Source of the DNA: Bacteroidota bacterium
GTDB taxonomy: Bacteria > Bacteroidota > Bacteroidia > 2-12-FULL-35-15
Direction: 5' to 3'
Assembly: GCA_003151815.1 (NCBI GenBank)
Contig: PLYN01000058.1
Span: 27,811-91,810, forward strand
DNA: 64,000 nucleotides
Below the pieces are notes generated by a model. That model was given only the letters and a program-made list of their open reading frames with translations. It was not told the DNA's origin and did not search any database. Below, one piece after another: positions 1-64,000 of this stretch. Positions within the stretch are counted from its first letter, which is position 1. Each line of letters opens with the position of its first letter. A program made the position numbers and the translations under genes.

Positions 1-877
1 CTTCTGTAAGCACACCTTCCTCCAATAGAAATTTCTCAAAATTAGTTAATGGATCTTTTTTGCCCCAGACCTCCAATAATTCTTTCGGGACATATTTGGT
101 ACCGGAAGCCTCCTCATGGCCGCGCATCCGAAAAGTTATTAATTCCAGTAAAACAGGACGAGGATTTTTACGGATTGATTCGGCTAATCGTTTTACAGTA
201 TCATACACCTCTAAAACATTATTGCCATCCACCTGAACGGCTTCCATGCCATAACCAATTCCTTTATCAATAAATTGTTTGCAACGATATTGTTCATTAC
301 TGGGGGTCGACAAGCCATATCCGTTATTTTCGATTGCAAATATTATCGGCAAATCCCATACTGCAGCCACATTTAATGATTCATGAAAATCACCTTCGCT
401 TGCTCCGCCATCACCAGAGAATACAAGCGTTACTTTATTATTTTCCTTTAATATATTGGCAAGTGCAATTCCGTCAGCAACGCCCAACTGAGAGCCAAGG
501 TGTGAGATCATTCCAATAATATGGTACTCTTGGGTTCCGAAATGAAAAGAGCGGTCACGTCCCTGAGTAAAGCCACCGGGCTTTCCCTGAAACTGAGAAA
601 ATAAACGATGTAATGGAATCTCTCGGGAAGTAAAAACACCCAGGTTGCGGTGCATTGGTAAGATGTATTCATCTTTTTCCAAAGCCATAGTGGCTCCAAC
701 GGAGCCTCCCTCCTGCCCTATTCCGCTAAACCATTTTGAAATGATACCCTGACGCAACAATACCAGCATTTTCTCTTCAACCAAACGAGGTTTTAGAACA
801 CCTTTATAAAGGTCTATTAATAAGGTATCCTTATGTTTTTTTTTATCGTAGCGGATAGGAGTTTCAGCGGTAATCAT
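1..877 (-). CDS. TPP-dependent 2-oxoacid dehydrogenase E1 component, alpha-subunit region (3' end runs off the window)
   Basis: Absent from the ORF track because it is open at the window edge. My translation from ATG 877..875 reads MITAETPIRYDKK... It contains GDGGASEGDFHES (TPP-binding) and FRMRGHEEASG motifs typical of E1-alpha of branched-chain/pyruvate dehydrogenases. Confidence 0.8.
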   Translation of the reverse strand, partial: MITAETPIRYDKKKHKDTLLIDLYKGVLKPRLVEEKMLVLLRQGIISKWFSGIGQEGGSVGATMALEKDEYILPMHRNLGVFTSREIPLHRLFSQFQGKPGGFTQGRDRSFHFGTQEYHIIGMISHLGSQLGVADGIALANILKENNKVTLVFSGDGGASEGDFHESLNVAAVWDLPIIFAIENNGYGLSTPSNEQYRCKQFIDKGIGYGMEAVQVDGNNVLEVYDTVKRLAESIRKNPRPVLLELITFRMRGHEEASGTKYVPKELLEVWGKKDPLTNFEKFLLEEGVLTE

Positions 878-975
878 AATTAATATGGATTATTACCCAA
901 CAAAATTATTAAAATAAACAAGCTGGTAAAGGAAATGTTTTTTGTAATTTTGCATATCCAAACAATCCATCCAAC

Positions 976-1116
976 ATGTTACAGGAACTAGCTGTATTTA
1001 TCCTTATAATAATCGCATTCGCATATGTGGTTTATCGCATCTATGGCAGTATAAAAAAGAAACAAGCTTGCGATAAATGTGTATTGATGGAGGCTGCTAA
1101 AAAAGCAAATAAGTAA
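976..1116 (+). CDS. small single-pass membrane protein with C-terminal CxxC (resembles FeoB-associated Cys-rich membrane proteins)
   Basis: 46-codon ORF below the track cutoff: MLQELAVFILIIIAFAYVVYRIYGSIKKKQACDKCVLMEAAKKANK. It has one hydrophobic helix followed by a basic/Cys tail, and a hairpin follows at 1200-1234. Confidence 0.4.
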   Translation: MLQELAVFILIIIAFAYVVYRIYGSIKKKQACDKCVLMEAAKKANK

Positions 1117-1199
1117 ATACTATTCTTTGTAAATATTCTTTTCTACTATTTTAAGTCAATATAATTCTATATATCGCGGACTGACGAAGGAAGGATAAT

Positions 1200-1234
1200 A
1201 AAAAAGGAGTATCGCGAATGCGATACTCCTTTTA
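1200..1234. terminator. bidirectional intrinsic terminator hairpin
   Basis: 10-bp perfect stem ggagtatcgc/gcgatactcc (1206-1215 / 1220-1229) with loop gaat. An A-run sits on the left and a T-run on the right. It lies between convergent ORFs. Confidence 0.6.
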
Positions 1235-1254
1235 AAATTCGTAATAAAGGTAAA

Positions 1255-1518
1255 TTATTTTTTACCTTTACCTTTAGCTGGTGCAGCAGCGGCAGCAGCT
1301 GTAGAATCAGCAACGCGAGTTGCTTCAGCAGCAACAGCAGCAGCAGCAGTTGAATCAGCAGCAGCTTGTTCAGCAGCAGCAGCTTCAACAGCAGCAAGTG
1401 AATCAGTTACGATTTGTGCAGCAGCGGCAGCAGCAGCTTCTTTTTCAGCAGCACTTGGTCCGCAAGCAACGAATGTAAACATTCCCGCAACGGCAACTAA
1501 AGATAATACTTTTTTCAT
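1255..1518 (-). CDS. Ala-rich lipoprotein, paralog 1
   Basis: Signal peptide plus lipobox (MKKVLSLVAVAGMFTFVAC). 33 of the 68 mature residues are Ala by my count. D-S-[LT] recurs every 16 residues, and the protein ends in a basic GKGKK tail. Confidence 0.75.
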   Translation of the reverse strand: MKKVLSLVAVAGMFTFVACGPSAAEKEAAAAAAAQIVTDSLAAVEAAAAEQAAADSTAAAAVAAEATRVADSTAAAAAAPAKGKGKK

Positions 1519-1557
1519 TTTTGTTTTGTTTGTTTGTTATTTTAATTAAAATTTCGG

Positions 1558-1565
1558 CAAAGATA
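1558..1565 (-). promoter_or_regulatory. candidate Bacteroidota -7 box (TAtcTTTG on minus strand)
   Basis: Plus-strand caaagata is the reverse complement of TAnnTTTG. It lies about 40 nt upstream of the ATG at 1518. Confidence 0.35.
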
Positions 1566-1620
1566 TATATATATTTTAATGCGAAACAAATTTTTTATAC
1601 TATTTTTTTTATGCATTCAA

Positions 1621-1650
1621 AAAAAAAGAGCACAGTATAAACTGTACTCC
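1621..1650 (-). terminator. intrinsic terminator of lipoprotein paralog 2
   Basis: On the minus-strand RNA, gagtacagt/actgtgctc forms a 9-bp stem (one G-U pair) with loop ttat, followed by a T7 run. It lies about 30 nt after the stop at 1678. Confidence 0.55.
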
Positions 1651-1677
1651 TTTTTAAAAACCTCTCAGAATAAGGGA

Positions 1678-2013
1678 TTAACCTTTTCCTTGACCTGCTT
1701 TTACTTCAGTGGGTTTTGCTTCAGTTGGTTTTGCAGCTGCCTTTTTTGCACCTGATTTCCCTTTTGAAGCTTTTGCTTCTTCTTCGGCAGCAACAGCAGC
1801 TTCTTCGGCAGCTTTCGCTTCTGCAGCAGCAGTTGCGGCAGCAGTTGAATCAGCAATAGCTTGTGCTTTTGCAGCTTCTGCTGCAGCAGATTCTACAGCA
1901 GCAATTGAATCAGCAGTAGCTTTTGCTTTCGCTTCTTTTTCTGCTGCACTTGGTCCGCAAGCAACGAATGTAAACATTCCTGCAACGGCAACTAATGTAA
2001 GTACTTTTTTCAT
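1678..2013 (-). CDS. Ala-rich lipoprotein, paralog 2
   Basis: Same signal peptide and lipobox (MKKVLTLVAVAGMFTFVAC). A 35-nt stretch in the signal-peptide region is identical to paralog 1. Ala/Glu/Lys-rich, with DSI and DST motifs. Confidence 0.75.
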   Translation of the reverse strand: MKKVLTLVAVAGMFTFVACGPSAAEKEAKAKATADSIAAVESAAAEAAKAQAIADSTAAATAAAEAKAAEEAAVAAEEEAKASKGKSGAKKAAAKPTEAKPTEVKAGQGKG

Positions 2014-2047
2014 TTTGTTTTTAGTTTTTGTTTTGGTTAACCGATGG

Positions 2048-2055
2048 CAAAAGTA
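2048..2055 (-). promoter_or_regulatory. candidate -7 box (TActTTTG on minus strand)
   Basis: Plus-strand caaaagta lies about 35 nt upstream of the ATG at 2013. Confidence 0.35.
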
Positions 2056-2100
2056 TATTTTATTTTACTAAACACAAATTTTTTTTAAAAATAAAAAACA

Positions 2101-2108
2101 TACATTTG
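2101..2108 (+). promoter_or_regulatory. candidate -7 box TAcaTTTG
   Basis: Exact TAnnTTTG match 54 nt upstream of the ATG at 2162. Confidence 0.35.
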
Positions 2109-2161
2109 TGTCCTCAAACAAAAAAAATCCAATCATCAATTAAAACTAAAAAAAGAAAATC

Positions 2162-2812
2162 ATGAAAAAAAACATTTTAAGTTTAACTGCAATTGCTTTA
2201 ATTGCAACGGCATCCATATTTACTGGATGTAAAAAAGAAGCTACAGATACAACAGCCCCGGTTATTACCATTGTGGGTTCGAACCCATATTACCTGCAAA
2301 AATCAACTACCTGGACTGATCCGGGTGCAACCGCAACCGATGACGTTGATGGATCAGTTGTAGCAACACCAACAGGCGTAGTTACTTCCGGAACTGTCGG
2401 AGCTTATACAATTACATATACTGCAAAGGATAAAGCTGGGAATACAGCAACCTTAACTAGAACAGTCAACGTAATTGATGTGGACGGGTTTTACGCTACT
2501 GTGGCAGATGTTAGCGGAACACCTCCTGTTACCAGCACATATAGCGAAACCATGCATCTTGCTACTGACGGTAGCGGCAAAGTAAATTTAACTAAATTTG
2601 GTGACTATAATAATGGTAGCGTTTATTTTAATTTAACAAGTTTAACCACTCTTAATGTTCCTTCACAAACTGTTACATGCGGAACACCTTCTGCAAGCAG
2701 AACTTTCAGTGGAACTGGAACAATCAGTACAACTGCACCTCAAGTAATCATTAACTTTACAGAAGTTACGAATGGAACTTCTATTACTTCACAAGATTCG
2801 TATACACGATAA
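2162..2812 (+). CDS. lipoprotein with DUF5011-type Ig-like domain, paralog 1
   Basis: Lipobox FTGC. APVITIVGSNPYYLQKSTTWTDPGATATDDVDGSV...AGNTATLTRTVNV matches the DUF5011/HYR-like pattern. Confidence 0.75.
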   Translation: MKKNILSLTAIALIATASIFTGCKKEATDTTAPVITIVGSNPYYLQKSTTWTDPGATATDDVDGSVVATPTGVVTSGTVGAYTITYTAKDKAGNTATLTRTVNVIDVDGFYATVADVSGTPPVTSTYSETMHLATDGSGKVNLTKFGDYNNGSVYFNLTSLTTLNVPSQTVTCGTPSASRTFSGTGTISTTAPQVIINFTEVTNGTSITSQDSYTR

Positions 2813-2833
2813 CATTCAAATAATTGAAACAAA

Positions 2834-2866
2834 AGGAGTCCCACAAAATTGCGGGACTCTTTTTTG
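2834..2866 (+). terminator. intrinsic terminator
   Basis: gagtccc ... gggactc stem followed by a T6 run, about 20 nt after the stop. Confidence 0.55.
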
Positions 2867-3015
2867 TTTAAATTATTCTCTCACGCAATTTTATCAATTT
2901 TTAATTGTTTTAAACACCAATAAATTTATTGTTTGCCGACAAGGAAAAAAACAGACAACCATTCCCAGCTATTAAAACAATATAGCGTAATACATTTTAA
3001 CTATTCCTTTAATTG

Positions 3016-3023
3016 TATATTTG
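3016..3023 (+). promoter_or_regulatory. candidate -7 box TAtaTTTG
   Basis: Exact TAnnTTTG match 46 nt upstream of the ATG at 3069. Confidence 0.35.
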
Positions 3024-3068
3024 CCTTCGCAAATAAAAAAGCAACAGAATAAATAAAAACAGAAAAGC

Positions 3069-3746
3069 ATGAAAAAAAACAATTTAATTTTAATCGCAAT
3101 TGCTTTAATTGCTACAACATCAGTATTTACAGGATGCAAAAAAAAGAGTACTGATATAACTCCACCGTATATGACTATTTTAGGGGCGAACCCATATTAC
3201 ATTCAAAAATCATGGATATGGGCTGAACCTGGTGCTATTGCAAGCGATGATATTGATGGAAAAGTTGCAGCAACAGCTTCAGGAGCAATTAATACCGGAA
3301 ATGCCGGTGTTTACTATGTTAACTATACAGCAACGGATAATTCGGGAAACGTAACAACACTAACAAGAACAGTATATGTAGTAGATTTGAACGGTCCTTA
3401 CAGTATTGCAAAATTAATTAGTCCTTATCCTGTGGGAGATACGACTATTACTACAAATACCAATATGACCCTTTCAACTGACGGAACAGGAAAGCTTGCT
3501 ATATCTAATTTCGCTAATTATGCCAATGCCAATGTTTATTGTACTTTATCTGGTATGAATTCTCTAAATATTCCTGTACAAACAGTTACATGCGGAACCG
3601 CACCTACAATTTACGCCAGAACTTTTAGTGGAACAGGAACAATCAATCCTACTTATAATTATACGAATCAAATAGTAATTAACTTTACAGAATTGACTCT
3701 TAATATTTCTCCAAGTGTTTCTTCGCAAGAATCATTCTTTCGATAA
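3069..3746 (+). CDS. lipoprotein with DUF5011-type Ig-like domain, paralog 2
   Basis: Same architecture as 2162-2812: PPYMTILGANPYYIQKSWIWAEPGAIASDDIDGKV...SGNVTTLTRTVYV, with a similar C-terminal domain. Confidence 0.75.
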   Translation: MKKNNLILIAIALIATTSVFTGCKKKSTDITPPYMTILGANPYYIQKSWIWAEPGAIASDDIDGKVAATASGAINTGNAGVYYVNYTATDNSGNVTTLTRTVYVVDLNGPYSIAKLISPYPVGDTTITTNTNMTLSTDGTGKLAISNFANYANANVYCTLSGMNSLNIPVQTVTCGTAPTIYARTFSGTGTINPTYNYTNQIVINFTELTLNISPSVSSQESFFR

Positions 3747-3770
3747 AAATCAAACGGTTCAAGTACAAAA

Positions 3771-3803
3771 AGGAGCTCCTACTATTCGAGGCTCTTTTTT
3801 TTG
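3771..3803 (+). terminator. probable intrinsic terminator
   Basis: Imperfect stem gagctc/gaggctc (one bulge) followed by a T8+ run. Confidence 0.45.
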
Positions 3804-3832
3804 CTATCCTAACTCCCCTCCGGCAATTTTAT

Positions 3833-3840
3833 TACTTTTG
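3833..3840 (+). promoter_or_regulatory. candidate -7 box TActTTTG
   Basis: Exact TAnnTTTG match 35 nt upstream of the ATG at 3875. Confidence 0.35.
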
Positions 3841-3874
3841 TAATTGTATTTTCAATACTAATAATGTTTTCGGC

Positions 3875-5776
3875 ATGCAAAAAAAAATCGGCAACCTAAT
3901 CCTGCTATTAAAACATATTGCTTTTTTACTGATTACCTATACTATTTGCCGAATCCTTTTTTATTGGTTTAATTATTCTTATTTTTCAGATTTAAGTTTC
4001 GGACAATTGTTTTTTATCGTTGTATCCGGTATCCGTTTTGATCTATCGGTTATCATATTAACCAACTTTTTATTTATTATTCTTTACTTACTGCCATTTG
4101 CTTTCAGAGAAAAAAACGGATATCGTAATTTATTAAAATGGCTCTTTATATCTGTGAACAGCATTGCCATATTTTCCAACTGTGTTGATCTTACATATTT
4201 TCAATATACCCTTAAGCGTACCAATGCCACCGTATTTAATTTTTTTGGAGGAGCAATCGGGAATGATCTAGCACATTTACTTCCAGTATTTTTAATAGAT
4301 TATTGGTATATTTTTATTATTGGCGGAATCTTCATCTACCTGATATTCTATTTTTATAAAAAAATTGAAAATAGTATCTTCTTAAATTGGACAAACTCTG
4401 AATATAAATTGCAAAGTATTATTTTTATAGTTGGAGTTTCACTTGCCATCATTGCCTATCGTGGAGGGTTTCAACTGAAACCCATAAGCAGCGTAACTGC
4501 CGGAGAATATGCGACAGTAAAATATATACCTTTGGTTTTGAATACTCCATTTACAATTTTAAAAACATTGGATGTGGAAACCATCAAACCGTCCAACTCT
4601 TGGAAAATCACTAATGAAACCGAATTAAAAAACCTTTACAACCCTATTCATAAAGCACAAAGCAATGGTTTAAAAAAATTGAATGTAGTTGTTATCGCAC
4701 TTGAAAGTTTTTCGAAAGAATATATTGGTGCTTTAAACAATAGGAAAACCGGCTATACTCCATTTTTAGATTCACTTATCGGAGAAAGTTTAACTTTTAC
4801 AAATGCTTTTGCTAATGGCAAAACTTCCATAGATGGCATACCTGCTATCGTTTCAGCCATTCCCACCTGGATGTATGAGCCTTATATCACTTCTGTATAT
4901 GGAACCAATCAGATAAACAGTTTAGCAAACACGTTAAAAAAAGAGGGCTATTATACGGCATTTTTTCATGGTGGAACCAATGGAACGATGGGGTTTGATG
5001 CTTTTTGCAATGTTGCAGGGTATGATAATTATTTTGGGCGAACAGAATACAATAACGAAAAAGATTTCGATGGAAACTGGGGTATATGGGACGAAGAGTT
5101 TATGCAATATACAGCCAATACAATCAATAAAAAACCGCAACCTTTTTTTGCTACTTTGTTTACATTATCCTCACATCACCCTTATCTCATTCCTGACAGA
5201 TATAAAGGGAAATTTAAGGAAGGTGCTTTGCCCATTGAAAGGAGTATCAGTTATACTGATTTTGCTTTGAAAATTTTTTTCGAATCCGCTAAAAAAATGC
5301 CCTGGTTCAACAATACCCTTTTTGTTTTATGTGCAGATCATACCGGTGTTTCAACCGACCCGTTTTATACCAACAAAGTTGGTAATTATGCTATACCAAT
5401 TATTTACTATATGCCCAATAGCACCTTAAAGGGACGCGATTCTACTACAACACAGCAGATAGATATTATGCCTTCTGTGCTTGATTATCTGAATTATCCT
5501 TCACCTTACTTTTCATTCGGAAACAGCGTATTCGATACAACTGTTCAGCATTTTGCAGTAACTTACAATAATAATGTATATCAGTTTATGCAGAACGATT
5601 ATGTACTTCAATTTGATGGTGACAAAGCATCCGATCTATACAATTATAAAAATGACAGCTTGTTAAAAAATGATCTTCTTGCAAAAGAAACGGGTATTGC
5701 TAAAAAGATGGAAAACACTATAAAGGCTGTTATTCAAACCTATCAACAAAGTTTGATCAATAATAAGATGCATTGA
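3875..5776 (+). CDS. LTA synthase family / membrane-anchored sulfatase-fold (phosphoglycerol- or phosphoethanolamine-transferase-like) protein
   Basis: About five N-terminal TM helices followed by an alkaline-phosphatase-superfamily domain (VVIALESFS, GKTSIDGIPA, SSHHPY, CADHTG). Confidence 0.8.
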   Translation: MQKKIGNLILLLKHIAFLLITYTICRILFYWFNYSYFSDLSFGQLFFIVVSGIRFDLSVIILTNFLFIILYLLPFAFREKNGYRNLLKWLFISVNSIAIFSNCVDLTYFQYTLKRTNATVFNFFGGAIGNDLAHLLPVFLIDYWYIFIIGGIFIYLIFYFYKKIENSIFLNWTNSEYKLQSIIFIVGVSLAIIAYRGGFQLKPISSVTAGEYATVKYIPLVLNTPFTILKTLDVETIKPSNSWKITNETELKNLYNPIHKAQSNGLKKLNVVVIALESFSKEYIGALNNRKTGYTPFLDSLIGESLTFTNAFANGKTSIDGIPAIVSAIPTWMYEPYITSVYGTNQINSLANTLKKEGYYTAFFHGGTNGTMGFDAFCNVAGYDNYFGRTEYNNEKDFDGNWGIWDEEFMQYTANTINKKPQPFFATLFTLSSHHPYLIPDRYKGKFKEGALPIERSISYTDFALKIFFESAKKMPWFNNTLFVLCADHTGVSTDPFYTNKVGNYAIPIIYYMPNSTLKGRDSTTTQQIDIMPSVLDYLNYPSPYFSFGNSVFDTTVQHFAVTYNNNVYQFMQNDYVLQFDGDKASDLYNYKNDSLLKNDLLAKETGIAKKMENTIKAVIQTYQQSLINNKMH

Positions 5777-5782
5777 AAATTA

Positions 5783-5917
5783 GTTCAAAGTTTAAAGTTG
5801 GAAAGTTTAAAGTTGTGCTGATTGTTAAAAATTAAGCTGTACTTTAAAGGGTTTTTTTTGAACTTTGAACTTTGAACTTTGAACTTTGAACTTTCCAACT
5901 TTTAAACTTTAAACTTT
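5783..5917. repeat. palindromic element built from TT[CGT]AAAG / GAACTTT heptamers, including (GAACTTT)x5
   Basis: Left arm 5783-5814 and right arm 5860-5917 are reverse complements in several registers. The spacer ends in T8. The same arm type recurs at 8670, 10181, 16778, 16910 and 28075. Confidence 0.7.
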
Positions 5918-6791
5918 GAAAAAGAAGAAAATCCTATTTATTGTAAATCCTGTTTCGGGATTTGGGAAGCAAAAAGTAATTGAAAAGCTGATCAAACAAC
6001 ATCTTGATCACACACTTTTTGATTATGAAATTGCATACACGAAAGCCGCTAAACATGCTACAGCACTTGCTAAAAAAGCTGTTATAGAAAACTTTAATAT
6101 TGTTGTGGCTGTTGGTGGCGATGGCTCGATAAATGAAATTGCAAGAGGATTAATTGGCTCCGATACAGCCTTGGCAATTGTCCCTGCCGGCTCAGGAAAC
6201 GGTTTGGCCAGATGCATGAATATCCCGCTGGATCTAATAAAAGCCATAGGAATAATAAACAATGCGAAAGAAAAGCACATAGATACTTTTCAATTTAACG
6301 AGGAGTATATTTTCAACATTTCAGGTGTTGGTTTTGACGCTTATATCAATGAAAAAATGATGAAACTTACTAACCGTAACTTTTTTGCTTATTTTAAATT
6401 GATAGCTAAAGAATTTTATAAATATAAAGAACAAAATTTTGAACTTATCATTAACGGAAAATCACAACATAAAAAAGCATTTTTGATCTGTTTTGCCAAT
6501 GGCTCTCAATGGGGACATGATGCGTTTATATCACCTTTAGCAGACAATACTGATGGACTTATAGATATTGCCATTTTAAAAGATGTATCTATCTTTAACG
6601 TAATAAAACTTGCTTTCCAATTATTAACTAAATCAATACATGCATCATCTAATCTGGAAATAATAAAAGCAACAGAGGTGACCGTTAAACAAACTGGGTA
6701 TCTTGCCCAAATTGATGGTGAGACTGTTGAAATTGGGAATTCTATAACTATAAAAGTAAATCCATTGTCTTTAAAAGTGATCGTACCGTGA
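5916..6791 (+). CDS. diacylglycerol kinase family lipid kinase (YegS/BmrU-like)
   Basis: FIVNPVSG, GGDGSINE and PAGSGNGLAR motifs. The TTG start lies inside the repeat arm and no nearby ATG is available. Confidence 0.8.
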   Translation: MKKKKILFIVNPVSGFGKQKVIEKLIKQHLDHTLFDYEIAYTKAAKHATALAKKAVIENFNIVVAVGGDGSINEIARGLIGSDTALAIVPAGSGNGLARCMNIPLDLIKAIGIINNAKEKHIDTFQFNEEYIFNISGVGFDAYINEKMMKLTNRNFFAYFKLIAKEFYKYKEQNFELIINGKSQHKKAFLICFANGSQWGHDAFISPLADNTDGLIDIAILKDVSIFNVIKLAFQLLTKSIHASSNLEIIKATEVTVKQTGYLAQIDGETVEIGNSITIKVNPLSLKVIVP

Positions 6792-7846
6792 AAAAACAAT
6801 CGACAACCATGGAATGGCTAAAAGCAATCCTGTTTGCTTTTATAACTATTTTATTATTTCGTATTTTCTTTTTTGAAGCTTTTACAATACCGTCTCCATC
6901 AATGGAAAACACATTGCTTACCGGCGATTATATTGTGGTAAGTAAATTAAGCTATGGTCCACGAATTCCTATTACTCCACTTTCTTTTCCTTTTGTCCAT
7001 CAGCGATTGCCATTTACCGAAAGCACCAACTCTTATCTCGAATGGATTTCAATACCCTATTTTCGTTTATTCGGTTCTCCGGAAATTAAAAATAATGATG
7101 TGGTTGTTTTTAATTATCCGATGCAAAACAATCGACCTATTGACCAACGCATTTATTACGTAAAACGATGCGTAGCTATTTCAGGTGATACCCTGGAAGT
7201 TCGTGAAGGACAAGTTTATATAAATGGTGTTTACAATGACCTACCCGAAAAACTACAATTCAATTATAAAGTAGTAACAGATAACGATACTATTGATTCC
7301 GATACAATAACTAAATTAGGACTTACCGAAGGCGGACAAATGAATAATAAAGGTGGATATTGGTTTACTTTGGATATTGAAAATGTTGAAAAAATAAAAA
7401 AGGTGCCGCACATTACAAGTGTTACTCCAATGCTTGAAAAAAAGGGTAGTTACAGTGATTATATGTTTCCTGAAAACGAACATTTTTTATGGAATGTAGA
7501 TTTTTTCGGGCCTATTTATATTCCAAAAGCCGGTGATTCTGTACAACTAAGCATCGACTCCCTCCCACTCTATGAACGCATTATAAGCGTTTATGAAAAA
7601 AACAACTTACGTGTAAGTAACGATTCTGTTTTCATCAATAATAAATATGCAACTCATTATACTTTTAAAATGAATTACTTTTTTATGATGGGTGATAGTC
7701 GGCACAACTCTGCCGATTCACGATTCTGGGGGTTTTTACCGGAAGATCATATTGTTGGAAAAGCAAAATGGGTGTTGATGTCGATTAATAAATCGGACGA
7801 AAAGAGTACTATCCGTTGGGACAGGTGGTTTAAGAAGGTTGAGTAG
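6788..7846 (+). CDS. lepB: signal peptidase I
   Basis: S26 motifs SPSMENTL (catalytic Ser) and GDSRHNSADSRFWGF. There is a GTGA overlap with the upstream gene. An alternative ATG start exists at 6809. Confidence 0.9.
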   Translation: MKKQSTTMEWLKAILFAFITILLFRIFFFEAFTIPSPSMENTLLTGDYIVVSKLSYGPRIPITPLSFPFVHQRLPFTESTNSYLEWISIPYFRLFGSPEIKNNDVVVFNYPMQNNRPIDQRIYYVKRCVAISGDTLEVREGQVYINGVYNDLPEKLQFNYKVVTDNDTIDSDTITKLGLTEGGQMNNKGGYWFTLDIENVEKIKKVPHITSVTPMLEKKGSYSDYMFPENEHFLWNVDFFGPIYIPKAGDSVQLSIDSLPLYERIISVYEKNNLRVSNDSVFINNKYATHYTFKMNYFFMMGDSRHNSADSRFWGFLPEDHIVGKAKWVLMSINKSDEKSTIRWDRWFKKVE

Positions 7847-7848
7847 AG

Positions 7849-8065
7849 ACCCCTCCCAACCTCCCCACAGGGGAGGAGAATCAACGCACAAGCAACCAAT
7901 TGTAAAAAACTTTAATTTCGTTTGCTCAAATAATCTTAATGTGATATAACACCTTGATATAAATCCTCTTTAAAAAGTTAATATATAAATGAACTCTCAA
8001 TTTGATATACTGGCTGGCGATTTAGCGGGAAGCAACTCCTCCCCTGTGGGGAGGTCGGGAGGGGT
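7849..8065. repeat. 217-bp MITE-like element bounded by 30-nt GC-rich inverted repeats
   Basis: 7849-7878 is acccctcccaacctccccacaggggaggag. The reverse complement of 8036-8065 is identical at 29 of 30 positions. Each arm also holds an internal ctcccc-aca-ggggag hairpin, and the AT-rich core is 157 nt. Confidence 0.65.
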
Positions 8066-8675
8066 GTCTATTTTATCTACCGCTTATCTGGGTCCCATTC
8101 AATATTATTCAAAGCTCATCAACTACCCCACTTGTATCATTGAACATTGTGAACATTATACAAAACAGACCTACCGCAGCCGTTGCGACATCTATTCACC
8201 CAACGGAATTAAAACATTAAGTGTTCCGCTTATAAAAAGAAATCACCGACAAGCAGTTAAAGATCTGAAAATTTCTTACGATGTTGATTGGCAAAAATTG
8301 CATTGGCGAACATTGGAATCGAGCTACCGACGATCACCTTTTTTTGAATATTTTGAAGATGATCTTCATCCGCTTTATCATAATAAAAAATATGATTTTC
8401 TGGTCGACTTAAATGAAGCATTGCAACAAGAAATATTAAGTCTTTTAAAACGTAAAACGAATTATAGCTTCACAAACGAATACCACGAAACATACGCTGA
8501 TGCGGATGATTACAGAAACATTATCTCCCCAAAGGAATCATTAAATTCGGATCCGTTGTTTGAACCTCAACTATATTCTCAGGTATTTGAAACCCGTCAT
8601 GGATTTATTCCAAATTTAAGCATTGTTGATCTGCTTTTTAACCAAGGTTCAAGAGCGATGCAATATTTAGTTTAA
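7989..8675 (+). CDS. WbqC family protein
   Basis: ILSTAYLGPIQYYSKL... through to the end matches the WbqC-like family as I remember it. The first 25 codons are encoded by the repeat element. An alternative in-frame GTG start exists at 8064. Confidence 0.75.
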   Translation: MNSQFDILAGDLAGSNSSPVGRSGGVSILSTAYLGPIQYYSKLINYPTCIIEHCEHYTKQTYRSRCDIYSPNGIKTLSVPLIKRNHRQAVKDLKISYDVDWQKLHWRTLESSYRRSPFFEYFEDDLHPLYHNKKYDFLVDLNEALQQEILSLLKRKTNYSFTNEYHETYADADDYRNIISPKESLNSDPLFEPQLYSQVFETRHGFIPNLSIVDLLFNQGSRAMQYLV

Positions 8676-8692
8676 AGTTTGAATTTGAGTTT
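8670..8692. repeat. heptamer-type repeat arm (left type) overlapping the WbqC stop
   Basis: gtttaaagtttgaatttgagttt. Same motif family as 5783-5814. Confidence 0.5.
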
Positions 8693-8786
8693 ACATTTTA
8701 GAATGTAATTCTATTGATAAATTTGTACTCATCGTTATAGGTAAGCGTAGAAATTTTCATCGTTTAAAATAATAATCAAATTAAAT

Positions 8787-8817
8787 TTTGACAATAGTAA
8801 CTTATAAGTTACATTTG
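8787..8817 (+). promoter_or_regulatory. TA-operon promoter (TTTG -33, TAcaTTTG -7) with an embedded 16-bp perfect palindrome as candidate operator
   Basis: TTTG at 8787-8790 and TAcaTTTG at 8810-8817, spaced 19 nt apart. The palindrome gtaacttataagttac lies at 8797-8812. The ATG at 8823 implies a very short or absent leader. Confidence 0.45.
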
Positions 8818-8822
8818 TACCA

Positions 8823-9167
8823 ATGGAGAAAGTTAGAGAAGTTATAGCCTATAAAAATTATTTCGAAGACTTCCTTAAAGCACAGCCGGAAAAAGTTCAG
8901 GACAAAATATACAAAATAATTGAAGCGATCGAAACTTTGGAAAGAGTTCCCGCCAATTATTTGAAAGCTATGGAAGGAACTAACGGACTTTACGAAGCTC
9001 GGATTCAGCTCGGTTCAAATATTTGGAGAGTTTTCTGCTTTTTTGATAAAGGAAAACTCGTTGTTTTATTAAATGGGTTTACTAAAAAGACTCAGAAGAC
9101 ACCAACAAATGAAATAACAAAAGCGTTGAATTTAATGAAAGAATATTACCAACTTAAAAACAAATAG
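8823..9167 (+). CDS. type II toxin, RelE/ParE superfamily (Gp49/HigB-like)
   Basis: LYEARIQLGSNIWRVFCFFDKGKLVVLLNGFTKKTQKTPTNEI is the Gp49-like (DUF891) signature. The toxin-first gene order is characteristic of HigBA-type modules. Confidence 0.8.
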   Translation: MEKVREVIAYKNYFEDFLKAQPEKVQDKIYKIIEAIETLERVPANYLKAMEGTNGLYEARIQLGSNIWRVFCFFDKGKLVVLLNGFTKKTQKTPTNEITKALNLMKEYYQLKNK

Positions 9168-9169
9168 AA

Positions 9170-9460
9170 ATGGAAACTAAAAACTGGAAAAAAATAAAAG
9201 ACTCTGTATACGGAAAAAAGGGGACAACTAGACGTGACGAACTTGACAGAGAGTTTGAAAGTTTTAAAATTGGTTTGCTTTTACGTAAAGCGCGTGAAGA
9301 AAAACACTTAACACAAGACCAACTTGCTGACCTTGTTGACAAAAAAAGAACTTTCATTTCAAGAGTTGAAAACAATGGAGGAAATCTAACTTTGAAAACA
9401 CTGTTTGACATTGTGGAAAAAGGGCTCGGAGGAAAAGTGAAAATATCAATAGAAATATAA
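9170..9460 (+). CDS. XRE-family HTH antitoxin (HigA-like)
   Basis: Starts 2 nt after the toxin stop. The HTH region reads LRKAREEKHLTQDQLADLVDKKRTFISRVENN. Confidence 0.8.
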   Translation: METKNWKKIKDSVYGKKGTTRRDELDREFESFKIGLLLRKAREEKHLTQDQLADLVDKKRTFISRVENNGGNLTLKTLFDIVEKGLGGKVKISIEI

Positions 9461-9780
9461 AAATGTTAAGTAACACCAGTCTATAACATATGTGCTTATG
9501 ATGTAGAGTTTGGTGCAATTGCAAATGTTTTTTCACAGCGACATAAATTTATTTCTAAACATTTGCAGGCACTTTATATATATACTGCTCAAAAAATATT
9601 GGAACTAAATGATAATATAACCCATAAGTTATAGATTATAAATACGAAAACAAATGGAATCAGAACGAATAGAAGGAACATTATCAGATGAGTTGATGGA
9701 TTTAATAAAGACAACTCCATAGACAGTAACTGTCTCAGCAAACAAAAACATAAACATAAACATAAACCAAATCCAAGACA

Positions 9781-9993
9781 ATGACCAAAGTAAAAGTTTT
9801 CATCGTGCCTTATGAATCACAAGCGAAACATAAAGTTTTCTTTTGTGATTATGTATCACAACAAAAAAATCATCAGCTAATTTGTCCGGGCGAATTGGTT
9901 AAATATGAAAGCCAAACTGATGTAAAAGTTTTTATTGTAAAATATGATTCTCAAGCAACTATTAAAATCATGCGAAAAAATTTTCCAAGCTAA
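9781..9993 (+). CDS. small repeat protein (DUF6150-like, tentative)
   Basis: Internal repeats VKVFIVPYESQAKHKVFF, VKYESQTDVKVFIVKYDSQATIKI. The family assignment is from memory only. Confidence 0.5.
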   Translation: MTKVKVFIVPYESQAKHKVFFCDYVSQQKNHQLICPGELVKYESQTDVKVFIVKYDSQATIKIMRKNFPS

Positions 9994-9996
9994 CAG

Positions 9997-10131
9997 ATGA
10001 AAGTAAAAATTTACAGAGGCACGAAAGAAATTAGCGCAACTTTCATAGAGCTGCCCTTGTTGGTGTTCAAAAAACTCAATAGTGACAAGAATCAGCCAAT
10101 GCAGGTGTTATTTCACCTGCATTGTGTGTAG
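9997..10131 (+). pseudogene. possible N-terminal fragment of a truncated gene (MBL-fold-like start MKVKIYRGTKEI)
   Basis: 44-codon ORF ending in an 11-bp perfect hairpin (10097-10124). Only the first ~18 residues resemble the N-termini of MBL-fold hydrolases. Weak call. Confidence 0.25.
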
Positions 10132-10180
10132 GCAAGAAATAGTAATAATAAACATCGGAACTATAAAGAATTTGGTTTAG

Positions 10181-10204
10181 CTTTAAACTTTAAAACTTTA
10201 AACT
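10181..10204. repeat. heptamer-type repeat arm (right type) abutting the carboxyltransferase start
   Basis: ctttaaactttaaaactttaaact. It is the reverse-complement type of the arm at 8670-8692. Confidence 0.5.
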
Positions 10205-10210
10205 AAAATT

Positions 10211-11839
10211 ATGAATATAGAATTCAACAAAAACGAAGATAAAATGAAACTTCTTATTTCCGCAATGGAACATAAGTTGGAGAAAATTTATCTGGGTGGT
10301 GGGAAAAGCAGAATAGAAAAATTGCATGAACAAGGCAAAATGACTGCCAGAGAACGTATTCAATATCTTATCGACAAAGGCAGCAAAACCATTGAAATAG
10401 GAGCTTTTGCAGGAGAAGACATGTATGCCGATCATGGTGGCTGTCCGGCAGGTGGTGTTGTTGTTGTTATAGGATATGTTAGCGGAAGACAATGCATTAT
10501 TGTTGCCAATGACGCGACAGTAAAAGCCGGAGCTTGGTTCCCTATCACCGGAAAAAAGAATTTGAGAGCGCAGGAAATAGCGATGGAAAACCGTTTACCA
10601 ATTATTTATTTGGTAGATAGTGCCGGAGTTTATCTTCCATTGCAAGATGAAATTTTTGCAGACAAAGAACATTTCGGTCGCATTTTCCGCAACAATGCAA
10701 TCATGTCGGGTATGGGAATATTGCAGATCTCTGCTGTTATGGGCAGCTGTGTTGCAGGAGGAGCTTACCTTCCCATCATGAGTGATGAAGCTATGATCGT
10801 TGATAAAACGGGAAGCATTTTTTTAGCCGGCTCTTATCTTGTGAAAGCTGCTATTGGTGAAACGATCGACAATGAAACATTAGGAGGGGCTACTACACAT
10901 TGTGAAATATCTGGTGTTACCGATTATAAATGCAAAGATGATGCAGACTGTCTTACCCGCATCAAAAACATTATGAGTAAGATAGGATACTTTGATAAAG
11001 CCGGATTCAACCGGATCGAACCTAAAGCACCACAAAAAAATGAACAGGAAATTTTAGGTCTTATACCCGACGCGCACGACAAGCAATACGACATGAATGA
11101 AGTTATTGCCCGACTGGTGGATGATTCTGATTTTGAAGAATACAAAGAAGGCTTCGGACAAACCATTATTTGCGGACTTACACGTATTGATGGCTGGAGT
11201 GTTGGCATTGTTGCCAATCAACGCAAAGTAGTAAAAAGCAAAAAAGGTGAAATGCAGTTTGGTGGTGTTATATATAGCGACAGTGCTGATAAAGCAGCGC
11301 GTTTTATTATGAACTGCAATCAAAAGAAGATCCCATTAGTATTTTTGCAGGATGTAACAGGATTTATGGTAGGCTCACGCTCGGAGCATGCTGGTATCAT
11401 TAAAGATGGAGCGAAAATGGTAAATGCAATGGCGAACTCTGTTGTTCCCAAATTTACGGTTGTAATTGGTAATTCATACGGAGCGGGCAATTACGCCATG
11501 TGCGGAAAAGCCTTTGACCCGCGCTTAATTATCGGCTGGCCAACAGCGCAAATAGCGGTAATGGGTGGTGCGCAGGCAGCTAAAGTATTGGGACAAATAG
11601 AAGTGGCTTCACTGAAAGCAAAAGGCGAAATAATAACTCCGGAAAAAGAAGCCGAATTATATAACAAAACAAAAGACCGTTATGATAGTCAGACTACCCC
11701 TTATTACGCAGCAGCAAGATTATGGGTGGATGCAATTATCAATCCCTTAGATACCCGCAAATGGATCTCGATGGGCATTGAAATGGCTAACAACGCTCCT
11801 ATTATAAAAGCATATAATGTTGGCGTTATTCAGACGTGA
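10211..11839 (+). CDS. acyl-CoA carboxylase carboxyltransferase (beta) subunit, methylcrotonoyl-/propionyl-CoA carboxylase type
   Basis: Two carboxyltransferase domains: GKMTARERIQYLID, VANDATVKAGAW, and GVIYSDSADKAARFI...GNSYGAGNYAM. Confidence 0.85.
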   Translation: MNIEFNKNEDKMKLLISAMEHKLEKIYLGGGKSRIEKLHEQGKMTARERIQYLIDKGSKTIEIGAFAGEDMYADHGGCPAGGVVVVIGYVSGRQCIIVANDATVKAGAWFPITGKKNLRAQEIAMENRLPIIYLVDSAGVYLPLQDEIFADKEHFGRIFRNNAIMSGMGILQISAVMGSCVAGGAYLPIMSDEAMIVDKTGSIFLAGSYLVKAAIGETIDNETLGGATTHCEISGVTDYKCKDDADCLTRIKNIMSKIGYFDKAGFNRIEPKAPQKNEQEILGLIPDAHDKQYDMNEVIARLVDDSDFEEYKEGFGQTIICGLTRIDGWSVGIVANQRKVVKSKKGEMQFGGVIYSDSADKAARFIMNCNQKKIPLVFLQDVTGFMVGSRSEHAGIIKDGAKMVNAMANSVVPKFTVVIGNSYGAGNYAMCGKAFDPRLIIGWPTAQIAVMGGAQAAKVLGQIEVASLKAKGEIITPEKEAELYNKTKDRYDSQTTPYYAAARLWVDAIINPLDTRKWISMGIEMANNAPIIKAYNVGVIQT

Positions 11840-11944
11840 TAATATTTCAAAACATTGCAATGATGAATAAATAATTTTTCATTGATTGTTGACGTACTAA
11901 TTTATCATTTCTCAAAGTAAATTTAGATTCTAAACCTATCAACT

Positions 11945-12235
11945 ATGTACATCTACGATACCGTATCAGAAGCCGTTAACGACCTTACAAAACGTGGCTA
12001 TACACATAACTTCAAACCTTGTTCGGAGGGTATAGAGTGTACTGAACTTAATCTGAAACTCTCTCCTGAGAATTTCAAAATAAAAGAAACTTATCGTTTC
12101 GAGGGAATTACGGATCCTGCTGATGAGGCTATTGTTTATGCCATCGAATCAAATAATGGAATAAAGGGAGTTTTGGTGAATGGATATGGTATTTATTCTG
12201 ATAGCACCACAGATGCGATGGTTAGTAAGTTATAG
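11945..12235 (+). CDS. conserved hypothetical protein
   Basis: 96-aa ORF with no overlapping competitor. No motif that I can assign. Confidence 0.5.
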   Translation: MYIYDTVSEAVNDLTKRGYTHNFKPCSEGIECTELNLKLSPENFKIKETYRFEGITDPADEAIVYAIESNNGIKGVLVNGYGIYSDSTTDAMVSKL

Positions 12236-12393
12236 CGCTTTTGGCTTAATATTAAATATCAAAAAAAACACGATTGTTAAACTATTGTAGTTTTGAAAAT
12301 AACTATCCTGTATTTTTTTGATGAAATTTAAATGCATTCTTATAAAAAATGTAAAATAAATAACTTATTTTTGTTGACAAACATAATAAGTCT

Positions 12394-12936
12394 ATGAAAT
12401 CAAAAATCATTACTCCGCTATTTATTTTTATTACTTCCGCTATTTTTATAGTAGCTGCCAGTCGCTTGTTTCCGCACATTCCAAACTTTACTCCACTTGC
12501 TGCAATGGCGCTGTTTGGCGGTGTTTATTTGTCGGACAAACGTTTAGCATTCATTATTCCTTTACTGGCATTATTTATTAGTGATACAGCATTGCAATTA
12601 CTGTTTGGCTGGGGTTTTCATAATACGATGATCTACGTTTATATCGGATTTATTTTAACTTCTCTTATTGGAATGCTTGTAAAACGCAATGTTTCCATAC
12701 AATCAGTTGCGGCAGGATCTATCATATCTTCCATCCTATTTTTCATCATCACTAATTTTGGTGTATGGGCTGCATCTGGTTTTCAAATGGGCATTGCAGG
12801 ATTAGAAACAACATACCTTCTAGGGGTTCCATTTTTTTCTCCGACATTAGCAGGCGATCTATTTTTTAACAGTATTTTGTTTGGAGCATTTTATCTGGCT
12901 CAAATTAAATTTCCTGTTTTGATCAAGGTAAAATAA
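12394..12936 (+). CDS. DUF6580-family polytopic membrane protein
   Basis: FPHIPNFTPLAAMALFGGVYLSDKRLAFIIPLLALFISD matches my recollection of DUF6580. About five TM helices. Confidence 0.6.
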   Translation: MKSKIITPLFIFITSAIFIVAASRLFPHIPNFTPLAAMALFGGVYLSDKRLAFIIPLLALFISDTALQLLFGWGFHNTMIYVYIGFILTSLIGMLVKRNVSIQSVAAGSIISSILFFIITNFGVWAASGFQMGIAGLETTYLLGVPFFSPTLAGDLFFNSILFGAFYLAQIKFPVLIKVK

Positions 12937-12957
12937 AATTGAATGATGATATTTAAG

Positions 12958-12994
12958 ATCCCTCTGCTGATTTAATTTAGAGAGGGATTTTTTA
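12958..12994 (+). terminator. intrinsic terminator
   Basis: atccctct / agagggat 8-bp stem followed by a T6 run, about 20 nt after the stop. Confidence 0.65.
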
Positions 12995-13045
12995 ATTTAA
13001 TAAGCGTTCTCACATTGTATAAATCACACCCTAAATATTATTAAC

Positions 13046-13993
13046 ATGGATACTTCAATGAAAACTGATTTTAATTATAAAACATTAAATCTGAAAGACG
13101 ATTACGAAGGAAAAGTTACTGCAACGATTATTGCTGCAAAAGCGAACACAGGGAAAAGAAAAGCAATTTTATATATCCATGGGTTTATCGATTACTTTTT
13201 TCATCCGCATGTTGCAAAGCAATTTGACGAGAATGGATTTGATTTTTTTGCCCTTGATTTAAGAAAGTATGGTCATTCATTGATGAACCACCAACGTGCC
13301 TGCTATTGCAAAACGCTGGATGAATATTTTGAAGAAATTGATCTGACGATCAAAGAAATTATTGCAACGGGAAGTGAATCGGTTATCCTGTTAGGGCACT
13401 CTACAGGCGGACTCACGGCAAGTTTATATGCAAATTACGGAGCTGAAAAAAAATATGTTAGCGGGGTGATTTTAAACTCCCCGTTTTTTGAAATGAATCT
13501 TCCTTCATCTACCCGCTCCGTTTTAAAAGTATTGGCCAACACCATTCCTTTGTTTAATCCATATGCTAAAGTAAATGATGCCGTTCCTGAAACATATGGA
13601 AAAAGTTTGCATAAAGATCACAAAGGAGAATGGGAATATAATTTAGATTGGAAACCGCTTAAAGGTTTTCCGGCATACTACGCCTGGTTCAAAGCTGTAA
13701 TGACAGGACATAAAAAATTACAGACCGACTCACACATCACTGTTCCTGTTCTGGTAATGCACTCCTCGAAATCACTTCCTAAAAAATGGAAAAAAGAAGA
13801 TTTTGGTACATCCGACATTGTTCTTAACGTGGATCATATTAAAGAAGTTGGAGTTAAATTAGGTACACAAGTTACCCTTCTTGAAGTTAAAGATGGCATG
13901 CATGATCTTTTCTTATCAAAAGATTACGCAAGGAATTCCGCATTTGACGGCATGTTTAAATGGTTACGAACAACAGCCAATAAATCAAAATAA
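13046..13993 (+). CDS. alpha/beta hydrolase (lysophospholipase / monoacylglycerol lipase-like)
   Basis: HGF oxyanion region, nucleophile elbow GHSTGG, and C-terminal DGMHD (catalytic His). Confidence 0.8.
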   Translation: MDTSMKTDFNYKTLNLKDDYEGKVTATIIAAKANTGKRKAILYIHGFIDYFFHPHVAKQFDENGFDFFALDLRKYGHSLMNHQRACYCKTLDEYFEEIDLTIKEIIATGSESVILLGHSTGGLTASLYANYGAEKKYVSGVILNSPFFEMNLPSSTRSVLKVLANTIPLFNPYAKVNDAVPETYGKSLHKDHKGEWEYNLDWKPLKGFPAYYAWFKAVMTGHKKLQTDSHITVPVLVMHSSKSLPKKWKKEDFGTSDIVLNVDHIKEVGVKLGTQVTLLEVKDGMHDLFLSKDYARNSAFDGMFKWLRTTANKSK

Positions 13994-14012
13994 ATTTTCC
14001 CTGATCCTTTAA

Positions 14013-15425
14013 ATGAGTAGCACAAGTTTAACTTTAGTTGAAAAAACAGAACAAGCTTTCGAGCAGTTAAAAAATTGTTCTGAATCCGATATCGGTAAAC
14101 ATTTCGATTCTATTTTTGAAACATACCCCATGTTAAAAAATGAGGAGAGATCAAAACTTGCTGAATCCTTTTATAATTGGGCTAAAGAAAACACAGTTAA
14201 TCAACCCTTAAAAATTTGTTATGCCAGCTATTTTTTTGCAGGTAATGATTTTTTTGCTGAAAAATATGAAACAGCCATCTTTCTGGCAATAAAAACTCAA
14301 CAACAATTTGCAGAACTCAATGATCAGGATGGAATAGCACTTGGCTCATCACTGCTTGGTGGTATATACCGTACACTTGGGAATGTTGATCTGGCGCTAA
14401 AAACACTTTGGGAGGCTTACGAACACCTTAAAACATCCAATTTTTTTCGGCACAATTTAATGGTTTGCAGTTTTCAGATCGCCAGCATTTATGCAGAAAT
14501 GAAAAATGATGATGAGGCAATACTTCTTTTCAAAAGTACATTTGAAACAGCAGAAAAATTACACAACAAAATGTGGATGATGCATTCCTTAAACGGTTTA
14601 GGAAAAGTATGCCTCATGCAAAAAAAATATCCGGAGGCTAAAGAATATCATGAAAAAGGAATGGCCATCGCTGAAAAACTTAATACGCCTATACATCTTT
14701 CTATATCCTTAACCGAGTTAGCAAATTATTATTTTGAAACAGGCAATTATGCTGAATCTGAACAATTACACCTAAAAGCATTAGCTATCCGCGAACAAAA
14801 TAAATTTCATGGAGGCGCTATCACCAACCTTCTTGGTTTAAGTGAAATTTATATCAGGCAAGAAAAATTTGATGAAGCAATTGTAATGTTAAACAAAGCT
14901 TTGAAAATTGGAGAGGAATTAAAAGTAAAGCCGAAAATTTTTCAAATACATTTTCTGCTTTCTAAAGTATATGAGCTAAAACAAGATCTGCCACAAAGTT
15001 TAATTCATTATAAATTATACCATCAAATTCAAGAGGAAGTTGAAAAAGAAGATGCAGCGAAAAAAATAAAAAACATTCAACTTATTTTTGAAGCTGAACA
15101 AACAAAAAAAGAAAATATTATCATCAAAAAGCAGAAAAAAGAAATTGAAGAAAAAAATACTGAACTGCAGGAAACTATTGATGAATTAACCATTACCAAG
15201 GTAAGTAAAAAGGCGAAGATCATCACAATGGTTATTGCCATTGTATTATTTATAGCTGAAGAAATAATTCATCATAGTGTACTACATCTTATGCATGATG
15301 ATGACTTTACAATGTCATTAATAGTTAAAGGTGTTATTGTTATTTCTTTAAAACCTATTGATAGTGGCGTTGAACATTTTTTGCTAAAAAAAATAATTCT
15401 AAAGAAAAAAATAGTCGTTAGTTAA
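14013..15425 (+). CDS. tetratricopeptide-repeat protein with C-terminal coiled coil and TM segments, no output domain
   Basis: Repeated A-x-x-Y/L TPR-like units. Lys/Glu-rich coiled coil (EAEQTKKENIIIKKQKKEIEEKNTELQETIDEL), then hydrophobic helices. Confidence 0.7.
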   Translation: MSSTSLTLVEKTEQAFEQLKNCSESDIGKHFDSIFETYPMLKNEERSKLAESFYNWAKENTVNQPLKICYASYFFAGNDFFAEKYETAIFLAIKTQQQFAELNDQDGIALGSSLLGGIYRTLGNVDLALKTLWEAYEHLKTSNFFRHNLMVCSFQIASIYAEMKNDDEAILLFKSTFETAEKLHNKMWMMHSLNGLGKVCLMQKKYPEAKEYHEKGMAIAEKLNTPIHLSISLTELANYYFETGNYAESEQLHLKALAIREQNKFHGGAITNLLGLSEIYIRQEKFDEAIVMLNKALKIGEELKVKPKIFQIHFLLSKVYELKQDLPQSLIHYKLYHQIQEEVEKEDAAKKIKNIQLIFEAEQTKKENIIIKKQKKEIEEKNTELQETIDELTITKVSKKAKIITMVIAIVLFIAEEIIHHSVLHLMHDDDFTMSLIVKGVIVISLKPIDSGVEHFLLKKIILKKKIVVS

Positions 15426-15450
15426 AAATAAAAAAATCAATAAACAGATT

Positions 15451-15804
15451 ATGAAATTCATCGTTCAACTTATTATTTCAACATTAGCAGTATTGATTAC
15501 CGCATATTTATTGCCTGGAGTACAAATAGAAGGCAACAACTTTTTTATAGCTTTGAAAGTCGCGGCTGTGCTGGCTTTTTTAAATGCAATTATAAAACCA
15601 ATAATGATTGTGTTGACAATTCCTATCACTATTGTTACACTCGGATTTTTTTTATTAGCGATTAACGCCTTTATAATTCTGCTTGCAAGCAGGTTGGTTG
15701 ATGGCTTTCACGTTGATGGATTTTGGTGGGCACTGCTATTCAGTTTGATTCTTTCTGTTGTTACATCAATTTTAGAAAGCGTTAAAAAGCGTGATGAACA
15801 GTAA
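15451..15804 (+). CDS. phage holin family 4_2 (DUF360/YvlD-like) membrane protein
   Basis: LLPGVQIEG...LNAIIKPIMIVLTIPITIVTLGFF...GFHVDGFWWAL is the typical signature. Four TM helices. Confidence 0.7.
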   Translation: MKFIVQLIISTLAVLITAYLLPGVQIEGNNFFIALKVAAVLAFLNAIIKPIMIVLTIPITIVTLGFFLLAINAFIILLASRLVDGFHVDGFWWALLFSLILSVVTSILESVKKRDEQ

Positions 15805-15874
15805 ATCAATTAATTGATTATTGATGTGCTGATTATCGATTAAAATTTAAAAGGATTGTAAATTACGAGGAACA

Positions 15875-15925
15875 AATCCCCCTTTCAAAGGGGGGCGCGG
15901 AGGCAAGAGGCGTTGCAGGGGGATT
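15875..15925. repeat. GC-rich element with two mutually exclusive hairpins
   Basis: aatccccct (15875-15883) can pair either with aggggg (15889-15895) or with agggggatt (15917-15925). It is a GC island in AT-rich spacer. Confidence 0.55.
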
Positions 15926-15955
15926 AAAAACAAACAATACTAAAAACCTGAAAAA

Positions 15956-16777
15956 TTGATAAACATAGGCAAATACAACGAACTGGAAGTAGTGAAAGAA
16001 TTGGATTTTGGTATTTACCTGCGTGATGGAGATATAGAAATATTAATGCCTACCAAATGGGTTCCGAAAGACACTCGAATTGGGGATTTTTTAAATGTTT
16101 TTATCTTTCGTGATTCGGATGACAGGCTGATTGCAACTACTGTTGAGCCTTTCGCAATTGCAGATTCATTTGCATTTTTGGAAGCAAAACAAGTAAATGA
16201 TATCGGTGCTTTCCTGGATTGGGGAATGGATAAGGATTTGCTTGTTCCTTTTCGTGAACAACAAAATAAAATGGAGCCCGGCAAAAGCTATGTTGTTTTT
16301 GTTTATGTTGATGAAGAGACCGATCGTTTGGTAGCTTCAGCAAAACTGAGTAGATTTATTGAACGTGATAATATTGAAATCCAAGATGGCGATATCGTAG
16401 ATCTACTGATCTATTCAGAAACCGACCTTGGCTTTAATGCCATTGTTAACAACCTATACAGCGGCTTAATTTATAAAAATGAAATTTACGAAGCGATACG
16501 CATTGGAGATGCCATGAAAGGTTTTGTAAAGCATGTGCGTGAGGATAATAAAATTGATCTGAGCTTACAAAAAAGTGGTTTCGAATTGGTAGATGATGTA
16601 AAATGGCGCATCTTAAATATGATGAAACAAAACGGAGGCTTTCTTTCATTAACGGATAACAGCTCACCGGAAGAAATAAAATCAACATTACAAATAAGCA
16701 AGAAAGCATTCAAAAAAGCTATTGGCGCCCTTTACAGAGAACGATTGGTGAAGCTTACGGATAAAGGAGTACAATTA

Positions 16778-16789
<12 letters not shown>
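15956..16789 (+). CDS. S1-like RNA-binding domain protein (CvfB/YitL family)
   Basis: MINIGKYNELEVVKELDFGIYL..., three S1-like repeats and a C-terminal winged-helix-like tail. TTG start. Confidence 0.8.
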
Positions 16790-18806
<2,017 letters not shown>

Positions 18807-18826
18807 AAAAAACAATTCCAATTATT

Positions 18827-19540
18827 ATGGATAAACAGGTACAGATAAGTAAAGAACTTTTCAAAACTATTTTGCAAGACAGCGAGACAACTAAATCTGG
18901 CGACTTACAATTATTACAGACAATTTATTCTTTTGATAATCATGAAGCTTCTGCGACTGATTTAGCAAAGACACTTGGTTATAAAGACAAAATTGTAGCA
19001 AATGCAATTATTGGAAGATTTGGAAAACGTATTGCAGAAAAATATGGCGTTCAAAGAGAACAATTAGAAAATGGTTCTTATGTAACCTATACACTATTTT
19101 TTAATGGTCATTGGGAAGATGCATTTTATATATGGGAACTAAAACCAGAGCTAATACAAGCACTTGAAGAACTTTCATTAAACACTATTTCTCATGAAAA
19201 AGAAATACAAAATAGTGAAACACAAAAAACTTTTACCGAAGGAACAGCCACAGAAGTAACACTAACAAGATACGAAAGAGACCCAAAGGCAAGAACTGAA
19301 TGTATTAAATATTATGGATATACATGTTCTGTATGCTCTTTTGATTTTGAAAAACATTACGGACAAATTGGTAAAAATTTTATTCACGTTCATCACTTGA
19401 CAGAAATCTCATCAATTGGAGAGACTTATGAAATAAATCCAATCAAAGATTTACGACCTGTCTGCCCAAACTGCCATGCTATGATACATAGGAGAAAACC
19501 ATTGTTGAGTATTGAAGAATTAAAAAAAGAAATTCAATGA
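18827..19540 (+). CDS. HNH endonuclease (McrA-like C-terminal nuclease with an uncharacterised N-terminal domain)
   Basis: RDPKARTECIKYYGYTCSVCSF...FIHVHHL...CPNCHAMIH gives the CxxC...HH...CxxC-H HNH zinc-finger pattern. The stop overlaps the next start (ATGA). Confidence 0.8.
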   Translation: MDKQVQISKELFKTILQDSETTKSGDLQLLQTIYSFDNHEASATDLAKTLGYKDKIVANAIIGRFGKRIAEKYGVQREQLENGSYVTYTLFFNGHWEDAFYIWELKPELIQALEELSLNTISHEKEIQNSETQKTFTEGTATEVTLTRYERDPKARTECIKYYGYTCSVCSFDFEKHYGQIGKNFIHVHHLTEISSIGETYEINPIKDLRPVCPNCHAMIHRRKPLLSIEELKKEIQ

Positions 19541-20160
19541 AACTAATTGTAATATCTAATCCGATTAACTTAAAAGATGAACACTCTATTTTATGTTCAT
19601 TGTTTGACGCCGGATTAAAATATTATCATCTTCGAAAACCAGATTTTACATATAAAGAATTAGAAGAGTACATTCAACAAATTCCAAAACAATACAGAGA
19701 CAAAGTGATACTTCATTCGCATCATCAATTGGCTGTTGAATATGGGGTAAAGGGTGTGCATTTTACAAATAAAAATCCGTATCAGGAATCAGATAATTTT
19801 CAGAAAAATATGCATCACAGTGCTTCTTTTCATTCATTGGGAGAAATAAAAAATGCTACGCCAATTTTTCAATATGTGTTTATAAGTCCTGTGTTTGATA
19901 GTATTTCAAAAGCTGATCACAAAACGCAAATAGACAAAACTGCTTTGAAGTTGTTTCTACAAAGGGAAACTAAAACAACTGAAATAATAGCGCTTGGAGG
20001 AATTAACAGTGATACGATCGCTGAAGCTGCGGATATGGGTTTTGACGGAATGGCTCTGTTAGGAAGTATCTGGATGTCGGGGAAACCGATAGAATCATTT
20101 AAGGAATTATTAAGTGTTACAGGTGGATTTAATAAAATTGAAAACAACATCCATGTCTGA
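19537..20160 (+). CDS. thiamine-phosphate synthase / TenI family protein (divergent paralog)
   Basis: TMP-TENI fold pattern: YHLRKP, GVHFT, ISPVFDSISK, ALGGIN. Confidence 0.7.
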   Translation: MKLIVISNPINLKDEHSILCSLFDAGLKYYHLRKPDFTYKELEEYIQQIPKQYRDKVILHSHHQLAVEYGVKGVHFTNKNPYQESDNFQKNMHHSASFHSLGEIKNATPIFQYVFISPVFDSISKADHKTQIDKTALKLFLQRETKTTEIIALGGINSDTIAEAADMGFDGMALLGSIWMSGKPIESFKELLSVTGGFNKIENNIHV

Positions 20161-20929
20161 TACCCGACCAACAATATTAAGCATTGCCGGTTTCGACCCA
20201 AGTGCCGGAGCCGGAGTATTGGCGGATGTAAAAACATTTGAGGCTTGCGGAGTATATGGGATGGGAGTCGTTTCTGCAATAACATATCAAAATGATATTG
20301 AATTTAAAAAAGTCGAATGGTTAAGTATTTCTCAGATAATAGAACAGATAGAAGTCCTTCAAAAGCGATTTAAATTTGAATATATTAAAATCGGTTTGAT
20401 AGAAAATTTGGAAATATTGCATCAACTTATTTCTCATTTAAAATCAGGCAATCCGACAACTAAAATTATTTGGGATCCCATTTTAAAGGCAAGTGCAGGA
20501 TTTGAATTTTACAATATTAAAAATCAAAATTTGCTGGAAGAAATTTGTTCTCAACTTTATTTGATAACCCCTAATATACCGGAGGCATTGCAATTAGGAA
20601 CCATTAAGGATGCAGAAAAAAATTCACAACACTTAAGTAAATTTTGCAATGTGTATTTAAAAGGTGGGCACAATGAAGAAGGAAAAGGAGTTGATATTTT
20701 ATTTACAAAAGATAAAAAGCACACATTATTTCCATCAACAACAAATATTATTTTTCCAAAACACGGCTCAGGATGTGTTTTATCGTCAGCTATTACAGCT
20801 TATTTAGCAAAAGGTTTATCATTGGAACAAGCTTGTATGGAGGCAAAAAAATATGTTACTGAATTTTTATTGAGTAACGATTCTTTATTAGGTTATCATA
20901 GCAATTTAACAAGTATTGCACATGAATAA
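20153..20929 (+). CDS. thiD: hydroxymethylpyrimidine / phosphomethylpyrimidine kinase
   Basis: ILSIAGFDPSAGAGVLADVKTF... I prefer the ATG at 20153 (8-nt overlap with the upstream stop) to the GTG at 20114 used by the ORF track. Confidence 0.85.
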   Translation: MSDTRPTILSIAGFDPSAGAGVLADVKTFEACGVYGMGVVSAITYQNDIEFKKVEWLSISQIIEQIEVLQKRFKFEYIKIGLIENLEILHQLISHLKSGNPTTKIIWDPILKASAGFEFYNIKNQNLLEEICSQLYLITPNIPEALQLGTIKDAEKNSQHLSKFCNVYLKGGHNEEGKGVDILFTKDKKHTLFPSTTNIIFPKHGSGCVLSSAITAYLAKGLSLEQACMEAKKYVTEFLLSNDSLLGYHSNLTSIAHE

Positions 20930-21569
20930 GAACATTTCACATTTACAATTTATAACGCAAGATATTGAAGGTATTGGTCACTCTGAACTTGCTTTGACAG
21001 CTTGTTCTGCAGGAATAGATTGGATACAATTACGTGTAAAAAACAGATCGTATAATGAATGGTTGGATATTGCTCTTAAAACTGAAATGATATGCCGTAA
21101 ATATCACGCCAGGTTTATTGTTAATGATAATGTGGTTATTGCAAAAGCTGTGAAAGCGGACGGTGTGCATTTAGGAAAATCGGATATGAGTCCGCGTGAA
21201 GCACGACAAGAATTAGGCAGCAAAGCCATTATTGGTGGGACAGCTAACTCCTTTGAAGACATAGAAGAATTGAACGATGCAGGAATTGATTATATTGGCT
21301 TAGGGCCGTTTCGATTTACTGCTACCAAAGAAAATTTAAGTCCGGTATTGGGAATTGAAGGATATAAGAATATCATAGATCAATGCAAAAAAAATGGAAT
21401 CACGATTCCTATTATTGCCATTGGAGGAATTAAGATAGAAGATGTTAAACCACTTGCAGAAACGGGTGTATATGGTATTGCTGTTGCTTCTGCTATTAGC
21501 ACTTCGCCTAATATATTTGAAGCTGCGAAACGTTTTAAGAGTAAAGTGAAAATTGGATTTGAGAAGTAA
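20916..21569 (+). CDS. thiE: thiamine-phosphate synthase
   Basis: Canonical ThiE pattern: IQLRVK, DGVHLGKSD, IGGTANS, GLGPFRFTATKEN, AIGGI. Confidence 0.85.
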   Translation: MHMNKNISHLQFITQDIEGIGHSELALTACSAGIDWIQLRVKNRSYNEWLDIALKTEMICRKYHARFIVNDNVVIAKAVKADGVHLGKSDMSPREARQELGSKAIIGGTANSFEDIEELNDAGIDYIGLGPFRFTATKENLSPVLGIEGYKNIIDQCKKNGITIPIIAIGGIKIEDVKPLAETGVYGIAVASAISTSPNIFEAAKRFKSKVKIGFEK

Positions 21570-21574
21570 AAAAA

Positions 21575-21670
21575 CTCACGCAGATTGCGCAGATTTTCGC
21601 GGATAAAAAAATAAAAGAAAAAACAATATTTGATAACTAAAGATCTGCGAAAATCAGCGAAATCAGCGAG
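21575..21670. repeat. empty palindromic element of the cgcaga/tctgcg family (MITE-like)
   Basis: Arms ctcacgcagattgcgcagattttcgcggat (21575-21604) and atctgcgaaaatcagcgaaatcagcgag (21643-21670) are imperfect reverse complements. They lie between the thiE stop and the thiG start. Confidence 0.6.
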
Positions 21671-21687
21671 CAAAAAATACAGAGATC

Positions 21688-22458
21688 ATGAAAAAATTAA
21701 AAATTGGCGACAAAGAATTCAGTTCCAGACTATTCACAGGAACAGGGAAATTCAGCTCATCACAATTGATGGAAGAAGCCTTACTTGCTTCGGGTTCGGA
21801 GTTAGTAACCGTTGCACTTAAACGGGTGGATATGCATAGTGATGACGATGATATTTTAAAACATCTTTGGCATCCGCAATTTAATTTATTGCCGAATACT
21901 TCCGGAGTACGTACCGCTAAAGAGGCTGTATTTGCCGCGCAATTATCACGTGAGGCATTGGAAACTAACTGGCTTAAATTAGAGATACATCCGGATCCTA
22001 AATACCTCCTACCCGACCCAATAGAAACATTAAAAGCAGCGGAAGAATTAGTAAAACTGGGCTTTATTGTATTGCCCTACATCCATGCCGATCCTGTTTT
22101 GTGTAAACATTTGGTAGAGGTTGGTGTTGCAGCGGTAATGCCATTAGGTTCCCCGATTGGCAGTAATAGCGGTTTATTGACAAAACGATTTTTAGAAATA
22201 ATCATTGAGCAAAGCAATGTGCCTGTAATTATAGATGCCGGAATTGGTGCGCCATCACATGCTGCAGAAGCAATGGAAATGGGTGCTGCTGCTGTATTGG
22301 TAAATACCGCAATTGCTGTATCTGAAAATCCAATACAAATGGCAATAGCTTTTAAAATGGCAGTAGAAGCTGGAAGAATGGCATATGAAGCGCGTTTGGC
22401 AAAACCCAAAAACTATGCGGAAGCAAGTAGTCCGTTGACATCGTTTTTACAAGATTAA
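21688..22458 (+). CDS. thiG: thiazole synthase
   Basis: Full-length ThiG ([33 protein letters not shown]). Confidence 0.95.
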
Positions 22459-22459
22459 A

Positions 22460-22993
22460 TTATTTCTCGCAGAGTTGCGCAGATAAAAAACGCTGAGTTT
22501 CGCAGAGCTAATCGCAGTTCCGATAGCTATCGGGATTCGCAGATAAATAAAAATGAAAGAAAACGATATATCTTTTGACATAAGAGGTGCAGCTTTTAAA
22601 GTACATACTGCATTAGGACCGGGGTTGCTAGAATCTGTTTATGAGATAGCGCTTTCGTATGAATTAAGAGAAAAAGGATATGATGTAAAAAATTAGCAGG
22701 GAATTCCGTTGATCTATTCGAATATAAAAATGGATATTGGTTTTAGGTTAGATATTATCGTAAATGATTTAGTAATTATTGAAGTGAAATCAGTTGAAAA
22801 GCTTATTGATGTGCATCACAAACAATTATTAACGTATTTGAAATTATCAAATAAAAAGTTAGGCTTACTTATTAATTTTAATGAATCGTCGTTAAAAGAC
22901 TCAATAGTAAGAATTGTAAATAACTTATAAATTATAAAACAAAAAAATCTGCGAAACTCCGCGAAAAAATCTGCGGAACTCTGCGAGAAATAA
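22460..22993. mobile_element. GxxExxY gene cassette bounded by ~47-nt imperfect terminal inverted repeats
   Basis: Left arm 22460-22506 is ttatttctcgcagagttgcgcagat-A6-cgctgagtttcgcaga. The reverse complement of the right arm 22948-22993 is ttatttctcgcagagttccgcagat-T5-cgcggagtttcgcaga. The cassette exactly fills the thiG-thiH spacer. Confidence 0.5.
22553..22930 (+). pseudogene. GxxExxY protein (PD-(D/E)XK-like) with an in-frame TAG
   Basis: MKENDISFDIRGAAFKVHTALGPGLLESVYE...DVKN*QGIPLIYSNIKMDIGFRLDIIVNDLVIIEVKS... The TAG at 22694-22696 is codon 48, and both halves are in the same frame. Confidence 0.75.
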
Positions 22994-22999
22994 GAAAAA

Positions 23000-24109
23000 A
23001 TGTTTACAGAACTATTCAATACATATAACTGGGACGAAATAAAACAAAGCATCTACTCTAAAACAAAAGCAGATGTGGAGCACGCTTTGAATAAAATCAC
23101 CAAACGTGATCTGGAAGATTTCAAATCTTTGATATCTCCGGCTGCAGCCGACTACCTTGAGCCAATGGCACAATTAAGTCAACGTTTAACACAAAAACGT
23201 TTCGGCAAAACAATTCAGATGTATGTACCACTTTATCTTTCTAATGAATGTCAGAATATTTGCACCTATTGCGGTTTTAGTTTCGATAATAAATTAAAAC
23301 GAAAAACTTTAACTGATGCTGAGATATTAAAAGAAGTAGAAGCAATAAAAGCGTTAGGGTTCGACCATGTATTACTTGTTACAGGTGAAGCAAACCAAAC
23401 TGTTGGAGTTCCATATTTAAAAAATGCTATCAAATTAATTCGTCCACACTTTTCGCTTATCTCCATGGAAGTGCAACCGCTCGATCAGCATGAATACGAA
23501 GAATTAATTACCGAAGGATTAAATACCGTTTTGGTATACCAGGAAACATATCACAAAGAGGATTATAAACTGCATCATCCGAAAGGAAAAAAATCTAATT
23601 TTAATTACCGACTCGAAACACCTGATAGATTGGGGAAATCAGGTATTCATAAAATTGGCTTGGGTACACTTATCGGTTTAGAAGATTGGCGTACCGATTC
23701 ATTTTTTAATGCTTTGCATTTAACTTATCTTGAAAAAAAGTACTGGCGCACAAAGTATTCTATTTCATTTCCTCGCCTGCGTCCTGCCGAAGGGATCATA
23801 GAACCTAAAGTGGTAATGAATGATAAAGAATTGGTGCAGTTGATATGTGCCTATCGCATTTTTAATGAAGAAATTGAACTTTCTATTTCAACACGTGAGA
23901 ATGAAAATTTTCGTAACAACATCATCAAATTAGGAATCACTTCGATGAGTGCAGGCTCTAAAACAAATCCCGGTGGTTATGCCGTTGAAAAAGAATCGCT
24001 CGAACAGTTTGAGATCAGCGACGAACGCAGTCCGAAAGAAATAGAGCAACTCATTAAATTAAATGATTATGAGGTAGTATGGAAAGATTGGGATAACGTT
24101 TTAACCTAA
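23000..24109 (+). CDS. thiH: 2-iminoacetate synthase (radical SAM)
   Basis: CQNICTYCGF radical-SAM cluster motif and ThiH-like length. Confidence 0.9.
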   Translation: MFTELFNTYNWDEIKQSIYSKTKADVEHALNKITKRDLEDFKSLISPAAADYLEPMAQLSQRLTQKRFGKTIQMYVPLYLSNECQNICTYCGFSFDNKLKRKTLTDAEILKEVEAIKALGFDHVLLVTGEANQTVGVPYLKNAIKLIRPHFSLISMEVQPLDQHEYEELITEGLNTVLVYQETYHKEDYKLHHPKGKKSNFNYRLETPDRLGKSGIHKIGLGTLIGLEDWRTDSFFNALHLTYLEKKYWRTKYSISFPRLRPAEGIIEPKVVMNDKELVQLICAYRIFNEEIELSISTRENENFRNNIIKLGITSMSAGSKTNPGGYAVEKESLEQFEISDERSPKEIEQLIKLNDYEVVWKDWDNVLT

Positions 24110-24111
24110 AA

Positions 24112-24747
24112 CTATTCGATTGGAATATTTAACTCTTGAAATTTTTCTACGATCTTATTAAACTCAACCACCGGATCTTTCGACTTCCAGATAGAACTAT
24201 AAAATGCTAATCCTTTAAAATCAATTTTCTTTGCTTTTTCAATGGAAGATACTTCAACCCCACCTCTTGCTATCACATCAAATTTTGTTTTTTGAATAGC
24301 AGAATGCAAACTGTGTTCAGTGAATCCGCTTTGAAATTTACTTGTTATACTATCAAATATAGGACTTAAAAAAACATACGAATAATGATATTTTTGATCT
24401 GTTTCCAAAAGCTGTCCAATGGTTCGGAATGAGGTGGTGATTTTAATATGAGGGTTTTTAAGTCGAATTAATTTTAACGATAACCAGGTTTGGAATTTCT
24501 TTTTTTTATGCGTAGATGTTAAATGAATACCGCCCAACTTAAACGTTGATGCCAGATTGTGGTGTGAGTGAATATATATTCTATTGTGAAAATGTGTCGG
24601 GATCTGTTTAATAAATTTCTTCATTTGATTGGTAGAAAGTTTAAGTTTTCTTAAATGAAAAGTTTCAAGTCCGGCTTCAAATAATTGAGTAACTATTTGC
24701 GCTTCATTTTCAATGCCGCTAGAACTTGAAATAACGATTAACTTCAT
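24112..24747 (-). CDS. thiamine-phosphate synthase / TenI family protein (third paralog)
   Basis: MKLIVISSSSGIENEAQIVTQLFEAGLETFHLRK..GGIHLTS..LSPIFDSITSK closely parallels 19537-20160. Lies downstream of the GGGPS-like gene on the minus strand. Confidence 0.65.
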   Translation of the reverse strand: MKLIVISSSSGIENEAQIVTQLFEAGLETFHLRKLKLSTNQMKKFIKQIPTHFHNRIYIHSHHNLASTFKLGGIHLTSTHKKKKFQTWLSLKLIRLKNPHIKITTSFRTIGQLLETDQKYHYSYVFLSPIFDSITSKFQSGFTEHSLHSAIQKTKFDVIARGGVEVSSIEKAKKIDFKGLAFYSSIWKSKDPVVEFNKIVEKFQELNIPIE

Positions 24748-24770
24748 ACGTTTTTTATTGATTGTTATAT

Positions 24771-25505
24771 TTAAAATGCATGAATAGCCTTCGAAATACT
24801 TTGTATCAAGGATGGATCTTTTTCAATTGCATTGCCGATCACCACAACATCTGCACCTGATTTACAAGCAGTCACAGCTTTTTCAGAACTATTAATCCCA
24901 CCCCCAACGATCAATGGCACATTAGTATTTATACTCACTTTATTGATCATTGTTTCACTAACGTTATTTATTGCGCCACTTCCGGCATCTAAATATATTA
25001 ATTTTAGTCCCAACATTTCTCCAGCCATCGCAGTAGCCATGGCAATGTCGTCTTTATCAAATGGTATCGGATTGGTGTTACTCATATAAGACGCCGCAGT
25101 TTGTTTACCACTTTCAATAAGCATATATCCTGTTGATAAGATCTCTAAATTACTCGACTTTAATTTCGTGGATGCAACCACATGATTTCCAATCAGCATA
25201 TCGGCATTACGACCGGAAATAAGAGAAAGAAGCAATATTCCATCAGCACTCTTACTTATTTGCAAATTATTTCCCGGGAAAATCAATACCGGAATTTTAG
25301 TATGTTTTTTAATTGTCTGGATACATTCCTCAAAATTACCGTTGGTAATGATGCTGCCACCAACCATAATGAAATCAACATTTGCAGACTCACACAATCT
25401 AATAACTTCGGTTGATTTAAATTTATCAGGATCTACTAAGACGGCAAACAGCTTTTTTCCTTGCTTTTTGGCTTCTAATATAGATGTGTAAATGGTTTGT
25501 TGCAT
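24771..25505 (-). CDS. geranylgeranylglyceryl / heptaprenylglyceryl phosphate synthase family protein (PcrB/GGGPS)
   Basis: FAVLVDPDK, FIMVGGS, IFPGN, SGRN, YLDAGSGA and VGGGI are the PcrB/GGGPS TIM-barrel signature. Confidence 0.8.
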   Translation of the reverse strand: MQQTIYTSILEAKKQGKKLFAVLVDPDKFKSTEVIRLCESANVDFIMVGGSIITNGNFEECIQTIKKHTKIPVLIFPGNNLQISKSADGILLLSLISGRNADMLIGNHVVASTKLKSSNLEILSTGYMLIESGKQTAASYMSNTNPIPFDKDDIAMATAMAGEMLGLKLIYLDAGSGAINNVSETMINKVSINTNVPLIVGGGINSSEKAVTACKSGADVVVIGNAIEKDPSLIQSISKAIHAF

Positions 25506-25556
25506 TATTAGTGACTATTTAATTTTACTCAAAAGATTTGTGATGCCAAACGCAAA

Positions 25557-25623
25557 GTCTTCGACAAGCTCAGACTGACCGCGCTCGAGGTCATATTGAG
25601 TTTATCGAAATATGTGCGAAGGC
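25557..25623. repeat. GC-rich nested palindromic element in the ahcY upstream region
   Basis: cttcgaca...tgtgcgaag outer pairing and tgacc-gcgctcga-ggtca inner hairpin (25576-25593). A GC island in AT-rich spacer. Confidence 0.45.
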
Positions 25624-25798
25624 TTGAAAAATAATACTGCCATAACTCTATCATATTTAAATGCAATATTAATTAAATCATTTGAGCATTTTTCATTTTA
25701 TTTTAGGAATAACCTTTGTCCAAAAAGCCTTATAAAAATTTGTTTGTTACCTTCAAAACAACTAATTTCGCCCTCTCAATTAACTAAAAACAAAAAAA

Positions 25799-27118
25799 AT
25801 GGCAAATACATCCGCAGTGAAATTTGAAAAATACAAAGTAAAAGACATGTCCTTGGCAGAATGGGGACGCAAAGAAATAAAATTAGCTGAAGTGGAGATG
25901 CCGGGTTTAATGGCCCTTCGTGCTGAATTTGGTGCGTCAAAACCATTAAAAAACGCAAGAATTGCAGGTTGTTTACACATGACCATTCAAACGGCAGTAT
26001 TAATTGAAACATTGATCGAATTGGGTGCAGAGGTTACCTGGTCGTCATGTAATATTTTTTCAACACAAGATCATGCTGCTGCTGCTATTGCTGCTGCAGG
26101 TATTTCAGTATATGCCTGGAAAGGTATGAATGAACAGGAATTTGACTGGTGTATCGAACAAACATTATTTTTTGGAGAAGACCGTAAACCATTGAACATG
26201 ATATTGGATGATGGTGGTGACTTAACAAATATGGTGTTTGATAGATTCCCTGAATTAATAAAAGAGATCAAAGGTCTTTCGGAAGAAACGACTACAGGTG
26301 TTCACCGTTTATACGAGCGTATGAAAAACGGAACATTGCACATCCCTGCAATTAACGTGAACGACTCTGTTACCAAATCTAAATTTGATAATAAATACGG
26401 TTGCCGTGAATCATTGGTTGACGCGATCAGAAGAGCTACCGACTTGATGCTTGCAGGAAAAGTGGCAGTAGTAGCAGGTTATGGTGATGTTGGAAAAGGT
26501 TCAGCAGAATCATTAAGCTCACAAGGCGTACGCGTTATTGTTACTGAAATTGATCCCATTTGTGCGCTACAAGCTGCAATGGACGGATACCAGGTACAAA
26601 AAATGGACAGAGCAATAAAAGAAGCTGACATTATTGTTACAGCTACAGGTAATAAAAACATCATTACTGACCGTCATTTCAAAGCAATGAAACACAATGC
26701 TATTGTTTGTAATATCGGTCACTTCGATAATGAAATTGATATGGCCTGGTTAAATAAAAACCATGGTGCTTCAAAAGATGTTATTAAACCACAAGTGGAT
26801 AAATATACTGTTGATGGTAAAGATATTATTGTTCTTGCAGAAGGACGTTTAGTGAATTTAGGTTGTGCAACAGGACATCCTTCATTTGTTATGAGTAACT
26901 CATTTACTAACCAAACATTGGCACAATTAGAACTTTGGATCAATACTGATCAATACGAAAACAAAGTATACGTTTTGCCAAAACATTTAGATGAAAAAGT
27001 GGCTCGTTTACACCTGGCAAAAATCAGTGTTGAATTAGATGTGTTAACAAAAGAACAAGCTGCATATATCGGCGTTCCCGTTGAAGGTCCATTTAAATCA
27101 GATGCTTACAGATACTAA
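25799..27118 (+). CDS. ahcY: adenosylhomocysteinase
   Basis: Full-length AhcY ([27 protein letters not shown] site, C-terminal KSDAYRY). Confidence 0.95.
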
Positions 27119-27140
27119 AAAATATTACGATCACAAATTT

Positions 27141-27215
27141 TCACCACAGAGGCACGGAGAACACTAAGAAACACAGAGAATTATCGGTGCAACTTGTGGG
27201 ATTTGTGCCTCTTTG
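27141..27215. repeat. cacagag/cacggag-type repeat element between convergent genes
   Basis: accacagaggcacggagaacactaagaaacacagagaa... is homologous to 48389-48443. The end pairing agaggcac/gtgcctct is followed by a T-run. Confidence 0.5.
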
Positions 27216-27230
27216 ATTTTTTTCTTTATA

Positions 27231-27656
27231 TCAATTAAAAATATGTAACACATTCCCATCAAAGGTGGTGTTATAGGCTTTCAATGGAAACAATGCCGGA
27301 CCATGACTTACACTTCCATCCATCAATAAAAATTTGGATTTACAACAAGTATCCACCGCCAAAATATTGGTAGCATCTACATACACTGTAGCACACGGAT
27401 TTGTTGATTGATAGGTACAATTACGATCATACGCCTTAAATTGATCTGTTGATTGTCTGTATACCAAAATTCCTCTTACACCACCTGCAACATATACCCA
27501 TCCACCAACAGCGTTTAGATTTATATAACTCGGATTATTGATAAACAAACTAATGTCTACCCCGGTAATAGGAACACCAGTACTATTATTATCTTTTTTG
27601 CAACTTGCAACAAAAATTAATATGACTGTTAAACAGAAACTTAAAAATATTTTCAT
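27231..27656 (-). CDS. lipoprotein with degenerate Rieske-like fold
   Basis: Lipobox VASC. GGWVYVAGGVRGILVYR...YDRNCTYQ...CCKSKF...GPA...L.IFN follows the Rieske-domain spacing, but both His ligands are replaced. Confidence 0.5.
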   Translation of the reverse strand: MKIFLSFCLTVILIFVASCKKDNNSTGVPITGVDISLFINNPSYINLNAVGGWVYVAGGVRGILVYRQSTDQFKAYDRNCTYQSTNPCATVYVDATNILAVDTCCKSKFLLMDGSVSHGPALFPLKAYNTTFDGNVLHIFN

Positions 27657-27765
27657 TGTTTTGAATTGACTTTAACAAATTTAAAAAAAATAAATCATAT
27701 TTGATTGTTTACCGATGTTTTTAGGCCATTTTATTCATTAAATTTGTATCCCTTAAAAGATCGAA

Positions 27766-28074
27766 ATGAAAACCTTTTCAAAAAAAATAATAGTACTCTT
27801 CATTTGTTTAATGCCTTTGATAGCTGTTTCGCAGGAAACCAAAACGAGTACAGAGGCACCAGCGGCTACCAGATCGCAACGTCAGAAAGCCAAGAAAAAA
27901 TGGAAAGAGGATCGTATAATAGAAAGAGATAATAAAAAAGCAATTAAAGATCATCATAAACGGATCCAAACAAAGAAAACTCTGAAGGATATGAAAAAAG
28001 AGAAACGGAAAAGTGATAGGCTGAGAGATAATAAAAAGAAAAACTTTTTTATGCGATTGTTTAATAAAGAATAG
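27766..28074 (+). CDS. secreted Lys/Arg-rich hypothetical protein
   Basis: Signal peptide MKTFSKKIIVLFICLMPLIAVSQ followed by a highly basic low-complexity region. Confidence 0.5.
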   Translation: MKTFSKKIIVLFICLMPLIAVSQETKTSTEAPAATRSQRQKAKKKWKEDRIIERDNKKAIKDHHKRIQTKKTLKDMKKEKRKSDRLRDNKKKNFFMRLFNKE

Positions 28075-28091
28075 TTTGAAAGTTCAAAGTT
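28075..28091. repeat. solo heptamer-type repeat arm directly after the stop codon
   Basis: tttgaaagttcaaagtt follows the TAG at 28072-28074. Confidence 0.4.
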
Positions 28092-28224
28092 AAGAAGGAA
28101 ACTGAAATCAATATTGGCAGGTCATTGCAAGGAGATATGACGTTTTTGAATTAAGTTTGAATTTAAGAAGAAACAGAAAATAACGAAACACAATTCATAG
28201 ATAGCGAAATAAATAAATATTTTA

Positions 28225-28232
28225 TACATTTG
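28225..28232 (+). promoter_or_regulatory. candidate -7 box TAcaTTTG for greA
   Basis: Exact TAnnTTTG match 76 nt upstream of the greA ATG and just before the leader hairpin. Confidence 0.35.
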
Positions 28233-28240
28233 CATTCATA

Positions 28241-28283
28241 AAGAGAATCCTTCCAATAGACGAGAGGATTCTCTTTTATCTTT
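28241..28283 (+). terminator. terminator-like leader hairpin upstream of greA
   Basis: 11-bp perfect stem aagagaatcct/aggattctctt (28241-28251 / 28265-28275) with a 13-nt loop, followed by ttatctttt. Confidence 0.5.
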
Positions 28284-28307
28284 TAATAAATCCAACACAA
28301 ATTAATT

Positions 28308-28781
28308 ATGTCACAAATATCCTATTATACTGAAGAAGGGCTAAAAAAACTGAGAGATGAACTTCATCAGTTAAAAACTCACGAGCGCGCTTATATCTCA
28401 AAACAAATTGCTGAAGCACGCGACAAAGGTGATCTTTCAGAAAATGCGGAATATGATGCAGCAAAGGAAGCGCAAGGTTTATTGGAGCTTAAAATTTCAA
28501 AACTCGAAGAAATAATGAGTGGCGCACGATTAATTGATGCTTCCACAATGGATACCTCAAAAGCGCTTGTACTTTCAAAAGTAAAAATAAAAAACATGAC
28601 AACTGGTGCAACAATGACCTATACACTTGTAGCTGAAAATGAAGCTGATCTGAAAGCCGGAAAAATCTCTGTTGATTCGCCAATTGGTAAAGGATTGCTG
28701 GGTAAAAAGGTAGGTGAAATTGCAGAGATAGCAATACCTTCAGGTAAAATTAAATTTGAAATTATTGCAATATCCCGATAA
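28308..28781 (+). CDS. greA: transcription elongation factor GreA
   Basis: DLSENAEYDAAKEAQ coiled-coil tip and a C-terminal FKBP-like domain. 157 aa. Confidence 0.95.
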   Translation: MSQISYYTEEGLKKLRDELHQLKTHERAYISKQIAEARDKGDLSENAEYDAAKEAQGLLELKISKLEEIMSGARLIDASTMDTSKALVLSKVKIKNMTTGATMTYTLVAENEADLKAGKISVDSPIGKGLLGKKVGEIAEIAIPSGKIKFEIIAISR

Positions 28782-28784
28782 ACT

Positions 28785-29177
28785 ATGGCAAGCATTTTTA
28801 CCAAAATAGTGAATGGGGAAATACCTTGTTATAAAATTTTCGAGAACGAAAAGTTCTTAGCTTTTTTAGATGTGTTTCCTCTTGTACATGGACACATATT
28901 GGTGATTCCCAAAAAAGAAATTGATTATATATTTGATATCGAAGATACTGATCTCGCGGAGATGATGCTATTTGCAAAGCACGTTGCTAAAGCTCAGAAA
29001 GCGGCTGTTACCTGCAAACGCATTGGGATTGCAGTAATTGGTTTAGAAGTTCCTCATGCTCACATTCATTTAGTTCCAATGAATTCAGTGAACGATATCA
29101 ACTTTGCTCAGCCTAAAATATCCCCTACTCAGGCTGAATTGTCTGCAATGGCTGAAAAAATAAGGGCGAAGTTTTAA
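28785..29177 (+). CDS. HIT family protein
   Basis: Histidine triad HAHIHLVP and an N-terminal IF..I..GEIP pattern. Confidence 0.9.
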   Translation: MASIFTKIVNGEIPCYKIFENEKFLAFLDVFPLVHGHILVIPKKEIDYIFDIEDTDLAEMMLFAKHVAKAQKAAVTCKRIGIAVIGLEVPHAHIHLVPMNSVNDINFAQPKISPTQAELSAMAEKIRAKF

Positions 29178-29181
29178 TAAA

Positions 29182-29736
29182 TCACTTCACTTTCTTACTC
29201 GGATTTTCAGCCAAGAAAGATTTCCAGCCTGTATATGATTTTGCTGCTGTGCCCGGCTTACGCTGAAAATAATGACATACAGCCGCAGCCAAACCATCCG
29301 TGGCATCTAAAAATTCCGGAGTTTCTTTGAAATTTAAAAGCGATTTTAGCATTGCTGATACTTGTTCCTTGGAAGCGTTTCCATTACCGGTAATGGATTG
29401 TTTTATTTTTTTTGGTGAGTATTCATGTATCGGTAAATTTCTGGAAAGAGCACCCGCAATGGCCACTCCCTGCGCTCTTCCTAATTTAAGCATCGACTGC
29501 ACATTCTTACCAAAAAAAGGAGCCTCGATCGCTAATTCATCCGGTTTGTATTCATCTATCAAAGCCACTACCCTATTAAATATTTTTTGAAGTTTTAATG
29601 CATGGTCACCCACTTTTTCAAGACGTACAACACCCATCACGATCAATTCCATTTTATTGCCTTTGATGTGAATTAGTCCGTAGCCCATGATATTGGTACC
29701 GGGATCAATACCTAAAATAATTCTATCAGTTGCCAT
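29182..29736 (-). CDS. ruvC: crossover junction endodeoxyribonuclease RuvC
   Basis: [30 protein letters not shown] and [13 protein letters not shown] prefer the ATG at 29736 ([13 protein letters not shown]) to the longer ORF-track start. Confidence 0.9.
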
Positions 29737-29802
29737 TTTAGTAGAATTCGTTGGTTTTCGTAGATTTGTGCATTCATCCAAACTTTATCAGGATAGTAAT
29801 TT

Positions 29803-30756
29803 ATGATGACCGCACTTTCCAATAAACATTCTTACAAAGTTATAAGTCTTTTGTTGAAGACCGTTATTTTTATTCTTTCTATTTGGTATATATTCCAAAA
29901 ATTAACGAATACAAATGTTGCTCTGAATTTTGATGAAATCATATCAAAAATCTATTCACCTTATTTTTTTATCGCATTGCTTTTGGTTGTTTTAAATTGG
30001 GGAATTGAAGCTGTTAAATGGAAATATCTGATTCAAAAAATGGAGCTCATCTCCTATTCAACGGCTCTTAAATCAATACTATCTGGAGTTACTATCAGTA
30101 TATTTACACCTAACAGAGTTGGAGAATTTGCCGGCAGGGTTTTTTATCTGAAAAGCACAGATAAAGTAAAAGCAACAATGATAAGCCTTACAGGAAGTAT
30201 GTTTCAACTTTCAGTAACCATTTTAGCAGGAATAACGGCATGTATCTTTTATTATTATCAGCATAAAAACGAACCCGTTATTTTAAACTTTATATCTTTA
30301 AATAATTTATTGTTGTTACTAATTACACTTGCTCTCCTTCTATTTTCAATAATATTTATCTATCTAAAAAGAAATTCATTATCCCATCGAATAAAGAATG
30401 TATTTTTTTTATTCAATTCAAAAGAGATGTTTAACACTTTTGCACTTTCGCTACTGCGATATTTGGTTTTTTCATTTCAATATTATTTGGTTCTTCTGGT
30501 ATTTGGTATCGATGCAGGATTGATCAATTCTTTTGTATTAATTGCAATAACATTTTTTGTTACCTCTGCCATACCAACATTTGCACTAACCGAATTAACC
30601 GTTAGAGGAGCGTCATCCGTATATTTTTTCAGCACAGTTACTAATGATACTACATCAATTATAACAGCCTCAATAGTAATTTGGATCATCAACCTTGCTA
30701 TACCGGCAATCATAGGAGGGGCATTTATTTGGAATCTTAATTTTTTTGAAGATTAA
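29803..30756 (+). CDS. UPF0104 / lysylphosphatidylglycerol-synthase-TM-region (flippase-like) membrane protein
   Basis: About 8 TM helices. The pattern around IFTPNRVGEFAGRVFYL is typical of the LPG_synthase_TM family. Confidence 0.75.
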   Translation: MMTALSNKHSYKVISLLLKTVIFILSIWYIFQKLTNTNVALNFDEIISKIYSPYFFIALLLVVLNWGIEAVKWKYLIQKMELISYSTALKSILSGVTISIFTPNRVGEFAGRVFYLKSTDKVKATMISLTGSMFQLSVTILAGITACIFYYYQHKNEPVILNFISLNNLLLLLITLALLLFSIIFIYLKRNSLSHRIKNVFFLFNSKEMFNTFALSLLRYLVFSFQYYLVLLVFGIDAGLINSFVLIAITFFVTSAIPTFALTELTVRGASSVYFFSTVTNDTTSIITASIVIWIINLAIPAIIGGAFIWNLNFFED

Positions 30757-30759
30757 AAA

Positions 30760-31929
30760 ATGATGGGACAACTCTTTTTAATCATTATTACTATTATAAC
30801 AATTATCTGTTTTGCATACATAATTTTAATTGCTTCTTATTGTTATGCATGGATAAAAATAAAATCGCCTATCATTAACCCTAATGTTTTAAAAACATTG
30901 GTAACAGTAATTATAGCCGCTAGAAATGAAGAAGATAACATTGAAAATTGCCTTACCTCTATCCTCCATCAATCCTACCCATTGGAAAATATGGAAATAA
31001 TTGTTGTTGATGATGCATCTGAAGATACCACCAATTCGAAGATTCAGCAGTTTTGTGATACATATAAAAATATCAAATTAATTACGCTCAACAAAAATTC
31101 AAACCTTTTAGGAAAAAAAAATGCTCTCAATGCTGCTATTAAAGAAGCAAAAGGCGAATTAATTGTTACAACCGATGCTGATTGCATAATGGGTAACAAT
31201 TGGTTAAGTATAATGGTGAGTTATTATAAGGAATCGCAAGCCAAGATGATAGTGGCACCTGTATGTTTTTACAACGAAAAAACAGTTTTTGAAAAAATGC
31301 AAAGCCTCGAATTTATGGCGTTGATGTTGAGCACTGGCGCTTCGTTGTATTTTAATAAAGCCATAATGTGCAACGGAGCAAACCTGGCATATTCAAAAAA
31401 GGTTTTTTATGATGTCGGTGGCTTTGAAGACATTGACCAACAGCCTTCGGGCGATGATGTATTGCTGATGTATAAAATCGCAGAAAAATACCCGGCAGGA
31501 ATACAGTTCCTGAAACATAGAGAGGCGATCGTTTACACAAAAGCTAAATCAACAGTAAGTGAATTTATTAATCAACGAAAGCGTTGGGCTTCAAAGGGAT
31601 TTAACGTCCTAAATGGAGAAACGAAATTGGTTTCATTGATTGTTTATTTATTCAATACCTTACTTTTAATTATTGCTGTTATAAGCCCATTCTATTTCGA
31701 AAATCAGGTCTTCCATCTTTCATTATTTAAAATTTGTCTTATTCTTTTAGGAATTAAATGCTTATTTGATTTTTTGTTACTATTTTTATCAACATCCTTT
31801 TTTAAAAAGAAGCGTTTTTTAATTTATTTCTTGCCTGAACAAATTTTATATATAGCATATATCATGATGATAGGATTGCTTGGTTCAATTGGTAAATATG
31901 AATGGAAGAATAGAAATATAAACAGATAA
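30760..31929 (+). CDS. membrane-embedded family 2 glycosyltransferase with QxxRW motif
   Basis: VTVIIAARNEE, TDADC (DxD) and QRKRWA. One N-terminal TM helix and several C-terminal ones. Starts 3 nt after the upstream stop. Confidence 0.8.
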   Translation: MMGQLFLIIITIITIICFAYIILIASYCYAWIKIKSPIINPNVLKTLVTVIIAARNEEDNIENCLTSILHQSYPLENMEIIVVDDASEDTTNSKIQQFCDTYKNIKLITLNKNSNLLGKKNALNAAIKEAKGELIVTTDADCIMGNNWLSIMVSYYKESQAKMIVAPVCFYNEKTVFEKMQSLEFMALMLSTGASLYFNKAIMCNGANLAYSKKVFYDVGGFEDIDQQPSGDDVLLMYKIAEKYPAGIQFLKHREAIVYTKAKSTVSEFINQRKRWASKGFNVLNGETKLVSLIVYLFNTLLLIIAVISPFYFENQVFHLSLFKICLILLGIKCLFDFLLLFLSTSFFKKKRFLIYFLPEQILYIAYIMMIGLLGSIGKYEWKNRNINR

Positions 31930-33180
31930 ATGAGCAAAAAAGACGATAAATATGATTCACATTCACTATCATACTATACGTGGCTACGCTTAAAAAAAAA
32001 TAAGCTTGCTATGTTTGGTTTAATGGTTATAGGTCTTAGCATGCTAACAGCTTTACTTGGTTTTTCTATTACCCCTGATTCAACACCCAACGCAAACGAT
32101 CAACTACTTGAACTATCAAAAAAACCACCTGGTTTTAAAATTCAGATGCTTGAAATAAAAAAAAATGAAGCAACACATAAAGTAAATTTTTTTTATAAAA
32201 TGATGTTTGGTGAAGTAAGCGACTACCGTTCTATACCCTTTTCTTCTTACCGATTTGATGGAACAGATATTGTTTGTGTAGAATATACCGGAAACAATAA
32301 GCGGGTTGATAGCGAAATAAAATTTAATATAGCTGATGTTTTGTATGCAATAAACTATGATACGCCTATTAAAAACAATGTCAAGGAAGGCTATATCGAA
32401 TTTTACGAATTGGGCAGCAATAAAAAAATCAGGAAATCGATAACCGAATTACGCAATGAAATCATAGCTGATAATATCATCACCAAAAAATTTATTTTAG
32501 GTACCGATCCTGCAGGACGTGATTTATTAAGCCGTTTAATGATTGGAATAAGAGTTTCTTTTTCTGTTGGTTTTGTCGCCGTATTTATCTCCGTATTTAT
32601 TGGTGTTTTGATGGGTGCATTGGCGGGCTACTACCGTGGCTGGGTGGATGATGTAATCATTTGGTTTATCAATGTGGTTTGGTCTGTACCAACACTATTA
32701 CTTGTTATTGCCATTACATTGGCATTAGGTAAAGGATTTTGGCAAGTATTTATTGCAGTTGGCCTTACGATGTGGGTTGAAGTAGCACGCGTAATTCGTG
32801 GGCAAATTATGAGCATACGAGAAAAGGAATTTGTGGAAGCAGGAAGAGCCTTAGGATTTTCGAATTTCAGAATCATTTTTCGCCATGTATTGCCCAATGT
32901 AATGGGACCGGTAATAGTTATTTCGGCTGCCAATTTTGCTTCAGCGATATTAATTGAAGCTGGTTTAAGTTTCCTTGGCATCGGTGCCCAGCCACCGACA
33001 GCCTCTTGGGGCGCTATGATCAATGCGCATAGAGGTTATATTATAGGTGATGCTCCTTACCTTGCATTTGTTCCCGGAATAGCAATCATGATAATGGTAC
33101 TTGCGTTTGTTTTGCTTGGCAATGGCTTGCGCGACTCTATGGATACCAAAGTTGTTGATGAAGATCAGACAATGTATTAA
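31930..33180 (+). CDS. ABC transporter permease, DppC/OppC family, with a long extracytoplasmic insertion
   Basis: EAA-type motif EAGRALGFSNFRIIFRHVLPN. About 140 residues lie between TM1 and TM2. The start abuts the upstream TAA. Confidence 0.8.
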   Translation: MSKKDDKYDSHSLSYYTWLRLKKNKLAMFGLMVIGLSMLTALLGFSITPDSTPNANDQLLELSKKPPGFKIQMLEIKKNEATHKVNFFYKMMFGEVSDYRSIPFSSYRFDGTDIVCVEYTGNNKRVDSEIKFNIADVLYAINYDTPIKNNVKEGYIEFYELGSNKKIRKSITELRNEIIADNIITKKFILGTDPAGRDLLSRLMIGIRVSFSVGFVAVFISVFIGVLMGALAGYYRGWVDDVIIWFINVVWSVPTLLLVIAITLALGKGFWQVFIAVGLTMWVEVARVIRGQIMSIREKEFVEAGRALGFSNFRIIFRHVLPNVMGPVIVISAANFASAILIEAGLSFLGIGAQPPTASWGAMINAHRGYIIGDAPYLAFVPGIAIMIMVLAFVLLGNGLRDSMDTKVVDEDQTMY

Positions 33181-33196
33181 TCACAATTATTTCAAA

Positions 33197-33982
33197 ATGG
33201 AATACAAAAACAAACAAAAAATATTACGAAAAAAATTGCTCTCGCTTTATTTTGAAGCGAATGCAGGCCATATAGGATGTTCTTTAAGTTGCATTGATCT
33301 ATTAATTGCTTTGTTTGAAATAAAGACAGTCAGTGAACGGGTAATTTTATCGAAAGGACATGCTGCTGCGGCTTTATACACCATATTAAATTCGACCGGG
33401 GAAATTAGTGATGAAACCTTGGCAACTTTTTATAAAAACGGAACCAAATTATCAGCACACCCATCTGCAAATTTGTTCACCAACATCCCGTTTGCTTTAG
33501 GTTCTTTAGGACATGGATTTCCAATTGGATGTGGAATAGCTTATGCGAATAAACTTCAAAACAATTCAGAAAATGTATATGTTCTTATGTCTGACGGTGA
33601 AACAAACGAAGGTACAACATGGGAAGCAGCACATTTTGCAGTTGCAAAAAAACTGGATAATATTGTTGTGTTGATAGATAAAAATAAATTACAAGGTTTT
33701 GGCTTCACCAAGGATATTTTAGGTGATACCGCAGATATTAATAAATGGAAAAGTATAGGATTTGATATTATTGAAGAGGATGGGCATGATGTTGAAAAAC
33801 TCTTTTCAAGTATCAACCTTCTCAAGAATAAAAAAAATGGAATGCCCAAATTAATTATTGCCAACACGGTAAAAGGCAAAGGTGTTAATTTTATGGAAAA
33901 TAAAATGGAATGGCACTATTTGCCAATGAATGAAGATATGTATAAAAAAGCTTTATCATCAGTAGAAGAAAATTATGCGTAA
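33197..33982 (+). CDS. transketolase, N-terminal (TPP-binding) subunit
   Basis: GHIGCSLSCIDL, SKGHAAAALY, GSLGHGF and MSDGETNEG. I prefer the ATG at 33197, because the ORF-track start overlaps the permease. Confidence 0.85.
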   Translation: MEYKNKQKILRKKLLSLYFEANAGHIGCSLSCIDLLIALFEIKTVSERVILSKGHAAAALYTILNSTGEISDETLATFYKNGTKLSAHPSANLFTNIPFALGSLGHGFPIGCGIAYANKLQNNSENVYVLMSDGETNEGTTWEAAHFAVAKKLDNIVVLIDKNKLQGFGFTKDILGDTADINKWKSIGFDIIEEDGHDVEKLFSSINLLKNKKNGMPKLIIANTVKGKGVNFMENKMEWHYLPMNEDMYKKALSSVEENYA

Positions 33983-34880
33983 CGAGTTTTCAAAAAAAGC
34001 CGAAGATATTATTTCTTCAAATCCTAAAACTGTATTTATTACAGGTGATTTGGGTTATAATGCATTAGAAAACATACAAAAAATTGCCAAAGAACGTTTT
34101 ATAAATGCCGGAGTAGCTGAACAAAATATGGTTGGTGTTGCTGCAGGATTGGCTTATAAAGGCTTTGAAACATTCGTATATAGTATTGCACCATTTGCAG
34201 TATTCCGATGTTTAGAACAAATTAAAATAGATGTTTGTATTCATAATTTGCCTGTTTATATTGTAGGTAATGGCGGTGGATATGGCTATGGAATTATGGG
34301 TGCAACTCATCACGCGATAGAAGATATTGCATGTTTAAGTCCACTGCCGAACATGACATGTTGGGTGCCTGCTTTTAAAGAAGACGTAGCTTTTTGTTTA
34401 AACCAAATAACTGATCAAAAAAAACCTGCGTATTTACGTTTGGGCTTGGGGAAACCTTATCCTGCTGCAATTGCGATTTCAAAAATCAATAAAATTGTTG
34501 CATCTGAAAGTCCAAGAATTACCATTATTGCTTTGGGTCCTGTTGTTCATAATGTATTAGAAGCTATTCCTGAAAATAAAAATATTGATTTATTTACTAT
34601 ACTTGCAATTCCACTTGTAAAATTAAGTGATGAACTAATAAAAAGTCTATCTGAAACAAAAAAAATAATTGTCATTGAGGAACATGTTGAACGTGGCGGA
34701 CTTGGAGAACATTTACTTTCAATTCTTGCTAAAATGTCCATCAAAAATATAGAATATGTTAGTTTACATGCCAAAGGATATCCGAGTAAATTATACGGAA
34801 ATCAAGCATTTCATCAAAAAGAAAGCGGTTTGGATTCAGAAAATATACGAAAAGAAATAACCAAATTATTGGAAGTTTAA
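33975..34880 (+). CDS. transketolase, C-terminal (pyrimidine-binding + C-terminal domain) subunit
   Basis: FINAGVAEQNMVGVAAGLA and GATHHAIEDIA. There is an 8-nt overlap with the N-terminal subunit gene. Confidence 0.85.
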   Translation: MRNEFSKKAEDIISSNPKTVFITGDLGYNALENIQKIAKERFINAGVAEQNMVGVAAGLAYKGFETFVYSIAPFAVFRCLEQIKIDVCIHNLPVYIVGNGGGYGYGIMGATHHAIEDIACLSPLPNMTCWVPAFKEDVAFCLNQITDQKKPAYLRLGLGKPYPAAIAISKINKIVASESPRITIIALGPVVHNVLEAIPENKNIDLFTILAIPLVKLSDELIKSLSETKKIIVIEEHVERGGLGEHLLSILAKMSIKNIEYVSLHAKGYPSKLYGNQAFHQKESGLDSENIRKEITKLLEV

Positions 34881-36848
34881 ATGGGCGAAATCAAAGAAAA
34901 AATACAACAACTACAAGGTCCCATTTTTATTTTTGGGGCCAGCGGATTTATTGGTGCTAACTTATTAAAAACTATTTTAACGTATCGTAAAGATTGTTAT
35001 GCTATAACTCACAACCCCAGATCTGCTTGGCGTTTAAAATTATTGGAAATCCCTTCTGAAAACATTTTACATTGTGATATCAATTATAAAAAATCCATTG
35101 AGTCCATATTTAAAGAACATACCCCACAAACTATTTTTAACCTTTCGGCTTACGGCGCATATAGTAAACAAAACAATACGAGTTTAATATATGAAACGAA
35201 TATTGTTGGTACTGTAAATATCCTCGAAATCTGCAAAAATATTAAAGCGTATATCCATGCCGGAAGCAGTTCGGAATATGGACTAAACAGCGATAACCCA
35301 AAAGAAAAGGACGAGTTAATACCTAATAGTCATTATTCTGTTTCTAAAATAACCACAGGGTATTTATTATCATTTTATGCACGTTTTCACAATTTACCTT
35401 GTTTAAATTTAAGATTATATTCAATCTATGGACCCTGGGAAGAACCTGATAGATTAATTCCAAAAATGGTTGAATGTGCCTTATCAAAAACATATCCTCC
35501 TTTTGTTAATCCTTCTACTTCACGTGATTTTGTTTATATTGATGATTGCGTTGAAGCATTTATCGATGCCGCCAATAATGTTAATAAGGAAAACTCCGGT
35601 CAATCAATAAACATAGGTAGCGGACAGAAAACTACTTTAGAGAAATTAGCAAATACATGTCAAAAAATATTTAATATTGAAAAAAATCCTATATGGGGAA
35701 ACATGCCTAACAGAACTTGGGATACTGCTGAATGGGTTGGTAATTATGGAAAAGCTAATGAATTAATTAATTGGCAACCAAAAACAAACCTTGAAGACGG
35801 TCTGAAAAAATATGCAGAATGGCAAAAAGAAATAAATTATACAAACAAAATATTGCCGGCTTTTCAATCTCCTAAAAAACTTGCTAAAATCAGTCCGATT
35901 ATCGCCTGCTATAAAGACGCGCAGGCTATACCCTTTATGTATAATCGTTTGGTGGAAACATTCCATAAAATAGGCTGCAATTATGAAATCATATTTGTAA
36001 ATGATAACTCACCGGACGATACAGAAAAGATACTTCAGGAAATTTGCGAAAAAGATATGAATGTTATTGCCATAAAGCATTCACGAAATTTTGGTTCTCA
36101 AGCAGCCTTCGTTAGCGGAATGGAGATTGCTACCGGAGATGCTGTTGTATTAATGGATGGGGATTTACAAGACCCTCCGGAAATGATTGCTCAATTTTTT
36201 GAGCAGTGGCAAAATGGATACCAGGTTGTTTATGGGAGACGAGTAAAAAGAGAAGCTTCTATGTTTATGAATTTTGCTTACAAGACTTTTTATAAAATAT
36301 TCAGTAAGATGTCTGATATTACTATTCCTCAAAATGCCGGGGACTTTTCTTTAATTGACACAAAAGTAGTTGAGCACATTGTTAATTTACCGGAAAAAGA
36401 ACAGTTTTTAAGGGGCTTAAGAGCTTGGGTAGGTTTTAAACAAACAGGAGTTGACTACATAAGACCAGAACGAATGTTTGGTGTTAGTACTAACAACCTA
36501 CGAAAAAATATATGGTGGGCTAAAAAAGGAATTTTATCATTTAGTTATTTACCGCTTGAGATTATGAGTTATACAGGTTTTTTCTTAACAATAGCTTCCT
36601 TTTTAGCCATCGCATTTCAAGTGGTTGGAAAAATAATGTATCCGGATTTACCGCATGGTATTCCAACCATTATTGTATTGGTATTATTTTTTGGTGGAGT
36701 GCAATTACTTGCTATTTCACTCATCGGCGAATATTTATCAAAGGTGGTTGATGAAACAAAATCTCGTCCGAAATTTATCAGAGATAAAGTAATTATTAAA
36801 GGACGAAGTATTGAAACGAACAGCGAATTGAAAAACCTTTTGAAATAG
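34881..36848 (+). CDS. fusion protein: NAD-dependent epimerase/dehydratase (SDR) + polyprenyl-phosphate glycosyltransferase (GT2, GtrB/ArnC type)
   Basis: Residues 1-320 form the SDR (GASGFIGANL, YSVSK). Residues ~336-655 form the GT2 (VNDNSPDDT, DGDLQDPP) and end in two TM helices. The ATG abuts the transketolase TAA. Confidence 0.8.
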   Translation: MGEIKEKIQQLQGPIFIFGASGFIGANLLKTILTYRKDCYAITHNPRSAWRLKLLEIPSENILHCDINYKKSIESIFKEHTPQTIFNLSAYGAYSKQNNTSLIYETNIVGTVNILEICKNIKAYIHAGSSSEYGLNSDNPKEKDELIPNSHYSVSKITTGYLLSFYARFHNLPCLNLRLYSIYGPWEEPDRLIPKMVECALSKTYPPFVNPSTSRDFVYIDDCVEAFIDAANNVNKENSGQSINIGSGQKTTLEKLANTCQKIFNIEKNPIWGNMPNRTWDTAEWVGNYGKANELINWQPKTNLEDGLKKYAEWQKEINYTNKILPAFQSPKKLAKISPIIACYKDAQAIPFMYNRLVETFHKIGCNYEIIFVNDNSPDDTEKILQEICEKDMNVIAIKHSRNFGSQAAFVSGMEIATGDAVVLMDGDLQDPPEMIAQFFEQWQNGYQVVYGRRVKREASMFMNFAYKTFYKIFSKMSDITIPQNAGDFSLIDTKVVEHIVNLPEKEQFLRGLRAWVGFKQTGVDYIRPERMFGVSTNNLRKNIWWAKKGILSFSYLPLEIMSYTGFFLTIASFLAIAFQVVGKIMYPDLPHGIPTIIVLVLFFGGVQLLAISLIGEYLSKVVDETKSRPKFIRDKVIIKGRSIETNSELKNLLK

Positions 36849-36855
36849 AAATTGT

Positions 36856-37608
36856 ATGCCAAAATATATTGAAGAAGGCTTCAAACCCATTAAGCACGAA
36901 CCTCCCACTACCCTAGTCAGGAAAATAAAATTTTACGGACGAATGCTGTTGGATCTGCAGATCCTGACTATCTATACCGATATAAAAGATGAACTTCCTA
37001 AATTTAAAGGAATGGTTTTAGATATTGGCTGTGGACAAAGTCCGTATAGATATTTACTTAACAAATCTGAAACTGAATACAAAGGAATTGATGTAATTGA
37101 AGCTTCCAGCTTTGATTATGTAAATAACGATATTACCCTTTTTAATGGCGAGACCATTCCATTCAATGATAATACCTTTGATGCCATAATATGTACGGAG
37201 GTTTTAGAACACGTATACAATTATCAGACCTTGGTTGATGAAATGTATCGCGTGTCTAAACCCGGAGCTAAAGCAGTTATTACTATTCCCTTTTCTGCAC
37301 GATATCATTATATTCCTTATGACTTTTTCAGATATACACCAAGTGCATTGGAAAAGATATTCTCTAAATTTTCTAAAGTAGAAATTACTCCGAGAGGTAC
37401 TGATGTTTTATCGATATGCGGAAAAATAATTGTTTTATTTTTCCGAAACATCATTCCCAATAGTTTTATGAGGGTGATCTGCCTACCCTTTTGGATATTG
37501 ATGTTGCCGGTTTTAGGAATAACAGTTATCATTGCCCATATAAGCAATATATTTAATTTAGGAAGCAATTTAGATCCTATAGGTTATACAATCAAGATTG
37601 TAAAATAA
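36856..37608 (+). CDS. class I SAM-dependent methyltransferase with hydrophobic C-terminal region
   Basis: VLDIGCGQSPY motif I and FDAIICTEVLEHV. The C-terminal sequence FMRVICLPFWILMLPVLGITVIIAHI is hydrophobic. Confidence 0.75.
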   Translation: MPKYIEEGFKPIKHEPPTTLVRKIKFYGRMLLDLQILTIYTDIKDELPKFKGMVLDIGCGQSPYRYLLNKSETEYKGIDVIEASSFDYVNNDITLFNGETIPFNDNTFDAIICTEVLEHVYNYQTLVDEMYRVSKPGAKAVITIPFSARYHYIPYDFFRYTPSALEKIFSKFSKVEITPRGTDVLSICGKIIVLFFRNIIPNSFMRVICLPFWILMLPVLGITVIIAHISNIFNLGSNLDPIGYTIKIVK

Positions 37609-37635
37609 TTAGAAAAATCAGACGCATTATTTACC

Positions 37636-39333
37636 TTACTTCCATTCGTAAATATAAATATTATAGTTTGGCTCAGGTTTATAATTAGCCAACTCATCTC
37701 GCCATACGTATTTGCTATGCTGCCCATCTATCATATCAACCAATCCTATAAGTTTGTAGTGTTCATTTACATATTTATTGGCCCATTCAAAAACATAATG
37801 ATCCACATTCGGCTGAACCATTAATGAAATTGGATGATCAAAATAAATTAAATACCTCGGTTTTGCTTTTTCAGTATCTCTAACAAATTCTCTCTGCCAA
37901 TCTTTATGCATTGGTACGTTTGTTACAAGTGCAGTAAAATAAGCGTGCCGCGACGGGGATTTCTTCTTTGTATAAAAATAAATTTGAGGTTCAGATCCAA
38001 TTAGCACTATATTATCTTCCGGTTTTGAATTTGCATTGATATAATTACCGATCTCCATTGCTTCTGGAAATGGGTTATTACCATACACTTGTCGTAAAAT
38101 TAATTCATAATTAGGATGAAAATAATATGATTTTAGCGTTTTTATATGATAAAAAACAAGAATTGAGAAAATAGATAAGTAAATATATTTGATGCTTAAT
38201 TTGCCAAGTTTAAATTTATTCTCAAAAATAGTAATTACACAATGATAGGTTAATCCTGCAACAACAGCTAAACCAGGTATAATTTGAATCCAATAATGTC
38301 CGTAAAAGAAATAGCCCGGCACTATAGTTAAAAATGAACATGCTAATAAAGTAATTCCATAAACTTTTAATTGATATGGGATAGGGCGGAATAAACAAAC
38401 AGCTATAGCTAATATTGAATGATACCAAAATAATTTATGATTTTGTAATATAGCATCGCGTGTATATCCAAAATACTTAATCCCTTCATCAAAAGTTATT
38501 AATTGTGAATATTGTTTTGAATATTCGAATGTCCAGTATAACATTTCATCAAAACCACCTTTTATTTTTATGATTAAAAAGAAAACGCAAACTATGGTAA
38601 TTCCCCCAAGCGAATAAGCAAAAATGTTTTTAAAAAATTCTTTATATTTCTTTTCCTTTTCAAATAAAAACTCTAAAAAAATTATTACTCCTCCCCATAC
38701 AGCAACAAAAACTGCAGTTGTCTTAATCATAACGGCCATGGCCATACTCATGCCGGTAAATAAATAAAGCAGAAAATGTTTTTTGCTTCGAGCATGTGCA
38801 TATAATAATAAACCTAAGCTTATAAATAACGCTACACCATGTTCTGATTGAACTGTAAAACCACTTAAACTTGGCGTTAATGAAACAAATGCCATTGTTG
38901 CTGCAGAAATAATTCCTGCGATAGGACTAAACATTTTTTTAGATGCGAAATACACAAATAGTATGGATAAAATATTAATCCACATAAAACCTGTATGAAC
39001 CCCTTTTACTGTTTCCCCAAAAAAATTAATTATGAATGCGTATAAATAAAAAATACCCGGAAATTTCATTTCATAAAAATCTTTATATGGAACTTTACCC
39101 TCGAGTAAAAGTTCACCCATATAGCTATAAATGCCTTCATCGCGTTCAAACGGGATTAATAAAAATTTTGAACGAATAGTGTAAACTAAAAAAACAAGTA
39201 TTAACAATAATGCTGTGCAAATTTTTTCCTCTAATGAAAAAGAAAATGTTTTACCGGCAATTGTAAAAGAACTGCTCGATTCGATGTTTCGAGTAATTTT
39301 TTGAGACTTATTATTACTAATTGCTTTTGCCAT
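37636..39333 (-). CDS. GT-C fold glycosyltransferase (ArnT / PMT_2-like)
   Basis: More than 12 TM helices. The acidic first-loop motif FERDEGIYSYMG...PYKD is typical of ArnT/PMT-family enzymes. Soluble C-terminal domain. Confidence 0.7.
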   Translation of the reverse strand: MAKAISNNKSQKITRNIESSSSFTIAGKTFSFSLEEKICTALLLILVFLVYTIRSKFLLIPFERDEGIYSYMGELLLEGKVPYKDFYEMKFPGIFYLYAFIINFFGETVKGVHTGFMWINILSILFVYFASKKMFSPIAGIISAATMAFVSLTPSLSGFTVQSEHGVALFISLGLLLYAHARSKKHFLLYLFTGMSMAMAVMIKTTAVFVAVWGGVIIFLEFLFEKEKKYKEFFKNIFAYSLGGITIVCVFFLIIKIKGGFDEMLYWTFEYSKQYSQLITFDEGIKYFGYTRDAILQNHKLFWYHSILAIAVCLFRPIPYQLKVYGITLLACSFLTIVPGYFFYGHYWIQIIPGLAVVAGLTYHCVITIFENKFKLGKLSIKYIYLSIFSILVFYHIKTLKSYYFHPNYELILRQVYGNNPFPEAMEIGNYINANSKPEDNIVLIGSEPQIYFYTKKKSPSRHAYFTALVTNVPMHKDWQREFVRDTEKAKPRYLIYFDHPISLMVQPNVDHYVFEWANKYVNEHYKLIGLVDMIDGQHSKYVWRDELANYKPEPNYNIYIYEWK

Positions 39334-40267
39334 AAAAATTAATTAAGGAATGATTTTTTATACAATCATAGGTTTCTGAAATGCCTTGAGATATTGGAGT
39401 AAATTTAAAATTAGGTACTACATTAATAAGCTTACTATTATCAAGATCAATCGCAGTATTATCACTTTCTCTTTTTGGGGTATAAACGATTTCAAAAGGT
39501 TCAGAAACAACTTTTTTAATCAAATCAACAATTTCATTAATTGATAAGGTATCATTTGATGAAAGGTTATATGTTTCGGATGTGTTTATATCTCTGATTA
39601 ACGATAGACTCAATAATTCGGCTACATCTTTTACATAAATATAATTACGAATATTAGAACCATCTCCAAAAATCTTAATTTCATGATCTGAAATAATTTT
39701 TTCTAAAAAAGTATTTATTAAACCTAAACCTTTTGACGTGTTTTGTCCTGCTCCGTATACATTAGAAATCCGATAAATATCTGAGTTAATACCATATTTT
39801 GTTTTATAGTATAATAAAAAATTTTCAATTGCTAATTTTGTAATTCCGTAAGGAGAGAAGGGATTTTTATTGAAATTTTCGTCAACCTTTTTATGAGTGG
39901 TACCATAAACTGTACCTGCACTGCTCAAATACACTATCTTTTTTATACCTAATTTGGACACAGCTTCCAAGAAAGTTAAAAATGGAACTAAATTTTTCTG
40001 TACATCTACTAATGGGTTTTCCCAGCTATTAGCCGGAATTGTTTCGGAGGCCAGATAATAAACAAGATCTATATTTTTAAAATAGTTTGCGTTTTCAACA
40101 TTATTAAGCAAATTTATTTGATTATATTCTATAGGAATATCTAAAATACTCTCTTTACTTCTACCAAATAAATGAAGATTAATATTGTCTTTTTTTAATA
40201 ATAAATTAGTTAAGTGACTGCCAATAAAACCATTACTTCCTATTATAGCTACGTTGATCTTATTCAT
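39317..40267 (-). CDS. NAD-dependent epimerase/dehydratase (SDR)
   Basis: GSNGFIGSHL Rossmann motif and YGITK catalytic YxxxK. 4-nt overlap with the upstream GT2 and 17-nt overlap with the downstream GT-C. Confidence 0.85.
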   Translation of the reverse strand: MNKINVAIIGSNGFIGSHLTNLLLKKDNINLHLFGRSKESILDIPIEYNQINLLNNVENANYFKNIDLVYYLASETIPANSWENPLVDVQKNLVPFLTFLEAVSKLGIKKIVYLSSAGTVYGTTHKKVDENFNKNPFSPYGITKLAIENFLLYYKTKYGINSDIYRISNVYGAGQNTSKGLGLINTFLEKIISDHEIKIFGDGSNIRNYIYVKDVAELLSLSLIRDINTSETYNLSSNDTLSINEIVDLIKKVVSEPFEIVYTPKRESDNTAIDLDNSKLINVVPNFKFTPISQGISETYDCIKNHSLINFYGKSN

Positions 40268-41190
40268 ATGTTGATGGTTTTTTCAATAACAACATACGGA
40301 CGTTGGCGTACTTCGTCGTAAATTCTTACAATATATTCACCAATAATACCTAAACAAATTAGGATTAACGAACTAAAAAAAGAAATTAATATTGCCAAGG
40401 TAGCAAAACCTTTAGCTTCAATTTTGTGAACAAAATATCCATAAATTGTATTTAAACTGTACATACACGCAAAACTAAAACCTACTAGCCCTAAAACTGT
40501 AATTAATCGAATTGGAGCACTTGAAAATGAAAATATACCATCTAAAGCAATTTTTAATAATTTTTTTAAGGTATAACCGGATTGCCCATCCACTCTATTA
40601 GCACGTTCATACTCAACACCAATTTGCTTAAAACCAACCCATGCTCTGATGCCTCTTAAAAATGGATTTTGCTCTTGTAGTTTAAGCATATTATCCACCA
40701 CGTGCTTTTTCATAACGCAAAAATCACCGCTATCAATCGGTATGTGAATATCGCTCATACCTTTTAATATTTTATAGAAACTACTATATGCCAAACGTTT
40801 TGTAAAAGATTCTTTACGTTTTTTTCTAACCCCATAAGCAACGTCATAGCCATTATCTAAAAATGTAAAAAAGTGCGGGAGTTGAGAAGGGGGATCTTGC
40901 AAATCATCGTCTATAACAGCAATATAATCGCCTGTGCAGTGGCTTAATGCAGTTTTTACAGCAATTTGATGGCCGAAATTTTTTGATAATTTTATTCCCT
41001 TTATATAGCTGTATTGTTTACTAAGTTCTTCGATTTTTTCGTAACTTTTATCACGGCTACCGTCATCTACTAAAATAACTTCCAAATTCCAGTTAGATTT
41101 CTGTCTTTGAGTATCAATAGCTTCTAGCAGCAAATTCATAAACGCTGCCGAATTGTATATAGGTACTAGTATCGAAATCTTTTTATTCAT
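40264..41190 (-). CDS. polyprenyl-phosphate glycosyltransferase (GT2, GtrB/ArnC type)
   Basis: ISILVPIYN, VDDGSRD and DDDLQDPP, with two C-terminal TM helices. A clear paralog of the GT2 half of 34881-36848. Confidence 0.85.
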   Translation of the reverse strand: MNKKISILVPIYNSAAFMNLLLEAIDTQRQKSNWNLEVILVDDGSRDKSYEKIEELSKQYSYIKGIKLSKNFGHQIAVKTALSHCTGDYIAVIDDDLQDPPSQLPHFFTFLDNGYDVAYGVRKKRKESFTKRLAYSSFYKILKGMSDIHIPIDSGDFCVMKKHVVDNMLKLQEQNPFLRGIRAWVGFKQIGVEYERANRVDGQSGYTLKKLLKIALDGIFSFSSAPIRLITVLGLVGFSFACMYSLNTIYGYFVHKIEAKGFATLAILISFFSSLILICLGIIGEYIVRIYDEVRQRPYVVIEKTINI

Positions 41191-41275
41191 TTATTTATTT
41201 TTAATACTTTTTAGTTAAAATCTAACATATCGTAGTTACGACTTACATGCTAATTGTTGATTTATCAAACTTAGC

Positions 41276-42223
41276 TCATTTATTAAGCTTAGTTGCGACT
41301 TTTGGGCTGAAATTATTTCTTTTAAAATATTTAAAAACAAACGAAAAGTAATATTGAACTCTATTTATAACACCCATAAGTGATTTATCGCTAAAAGGCA
41401 CATCGCCCCAAGGTGAAAGTTTTTTATAATGTAAATAGTTTTTTTTATATGGTGAAGGGTCGAGCCAAAACCAAGGTTTAAAAAGTCTATTGGCATAATG
41501 AATTATTTTAGGATTATTATATTCATTAAAAATCTCTTCTTTTGAATAAAATCTAAAATCAGCATTTCCTAGTCCGTATTTAACTAAACCTAACCTTGCA
41601 ATCACATTCCATCTATAAGGCACTATTTGCCAGGTATCTTGTAATATAATATTTAAGGAATCCTGATCGGGATATTCTAATAAATGCTCATTATCAATTT
41701 GATATTGATAGGCCTTTTGAGAAATTTTATCTTCTTGCCATTTTTTACAATCTATTAACATCATCCCTGCATTAAATGATTTTGTAAGATTAATTTTTTC
41801 TAAATGTTTTACCGGGCACAAAACCTCATAAGATGCTGATATGATATTCCCTTCCTGATTAACATTATACAACTCGGTTACATCCCCCTCAATGATCATG
41901 TCGCAATCTAAATACAACATTTTATCGATCAACAATGTATCTAATAAAAAGTATCTGTAATATGTGGCTTCGCTGTATATTTCAAATATTTTTAGTTTTT
42001 CAAAATATGCTCTATCAGGTTTTAAGAAATGTAATTTACAACCAAATTTAATTGCAACTTCTTCAAATCGATTTATATCTTCCGGAAGTATTCCTCCATC
42101 TACAATATAAATATCAAATAATTCCGGGTATTTTGTGTTTGACATTAGGGAATAAATCATTATTCCTAAGTGTTGGGCGTAGTTTTTATCAGTTGCACAA
42201 CCAATATTATATCTCGTAGTCAT
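41276..42223 (-). CDS. family 8 glycosyltransferase
   Basis: GCATDKNYAQHLG, YLDCDMII (DxD), FNAGMMLID and H-x-x-N region. Confidence 0.8.
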   Translation of the reverse strand: MTTRYNIGCATDKNYAQHLGIMIYSLMSNTKYPELFDIYIVDGGILPEDINRFEEVAIKFGCKLHFLKPDRAYFEKLKIFEIYSEATYYRYFLLDTLLIDKMLYLDCDMIIEGDVTELYNVNQEGNIISASYEVLCPVKHLEKINLTKSFNAGMMLIDCKKWQEDKISQKAYQYQIDNEHLLEYPDQDSLNIILQDTWQIVPYRWNVIARLGLVKYGLGNADFRFYSKEEIFNEYNNPKIIHYANRLFKPWFWLDPSPYKKNYLHYKKLSPWGDVPFSDKSLMGVINRVQYYFSFVFKYFKRNNFSPKVATKLNK

Positions 42224-42227
42224 AAAT

Positions 42228-43121
42228 TTATTTCTTTTTATAAATGACTAATGCAGTTCTTTTGCCAACGATATCATTAAAAAATTTAAACGAAAATTTT
42301 AAAATTGACGAGGTAAAATTACTGTTTATTCCCGTTTTACGTTTAAAATATTGAATGAGATAGTCAAAGCCTTCGTATTTAAAATCTTGCACTTGTAAGT
42401 CAAAATGGGAAGCCATTTTTGTTAAACTATCTTTGTTCCATAATCCCATATGATGGGGCGGTAAGTTTAATGTATGGTACTTATCGTATTTCATAAAATA
42501 AGGTTCGTTATTAGGCACTGCAATAATTAAAACACCATCTTTTTTTAGCATTTTCACCATGCAACTTATAAATTCACCGGGCTGTTTAACATGTTCTAAA
42601 ATTTGGAATCCGGTAACGTAATCAAACTTCCCAATATTTTTTTCGGCAAAAATTTCAATAGGTTCATTACTAAATTCAACACCTTTGTTCTTTAATAAGT
42701 CAGCTGCAAAATCACTTTTATCAAGTCCATAGCAATGACAATTTTTTCCATTTAACTCATCAAAGAAACTTCCCGACCCACAGCCAACATCCAAAACGGA
42801 TGAATTATCCTTAATCATATTAGCACCCTCTTTAAACTCCCATTTTGTATCTTGATACAATCTATTTTTATTACTCTTATATAAATCAATATAAAACTTA
42901 TTATCGCCCTCTATGGATAATGGATAATAAAAACGAAATCCTGTTTCGTTACATTGCATGATTTTTACCTCGTTCACATTTTTAAACAGATACGATATAT
43001 TTAAATTATAATTTTTAAAATATTTTTTTATAATTTTTCCAACATTTAAAACTTCAATTTCTTTTACTGTAGCGTTTTTTATTAAGGTGTTTTCTATCAT
43101 TTTATAAAAATAATTAAACAT
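42228..43121 (-). CDS. class I SAM-dependent methyltransferase with ~100-aa N-terminal extension
   Basis: VLDVGCGSGSF, FDYVTGFQILEHV and DGVLIIAVPN. Confidence 0.75.
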   Translation of the reverse strand: MFNYFYKMIENTLIKNATVKEIEVLNVGKIIKKYFKNYNLNISYLFKNVNEVKIMQCNETGFRFYYPLSIEGDNKFYIDLYKSNKNRLYQDTKWEFKEGANMIKDNSSVLDVGCGSGSFFDELNGKNCHCYGLDKSDFAADLLKNKGVEFSNEPIEIFAEKNIGKFDYVTGFQILEHVKQPGEFISCMVKMLKKDGVLIIAVPNNEPYFMKYDKYHTLNLPPHHMGLWNKDSLTKMASHFDLQVQDFKYEGFDYLIQYFKRKTGINSNFTSSILKFSFKFFNDIVGKRTALVIYKKK

Positions 43122-43132
43122 TTAAACATATG

Positions 43133-43140
43133 CAAAATTA
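43133..43140 (-). promoter_or_regulatory. candidate -7 box (TAatTTTG on minus strand) for the 43121..37636 operon
   Basis: Plus-strand caaaatta lies 12 nt upstream of the ATG at 43121, implying a very short leader. Confidence 0.3.
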
Positions 43141-43242
43141 TAAAATCTATCTTAGTTCTAACTTGATAGTGAAAACAATCAATTAATTTGCTATGATACT
43201 TAAATAATAGCTATTTTCGTTTTCTTAAATAAATGAAATTTT

Positions 43243-43938
43243 ATGTCTGAATTTCTTAATCCAAAACTAAGTTCTCCTTTTTATTTTACAAGAAAAGGGT
43301 TATATGGAGCTGCAATTATTTTTTCCAAATCTGCTAAAGGTGGGCGTTTATTGGATTTTGGCTGTGGTTCAAAACCATATAGATCTTTATTTAAGGTAGA
43401 TGAATATATTGGAATAGATTATGAAAATGAAGGGCATCCTCATGACGAGGAGCAAATAGATATTTTTTATGATGGCGGTAAATTACCCTTTAAAGATGCC
43501 GAATTTGATTATGTTTTATGTACAGAAGTGTTTGAGCATTTGTTTGATCTAGATGATAAACTTGTTGAATTTAATAGAGTTCTTAAGGATAATGGGTTGA
43601 TGTTTGTGACTTGCCCTTTTGTATGGAACGAACATGAAATACCTTATGACTATGCGCGATATACTTCGTTTGCATTAAACGATAAATTTAAAAAGAAAGG
43701 TTTTGAAGTTGTATCATACAATAAAGGGGGGACTTTTATTGAAACGTATACACAAACTTTCTTTTTATATTTTTCGAGAAAAGACACCAAATTTAAAAGT
43801 GATAAAATCGGTATATTTAAAAAGAGTGTAATTTTTATGGTTAACTTATTTGGAAAAATAATGAACAAACTATTGCCGAATAACGATTCGCTTTATTTAA
43901 CTAATATTTACGTTGTAAGAAAATCAAAAAACCTATAA
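43243..43938 (+). CDS. class I SAM-dependent methyltransferase (paralog of 36856-37608)
   Basis: LLDFGCGSKPY, FDYVLCTEVFEHL and IPYDYARYT align with VLDIGCGQSPY, FDAIICTEVLEHV and IPYDFFRYT of the other copy. Confidence 0.75.
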   Translation: MSEFLNPKLSSPFYFTRKGLYGAAIIFSKSAKGGRLLDFGCGSKPYRSLFKVDEYIGIDYENEGHPHDEEQIDIFYDGGKLPFKDAEFDYVLCTEVFEHLFDLDDKLVEFNRVLKDNGLMFVTCPFVWNEHEIPYDYARYTSFALNDKFKKKGFEVVSYNKGGTFIETYTQTFFLYFSRKDTKFKSDKIGIFKKSVIFMVNLFGKIMNKLLPNNDSLYLTNIYVVRKSKNL

Positions 43939-43959
43939 TGTTTCAAATTATTTAAAGCA

Positions 43960-46569
43960 ATGATACAAGTATTTAATATAAAAAAAGAATATTTAAGATA
44001 TTCCATCATGACATGGTTTGGAATATTAGTTGCCATAATATCAAGTAAAATCATTTCATCAGTTTATGTAACTAATATTGAAGATGCAAATAAAATAGCC
44101 CAAGATATTTTACTAAATCCAGCAATGGCGCAGCCAGAACCTATGGAGAAAGCGGTTTTTTTTGGAGGTATAATTATAACAGTACTATCTTTGTTTTTAT
44201 TTTATTTTATTTTAGATCGTTTTTTAAAAAAAAATGACAATGAGATAAAAGATTCATTGTTTAATATTGTTACTACTATTAACGTTGTAATTAGCTGTTA
44301 TTTCCTGTACTATTGTTTTATTACCGTTAACCCTTTTTTTGCAGCACCTCAAAATTCGCATGATGCTCTTGCTAAAACCAATTTCGATTTTTATTTTTTT
44401 CAAACTTTTTTATATAAGCGATTAGTATTATACACTATTATTTTATTCCCACTATTGGCTTTTCTATTAATTAAAAACATTAAACTTTCAGAGCACCTTA
44501 ATTTATTATTGAAAAAAACTGTATTTGTTTTATGTCTTGGTTTAAGCGTATTAGCCTCAGCCATATCAATTTTTAAATTCCCTTATACCTATGAAAACAA
44601 ATACGATTTTAATGCTATTTATTATTCAGTAGTTCAGGTATATAATGGCTTCCCATTATTAGTAGATGGTTTTACAAATACGTATGGATTGTACCCACAT
44701 TTTGTAATGCCAATTTTAAAATTAACCGGATTAAGTGTATTAAGTTTTTCAATGACAATGAGTATTTTATTGTTTTTTTGTTTTTGTTTTTTGTACTATT
44801 TCATGAATAAAATCATTAATAACAAACTCATTTTATTGTTTGGTTTTTGTTTAGTGTATTTTATGTGCTATTCATTTCAAACAACCACATTAAATTATGA
44901 TGCCGCTTTCTCTTGCCATCCTGTGCGTTGGATTATGCCATTATTACTATTTGCATACATAGTTTATTATATGTCAAATCAAATGAAAGCTAATTTTATG
45001 TTTAAGAAGTGGCGTTTTTTTAAAGTGATAGAAATCATCCCTATTAAAATAGTATTCTTTTTTGTTTTTGCATTTGGCGTATTATGGAACCCTGACTTTG
45101 GATTTTTTTCTTTTTTAAGTTTAATCGCTTTTTATGTTTTTTATGAGTTTGATATAAATGAAATTAAAAAATCATTGATTCAGCTATTGTTTAATGTAAT
45201 ACAAGCATTTTTTTTATTAGTAATAGCATTTATTTTGTATTATGTTTATATAAAATTCGCATATCATCAAGCTCCCGATTTTTCTCTTTTATATGAAACA
45301 ATTAGTACTTATTCAGTAATTGGTTTTGGTATGCTTCCAATGCCAACAACCATGCATCCGTGGATGTTGATAGCATTGATTTATGGTATAGGTTGGGTTA
45401 TATCTATTATTAATTTTTTAAATAATCGTAAAACGCAATTTGCATTAGCTATTTTTGTTTTAACCTTTTTAGGAACTATCGGATTGTCTTATTACCAAGG
45501 CAGGAGCCATAATTGGCAATTAATGGTTTGTAACCTTTCTGCATTTATCTTATTGCCTATTTACGCGGATAAACTATTGATAACCGCAAGAGGACATAAG
45601 TTATTTATACCAATTTTTTCGATGTCACTCTTTGTAATTGCATTTGCTCCTTTTCAATTATTAGGAAGTTGGACTAAGCTACAGGAATTAGTGTTTACTA
45701 AAAAAGATAAAGCCATTAATCAAATAGAACAAAATCATATATATTCTACAGCCTCTGCAATTGATAAGTTATGTGAAGATGGAGAAAAAATATATATCCT
45801 ATCTGCCGATTATTATCAAGGGTTATATCACACTTTATCTAAAACGGCTTCGGTTGCTAATCCTGGGTTGGGCGATTTATATACTAAAAAACAATACGAA
45901 CTAATTATTGAAAAACTAAAAAATGAAAATCAAAAACTGTTCTTGGAACCTCAGTTTTACCGCCCAAAGGATACAAAATTATTAAACGTTATAGGAGCCT
46001 ATTACGAACTCAATGCAATTGAAAATATGCCGACATTGTATTATTATAAAAAAAGAGAGTTTGGTAAATATCAACCTAAATTAATAAATGATGCCAGCAC
46101 CCTTTTTTATATTAATACCAATGCAAATGGCAATGATAATTTTAAATTATATGAAGCTGCAGTAAAACCAATACAATTAGATAACGCATTTACTATTGAT
46201 GTTATCTTTACTTCACCTTCAAACATTATCACAAACATTAATACTGGTGGTACAATATTATCTAATTTAGATGGCTACAAAGGTTTTGTAGTTCAACAAC
46301 AAAAAGATAATCCAAGTCAATTCATTTTTGGATTTAAAGGCCGGGGGATTTTATGTAACGTTGAATTAAACAAACAAACAAAAATGACTTTTAAGGTAGA
46401 CGGCATAAATATTTCGTGTTATGTAAATGATATGTTGCAATCTAAATCAATGGTTACAGAGGTATTTGAAAATAGCCAACAACCTATTTGTGTGGGAAGT
46501 ATACAAAACATGTCGAATTTCTTTTTAGGAAATATTGATGAAATAAAAATATCAAATGGAGCTAAATGA
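43960..46569 (+). CDS. 869-aa polytopic membrane protein with C-terminal LamG-like (concanavalin A-type) domain
   Basis: About 14 or more hydrophobic helices over residues 1-560, then a soluble region. The C-terminal ~150 aa carry the LamG pattern (...MTFKVDGINISCYVNDML...PICVGS...FFLGNIDEIKISN). Confidence 0.7.
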   Translation: MIQVFNIKKEYLRYSIMTWFGILVAIISSKIISSVYVTNIEDANKIAQDILLNPAMAQPEPMEKAVFFGGIIITVLSLFLFYFILDRFLKKNDNEIKDSLFNIVTTINVVISCYFLYYCFITVNPFFAAPQNSHDALAKTNFDFYFFQTFLYKRLVLYTIILFPLLAFLLIKNIKLSEHLNLLLKKTVFVLCLGLSVLASAISIFKFPYTYENKYDFNAIYYSVVQVYNGFPLLVDGFTNTYGLYPHFVMPILKLTGLSVLSFSMTMSILLFFCFCFLYYFMNKIINNKLILLFGFCLVYFMCYSFQTTTLNYDAAFSCHPVRWIMPLLLFAYIVYYMSNQMKANFMFKKWRFFKVIEIIPIKIVFFFVFAFGVLWNPDFGFFSFLSLIAFYVFYEFDINEIKKSLIQLLFNVIQAFFLLVIAFILYYVYIKFAYHQAPDFSLLYETISTYSVIGFGMLPMPTTMHPWMLIALIYGIGWVISIINFLNNRKTQFALAIFVLTFLGTIGLSYYQGRSHNWQLMVCNLSAFILLPIYADKLLITARGHKLFIPIFSMSLFVIAFAPFQLLGSWTKLQELVFTKKDKAINQIEQNHIYSTASAIDKLCEDGEKIYILSADYYQGLYHTLSKTASVANPGLGDLYTKKQYELIIEKLKNENQKLFLEPQFYRPKDTKLLNVIGAYYELNAIENMPTLYYYKKREFGKYQPKLINDASTLFYINTNANGNDNFKLYEAAVKPIQLDNAFTIDVIFTSPSNIITNINTGGTILSNLDGYKGFVVQQQKDNPSQFIFGFKGRGILCNVELNKQTKMTFKVDGINISCYVNDMLQSKSMVTEVFENSQQPICVGSIQNMSNFFLGNIDEIKISNGAK

Positions 46570-46643
46570 ATTTTGTTTTAGATTAAAAATTCTTGATATT
46601 TATTGGTATAATGGCAAAAAACAGTTGGTGAAACTGCCTCTAT

Positions 46644-46864
46644 GAGTTTCGCAAACGTATTGGAGCAGAGGGCGTAAAATTAATTTTAAAAGAAAGTATC
46701 CTTGTGAATGGAAAAGATGCAGATGAGGATACCTTGAGCGGAGACACAACTGTTCAAGAAAAAAATATCCCTTATCCGATGATAAATTACATAAAAAAAT
46801 CATAGACAAGTGTCAATCAATTGCAGCTAGCGAACAAGTAGAACTCCACATTGATTTTTTTCAG
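46644..46864 (+). pseudogene. IS5-family transposase relic (frameshifted internal fragment)
   Basis: EFRKRIGAEGVKLILKESILVNG...GDTTVQEKNIPYP, then after a frame shift DDKLHKKIIDKCQSIAASEQVEL. This matches the FRKRIG...DTTVQEKNI.FPTD.KL block of IS5-family transposases. There are stops upstream and no DDE domain. Confidence 0.6.
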
Positions 46865-46876
46865 TAAAATTCAAGT

Positions 46877-46917
46877 ATAAAAAACAAACACTCATACCTT
46901 TTCGATATGAGTGTTTG
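46877..46917 (-). terminator. intrinsic terminator of the DUF3127 gene
   Basis: 12-bp perfect stem caaacactcata/tatgagtgtttg with a 9-nt loop. A T-run follows on the minus strand. Confidence 0.6.
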
Positions 46918-46969
46918 TGAAGTCTAAATATAAGTTGACGTTTTCACGTTTTTAAATTTAGAGATATTA

Positions 46970-47341
46970 TTAAAATGGCAAATCATCACCCTCTGTAGCA
47001 GCGGAAAATGTTTCAGAAACATTTTCCATTTTATTTGCTGATGAAGCAGCTCCAGAACCCGCATTAGCGCCACCTTCAATACGCCAAGCCTCAAGTGTAT
47101 TAAAATATTTTATTTCGCCTTGCGGACTAGTCCACTCGCGACCACGAAGGTTGAAATGCACTTTTATTTCAGAACCAACAGCATAGTTATCAATTAAATT
47201 AGTTTTGTCTTGTGTTAATTGAAATGAAATGTGCTGAGGGTATTGTGATGAATTGTCAGTAAGAACAAAATCTCTCTTTTTGAATTTTTCTGATACCTGT
47301 TGCGCTTCGCTTTTTACTTTTAAGATTCCTGTGATGTCCAT
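46970..47341 (-). CDS. DUF3127 (OB-fold-like) protein with SSB-type acidic C-terminal tip
   Basis: MDITGILKVKSEAQQVSEKFKKRDFVLTD...ISFQLTQDK...WRIE is the DUF3127 pattern. A Gly/Ala/Ser linker is followed by a terminal DDLPF. Confidence 0.75.
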   Translation of the reverse strand: MDITGILKVKSEAQQVSEKFKKRDFVLTDNSSQYPQHISFQLTQDKTNLIDNYAVGSEIKVHFNLRGREWTSPQGEIKYFNTLEAWRIEGGANAGSGAASSANKMENVSETFSAATEGDDLPF

Positions 47342-47453
47342 TTTTTTTATAATTAATTATTGATTTAGTGAATTAGTGATCTAGTAAATTATTAATTTGT
47401 TAATTCTTGGTTTATTTAATTTAATTTCTCCAACTCTTCATTTCTCCAATCCT

Positions 47454-48350
47454 CTATTTCCCCTCACTTAATAAAACCATCCAAGCTTCTTCTACTTTTC
47501 CATTGTCTAATAAGGCTTTAGCAATATGATGAATGTGATTATCTAAATCAGGCAAACGTTCCCCGTAAATTTCAGAGGCTTCATCAATACCTCCCGATTC
47601 CATAAACTCAGCTACTTCAGTAGGAGTAGGTAATTTTTCGACATTGCCCAACTGCCCTAAATTATTTCCTGTTAACACATTTGAGTTGCGAATATACTCA
47701 GGAATTTGGTCAATTCCAATACCAGTTTTCAACAATGGTTTTGTTACTTCAAACAAAGCTTTTTCGTTGGTTCTGCTATACCAATTTCCTCCTAAGCGAG
47801 CCACCAGATCAATTTTATGAGGATCGATATGATGATGACTATCCAAGACATCTTCATTTAAATGAAATAATACCACTTCACATATAACTAAATTGCCCGA
47901 ACCGGCTTCTTTGCCAAGTTCAATGACATTTATTACTTTGCATTCCATTTGTGCCGGCGACTCTTTTACTCTAAATGGTTTTACCATTTCAGATTGAATT
48001 GGTGTAAACCCTGCTTTGGTAAACTCATTTACTCCTTTCGGATATTCAATGCCTGCCAATGATGTTTGATGCACCATATCATAATTTACCATATTGATAA
48101 CTACTTCGGCTACTTCTAATATATTTTCGTAGGTGTGTTTGGATTTAGCATCTTTTCCAGTACGTGAAGGTGAAAAAACAACAATTGGCGGATTGGCACT
48201 AAACACATTAAAAAAACTAAAAGGTGCTAAATTTGGATTTCCTTCTTTATCAACAGTGCTGGCAAATGCTATTGGTCGTGGAGCTATGGCGCCAACCAGA
48301 TAATTATAAAAAACGCGGGTTGAAACTTCTTTAGGGTTGATAGTGAACAT
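47454..48350 (-). CDS. flavin reductase family protein (FMN-binding split barrel) with C-terminal extension
   Basis: IAPRPIAFASTVDKEGNPNLAPFSFFNVFSANPP is the typical flavin reductase-like domain signature. Confidence 0.8.
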   Translation of the reverse strand: MFTINPKEVSTRVFYNYLVGAIAPRPIAFASTVDKEGNPNLAPFSFFNVFSANPPIVVFSPSRTGKDAKSKHTYENILEVAEVVINMVNYDMVHQTSLAGIEYPKGVNEFTKAGFTPIQSEMVKPFRVKESPAQMECKVINVIELGKEAGSGNLVICEVVLFHLNEDVLDSHHHIDPHKIDLVARLGGNWYSRTNEKALFEVTKPLLKTGIGIDQIPEYIRNSNVLTGNNLGQLGNVEKLPTPTEVAEFMESGGIDEASEIYGERLPDLDNHIHHIAKALLDNGKVEEAWMVLLSEGK

Positions 48351-48388
48351 TTGAAGGAAACAGAAAAAATTAAATTTATAATTATTTT

Positions 48389-48443
48389 ACCACGGAGACA
48401 CAGAGTTCACTAAGAAAAACACGGAGAACTTTTCTCTGTGGTT
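48389..48443. repeat. cacggag/cacagag-type repeat element (second copy)
   Basis: accacggagacacagagttcactaagaaaaacacggagaacttttctctgtggt aligns with 27143-27180. The ends accac.gag / ctctgtggt can pair. Confidence 0.5.
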
Positions 48444-48490
48444 ATAATTTTTTCATTTGAACAGGACGAAATGCAGGTGTTAAAATATTC

Positions 48491-49798
48491 TTATTTTATT
48501 ACAGCTGTACCCAATAAATAATCTTTCAATTGGTTGAATTCCGGTTTTATTTTAATGCTCTTTTTCTCCAGTTTAAAAAGATACTCCATGGAAGCAGGTA
48601 TTGCAACATCTTCATTAATTATTTTTTTAACAACATCATCAAACTTAACAGGGTGTGCTGTTTCCAAAATTATTCCTTTTTTATTTGGGTATTTCTTTAA
48701 ATATTGTTGAAGCCCATAATAAGCAACAGCTCCATGTGGTTCTAAAAGATATTTATCAGTTTTGTAAACTTCTAAAATCGTTTCTGCAGTTGAAGCATCA
48801 TCAACAGAACAATTGCTGATCACTTTTTTTATTTTTTTATGATCATGTCCAAACAATTCTAAAAGTCTAACAAAATTACTCGGGTTGCCTACATCCATTG
48901 CATTGGATAAAGTGGATACAGCAGTTTTCGGAGTAAAAACTTCGGTTTCAATATAATTTGAAAACACATCATTTGCATTGCATGCAGCAACAAAATGATT
49001 GATGCGCGCACCGGAAACATACGCCACCAAACCTGCACAGATATTTCCAAAATTACCACTTGGCACACTAATTACCGGAGGCAAAGCGTGCGGCCATTGT
49101 TGTAATGCATAAAAATAATAAAATTGTTGTGGTAGCCAACGAGCCACATTAATTGAGTTTGCTGATGTAAGAGATAAATTTTGATTTAATGTTTCATCAG
49201 CAAAGGCTTGCTTTACCATTGCTTGACAATCATCAAAAGACCCCTGAACTTCCAATGCGGTAATGTTTTTTCCAAGTGTTGTTAATTGTAATTCTTGAAT
49301 TTTACTCACCTTACCTGAAGGATACAAAATAACAACATCTATTCCTTCAACATCTAAAAAGCCATTTGCTACTGCACTGCCTGTATCACCTGAAGTAGCA
49401 ACCAGCACTGTAATTTTTTTATCACTTCCTTTAGAGAAATACCCCAAACAGCGACTCATAAATCTCGCTCCAACATCTTTAAATGCCAAGGTAGGACCAT
49501 GAAAAAGTTCAAGAGAATAAATATATTCATTAATTTTTTTTAAAGGGAAATCAAAATTTACGGTCTCTTCGCAAATAACACGCAAGTCCTTTTCAGGGAT
49601 AGTATCACCAACGTAAGGACTGATTACTTCAAATGCAATTTCTGCTTTCGATTTGTTTTTTAGAGTTTGAAAAAAATCATCTGAAAGTTTAGGTATACGT
49701 TCAGGGAAATATAATCCTTTATCCGGAGCTTGCCCGGTAATAGCTGCTTCCCGAAAATTAACAGAAGCCGATTGTTTATTAAGACTGTAAAATAACAT
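48491..49798 (-). CDS. thrC: threonine synthase
   Basis: FHGPTLAFKDVGARF (PLP lysine) and SGNFGN. 435 aa. Confidence 0.95.
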   Translation of the reverse strand: MLFYSLNKQSASVNFREAAITGQAPDKGLYFPERIPKLSDDFFQTLKNKSKAEIAFEVISPYVGDTIPEKDLRVICEETVNFDFPLKKINEYIYSLELFHGPTLAFKDVGARFMSRCLGYFSKGSDKKITVLVATSGDTGSAVANGFLDVEGIDVVILYPSGKVSKIQELQLTTLGKNITALEVQGSFDDCQAMVKQAFADETLNQNLSLTSANSINVARWLPQQFYYFYALQQWPHALPPVISVPSGNFGNICAGLVAYVSGARINHFVAACNANDVFSNYIETEVFTPKTAVSTLSNAMDVGNPSNFVRLLELFGHDHKKIKKVISNCSVDDASTAETILEVYKTDKYLLEPHGAVAYYGLQQYLKKYPNKKGIILETAHPVKFDDVVKKIINEDVAIPASMEYLFKLEKKSIKIKPEFNQLKDYLLGTAVIK

Positions 49799-49842
49799 TG
49801 TTTTATTGTTTAAGTTAAACGTTTCAAATTATTTTAAATAGG

Positions 49843-51012
49843 TCAGGAATCAAGTGCTCCATCAAATATGTTTATTGACTCAAGATGTTTACCAGAATTT
49901 TTTATATAGATGTTGGCAGGAATAGAAGAACCAATTTGTGTATCTTCTATTAGTCGTGTATTATCAAATATTTGTCCTAATTCTATAAAATTAATATATG
50001 GCTCCAGCGCATAAAGCAAAATTCTTAATTTTGTATGATCGCCAAAGTTAAGAGTCCAATAATCCAGATAGTCTTTATACTTATAAAGATGATTACTTTC
50101 ATTAATTTCAGTATTTTCTTTTGACCATTTTTTCATATCCACCAAAAAACCTTTTGGAACAAATTTAAAATCAGGTTTACCTGGAAAAAAATCTTTAATC
50201 GCATTTGTTACCTTTTCAGGATTTGTTGCAGATGCCTTACCTGATGAAATATGATAAATATTGTATTTTCTATGTTTATTAAATAATAATTCAATGATAG
50301 ATTGAGTAGCGTAATCGATAGAAATCACATCGATATTGCTTTGAGCGTTAACAGGGAAAAGGCGCATTTGATTAAGTGTTGCTAAAGCCCATAAAATCAC
50401 GTTTGATCGAGGAACCCATGTTCGGCTGTCACCCATTATAATTGAAGGTCTCACAACCAAAATTTTATCTTTAGGAAGATAATCTTTTAGAAGAAGCTCT
50501 CCTTTCATTTTTGTATAGGAATATTTCACCAAATGATTTGCTGCTAAATTGGGCGACATATCTTCTGTAATGATGCAGTTTTTAACCGTTGTTCCACAAA
50601 TTGTTGCAGTACCTACATACGTAAAAACATTTAAATTATGTAATGTTTGAGCCCATTTCAATAATTGACGGGTTCCACCGATATTTACTTTTTCAACGAT
50701 GTCATCATATATTTTTGAAAACGAGGTGTTAGCAGCAGAATGAATGATTGTATCAATATCTTTTAATTGTTTGTTTTTTGCTAATTTATCAGAAAGGTTA
50801 TTATCGGTTAATTCACCCACAACCGGAATTATTTTTTGCGGATCAAAATGATCTCCATGTAAATCAAATACTTTTATTATTCTCTCCAATGCTTTTTCAT
50901 TGCTTGAAGCTCTCACTAAACAATAAATTTTTTCAACTTCAACCTTTTTTGCCAATTCTACAAGTAATTCTCCACCTAAAAATCCGGTACTTCCTGTTAA
51001 AAATATTTGCAT
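49843..51012 (-). CDS. stand-alone thioester/fatty-acyl reductase-like SDR (NAD_binding_4 type)
   Basis: FLTGSTGFLGGELLVEL...IYCLVRA...SAANTSF, and Y-x-x-x-K (YSYTK). Resembles terminal reductase (R) domains. Confidence 0.75.
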   Translation of the reverse strand: MQIFLTGSTGFLGGELLVELAKKVEVEKIYCLVRASSNEKALERIIKVFDLHGDHFDPQKIIPVVGELTDNNLSDKLAKNKQLKDIDTIIHSAANTSFSKIYDDIVEKVNIGGTRQLLKWAQTLHNLNVFTYVGTATICGTTVKNCIITEDMSPNLAANHLVKYSYTKMKGELLLKDYLPKDKILVVRPSIIMGDSRTWVPRSNVILWALATLNQMRLFPVNAQSNIDVISIDYATQSIIELLFNKHRKYNIYHISSGKASATNPEKVTNAIKDFFPGKPDFKFVPKGFLVDMKKWSKENTEINESNHLYKYKDYLDYWTLNFGDHTKLRILLYALEPYINFIELGQIFDNTRLIEDTQIGSSIPANIYIKNSGKHLESINIFDGALDS

Positions 51013-51027
51013 TTTTTATTTTGTTTT

Positions 51028-51339
51028 TTAAAAAAATTCTAATCCGATAACTCCAAGTACAATTAATATCATAGAAACTATTTTAATAACTGTAACTGGC
51101 TCGTTCAGCCATATTATACCAACTAGTGCCATTATTAAAATACCTGAACTTGCCCAAATAGCATAAGCTACACTGGTATCCATTTTTTTTAATACTAAAA
51201 TCAAGCATCCTAATGCAAGTGAATAAAACAAGAAGACAAATAATATCGGATATAATTTTGTAAAACCTTCTGATTTTTTCATAAAAACCAAAGCAATGAT
51301 TTCAAAAAAAATACCCAGTAAAAGCAATATCCACTTCAT
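51028..51339 (-). CDS. SMR-family small multidrug resistance transporter (EmrE/QacE-like)
   Basis: 103 aa with 4 TM helices. Conserved membrane Glu (FFEI), KKSEGFT and AYAIW motifs. Confidence 0.85.
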   Translation of the reverse strand: MKWILLLLGIFFEIIALVFMKKSEGFTKLYPILFVFLFYSLALGCLILVLKKMDTSVAYAIWASSGILIMALVGIIWLNEPVTVIKIVSMILIVLGVIGLEFF

Positions 51340-51469
51340 AAAATTTCAATATAAATTTTGTGAAACAAAAATCTTTCGGCTTTATCCATTGCACATTTTA
51401 TTTTTCTTCCCCTTATTGCAAACACAATGCCATCAATTTGATTATAAATGATGGCATTCAACTTGTTAA

Positions 51470-52402
51470 TTATATAAATTTTACACCTTGCTTGCTAATA
51501 GTAGTAATATGAGTATGGAAATTAATCCCTATATTTTTATAAACATCCGTAATTACTTTTTCTACAGTTTTTGCAGTTTTTTCATTTTTACTTAAGAAAA
51601 ACACTGATGGTCCTGAACCTGAAATACCGCCGCCTAATGCACCTGCAGCCATGCTTTTCGTTTTAACTTCATCGAAATGAGGAATTAAAATGCTTCTTAC
51701 AGGCTCAACAATCACATCCATAAGCGATCTTCCGATAAGGTCGTAATCACTTTTCATAAGGCCTGCGATCAATCCTGCAATATTCCCCCATTGAATGATG
51801 GCATCTTTCAATAAAATTTGTTTCTTTAAAATTTCTCTTGCATCGGATGTCTTTACTTCAATCTGAGGATGTAAAATGGTTACGTATAACTTCGGTGATG
51901 GTATTTGTATAATATCTAAAGGACTCGCTGAGCGGATAAGTGTAATGCCACCATAAATGCAAGGAGCAATGTTATCCGCATGTTTAGAGCCGGAAGCCAC
52001 TTCTTCACCGCACAAAGCAAATTCAACAAGTTGTTCTTTTGTAAAGCGATTATTTAAAAGATGATTGGCTCCTACAACAGCACCAGCAGCACTTGCAGCA
52101 CTCGAGCCGATCCCGCTTCCGGGCTTAATTATTTTAGTGCTCTCTACAATAAAACCAATTTCTTCCGGAACCGCTTTTAATAAAGCAAGCAAAGCAGCAC
52201 CAATTACATTTTTACTCGGCTGAGTCGGTAAATTATAATCGTCTTTATTGATAATGGTAACACCTTTTTTTGATGTTTTACGAATCAGCATTTTATCAAA
52301 AAGACCATCAAGCGCAAAACCTAGTATATCGAACCCGCATACCACATTTGCAACTGTTGCCGGAGCAAGAACTGTTATTTCATTTATTTTTTTACCGGAC
52401 AT
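51470..52402 (-). CDS. thrB: homoserine kinase (GHMP family)
   Basis: GHMP motif KPGSGIGSSAASAAGAV. 310 aa. Directly downstream of thrA. Confidence 0.9.
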   Translation of the reverse strand: MSGKKINEITVLAPATVANVVCGFDILGFALDGLFDKMLIRKTSKKGVTIINKDDYNLPTQPSKNVIGAALLALLKAVPEEIGFIVESTKIIKPGSGIGSSAASAAGAVVGANHLLNNRFTKEQLVEFALCGEEVASGSKHADNIAPCIYGGITLIRSASPLDIIQIPSPKLYVTILHPQIEVKTSDAREILKKQILLKDAIIQWGNIAGLIAGLMKSDYDLIGRSLMDVIVEPVRSILIPHFDEVKTKSMAAGALGGGISGSGPSVFFLSKNEKTAKTVEKVITDVYKNIGINFHTHITTISKQGVKFI

Positions 52403-52414
52403 AAGAAAATCTTT

Positions 52415-54859
52415 TTAAACTCTTCCTGCTCTTATTATATCAGCAAATATTCCCGATGCGGTTACATCTGCTCCTGCTCCTGCCCCCTTAATCACTAAAG
52501 GTTGCTGTGCATACCGATTGGTAAAAAACAATACCACATTATCTTTCCCATACAAATGGTATAGGTCCTGCTCTTTATTGATATGTTGTAAACCAACGGA
52601 AGCCTTACCTTTCTCCAGTGTGGCAACAAATTTTAATTTACAATCTTTCTTTGCAGCAGCATCATACAAAGCTTTGAAATGTGCTTCGTGTTTTACCAAT
52701 TCTTTGTAAAAGTCCTTTACATCGCCTTTCATACATGATGCAGGTAAAAAAGAATTATTACTAATGTCATCCATTTCCATTTTGTAACCCGCTTCGCGAG
52801 CCAAAATTAATATCTTACGCATTACATCTTTTCCGCTCAGGTCCAAACGAGGATCCGGTTCAGTGAATCCTTCGTCCTGTGCATTTTGTACGATCTCGGC
52901 AAAAGGTTTTTTACCATCATAATTATTAAAAACATAATTAAGAGTACCCGATAGAACAGCTTCAATTTTATTTACTTTATCTCCACTGCGAATAAAATCG
53001 TTTAGCGTTCCGATAATTGGTAAGGCCGCTCCAACATTGGTTTCATATAAAAATGAAGCGTTAAACTCACGTGAATATTCTTTCAATTTTATGTAATCAT
53101 TATAATCCGAAGAGCAAGCAATTTTATTACAAGCCACTACCGAAATACTTTTCTTTAATAAAGAACCATAAAGTTCAGCCATATCTGCATTTGCCGTTAC
53201 ATCGACAAACACAGAGTTACGAAGATTTTTTTGCACAATGAAATCAATGAATTTTTCTGAATTCATTTTAGCGGAATCCTGTAGTTTTTCTTTCCAATTT
53301 TTCAGATCAATGCCCTCTTCATTCAATAGCATTTTTTTACTACTTGCAAGGCCAACAACTCTTATCTGCAAGTGAAGTTGCCCATCAATATTTTTAATTT
53401 GTTCTTTTAACTGCTCTATTAACCTGCCTCCAACATTACCACAACCAACAATAAAAAGGTTTAATTGTTTGTGAACAGTTTCAAAAAATGCTTCATGCAG
53501 CACGTTCACCGCCTTTTTAACATCAGCGGTTTTAATAACTGTAGAGATATTTTTTTCCGAAGATCCCTGAGCAATAGCACGGATATTTATTCCGTTACGT
53601 CCCAGCGCACTAAACATTTTACCGCTGATACCGGTATGGTTTTTCATATTCTCACCCACCAATGCGATGATCGAAAGGTCGCCTTCTACAACAACAGGAT
53701 CAATTTTACTAAAAGTAATTTCGTTTGCAAATTCAGTATCTAATATAGCTTTTGCCTTTGCTGCATTCGCTTCATCCACAGCAACACAAATAGAATGTTC
53801 GGATGATGCCTGTGTAATTAATATAATATTTATTTTTTCGGTAGATAAAGACTCGAACATCCGTTTTGAAATACCCGGCACGCCAACCATACCACTACCT
53901 TCAAGACTCAACAATGTTATTTTACCTATGCTGGAAATTCCGCATACGCTATTTTTATTTCCTTTTGCTTTCCTTTCTACCAAGGTTCCAAAGTCGTTCG
54001 GAGCAAAAGTGTTTTTTATCTTAATTGGAATATTTTTAACCATCACCGGATGGATAGTTGGAGGATAAATAACTTTAGCACCAAAATGCGAAAGCTCCAT
54101 AGCTTCCGGGTAAGAGATATTCGGAATAACTTTGGCATTACTCACCAGTCGCGGATCCGCAGTCATCATACCACTTACATCTGTCCATATTTCCAACAAC
54201 TTCGCATCAGTGGCTGCCGCCGCAATTGCAGCAGTATAGTCAGAACCTCCTCTACCTAAAGTAGTAGTAACTCCATTGCTATTAGAAGCAATGAAACCGG
54301 GAACAATATATAATTTTTGTGGATTTTTTGTGATGTACTTTTTTATCGCTTTGTTGGTTGTATCAAAGTCGACTACCGCATGACCAAAATCAGAATTGGT
54401 GTGAATAATTTCTCTTGAATCTACCCATTGGTGAGCAATTTTTAAAGAGTTGAATTTGGAGGAAATAATTAAAGATGAAAGCAACTCACCAAAGCTCACG
54501 ATACTATCAAGGGTGCGTGGGGATAACTCCTGTAACAAAAATACTCCTTCACAAAGACTTTCTAATTCGTTACACTTTTTTTTCACTAAGCTAAGTGTTG
54601 TGCTTTGTTTCTCAACAGGGATTAGGTCTTTAACAACTTTCAAGTGCCTGTTTTCAATAACTTTCAATTTTTCTTTATACGATTCATCGCGTGATGCTGC
54701 CAATTTAACGGCATCTATCAACATATCGGTAGTGCCACCCAAAGCGGATACCACTAAAATTATTTTATCCTTTGAAAGTGCGCTCTTAACTATTTCAACA
54801 ACTTTGTTTATGTTTTCGGCATTTGCTACTGAAGTGCCACCGAATTTCAATACTTGCAT
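52415..54859 (-). CDS. thrA: bifunctional aspartate kinase / homoserine dehydrogenase
   Basis: N-terminal KFGGTSV aspartokinase, two ACT regions, and a C-terminal GCGNVGG homoserine dehydrogenase. 814 aa. Confidence 0.95.
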   Translation of the reverse strand: MQVLKFGGTSVANAENINKVVEIVKSALSKDKIILVVSALGGTTDMLIDAVKLAASRDESYKEKLKVIENRHLKVVKDLIPVEKQSTTLSLVKKKCNELESLCEGVFLLQELSPRTLDSIVSFGELLSSLIISSKFNSLKIAHQWVDSREIIHTNSDFGHAVVDFDTTNKAIKKYITKNPQKLYIVPGFIASNSNGVTTTLGRGGSDYTAAIAAAATDAKLLEIWTDVSGMMTADPRLVSNAKVIPNISYPEAMELSHFGAKVIYPPTIHPVMVKNIPIKIKNTFAPNDFGTLVERKAKGNKNSVCGISSIGKITLLSLEGSGMVGVPGISKRMFESLSTEKINIILITQASSEHSICVAVDEANAAKAKAILDTEFANEITFSKIDPVVVEGDLSIIALVGENMKNHTGISGKMFSALGRNGINIRAIAQGSSEKNISTVIKTADVKKAVNVLHEAFFETVHKQLNLFIVGCGNVGGRLIEQLKEQIKNIDGQLHLQIRVVGLASSKKMLLNEEGIDLKNWKEKLQDSAKMNSEKFIDFIVQKNLRNSVFVDVTANADMAELYGSLLKKSISVVACNKIACSSDYNDYIKLKEYSREFNASFLYETNVGAALPIIGTLNDFIRSGDKVNKIEAVLSGTLNYVFNNYDGKKPFAEIVQNAQDEGFTEPDPRLDLSGKDVMRKILILAREAGYKMEMDDISNNSFLPASCMKGDVKDFYKELVKHEAHFKALYDAAAKKDCKLKFVATLEKGKASVGLQHINKEQDLYHLYGKDNVVLFFTNRYAQQPLVIKGAGAGADVTASGIFADIIRAGRV

Positions 54860-55101
54860 ACTTATTCTATTTTATTGATATTTGTTAAATTAGGCAATAA
54901 TTATAGCGAAAAATATCGACATAAAGCCAAAAGAATTGCAAAAATATGAAAAATCTAACCGACGTACACAACCAACAGCATTTTAAAAAATCATTTTCAC
55001 AAAACAATAAAATCTATCAAGGAAATAAAAGACCTTACCATGAATAACAAAATGAAAAAAATCTCATATTTGTAATTGCGAAAATTATCAAAAATTAATC
55101 T

Positions 55102-55527
55102 ATGGAAATAGCAAATAAAATATCTATCACGATAGAAACCACTGTAAACGCTTCAATTGAAAAGATTTGAGAATTCTGGAATAAACCCCAACACATTACC
55201 AAATGGTATAATGCATCAGAAGATTGGCATGCACCATCTGCTGAAAACGACTTAAAAGTTGGTGGAAAAAGCATGATCAAAATGGCAGCAAAAGATGGCA
55301 GTTTTGGTTTTGATTTTATATTTATTCACACAAAAATAAAAGATCTGGAACTTATTGAATCTACTATGGAGGATGGAAGAAAAATGTCCGTTCAGTTTTT
55401 AAAAACAGATAATGGACTTAAAATTATTGAAATATTTGAAGCGGAAACTACCAATCCTATTGAAATGCAAAAAGGTGGATGGCAGGCTATTTTGAACAAT
55501 TTTAAAAAATATGTAGAGTCAAATTAG
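55102..55527 (+). pseudogene. SRPBCC / AHSA1-family protein interrupted by TGA at a conserved Trp position
   Basis: MEIANKISITIETTVNASIEKI*EFWNKPQHITKWYNASEDWHAPSAENDLKVGGK...GGWQAILNNFKKYVESN. The TGA at 55168-55170 sits where homologs have W (..KVWEFW..). The frame is continuous. Confidence 0.7.
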
Positions 55528-55578
55528 GCTTATGCATTTATTTATTACAATTTCAATAAAACAAAACCCATATTTAGT

Positions 55579-55676
55579 ACGTCATTGCGAGGAACATTCT
55601 GCGTTGAAGCAGACACTCAATCTAAATAATAATTTGGTATGAGATTGCTTCGGGCGAAAAGCCATCGCGATGACGT
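55579..55676. repeat. ~98-bp nested palindromic element (gtcattgcgagg type)
   Basis: acgtcattgcgagg (55579-55592) pairs with ccatcgcgatgacgt (55662-55676), and gaagca (55606-55611) pairs with tgcttc (55646-55651). It creates a spurious MRLLRAKSHRDD N-terminus in the ORF track. Confidence 0.55.
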
Positions 55677-55725
55677 TCTCAATAAAAAATCATATAAAAC
55701 AGTCCTATTAAAAAAATTAAACAAA

Positions 55726-56199
55726 ATGACAATCAATCAAATTACCCCTTGCTTATGGTTTGATACCCAAGCCGAAGAAGCCGCTAATTTATATGTATCT
55801 ATCTTCAAAAATTCAAAAATAACTAGTGTTAGCCGCTATGGAAAAGAAGGTTTTGAATTTCACCATATGCCTGAAGGTACAGCATTAACAGTGGCATTTC
55901 AATTAGACGGACAATCTTTTACAGCTTTAAATGGTGGTCCGATCTTTAAATTCAATGAAGCAATTTCATTTCAGGTAAGTTGCGAAACGCAAGCAGAGAT
56001 CGATCACTTTTGGGAAAAATTATCTGAAGGCGGCTCTGAAGGACAATGCGGATGGTTGAAAGACAAATATGGCTTATCATGGCAAATTATCCCTACCATA
56101 CTTGGAAAATTAATGAGCGACCCTGCAAAAGCCGGAAAAGTTATGAAGGTGTTTTTGCAAATGAAGAAATTCGATATTGAGAAATTAATGCAGGCATAA
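55726..56199 (+). CDS. VOC-family protein (3-demethylubiquinone-9 3-methyltransferase-domain / PhnB-like)
   Basis: MTINQITPCLWFDTQAEEAANLYVSIFKNSKI...WGLSWQI. I prefer the ATG at 55726, downstream of the repeat. Confidence 0.8.
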   Translation: MTINQITPCLWFDTQAEEAANLYVSIFKNSKITSVSRYGKEGFEFHHMPEGTALTVAFQLDGQSFTALNGGPIFKFNEAISFQVSCETQAEIDHFWEKLSEGGSEGQCGWLKDKYGLSWQIIPTILGKLMSDPAKAGKVMKVFLQMKKFDIEKLMQA

Positions 56200-56214
56200 A
56201 ATAATTTTAGCAAA

Positions 56215-56562
56215 ATGGATAAAATTACTGCTCCCGATATTGATACCTACATTGCCGGTTTTCCAAAGGATATCCAAAAACTTTTGAAGCAGGTTCGCGC
56301 AACTGTCAAGAAGGTTGCACCCGAAGCAAAAGAGAGAATTAGTTATGGAATGCCCGCTTTTACATTAAACGGGAGTTCCGTTTATTTTGCAGCTTTTAAA
56401 AAACATATTGGATTTTATCCCGCACCAAAAGGGATTGAGGAGTTTCAAAAAGAATTATCACAGTATAAAGGCGGCAAAGGTTCAGTTCAATTTCCATTTG
56501 ACCAACCTATTCCGCTTGACTTAATAAGTAGAATAGTGAAATTCAGATTCAAGAAAAAATAA
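56215..56562 (+). CDS. DUF1801 (YdhG-like) domain protein
   Basis: IDTYIAGFPKDIQKLLKQVRATVKKVAPEAKERISYGMPAF...KHIGFYP. Confidence 0.8.
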   Translation: MDKITAPDIDTYIAGFPKDIQKLLKQVRATVKKVAPEAKERISYGMPAFTLNGSSVYFAAFKKHIGFYPAPKGIEEFQKELSQYKGGKGSVQFPFDQPIPLDLISRIVKFRFKKK

Positions 56563-56595
56563 AAATGCCGGCGAAGATTTCCGCCGGCATTTTAT
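56562..56595. terminator. bidirectional intrinsic terminator
   Basis: 10-bp perfect GC-rich stem aatgccggcg/cgccggcatt with an 8-nt loop. An A-run precedes it and a T-run follows. It lies between convergent genes. Confidence 0.7.
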
Positions 56596-56613
56596 TATAA
56601 TTTTAATCATTTA

Positions 56614-58242
56614 TTAAGCCTTAACTGCGTCCGGTCTTAGCATTCTGCGAAGAATTTTTCCGATCGGAGTTTTTGGCAGATCATCTCTGAATTCAATAGC
56701 TTTAGGAACTTTATATCCTGTAAGAAGTTGTTTACAATGTTCCATCAATTCAGCTTCTGTTAATGAAGGATCTTTTTTCACTACGAAGATCTTCACTACT
56801 TCTCCCGATTTTGCATCTTCAATACCAATACATGCAGCTTCCATTACTTTCGGATGCATTACAACTATTTCTTCCACTTCATTCGGATAAACATTGAAAC
56901 CCGAAACAATGATCATATCTTTTTTACGATCTACAATTTTAAAATAACCATCTTCGCTAACTACTCCTACATCACCTGTTTTCAACCAACCATCCGCAGT
57001 CATAACTTTCGCTGTTTCATCAGGTCTGTTGTAGTATCCTTGCATTACTTGCGGACCTTTCACCCATATCTCGCCGGCTTCGCCCTGAGCAACTTCAACT
57101 CCGTCATCATCCATTAATTTAACTTCTGTTGATGGCATCGGGATACCTATTGTTCCTACTCTTTCTGTTCCATCAATTTTATTACAAGTAACAACAGGAG
57201 AAGTTTCTGTTAAACCATAGCCCTCCACCAAAGAAGTTCCTGTTACTTTTTTCCAAAGATCAGCCACCGGTTTTTGAACAGCGGTAGCACCGCCAATAAC
57301 ACCTTTCAAGGTACTGAAATCTAATTTTTGAAACTCCGGATCGTTGGCAAGTGTATTAAACAAAGTATTTACACCTGTTAAGAAAGTAAGTTTACTTGTA
57401 GATAATGTTTTTACAAATCCTGGAATATCACGAGGATTAGCAATTAATATATTTTTACCTCCATTGGCGATATACCCAATAAAATTAACTGTTAAAGAAA
57501 ATATATGATAAAGGGGAAGTGGCGTAACGATGATTTCTTTTCCTTCAATTGTTCTGATAGAATTTAATGAAGATGTTTGTTCAACATTCGCTAAAACATT
57601 GCGATGCGTCAACACTGCACCTTTTGAAACACCTGTTGTTCCACCTGTATATTGCAAGAAAGCAATATCCGAAGATTTTGTTTCTACAGCAGTAAATTTA
57701 TTTGCTGGTATATCAGCAACAACATCTCTGAAACTGATTCCTCCTTCATAAGGCATTGGTGATGCAGGAGTTGGGAATAGATCCGTTGCTTCAGCAATGA
57801 TAACCGTTTTGATATCAGTATTGGCAACGATGCTTTTTAATACCGGAGCGAAAGGTGAAAAAATAACGATGGCTTTAGCGCCTGAATCTTTGAACTGATG
57901 TTCCATTTCTCTGGCAGTATACAATGGATTGGTATTAACTACAACCAACCCCGCTAACATAGAACCATATATTGCAATCGGATAAGAAAGAATATTTGGC
58001 ATTTGTAATGCAATTCTATCTCCCGGTTTTAAATCCGTATTGGTTTGTAAATAAGCAGCAAAATTATGTGCCAAACGGTCAAAATTTTTGAACGTTACCG
58101 GAACACCCATACTTTCAAGGGCTACATTGTCTGCAAACTTTTTAGTACTCAGTTCAAATAATTCAACGATACTTTTATATTTATCAGGATTGATCTCTGC
58201 GGGTACTCCTTCAGGATACTGTTTTAACCATGTTTTTTCCAT
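56614..58242 (-). CDS. fadD: long-chain-fatty-acid--CoA ligase
   Basis: The N-terminus MEKTWLKQYPEGVPAEINPDKYKSIVELFE parallels E. coli FadD. AMP-binding motif YTGGTTGVSKG, plus GYGLTE. Confidence 0.9.
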   Translation of the reverse strand: MEKTWLKQYPEGVPAEINPDKYKSIVELFELSTKKFADNVALESMGVPVTFKNFDRLAHNFAAYLQTNTDLKPGDRIALQMPNILSYPIAIYGSMLAGLVVVNTNPLYTAREMEHQFKDSGAKAIVIFSPFAPVLKSIVANTDIKTVIIAEATDLFPTPASPMPYEGGISFRDVVADIPANKFTAVETKSSDIAFLQYTGGTTGVSKGAVLTHRNVLANVEQTSSLNSIRTIEGKEIIVTPLPLYHIFSLTVNFIGYIANGGKNILIANPRDIPGFVKTLSTSKLTFLTGVNTLFNTLANDPEFQKLDFSTLKGVIGGATAVQKPVADLWKKVTGTSLVEGYGLTETSPVVTCNKIDGTERVGTIGIPMPSTEVKLMDDDGVEVAQGEAGEIWVKGPQVMQGYYNRPDETAKVMTADGWLKTGDVGVVSEDGYFKIVDRKKDMIIVSGFNVYPNEVEEIVVMHPKVMEAACIGIEDAKSGEVVKIFVVKKDPSLTEAELMEHCKQLLTGYKVPKAIEFRDDLPKTPIGKILRRMLRPDAVKA

Positions 58243-58439
58243 TTGCTTCTGTTTTGTTTTAAAGGTGTCTATTAATTAAGGAGGTTGAATGAGTTTCAAC
58301 GATGAATTAGTTGAAATTCATGACAAAAATAACACTATATTCATATAAATAAAATTTGATTTGAATTTTACCATTTAAGTATTGTGTTATACCAATTAGT
58401 ATGGTAGAATAATGAAATCGAGGATTAACATATTGAGAA

Positions 58440-59723
58440 TTAAATCTCTTCAATCTCAAAACCAACCTTTTTCAAGTCCTTCCAAAAATCTGGGTAAGAT
58501 TTTTTTACAACTTCGGGATGATCAATGGTAATTGAATCCTGAATCATTGCCAAAGGTGCAAATGCCATTGCCATGCGATGGTCCTCATACGTTGCAATAG
58601 GAGAAGATTGTTGAACCAATTGTTTTGTGTTGATCTTGATCTTATCATCATTTACAATTTCTACTTCAACACCTATTTTAGCCAACTCATTTTTAAGAGC
58701 CAAGGTTCTGTCGGTTTCTTTTATTCGGAGAGTATGTAAGCCAGTAAATGTTGAGGGTATTCCTAAAGCACCAACCACAACAGCAACTGTTTGGGCTATG
58801 TCTGGAGAAGCATAAAAATTATACGTAAAAACACTTTCTTTTTGCCCTCCTTTTGTTAAAAGAATACCACCATCAATATATTTCGTCTCTACCCCAAAAT
58901 TATGAGAACATATACCATTTACAATATCATCACCCTGTAAACTATTTTGTTTTAATCCTTTAATAGAGAAGTTGTCAATTTTTTTTGCTAATGCAGCAAA
59001 GGCATACCAATACGAAGCAGAACTCCAATCTCCTTCTACTTCATATATATAATCTTTGGTTTTAATATGATAATCTTCTCTTTTAATAATAATTGAATCG
59101 CCAACAGATTTATAAAACCAATTAAGAAAAGTTATGCCAAATTCTTCCATCATTTTTCTGGTCATATTAATATAGGGGACTGACGTAGTTACAGCATCAT
59201 TAAATTTTAAAGTCAATCCATTTCGTAATGTGGGAGCAACAAGTAATAATGCTGTTATATATTGACTACTCACATTCCCATCGATCAATACTTCACCACC
59301 ATCCAATTCTTTTCCTTTTATTCTTAATGGCGGATATCCTTCTTTTTCAGCGTATTCAATATCAGCACCCAGATCGCGTAAAGCATCAACCAATATTTTG
59401 ATTGGACGATTTTTCATACGCTCCGAACCTGTCAGAATACAATTAACACCTTTTCTGGTTGCCAGAAATGCAGTTAGAAAACGCATCGTAGTTCCGGCAG
59501 CACCCACATCATACGTTTCAATTTCTATTGAAGTATTGGCTTTAACCTTAGCAAGTATTTCTTTTAAAACCCTTGTATCTTCGGCCGTAGCAAGGTTTTT
59601 TATTTCAAATTTTTCTTCACACAAAGCTTGAATAATAAGCGCACGATTGCTCTCGCTTTTGGAAGCGGTCAACTCAATACAACCTTTCAATACTTTTGTT
59701 GGGTGACTAATACGGTAACTCAT
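58440..59723 (-). CDS. aroA: 3-phosphoshikimate 1-carboxyvinyltransferase
   Basis: LTASKSESNRALI, GAAGTTMRF, RMKNRPI and DHRMAMAFA. Confidence 0.95.
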   Translation of the reverse strand: MSYRISHPTKVLKGCIELTASKSESNRALIIQALCEEKFEIKNLATAEDTRVLKEILAKVKANTSIEIETYDVGAAGTTMRFLTAFLATRKGVNCILTGSERMKNRPIKILVDALRDLGADIEYAEKEGYPPLRIKGKELDGGEVLIDGNVSSQYITALLLVAPTLRNGLTLKFNDAVTTSVPYINMTRKMMEEFGITFLNWFYKSVGDSIIIKREDYHIKTKDYIYEVEGDWSSASYWYAFAALAKKIDNFSIKGLKQNSLQGDDIVNGICSHNFGVETKYIDGGILLTKGGQKESVFTYNFYASPDIAQTVAVVVGALGIPSTFTGLHTLRIKETDRTLALKNELAKIGVEVEIVNDDKIKINTKQLVQQSSPIATYEDHRMAMAFAPLAMIQDSITIDHPEVVKKSYPDFWKDLKKVGFEIEEI

Positions 59724-60808
59724 TTCGACTTAATTTGTTCTGAATAATAATTAAGCGATTCTTTGATAAGGTCGGCTGTAGCCCCTGCATTTATTTTGCA
59801 TTTGCCTATTGCTGATAATAATGAAAAATTAATCTTTCCTTTTTCATTTTTTTTATCGTGCTGCATCAATTCAAGAAATCGGCTATAATTATTTTCCTTT
59901 ATTTTTACCGGCTTGTAAACCGATAAAATAAATGTTGTTATTTCTTTCAACTCTTTACCGGAAAGTCCTGATACTTTATTTGATAAATATGCTTCACAGA
60001 TCATCCCAACAGCTATTGCTTCGCCATGCAACAATGGAGCTTGATTTTCCTGTTCTAAAAAATGTGTTTCAATAGCATGGCCAATGGTATGTCCAAAATT
60101 CAACGTTTTCCGCATATTTTTTTCAAATGGATCGGCCAACACAACTTTGTTCTTTATTTTAATGGAAGTATCAATAAGCTTGGTCAAATTTTCAAGATTA
60201 GAGAAATCAACTTTTTTAATTTGTTTCCAATAATCTGCATCGGAGATCAACGCATGCTTGATCATTTCAGCAAAGCCCGAAACTACCTGCCGTTCTTCAA
60301 GTGTATTCAAAAAGGCAGGGTCGACAAATACAGCGAGAGGATTATTAAACACGCCTATTTCATTTTTCAGGTGATTCAGATCAATACCTAATTTACCGCC
60401 AACTGAGGCATCTACCTGGGAAAGTAGCGTTGTAGGGATATTTATGAATCCGATACCGCGTTTAAAAGTGGAAGCAATAAAACCACCCATATCGCCAATT
60501 ACGCCACCGCCAATATTTACAAATAGTGATTGTCTGTCGGCAGAATATTCACTTAATGTAGACCAAATTTGTACGCAAACCTCAATGTTCTTATTTTCTT
60601 CGCCACTCTCAATTTCAATGATTTCGGCATCTGCAAATGCAGGAACATTTGCAACCAATTGCGGATAACAATGTTTCAAGGTGTTTTCATCAACCAAAAT
60701 AAAAATCTTGGAATACTTATTTTTGTTGACTTTAAAAAATTGGTTGATTTCTCTGGTGATACCATTCGATACAAAAACCGAATAATTATTTGCTTTAATT
60801 TCTGTCAT
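59720..60808 (-). CDS. aroB: 3-dehydroquinate synthase
   Basis: GGGVIGDMGGF, IPTTLLSQVDASVGGK and NFGHTIGHAIE. I prefer the ATG at 60808 (MTEIKANNY), because the longer ORF-track form overlaps the next gene. Confidence 0.9.
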   Translation of the reverse strand: MTEIKANNYSVFVSNGITREINQFFKVNKNKYSKIFILVDENTLKHCYPQLVANVPAFADAEIIEIESGEENKNIEVCVQIWSTLSEYSADRQSLFVNIGGGVIGDMGGFIASTFKRGIGFINIPTTLLSQVDASVGGKLGIDLNHLKNEIGVFNNPLAVFVDPAFLNTLEERQVVSGFAEMIKHALISDADYWKQIKKVDFSNLENLTKLIDTSIKIKNKVVLADPFEKNMRKTLNFGHTIGHAIETHFLEQENQAPLLHGEAIAVGMICEAYLSNKVSGLSGKELKEITTFILSVYKPVKIKENNYSRFLELMQHDKKNEKGKINFSLLSAIGKCKINAGATADLIKESLNYYSEQIKSK

Positions 60809-60854
60809 AAAACTTATTGAAGCGGCAAATGTAATAAGAATTAGCAATAAAAAT

Positions 60855-61427
60855 CTAAAAAGCCCTGATTGCACGGACAGCATTAGGCATACTTATATTG
60901 ATGTCTTGGCGACCATTTCCAAAATCCTGAAACCAGGTAACGTCATTTTTATAAATGGTAGAAGTCCAATAATAATTATAAGAAAAACCACCAACTAGAT
61001 TTCTTCTAATATACAATAAACTTAATTCTAATTTTGAAGGTAAGTACCAATCATCATATTTCACCCCATCTATCTTTACAGAATACTCTTTGCATAGTTT
61101 GGCAGCAAAAGTAACATCAGGTGGCACTCCTTTATAACCCAAAATAATATCTGTATTTTTTAAACCTGATCCAACTCCGTCTCCTGTAGTAACATTAATT
61201 CCACCAAACCACCTCAATCCTTTATCCTGATCTTCGAGAGCTGCTATTAAACCATGCTCTCCCCTGCCATATACAAAAAACACAATGCCACCTCCAAAGC
61301 TTTCGCCAATTCTGTGGGTAACAGTCCGGGAATATTTTTCAAATTTACTATCTTGACCATATAAGAAGCCATTAAACATATCGCCCCTTAACGATAATAC
61401 TAATAATACTATAAAAAGTTTTTTCAT
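60855..61427 (-). CDS. secreted DUF1566 (Lcl C-terminal domain-like) protein
   Basis: Signal peptide, GGGIVFFV, GLIAA, DDWYLPSKLEL, YWTST and VRAIRAF. Confidence 0.7.
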   Translation of the reverse strand: MKKLFIVLLVLSLRGDMFNGFLYGQDSKFEKYSRTVTHRIGESFGGGIVFFVYGRGEHGLIAALEDQDKGLRWFGGINVTTGDGVGSGLKNTDIILGYKGVPPDVTFAAKLCKEYSVKIDGVKYDDWYLPSKLELSLLYIRRNLVGGFSYNYYWTSTIYKNDVTWFQDFGNGRQDINISMPNAVRAIRAF

Positions 61428-61567
61428 ATTATTTGTTTTTCAATTATTAAAAATTGGAAGAATAATTTATCTTAACACAATGGAAAATTACAATATTATT
61501 TTATAAAATAAAACTTTTTTTACCTCAATAGATTTTTTATCCATCAATGCCTTGATATCATTTTATA

Positions 61568-64000
61568 TTAACGATTACAAATCCCTTTAAAAGCGCAATA
61601 TTTACAATTATCAATATCTATAGTTTGAGAAAATTCAGTTTCAGGATCAAATATCTCGGAAAGAATGTTTCTCAATTGTTCTTCAAACAAGCTTAAAACA
61701 GATACGTCCAACATATCATTGTTATTTATTTTAACCGTTTTTAATCCTGCACTCAATTCACGAAAGGTAATAATTCCCGAAACCATATTATCTTTAATTG
61801 CCGGATTCATCTTTTGATACATCCATGCATACATCAATAATTGAAAACTTTTTGAAAGTCCGGCATCATTTGTCAATTCGCCCCATTCAACCAGTTTTAA
61901 CTCTTTATCTTCAGCTTTACCTGTTTTATAATCGATTATACGATGGAGAGAACCAACATTATCGATCCTGTCGGCTTTACCATGCAATTTTATTTTTTGA
62001 TCCTGAATAGTTATTGTTGTTTCAAGTGGTTGCTCTAATGTTTTAATAATGAAAGGTGTTCCTTCTTTTTCTGATTTGGTAACGCTTTTAATTTCAGAAT
62101 TTAAAAAATTATTTAAAAATTTCAATGCAACTTTAACAGTCAGATAATTTTTTCCATAGCTTATTTCGCTTTTACTGTATTCTTTCTCAAAGGTTGAGAT
62201 GGTAAGCGCTTCCAACTCTTGCTTCATTCCTTTTATGTTAGCTACGCTCAACTTTTTTCCAACAAAAGGTTGATATAATTTTTCCAATACTTCATGGATC
62301 GAATTTCCTAATGTATCTGCTCCAATGGTTTCTTCCACCTCATCTGCTTCTTTCAATCCTGCAATGGCTTGAAAATAAAATTGCAACGAGCAGTTACGAT
62401 AGGTATTTAATAACGATGGAGAAAAACCTTTTTGGGCTTTTTCATTTAATGTTTCAATTATTTTTTTTGTTTTGTGTATACGTATAAGATCTCCTGTATT
62501 ATCAATATTTACAGGGATGTTTACCAATTTCTCTTCAATCACCACCTGCTTATTTATTTTCGGAAGTTCATGAATAAGTTGGGTCAGAAAACGGCTTTTT
62601 TCTCCACTGCCAAGTGCATCATTTTCGGTATTGTACAACAAATAAATTGTTGTAGCCCTTTGCAATAAACGATAAAAGTGATACGCAAAAATGGCGTCCT
62701 TATCGCTATAAGTGGGCAATCCAAAATAACGCTTCAACTCAAACGGGATAAATGAATTCACCGTTTTACCGGATGGCAATATATCTTCGTTGCAGGATAA
62801 TAAAATAACATTTTCAAAATCAAGTGTTCGCGTTTCCAACATACCCATCACCTGTAAACCCATTAAAGGCTCGCCATAAAAAGGTAAGGTGGTACTACGG
62901 GCAATTTGTTTAAAAATAGTTTGTAAGGTTTTCAGATCCGTGATGCTGCTCGGATAATCGAACTGCAATGCCTGTATCCTTTTAATGATTTTTGTGAAAG
63001 CAAACAAATATTCGAGCTCCAGATTAGCTTTGTTTGCAGCATCTTTGCCTTGTTGCGCAATGATGGAGTTTTTTAATGTATCAATTAAATAGTTGACACA
63101 AGCAATCGCATCAGCAGGTTCATTCCAATAATTGAAAACCGGTTTTAATATTTTTAATAATGCTGATTGCTTTTCTATAATTATATTCTCTATAGTAGAA
63201 AGTGCTGCGAAAACAATATTTCTGTCCTGTATCGCTTTAACGATGGGTTTAATGGAATGATAGGATGTTCCTGCAGGCATCGAAATCAAAAGACTCGTAT
63301 AGGGATGGCTTAACAGGTTCAATAGATCTTTGTGATAAAAACTATATTTGGTTTTGCCCTGACTTAATTTTATAGCATTGATATGAAGATTAAATACCAA
63401 ATCAAAATATCCTGAAAGGGGCGTATTTTTTAGCGGATATCCCATCGTAACATTTATATCCTGCAAATTTTCAGGAAGCGAATGCAAAACAGGAAACAAC
63501 AAATTTTCGTCGGCAAGCACCAAAGCGGTATTTTGTAAACTGATGTTTTGTTTTTGAAATTCAGCTACTAAATTACCTGCAACCTTTGCTTGTGCAACAT
63601 TTTTAGCAGCCCCGATAATGGTAATATGTTTTTTTTCTGTTGAAAGTAAATTCTCCTCGATCACAAGATTTTTATCTGTTGCGCCCTTTCCCGATCTGAA
63701 GTTCCCCTTTTCATTATACTTCCGAATGAACTTACCCGCCTCCTGTTTTACATCATTAATGTAATAAGCATCGGTATCCCAAATGATCTCGGCCTTTCCG
63801 CTGTTCAATAACTTTTCAATGATCTGTTCTTCGGCTTTGTTGAGCGCATTAAAACCGGCAAAAATTATTTTTTTCCAGGGATGTTTATTTACTCTTTCTT
63901 CAGTATTTTCGGCAACAATTTTATAAGCCAATCCTTGATATGCCTGATGTTTATTTAATAATCGTTTGGAAAAATCAAAATAATAAGCTCCTAACGATTG
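61568..64000 (-). CDS. PD-(D/E)XK nuclease family protein, AddB-like (5' end beyond the window)
   Basis: The reading frame stays open upstream of the TTG used by the ORF track, through to position 64000. C-terminal nuclease region (RIDY-type D...D.K) with CKYCAFKGIC (CX2CX5C iron-staple motif). Confidence 0.75.
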   Translation of the reverse strand, partial: QSLGAYYFDFSKRLLNKHQAYQGLAYKIVAENTEERVNKHPWKKIIFAGFNALNKAEEQIIEKLLNSGKAEIIWDTDAYYINDVKQEAGKFIRKYNEKGNFRSGKGATDKNLVIEENLLSTEKKHITIIGAAKNVAQAKVAGNLVAEFQKQNISLQNTALVLADENLLFPVLHSLPENLQDINVTMGYPLKNTPLSGYFDLVFNLHINAIKLSQGKTKYSFYHKDLLNLLSHPYTSLLISMPAGTSYHSIKPIVKAIQDRNIVFAALSTIENIIIEKQSALLKILKPVFNYWNEPADAIACVNYLIDTLKNSIIAQQGKDAANKANLELEYLFAFTKIIKRIQALQFDYPSSITDLKTLQTIFKQIARSTTLPFYGEPLMGLQVMGMLETRTLDFENVILLSCNEDILPSGKTVNSFIPFELKRYFGLPTYSDKDAIFAYHFYRLLQRATTIYLLYNTENDALGSGEKSRFLTQLIHELPKINKQVVIEEKLVNIPVNIDNTGDLIRIHKTKKIIETLNEKAQKGFSPSLLNTYRNCSLQFYFQAIAGLKEADEVEETIGADTLGNSIHEVLEKLYQPFVGKKLSVANIKGMKQELEALTISTFEKEYSKSEISYGKNYLTVKVALKFLNNFLNSEIKSVTKSEKEGTPFIIKTLEQPLETTITIQDQKIKLHGKADRIDNVGSLHRIIDYKTGKAEDKELKLVEWGELTNDAGLSKSFQLLMYAWMYQKMNPAIKDNMVSGIITFRELSAGLKTVKINNNDMLDVSVLSLFEEQLRNILSEIFDPETEFSQTIDIDNCKYCAFKGICNR

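Follow-up and report, generated by a model that had tools for sequence, protein, structure and literature searches.

A predicted GT-C glycosyltransferase family with a lectin-like domain, encoded beside genes for carbon-branched sugars

Results

Gene content of the locus

The window, by which we mean the whole 64-kb stretch of DNA that was analysed, encodes an 869-aa polytopic membrane protein just downstream of a SAM-dependent methyltransferase of 231 aa (Table 1). These two genes make up the span 43243-46569 and are separated by exactly 21 nt (43939-43959), in agreement with the spacing given in the preliminary description of this DNA. An alternative start at Met17 (853 aa, P0001) was chosen by the gene caller on the source contig, but the 869-aa form is favoured by close homologs. 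The methyltransferase at 43243 and the one at 36856-37608 share 38% identity over 149 aa (E 1e-24), so that their earlier description as paralogs was correct.

A split transketolase-like thiamine-diphosphate (ThDP) enzyme, which we propose adds a carbon branch to a 4-keto sugar, is followed by a fusion of a short-chain dehydrogenase (SDR)-type domain to a GtrB/PgfS-type GT2. The minus-strand genes from 37636 to 41190 are a second, separate set for periplasmic glycosylation, consisting of a GT-C, an epimerase and a GT2, and the adjacent GT8-methyltransferase pair (41276-43121, minus strand) is divergent from the methyltransferase-869-aa pair. Both GT2s of the window gave full-length matches to the PgfS and ArnC models and scored best against PgfS, with 231 and 237 bits, which is below the 500-bit cut-off. 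The earlier count of two GtrB-type GT2s (40264-41190 and the C-terminal half of the fusion) and one recognisable GT-C (the PMT_2 protein at 37636-39333) was reproduced, and a GtrB-type synthase is thereby encoded together with a GT-C, as in three-component systems. No GtrA homolog was found in the 64-kb window, so that a dedicated small flippase (GtrA or SMR/MATE type) is not apparent there; an LPG_synthase_TM protein (29803-30756) is a candidate flippase. Genes for Wzx, Wzy or an initiating phosphoglycosyltransferase are likewise missing from the window, and the absence of CDP-sugar genes from it indicates that the donor differs from that of the majority pathway in related loci.

Table 1. Features of the locus (positions in the window)
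Feature	Position	Strand	Evidence or remark
Split transketolase-like ThDP enzyme	33101-34880 (N half 33101-33982, C half 33975-34880)	+	Pfam, NCBIfam
SDR (dehydratase/decarboxylase-like, GSSSEYG...YSVSK) fused to GtrB/PgfS-type polyprenyl-phosphate glycosyltransferase	34881-36848	+	
SAM methyltransferase of the conserved module	36856-37608	+	Orthologs in L019 (E 2e-142) and L007
GT39/ArnT-family GT-C (PMT_2)	37636-39333	-	Pfam
GalE-like epimerase	39317-40267	-	
GtrB/PgfS-like GT2	40264-41190	-	
GT8 glycosyltransferase	41276-42223	-	Conserved in L074
SAM methyltransferase	42228-43121	-	Conserved in L074
SAM-dependent methyltransferase, 231 aa	43243-43938	+	Pfam Methyltransf_11/23
869-aa ORF	43960-46569	+	ATG start
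Membrane domain of the 869-aa protein	43960-45669 (aa 1-570)	+	Hydropathy, AlphaFold2, Foldseek GT-C matches, conservation, positive-inside statistics
Periplasmic alpha/beta domain of the 869-aa protein	45670-46071 (aa 571-704)	+	AlphaFold2 secondary structure, conservation
C-terminal LamG/concanavalin-like beta-sandwich and stop codon	46072-46569 (aa 705-869)	+	Laminin_G_3 below cut-off, homolog matches, Foldseek

Domain layout of the 869-aa protein

Hydropathy and the AlphaFold2 helices place 15 transmembrane (TM) helices within aa 1-569, where at least 14 hydrophobic helices in the first ~560 residues had been noted before. The alpha/beta domain that follows has conserved residues (E609, N634-P635-G636 and D/E639), and a Pfam search with aa 571-704 returned no match. 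The C-terminal LamG region, previously put at about nt 46102, begins at about aa 705 (nt ~46072), and fold and homologs agree on its identity. In the window protein the Laminin_G_3 model scored 19.9 bits with the whole sequence and 25.0 bits with the isolated domain, in each case short of the 27.6-bit cut-off, while most homologs carry PF13385 above cut-off (best E-value 1.1e-21). The modelled domain superposed on LNS/LamG structures with TM scores of 0.45-0.54 (0.49-0.50 for 2h0b and 0.54 for 1qu0), and Foldseek matched it in addition to BoNT-Hc and arabinanase domain-4 structures. The LamG call is thus weak by HMM in the window protein and secure at the level of family and fold. This domain, which is missing in relatives of ~680 aa, is a candidate module for binding the acceptor glycan.

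Fold, topology and conserved residues of the membrane domain

The membrane part of the 869-aa protein matched no Pfam, NCBIfam or PDB sequence model. With all 63 family members and the isolated TM domain, Pfam returned nothing for this part even at E<=1, PDB profile searches for the family were empty, and there was no HMM or profile-level match to PMT_2/PMT (GT39/GT83); HHalign of the family against the neighbouring GT39 family gave 1.9% probability. The YfhO model (PF09586) matched 0 of the 63 members, while a genuine YfhO adjoining the family gene in locus L015, used as positive control, scored 4.7e-72. The WWD[YWF]G motif of STT3/PglB (GT66) was likewise found in none of the 63. None of the profile searches tied the protein confidently to a family with an unrelated function, and, as stated in the preliminary description, no catalytic motif is recognisable by sequence.

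Structure prediction gave confident AlphaFold2 models (pLDDT 92.1 and pTM 0.89; pLDDT 91.2 and pTM 0.92). When aa 1-700 were compared with the PDB using Foldseek, the best 20 matches were all GT-C enzymes (probability 0.96-1.00, TM 0.22-0.47), among them ArnT, PglB/STT3, DPY19, Pmt4, AftA (8if8) and EmbC (7bve). The best of them was ArnT 5f15 (E 3e-4, TM 0.47 on target), and the PglB/STT3 matches had E-values of 4e-4 to 4e-3, and the GT-C fold scores are moderate (TM 0.37-0.47, E about 1e-4); unrelated transporters and other non-GT-C membrane proteins stayed at probability <=0.12 and TM ~0.1. Taking the GT-C(A) fold as a polytopic domain of 7-13 or more TM helices that superposes on solved GT-C enzymes, the models assign the 869-aa protein to this fold, and the GT-C core presupposed by the original proposal of a GT-C-like enzyme is present in the predicted structure.

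The density of lysine plus arginine was 0.234 in inside loops versus 0.055 in outside loops, and this difference was seen in 63/63 homologs. The bias predicts an N-in/C-out topology, which puts the LamG domain, whose side of the membrane bears directly on a role in the periplasm, and all conserved motifs on the periplasmic side. A PEPxE motif (aa 59-63, nt 44134-44148) lies in the first extracytoplasmic loop (EL1), and a conserved loop at aa 214-248 (YDFNAxYYSxVQVxxGxPLLVDGFTNTYGLYPHF) also faces the periplasm, as do D314, PxR323 (nt 44926-44928), LWNPD379, H466-P-W468 and YYQGR515SH517 (nt 45502-45510). E63, R323 and R515 are invariant among the 63 members, E60 is conserved in 95%, and D314, D/E379, H466 and H517 are each conserved in at least 81%; all of these polar residues fall in outside loops. 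E60 and E63 are located about 25-28 residues past TM1, and in solved GT-C enzymes the catalytic acid follows TM1 (PMC11127046). The topology predicts an extracytoplasmic active site accompanied by extra domains.

Gene neighbourhood of the family in related loci

Unbiased clustering of the neighbours in 69-71 related loci, with GtrB counted within 10 kb, showed that the commonest neighbour is a GtrB-type polyprenyl-phosphate sugar synthase (24-28 loci, in 10 of them at <=87 nt). Next come ThDP enzymes that are either YerE-like or split transketolase-like (23-26 loci), SDR (22), RfbH/DegT (20-22), NDP-sugar transferase (16) and GtrA (12-14). No GtrB was detected in the 10-kb surroundings of the family gene in 43/71 loci, a group that includes many truncated contigs but also several that are not truncated (e.g., L002 and L005). 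A ThDP enzyme accompanies GtrB in 21/28 GtrB loci, which come from Bacteroidota, Bacillota, Sericytochromatia, Vulcanimicrobiota, Acidobacteriota and one unclassified bacterium (L072); it is missing from L001 (Geobacter) and 6 other GtrB loci, and loci of Spirochaetota and Cloacimonadota have the ThDP enzyme without a detected GtrB. The family member is the sole large polytopic protein in 11/26 ThDP loci, and several loci encode extra GT-Cs (YfhO, PMT_2-TPR or a 727-aa unknown). Altogether the family spans at least 7 phyla and one archaeal MAG.

Most related loci combine a CDP-3,6-dideoxyhexose pathway with a YerE-like ThDP enzyme, as in yersiniose-type branching. YerE catalyses such carbon branching, and CDP-yersiniose is a nucleotide-activated sugar (PMC9306805); AviB1/B2 is a known two-protein alternative (PMC4753412). 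In L046, for example, glucose-1-phosphate cytidylyltransferase, CDP-glucose 4,6-dehydratase and RfbH (NCBIfam equivalogs above cut-off) adjoin an ALS-like ThDP enzyme, which does not reach the ALS cut-off, together with a reductase, GtrB and GtrA.

The genes of the window belong to a module that is conserved in other loci. The split transketolase, SDR-GT2 fusion, methyltransferase and family gene are all contiguous in L019 and L007, although module genes are also rearranged or interleaved in L007 and L074, and a minus-strand block interrupts the module in L074 and the window. Orthologs of the SDR-GT2 fusion precede the family gene, at a distance of 14 nt in L023 and with a methyltransferase gene in between in L019 and L007. 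The ThDP position of the module is filled by two non-homologous enzyme types, one YerE-like (L023) and the other the split transketolase (L019, L007 and the window). In the syntenic L074, the transketolase halves, the SDR-GT2 fusion and the methyltransferase are interleaved with one another, the same methyltransferase as at 43243 lies upstream of the family gene, and the epimerase-GT2 block (39317-41190) is not present. Since L074 has two GT-Cs for a single GtrB-type synthase, the pairing of these enzymes is not one-to-one. Conserved gene order pairs the 869-aa protein with the SDR-GT2 fusion, the split transketolase and the methyltransferase at 36856, which leaves the PMT_2 GT-C to go with the epimerase at 39317 and the GT2 at 40264.

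Discussion

Proposed function and alternative explanations

The models and gene context predict that the 869-aa protein belongs to an unannotated GT-C family that has a lectin-like domain and uses lipid-linked sugars. We consider it fairly probable that it is a periplasm-facing GT-C glycosyltransferase of a three-component system whose donor likely comes from the SDR-GT2 fusion and the ThDP enzyme; its earlier designation as the candidate second periplasmic transferase of the locus is supported computationally by fold, topology and neighbours alike. In such a system, a cytoplasmic GtrB-type GT2 would put a monosaccharide on polyprenyl (undecaprenyl) phosphate, the lipid-linked sugar would be flipped across the membrane, and the 869-aa protein would move the sugar from the lipid carrier to an acceptor in the envelope. 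The EL1 carboxylates E63 and E60 may serve as catalytic base or metal ligands, R323, R515, H466 and H517 may grip the phosphate, and the LamG module may hold the acceptor glycan as the carbohydrate-binding module (CBM) of the GT136 enzyme ORF12 does. The donor synthase in the window is most likely the SDR-GT2 fusion, acting with the ThDP enzyme and the methyltransferases at 36856 and 43243; this route implies a C-branched and/or methylated deoxysugar, and the transferred sugar is probably both C-branched and methylated.

The alternative that an ordinary, unbranched sugar is transferred, with the ThDP genes serving another, cytoplasmic glycosyltransferase and the window donor perhaps coming from the GT2 at 40264, appears unlikely to us. 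CDP-yersiniose is nucleotide-activated and is used by a cytoplasmic glycosyltransferase in Yersinia, L001 and 6 other GtrB loci lack a ThDP enzyme, and the single GtrB-type gene for two GT-Cs in L074 would also fit. The frequency of ThDP enzymes in GtrB-containing loci (21/28), the shared module place of the two non-homologous ThDP types and the interleaving of the transketolase halves in L074 argue against it.

As for the acceptor, a polysaccharide or LPS-type glycan is slightly favoured; a protein or protein-linked glycan is given a distinctly smaller chance, and some other acceptor a slight one. With fold and donor unchanged, the enzyme could be a PMT/PgfM1/TfpW-like O-glycosyltransferase that modifies Ser/Thr residues in envelope proteins or lengthens a glycan already attached to protein, a reading to which we give a rather low probability. 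The fold matches include Pmt4 and DPY19, the GT2s of the window most resemble PgfS, which serves protein O-glycosylation in streptococci, PMT_2-TPR GT-Cs turn up repeatedly in the vicinity of the family, and the O-glycans of Bacteroidota are often methylated, with their transferases still undiscovered (PMC12871550). However, the C-terminal module is a lectin-type LamG domain and not a peptide-binding TPR or MIR domain, the family gene lies within a Wzt/ABC-transporter glycan locus with GT1s in L046 and is flanked by further sugar-modifying enzymes in L019, and the family is sparse in Bacteroidota, with none of the 67 genome loci coming from a named Bacteroides, Flavobacterium, Porphyromonas or Tannerella genome.

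An en-bloc oligosaccharyltransferase (OTase), ligase or polymerase acting on undecaprenyl-diphosphate-linked glycans (PglB-, WaaL- or Wzy-like) is very unlikely, even though the best fold matches include PglB and STT3 and neither the OTase nor the ligase of Bacteroidota O-glycosylation has been discovered (PMC12871550). Besides the missing WWDYG motif, there was no Pfam match to Wzy_C, WaaL (O-antigen ligase) or any other model, and no ligase or polymerase appeared among the fold matches, save the FtsW complex at probability 0.23; the polymerase that the preliminary description had offered as an alternative thus finds no support. The neighbours are dominated by GtrB and GtrA, which are the hallmark of systems with monosaccharide-phosphate donors, the window lacks the Wzx, Wzy and initiating enzymes of such a route, and the distribution of the family is too sparse for a phylum-wide OTase. 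It seems hardly credible that the protein is no glycosyltransferase at all and instead transports or flips the lipid-linked sugar, or serves as a lectin-bearing structural protein of the membrane. The lack of a recognisable catalytic motif and of GtrA in the window would be compatible with this, but transporter folds scored poorly, invariant carboxylates, arginines and histidines cluster on the periplasmic face, and the family does not take the place of GtrA, since 14 loci encode both.

A periplasmic GT-C fed by the branched-sugar route remains our preferred reading. More tentatively, and with somewhat less than even probability, the protein may be the founding member of a new GT-C family (a candidate CAZy family) that delivers ThDP-dependent C-branched deoxysugars from a polyprenyl-phosphate carrier to periplasmic envelope glycans; these would be yersiniose- or erwiniose-type sugars in most phyla and a transketolase-derived, methylated variant in the window. 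If this is true, it would constitute a second, extracytoplasmic and undescribed route for branched sugars into bacterial glycans. The presence of the gene beside C-branched-sugar enzymes in many phyla suggests an undescribed decoration of the cell envelope.

Comparison with known systems

The nearest structural match, ArnT (GT83), transfers 4-amino-arabinose to lipid A, the acceptor being the lipid A phosphate, and has ~13 TM helices. Its donor is an Und-P-monosaccharide made by the GtrB-type ArnC, from a sugar that an SDR (ArnA) and a DegT-type aminotransferase modify before it is loaded onto the lipid. ArnT differs in that its periplasmic domain is small and a lectin module is lacking, and it shows no sequence or profile similarity to the 869-aa family. 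PglB/STT3 (GT66) shares the GT-C(A) fold and the order of a TM domain followed by a periplasmic or luminal mixed alpha/beta domain, but the window has no genes for Und-PP-glycan assembly and the neighbours point to monosaccharide-phosphate donors. YfhO is similar in size to the 869-aa protein, as had been remarked, and, like PgfM1/PgfS/PgfE, places a GT-C role beside a CsbB/GtrB/PgfS-type synthase; its HMM, however, recognises no family member. EmbC, AftA and AftD are GT-C enzymes of 13-15 or more TM helices, and Emb and AftD have C-terminal carbohydrate-binding modules; they use decaprenyl-phosphate arabinofuranose donors, are specific to Mycobacteriales and have no sequence similarity to the family.

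The serotype-converting glucosyltransferases of the GtrC type follow the same logic, in which GtrB makes the donor, GtrA flips it and a polytopic GT-C attaches the side-chain sugar in the periplasm (PMC11127046). They give no sequence match, the 869-aa protein is much larger and has the extra alpha/beta and LamG domains, and their donor is UDP-glucose-based, whereas the donor pathway of the 869-aa family probably includes ThDP-dependent branching. The closest parallel in domain order is ORF12 of Citrobacter youngae O1, founder of GT136 in a three-component pentofuranose system, which is a GT-C ending in a beta domain that binds carbohydrate and acts on the glycan after polymerisation with a polyprenyl-phosphate monosaccharide donor (PMC11127046). 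As in the 869-aa protein, a GT-C(A) membrane domain is followed by a beta-rich carbohydrate-binding domain in the periplasm, and ORF12 was also without sequence similarity to earlier GT families when discovered (PMC11127046). By description the two are set apart: ORF12 has 11 TM helices versus 15, its CBM is not described as LamG, and its donor depends on a UbiA-type phosphoribose synthase and MATE flipping, whereas GtrB-type GT2 and GtrA recur with the 869-aa family. The earlier remark that no described family has such an architecture agrees with the Pfam, NCBIfam and PDB sequence models, none of which matches the membrane part, but ORF12 (GT136) provides a precedent in kind (PMC11127046).

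A membrane protein family with a C-terminal LamG domain

The interval 43243-46569 consists of two co-oriented genes, which encode a SAM methyltransferase and the 869-aa protein (see table). The preliminary description had pictured a polytopic protein ending in a LamG domain and lying 21 nt behind a methyltransferase with a paralog after the SDR-GT2 fusion, and these points held on closer analysis: the gap is 21 nt, the methyltransferase shares 38% identity (E 1e-24) with the one at 36856, and hydropathy together with AlphaFold2 secondary structure placed 15 transmembrane helices within aa 1-569, followed by an alpha/beta domain (aa 571-704) and a beta-sandwich (aa 705-869). The match to the Pfam model Laminin_G_3 was sub-threshold, scoring 19.9 bits with the complete sequence and 25.0 bits with the domain alone (cut-off 27.6 bits), and NCBIfam gave no match to any part of the protein. 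The LamG assignment is sound because PF13385 is present in most homologs (best E 1.1e-21) and the full-length AlphaFold2 model matches LNS/LamG structures.

The membrane part was not matched by Pfam or NCBIfam, nor by PDB sequence and profile searches using two profiles. When Pfam was run at E<=1 on 63 diverse members, and on the TM domain and the middle domain separately, it returned LamG only and no membrane family; a profile search across a set of 5.8 billion proteins led back to this unannotated family and to nothing else. In that set there were 94 close-to-moderate homologs, all named 'hypothetical', 'LamG domain-containing' or 'conserved membrane protein of unknown function', and HMMER, run exhaustively against 1.84 billion representatives, gave 192 clusters at E<=1e-30; at E<=1e-3 the number rises to as many as 941, among which there may be matches by LamG alone. 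The family falls into two length classes, one of ~870-920 aa with LamG and one of ~680 aa without it; in relatives that carry ~230-340 additional aa at the N-terminus, a scan found no informative fusion. Tandem paralogs or multiple copies per genome were seen at loci L021, L028, L033, L044, L052 and L072, and two family loci per MAG in L016/L024, L029/L033 and L020/L030 (Chitinophagaceae-type and other MAGs).

Coordinates of genes and modules in the window and in related loci (Lnnn)
Feature	Position	Remark
LPG_synthase_TM (flippase-like) membrane protein and 389-aa GT2	29803-31929	first genes of the glycosylation locus
Split transketolase-like (TK) ThDP pair	33101-34880	translationally abuts the SDR-GT2 fusion
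SDR-GT2 fusion	34881-36848	followed by the methyltransferase at 36856
GT39 GT-C (PMT_2 protein)	37636-39333	
SAM methyltransferase, 231 aa	43243-43938	co-oriented with the 869-aa ORF
869-aa ORF	43960-46569 (+)	21 nt downstream of the methyltransferase at 43243
Conserved module (TK/SDR-GtrB fusion/methyltransferase)	window 33101-37608; L019:5366-12598; L007:1938-10010; L074:423-4813	
Other GT-Cs by the family gene	L015:12634-15117; L012:12650-15121; L016:3362-5908; L028:12926-14836; L039:11869-14157	

Predicted fold and topology

The full-length AlphaFold2 model (pLDDT 92.1, pTM 0.89) was compared by Foldseek, and jelly-roll/LamG matches (botulinum-toxin Hc and similar) dominated the result, with PglB and ArnT already listed. 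Since the LamG domain dominates the whole-protein fold search, it took a second model, limited to aa 1-700 (pLDDT 91.2, pTM 0.92), to bring out the GT-C signal. The best 20 PDB matches of this model were exclusively GT-C enzymes (probability 0.96-1.00), including ArnT (5f15, E 3e-4, TM 0.47), PglB, STT3, DPY19, Pmt4, AftA and EmbC, while unrelated transporters reached a probability of <=0.12 and TM ~0.1. Nothing matched at E<=0.001 in a viral structure library that stood in for phage Gtr* enzymes.

To assign topology, the 15 helices were mapped onto the family alignment and K+R was counted per loop. The density was 0.234 in cytoplasm-assigned and 0.055 in periplasm-assigned loops, with 63/63 sequences in agreement, and this contrast predicts an N-in/C-out protein in which the alpha/beta domain, the LamG domain and every conserved polar residue would face the periplasm. 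In the diverse alignment (n=63), E63, G243, P321, R323, G381, G455, W468 and R515 are invariant, and E60, D314, D/E379, H466 and H517 are conserved at 81-100%. The proposed catalytic acid of solved GT-C enzymes comes after TM1 (PMC11127046), and the first outside loop of the 869-aa protein carries an invariant PEPxE motif (E60, E63), which we infer from its loop position to be the equivalent of this acid. Both the GT-C-like core and the periplasmic LamG domain that had been anticipated were thus borne out by the predictions and, with the GtrB linkage described below, they support the proposal of a periplasmic GT-C-like transferase with a carbohydrate-binding module.

Comparison with known families

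Judged by sequence, the 869-aa protein is not a member of any family tested, that is, GT39/GT83, YfhO, GT66 or the ligase/polymerase families. Membership in GT39/GT83 was rejected because HHalign against the neighboring GT39/PMT_2 family gave a probability of only 1.9%; none of the 63 members matched the YfhO HMM, on which a true YfhO neighbor scored 4.7e-72; the WWDYG motif of GT66 is absent from the family; and ligase/polymerase families were matched neither by Pfam on the 63 members nor by Foldseek of aa 1-700. The O-OTase and the ligase of Bacteroidota are still undiscovered (PMC12871550), and the family could be read as the missing general O-OTase or as the ligase. This reading is unlikely because the family is sparse, is scattered over several phyla and travels together with GtrB; it also lacks WWDYG. 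We propose that the 869-aa protein works like ArnT, the Gtr* enzymes and GT136, the last being likened by description only.

Gene neighborhoods of the family

The set of related loci comprised 67 from GTDB species representatives plus metagenome and MAG contigs. Most are from Bacteroidota, and others from Geobacter, Smithella, Spirochaetota, Vulcanimicrobiota, Sericytochromatia, Acidobacteriota, Cloacimonadota, the isolate Fontibacillus phaseoli and one Methanoperedens MAG. Unbiased clustering of all neighboring ORFs ranked the GtrB-type GT2 (24 loci) and an acetolactate-synthase-like ThDP enzyme (23) highest, followed by SDR (22), DegT/RfbH (20), NDP-sugar transferase (16) and GtrA (8 + 4 loci). 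A targeted count within 10 kb found GtrB in 28/71 loci (in 10 of these <=87 nt from the family gene), a ThDP enzyme in 26/71 and both together in 21/71, and in 11 of the 26 ThDP loci the family member was the sole large polytopic protein.

Gene order around the fusion is conserved. L019 has TK-N, TK-C, fusion, methyltransferase and family gene contiguously, and L007 has the same order preceded by a methyltransferase. In L074 (a 61%-identical relative) the genes are interleaved as TK-N, fusion, methyltransferase and TK-C, so that the TK halves flank the fusion and the methyltransferase, while L023 reads DegT, YerE-like enzyme, fusion and family gene. Thus two unrelated ThDP enzymes, YerE-like in L023 and split TK in L019, L007 and the window, occupy the same slot beside the fusion.

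Other GT-Cs recur near the family gene (see table): 6 loci contain a YfhO family (PF09586, 4.7e-72), which in the cases inspected comes immediately after the family gene, and PMT_2+TPR proteins occur in 7 and 5 loci. These neighborhoods look like periplasmic glycosylation hubs. An unannotated polytopic protein of 727 aa (L046:7581-9764; homologs in L051, L067 and L069) adjoins the family's GtrA/GtrB/YerE-like cluster in Fontibacillus, Sericytochromatia and Cloacimonadota. It has ~11 TM helices and a C-terminal domain of ~290 aa, matches neither Pfam nor NCBIfam, and may be a further unrecognized GT-C. In two Bacteroidota relatives, the neighbor of the family gene encodes a secreted LamG protein that bears the T9SS signal Por_Secre_tail (L074:12811-14085 and L005:377-1390); no sequence similarity could be detected between these proteins and the LamG domain of the family itself.

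Proposed donor pathway and mechanism

In L046 (Fontibacillus), glucose-1-phosphate cytidylyltransferase, CDP-glucose 4,6-dehydratase and RfbH scored above the NCBIfam equivalog cut-offs. Their neighbors are a reductase, GtrA, GtrB and a ThDP enzyme that resembles ALS but stays under the ALS cut-offs, and the whole set is part of a Wzt/ABC-transporter glycan locus. YerE joins pyruvate to CDP-4-keto-3,6-dideoxyglucose to give a product that is next reduced by YerF (PMC9306805), and the two-protein ThDP system AviB1/AviB2 does an equivalent job in antibiotic sugars (PMC4753412); by analogy, the L046 gene set matches the yersiniose logic. In Chitinophagaceae (L009, L010, L026), NeuB-like, HAD phosphatase and FkbM methyltransferase genes accompany a YerE-like enzyme, as does an HpcH/HpaI aldolase in L003 (region 19906-22697); these sets resemble the aldolase-containing erwiniose-type clusters for longer-branched sugars (PMC9306805).

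In the window, the SDR of the fusion carries GSSSEYG...YSVSK, and the SDR at 39317 has the GalE-like SSAGTVYG. We take the former to be of the dehydratase/decarboxylase type. From the conserved module orders, the two ThDP types in one slot and the SDR motifs, we infer that the donor module of the 869-aa protein is the fusion, TK and methyltransferase; the GT39 GT-C would then pair with the epimerase at 39317 and the GT2 at 40264 as a Pgf-like trio. A strict one-to-one pairing of GT-C and GtrB fails in L074, where a single GtrB-type gene accompanies two GT-Cs.

In the proposed mechanism, the SDR domain would turn an NDP-sugar into a 4-keto sugar, ThDP-dependent C-branching and methylation would follow in either order on a nucleotide or lipid intermediate, and the GtrB-type domain would move the sugar onto polyprenyl phosphate. 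No Wzx, Wzy, initiating transferase or GtrA was found in the window's glycosylation locus, and since GtrA is missing, the LPG_synthase_TM protein is a candidate for flipping the lipid-linked sugar. The 869-aa GT-C would then transfer it in the periplasm while LamG holds the acceptor glycan. GT136 ORF12 offers a precedent for this step, since unmodified O-polysaccharide is bound by its C-terminal CBM.

Drawing throughout on prediction and gene context, we regard a GT-C transferase as the highly probable identity of the 869-aa protein. The fuller reading, in which this unannotated family combines a GT-C with a lectin module and provides the periplasmic transferase in a three-component system with the donor pairing given here, is at best reasonably likely, and a specialization of the family for branched sugars is tentative, its probability falling somewhat short of even. 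The tight linkage to GtrB/GtrA and to YerE- or transketolase-type enzymes leads to the prediction that polyprenyl-phosphate-linked branched sugars exist and are added outside the cytoplasm. This family-wide coupling to ThDP-dependent branched-sugar biosynthesis is the more novel point and extends the preliminary description. GT-C enzymes carry out periplasmic steps that help to shape serotype (O-antigen side chains) and antibiotic resistance (ArnT), and they also glycosylate envelope proteins; GT-C families are still being founded (GT136 in 2024). The present family lacks a Pfam/NCBIfam model, and its members bear no annotation beyond 'hypothetical' or 'LamG domain-containing'. If confirmed, it would add a new donor class to the three-component paradigm, a handle for annotating hundreds of loci, and a GT-C with a lectin module for glycoengineering.

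The glycosylation locus and its surroundings

The glycosylation locus (~29.8-46.6 kb) is compositionally distinct and has housekeeping genes on both sides: between 38 and 46 kb its GC is 0.28-0.30, whereas the flanks have 0.33-0.39. The epimerase and GtrB block at 39317-41190 is missing in the syntenic L074, where a 246-aa GT2 directly precedes the family gene, which suggests recent indels. The ORF at 33101 has a TTG start codon and, as called, begins inside the ABC-permease gene before it (31930-33180); its true start is probably later, since nucleotide synteny with L074 begins at 33248.

Scans for sigma-70 promoters and terminators around the 869-aa gene gave background levels. The 400 nt directly 3' of it (46570-46970) are non-coding and include a 56-codon ORF fragment (46635-46802) whose GC is higher; a transposase remnant was considered and dropped, as this stretch had no Pfam match and no similarity to the LamG/T9SS gene at this place in L074. 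The hairpin terminator at 46918-46884 belongs to the minus-strand gene downstream. Elsewhere in the window, a 237-aa HNH endonuclease-domain ORF (18827-19540) lies inside the thiamine biosynthesis operon, between ThiC (16950) and ThiE/ThiD/ThiE/ThiG/ThiH, and may be an inserted mobile or homing element.
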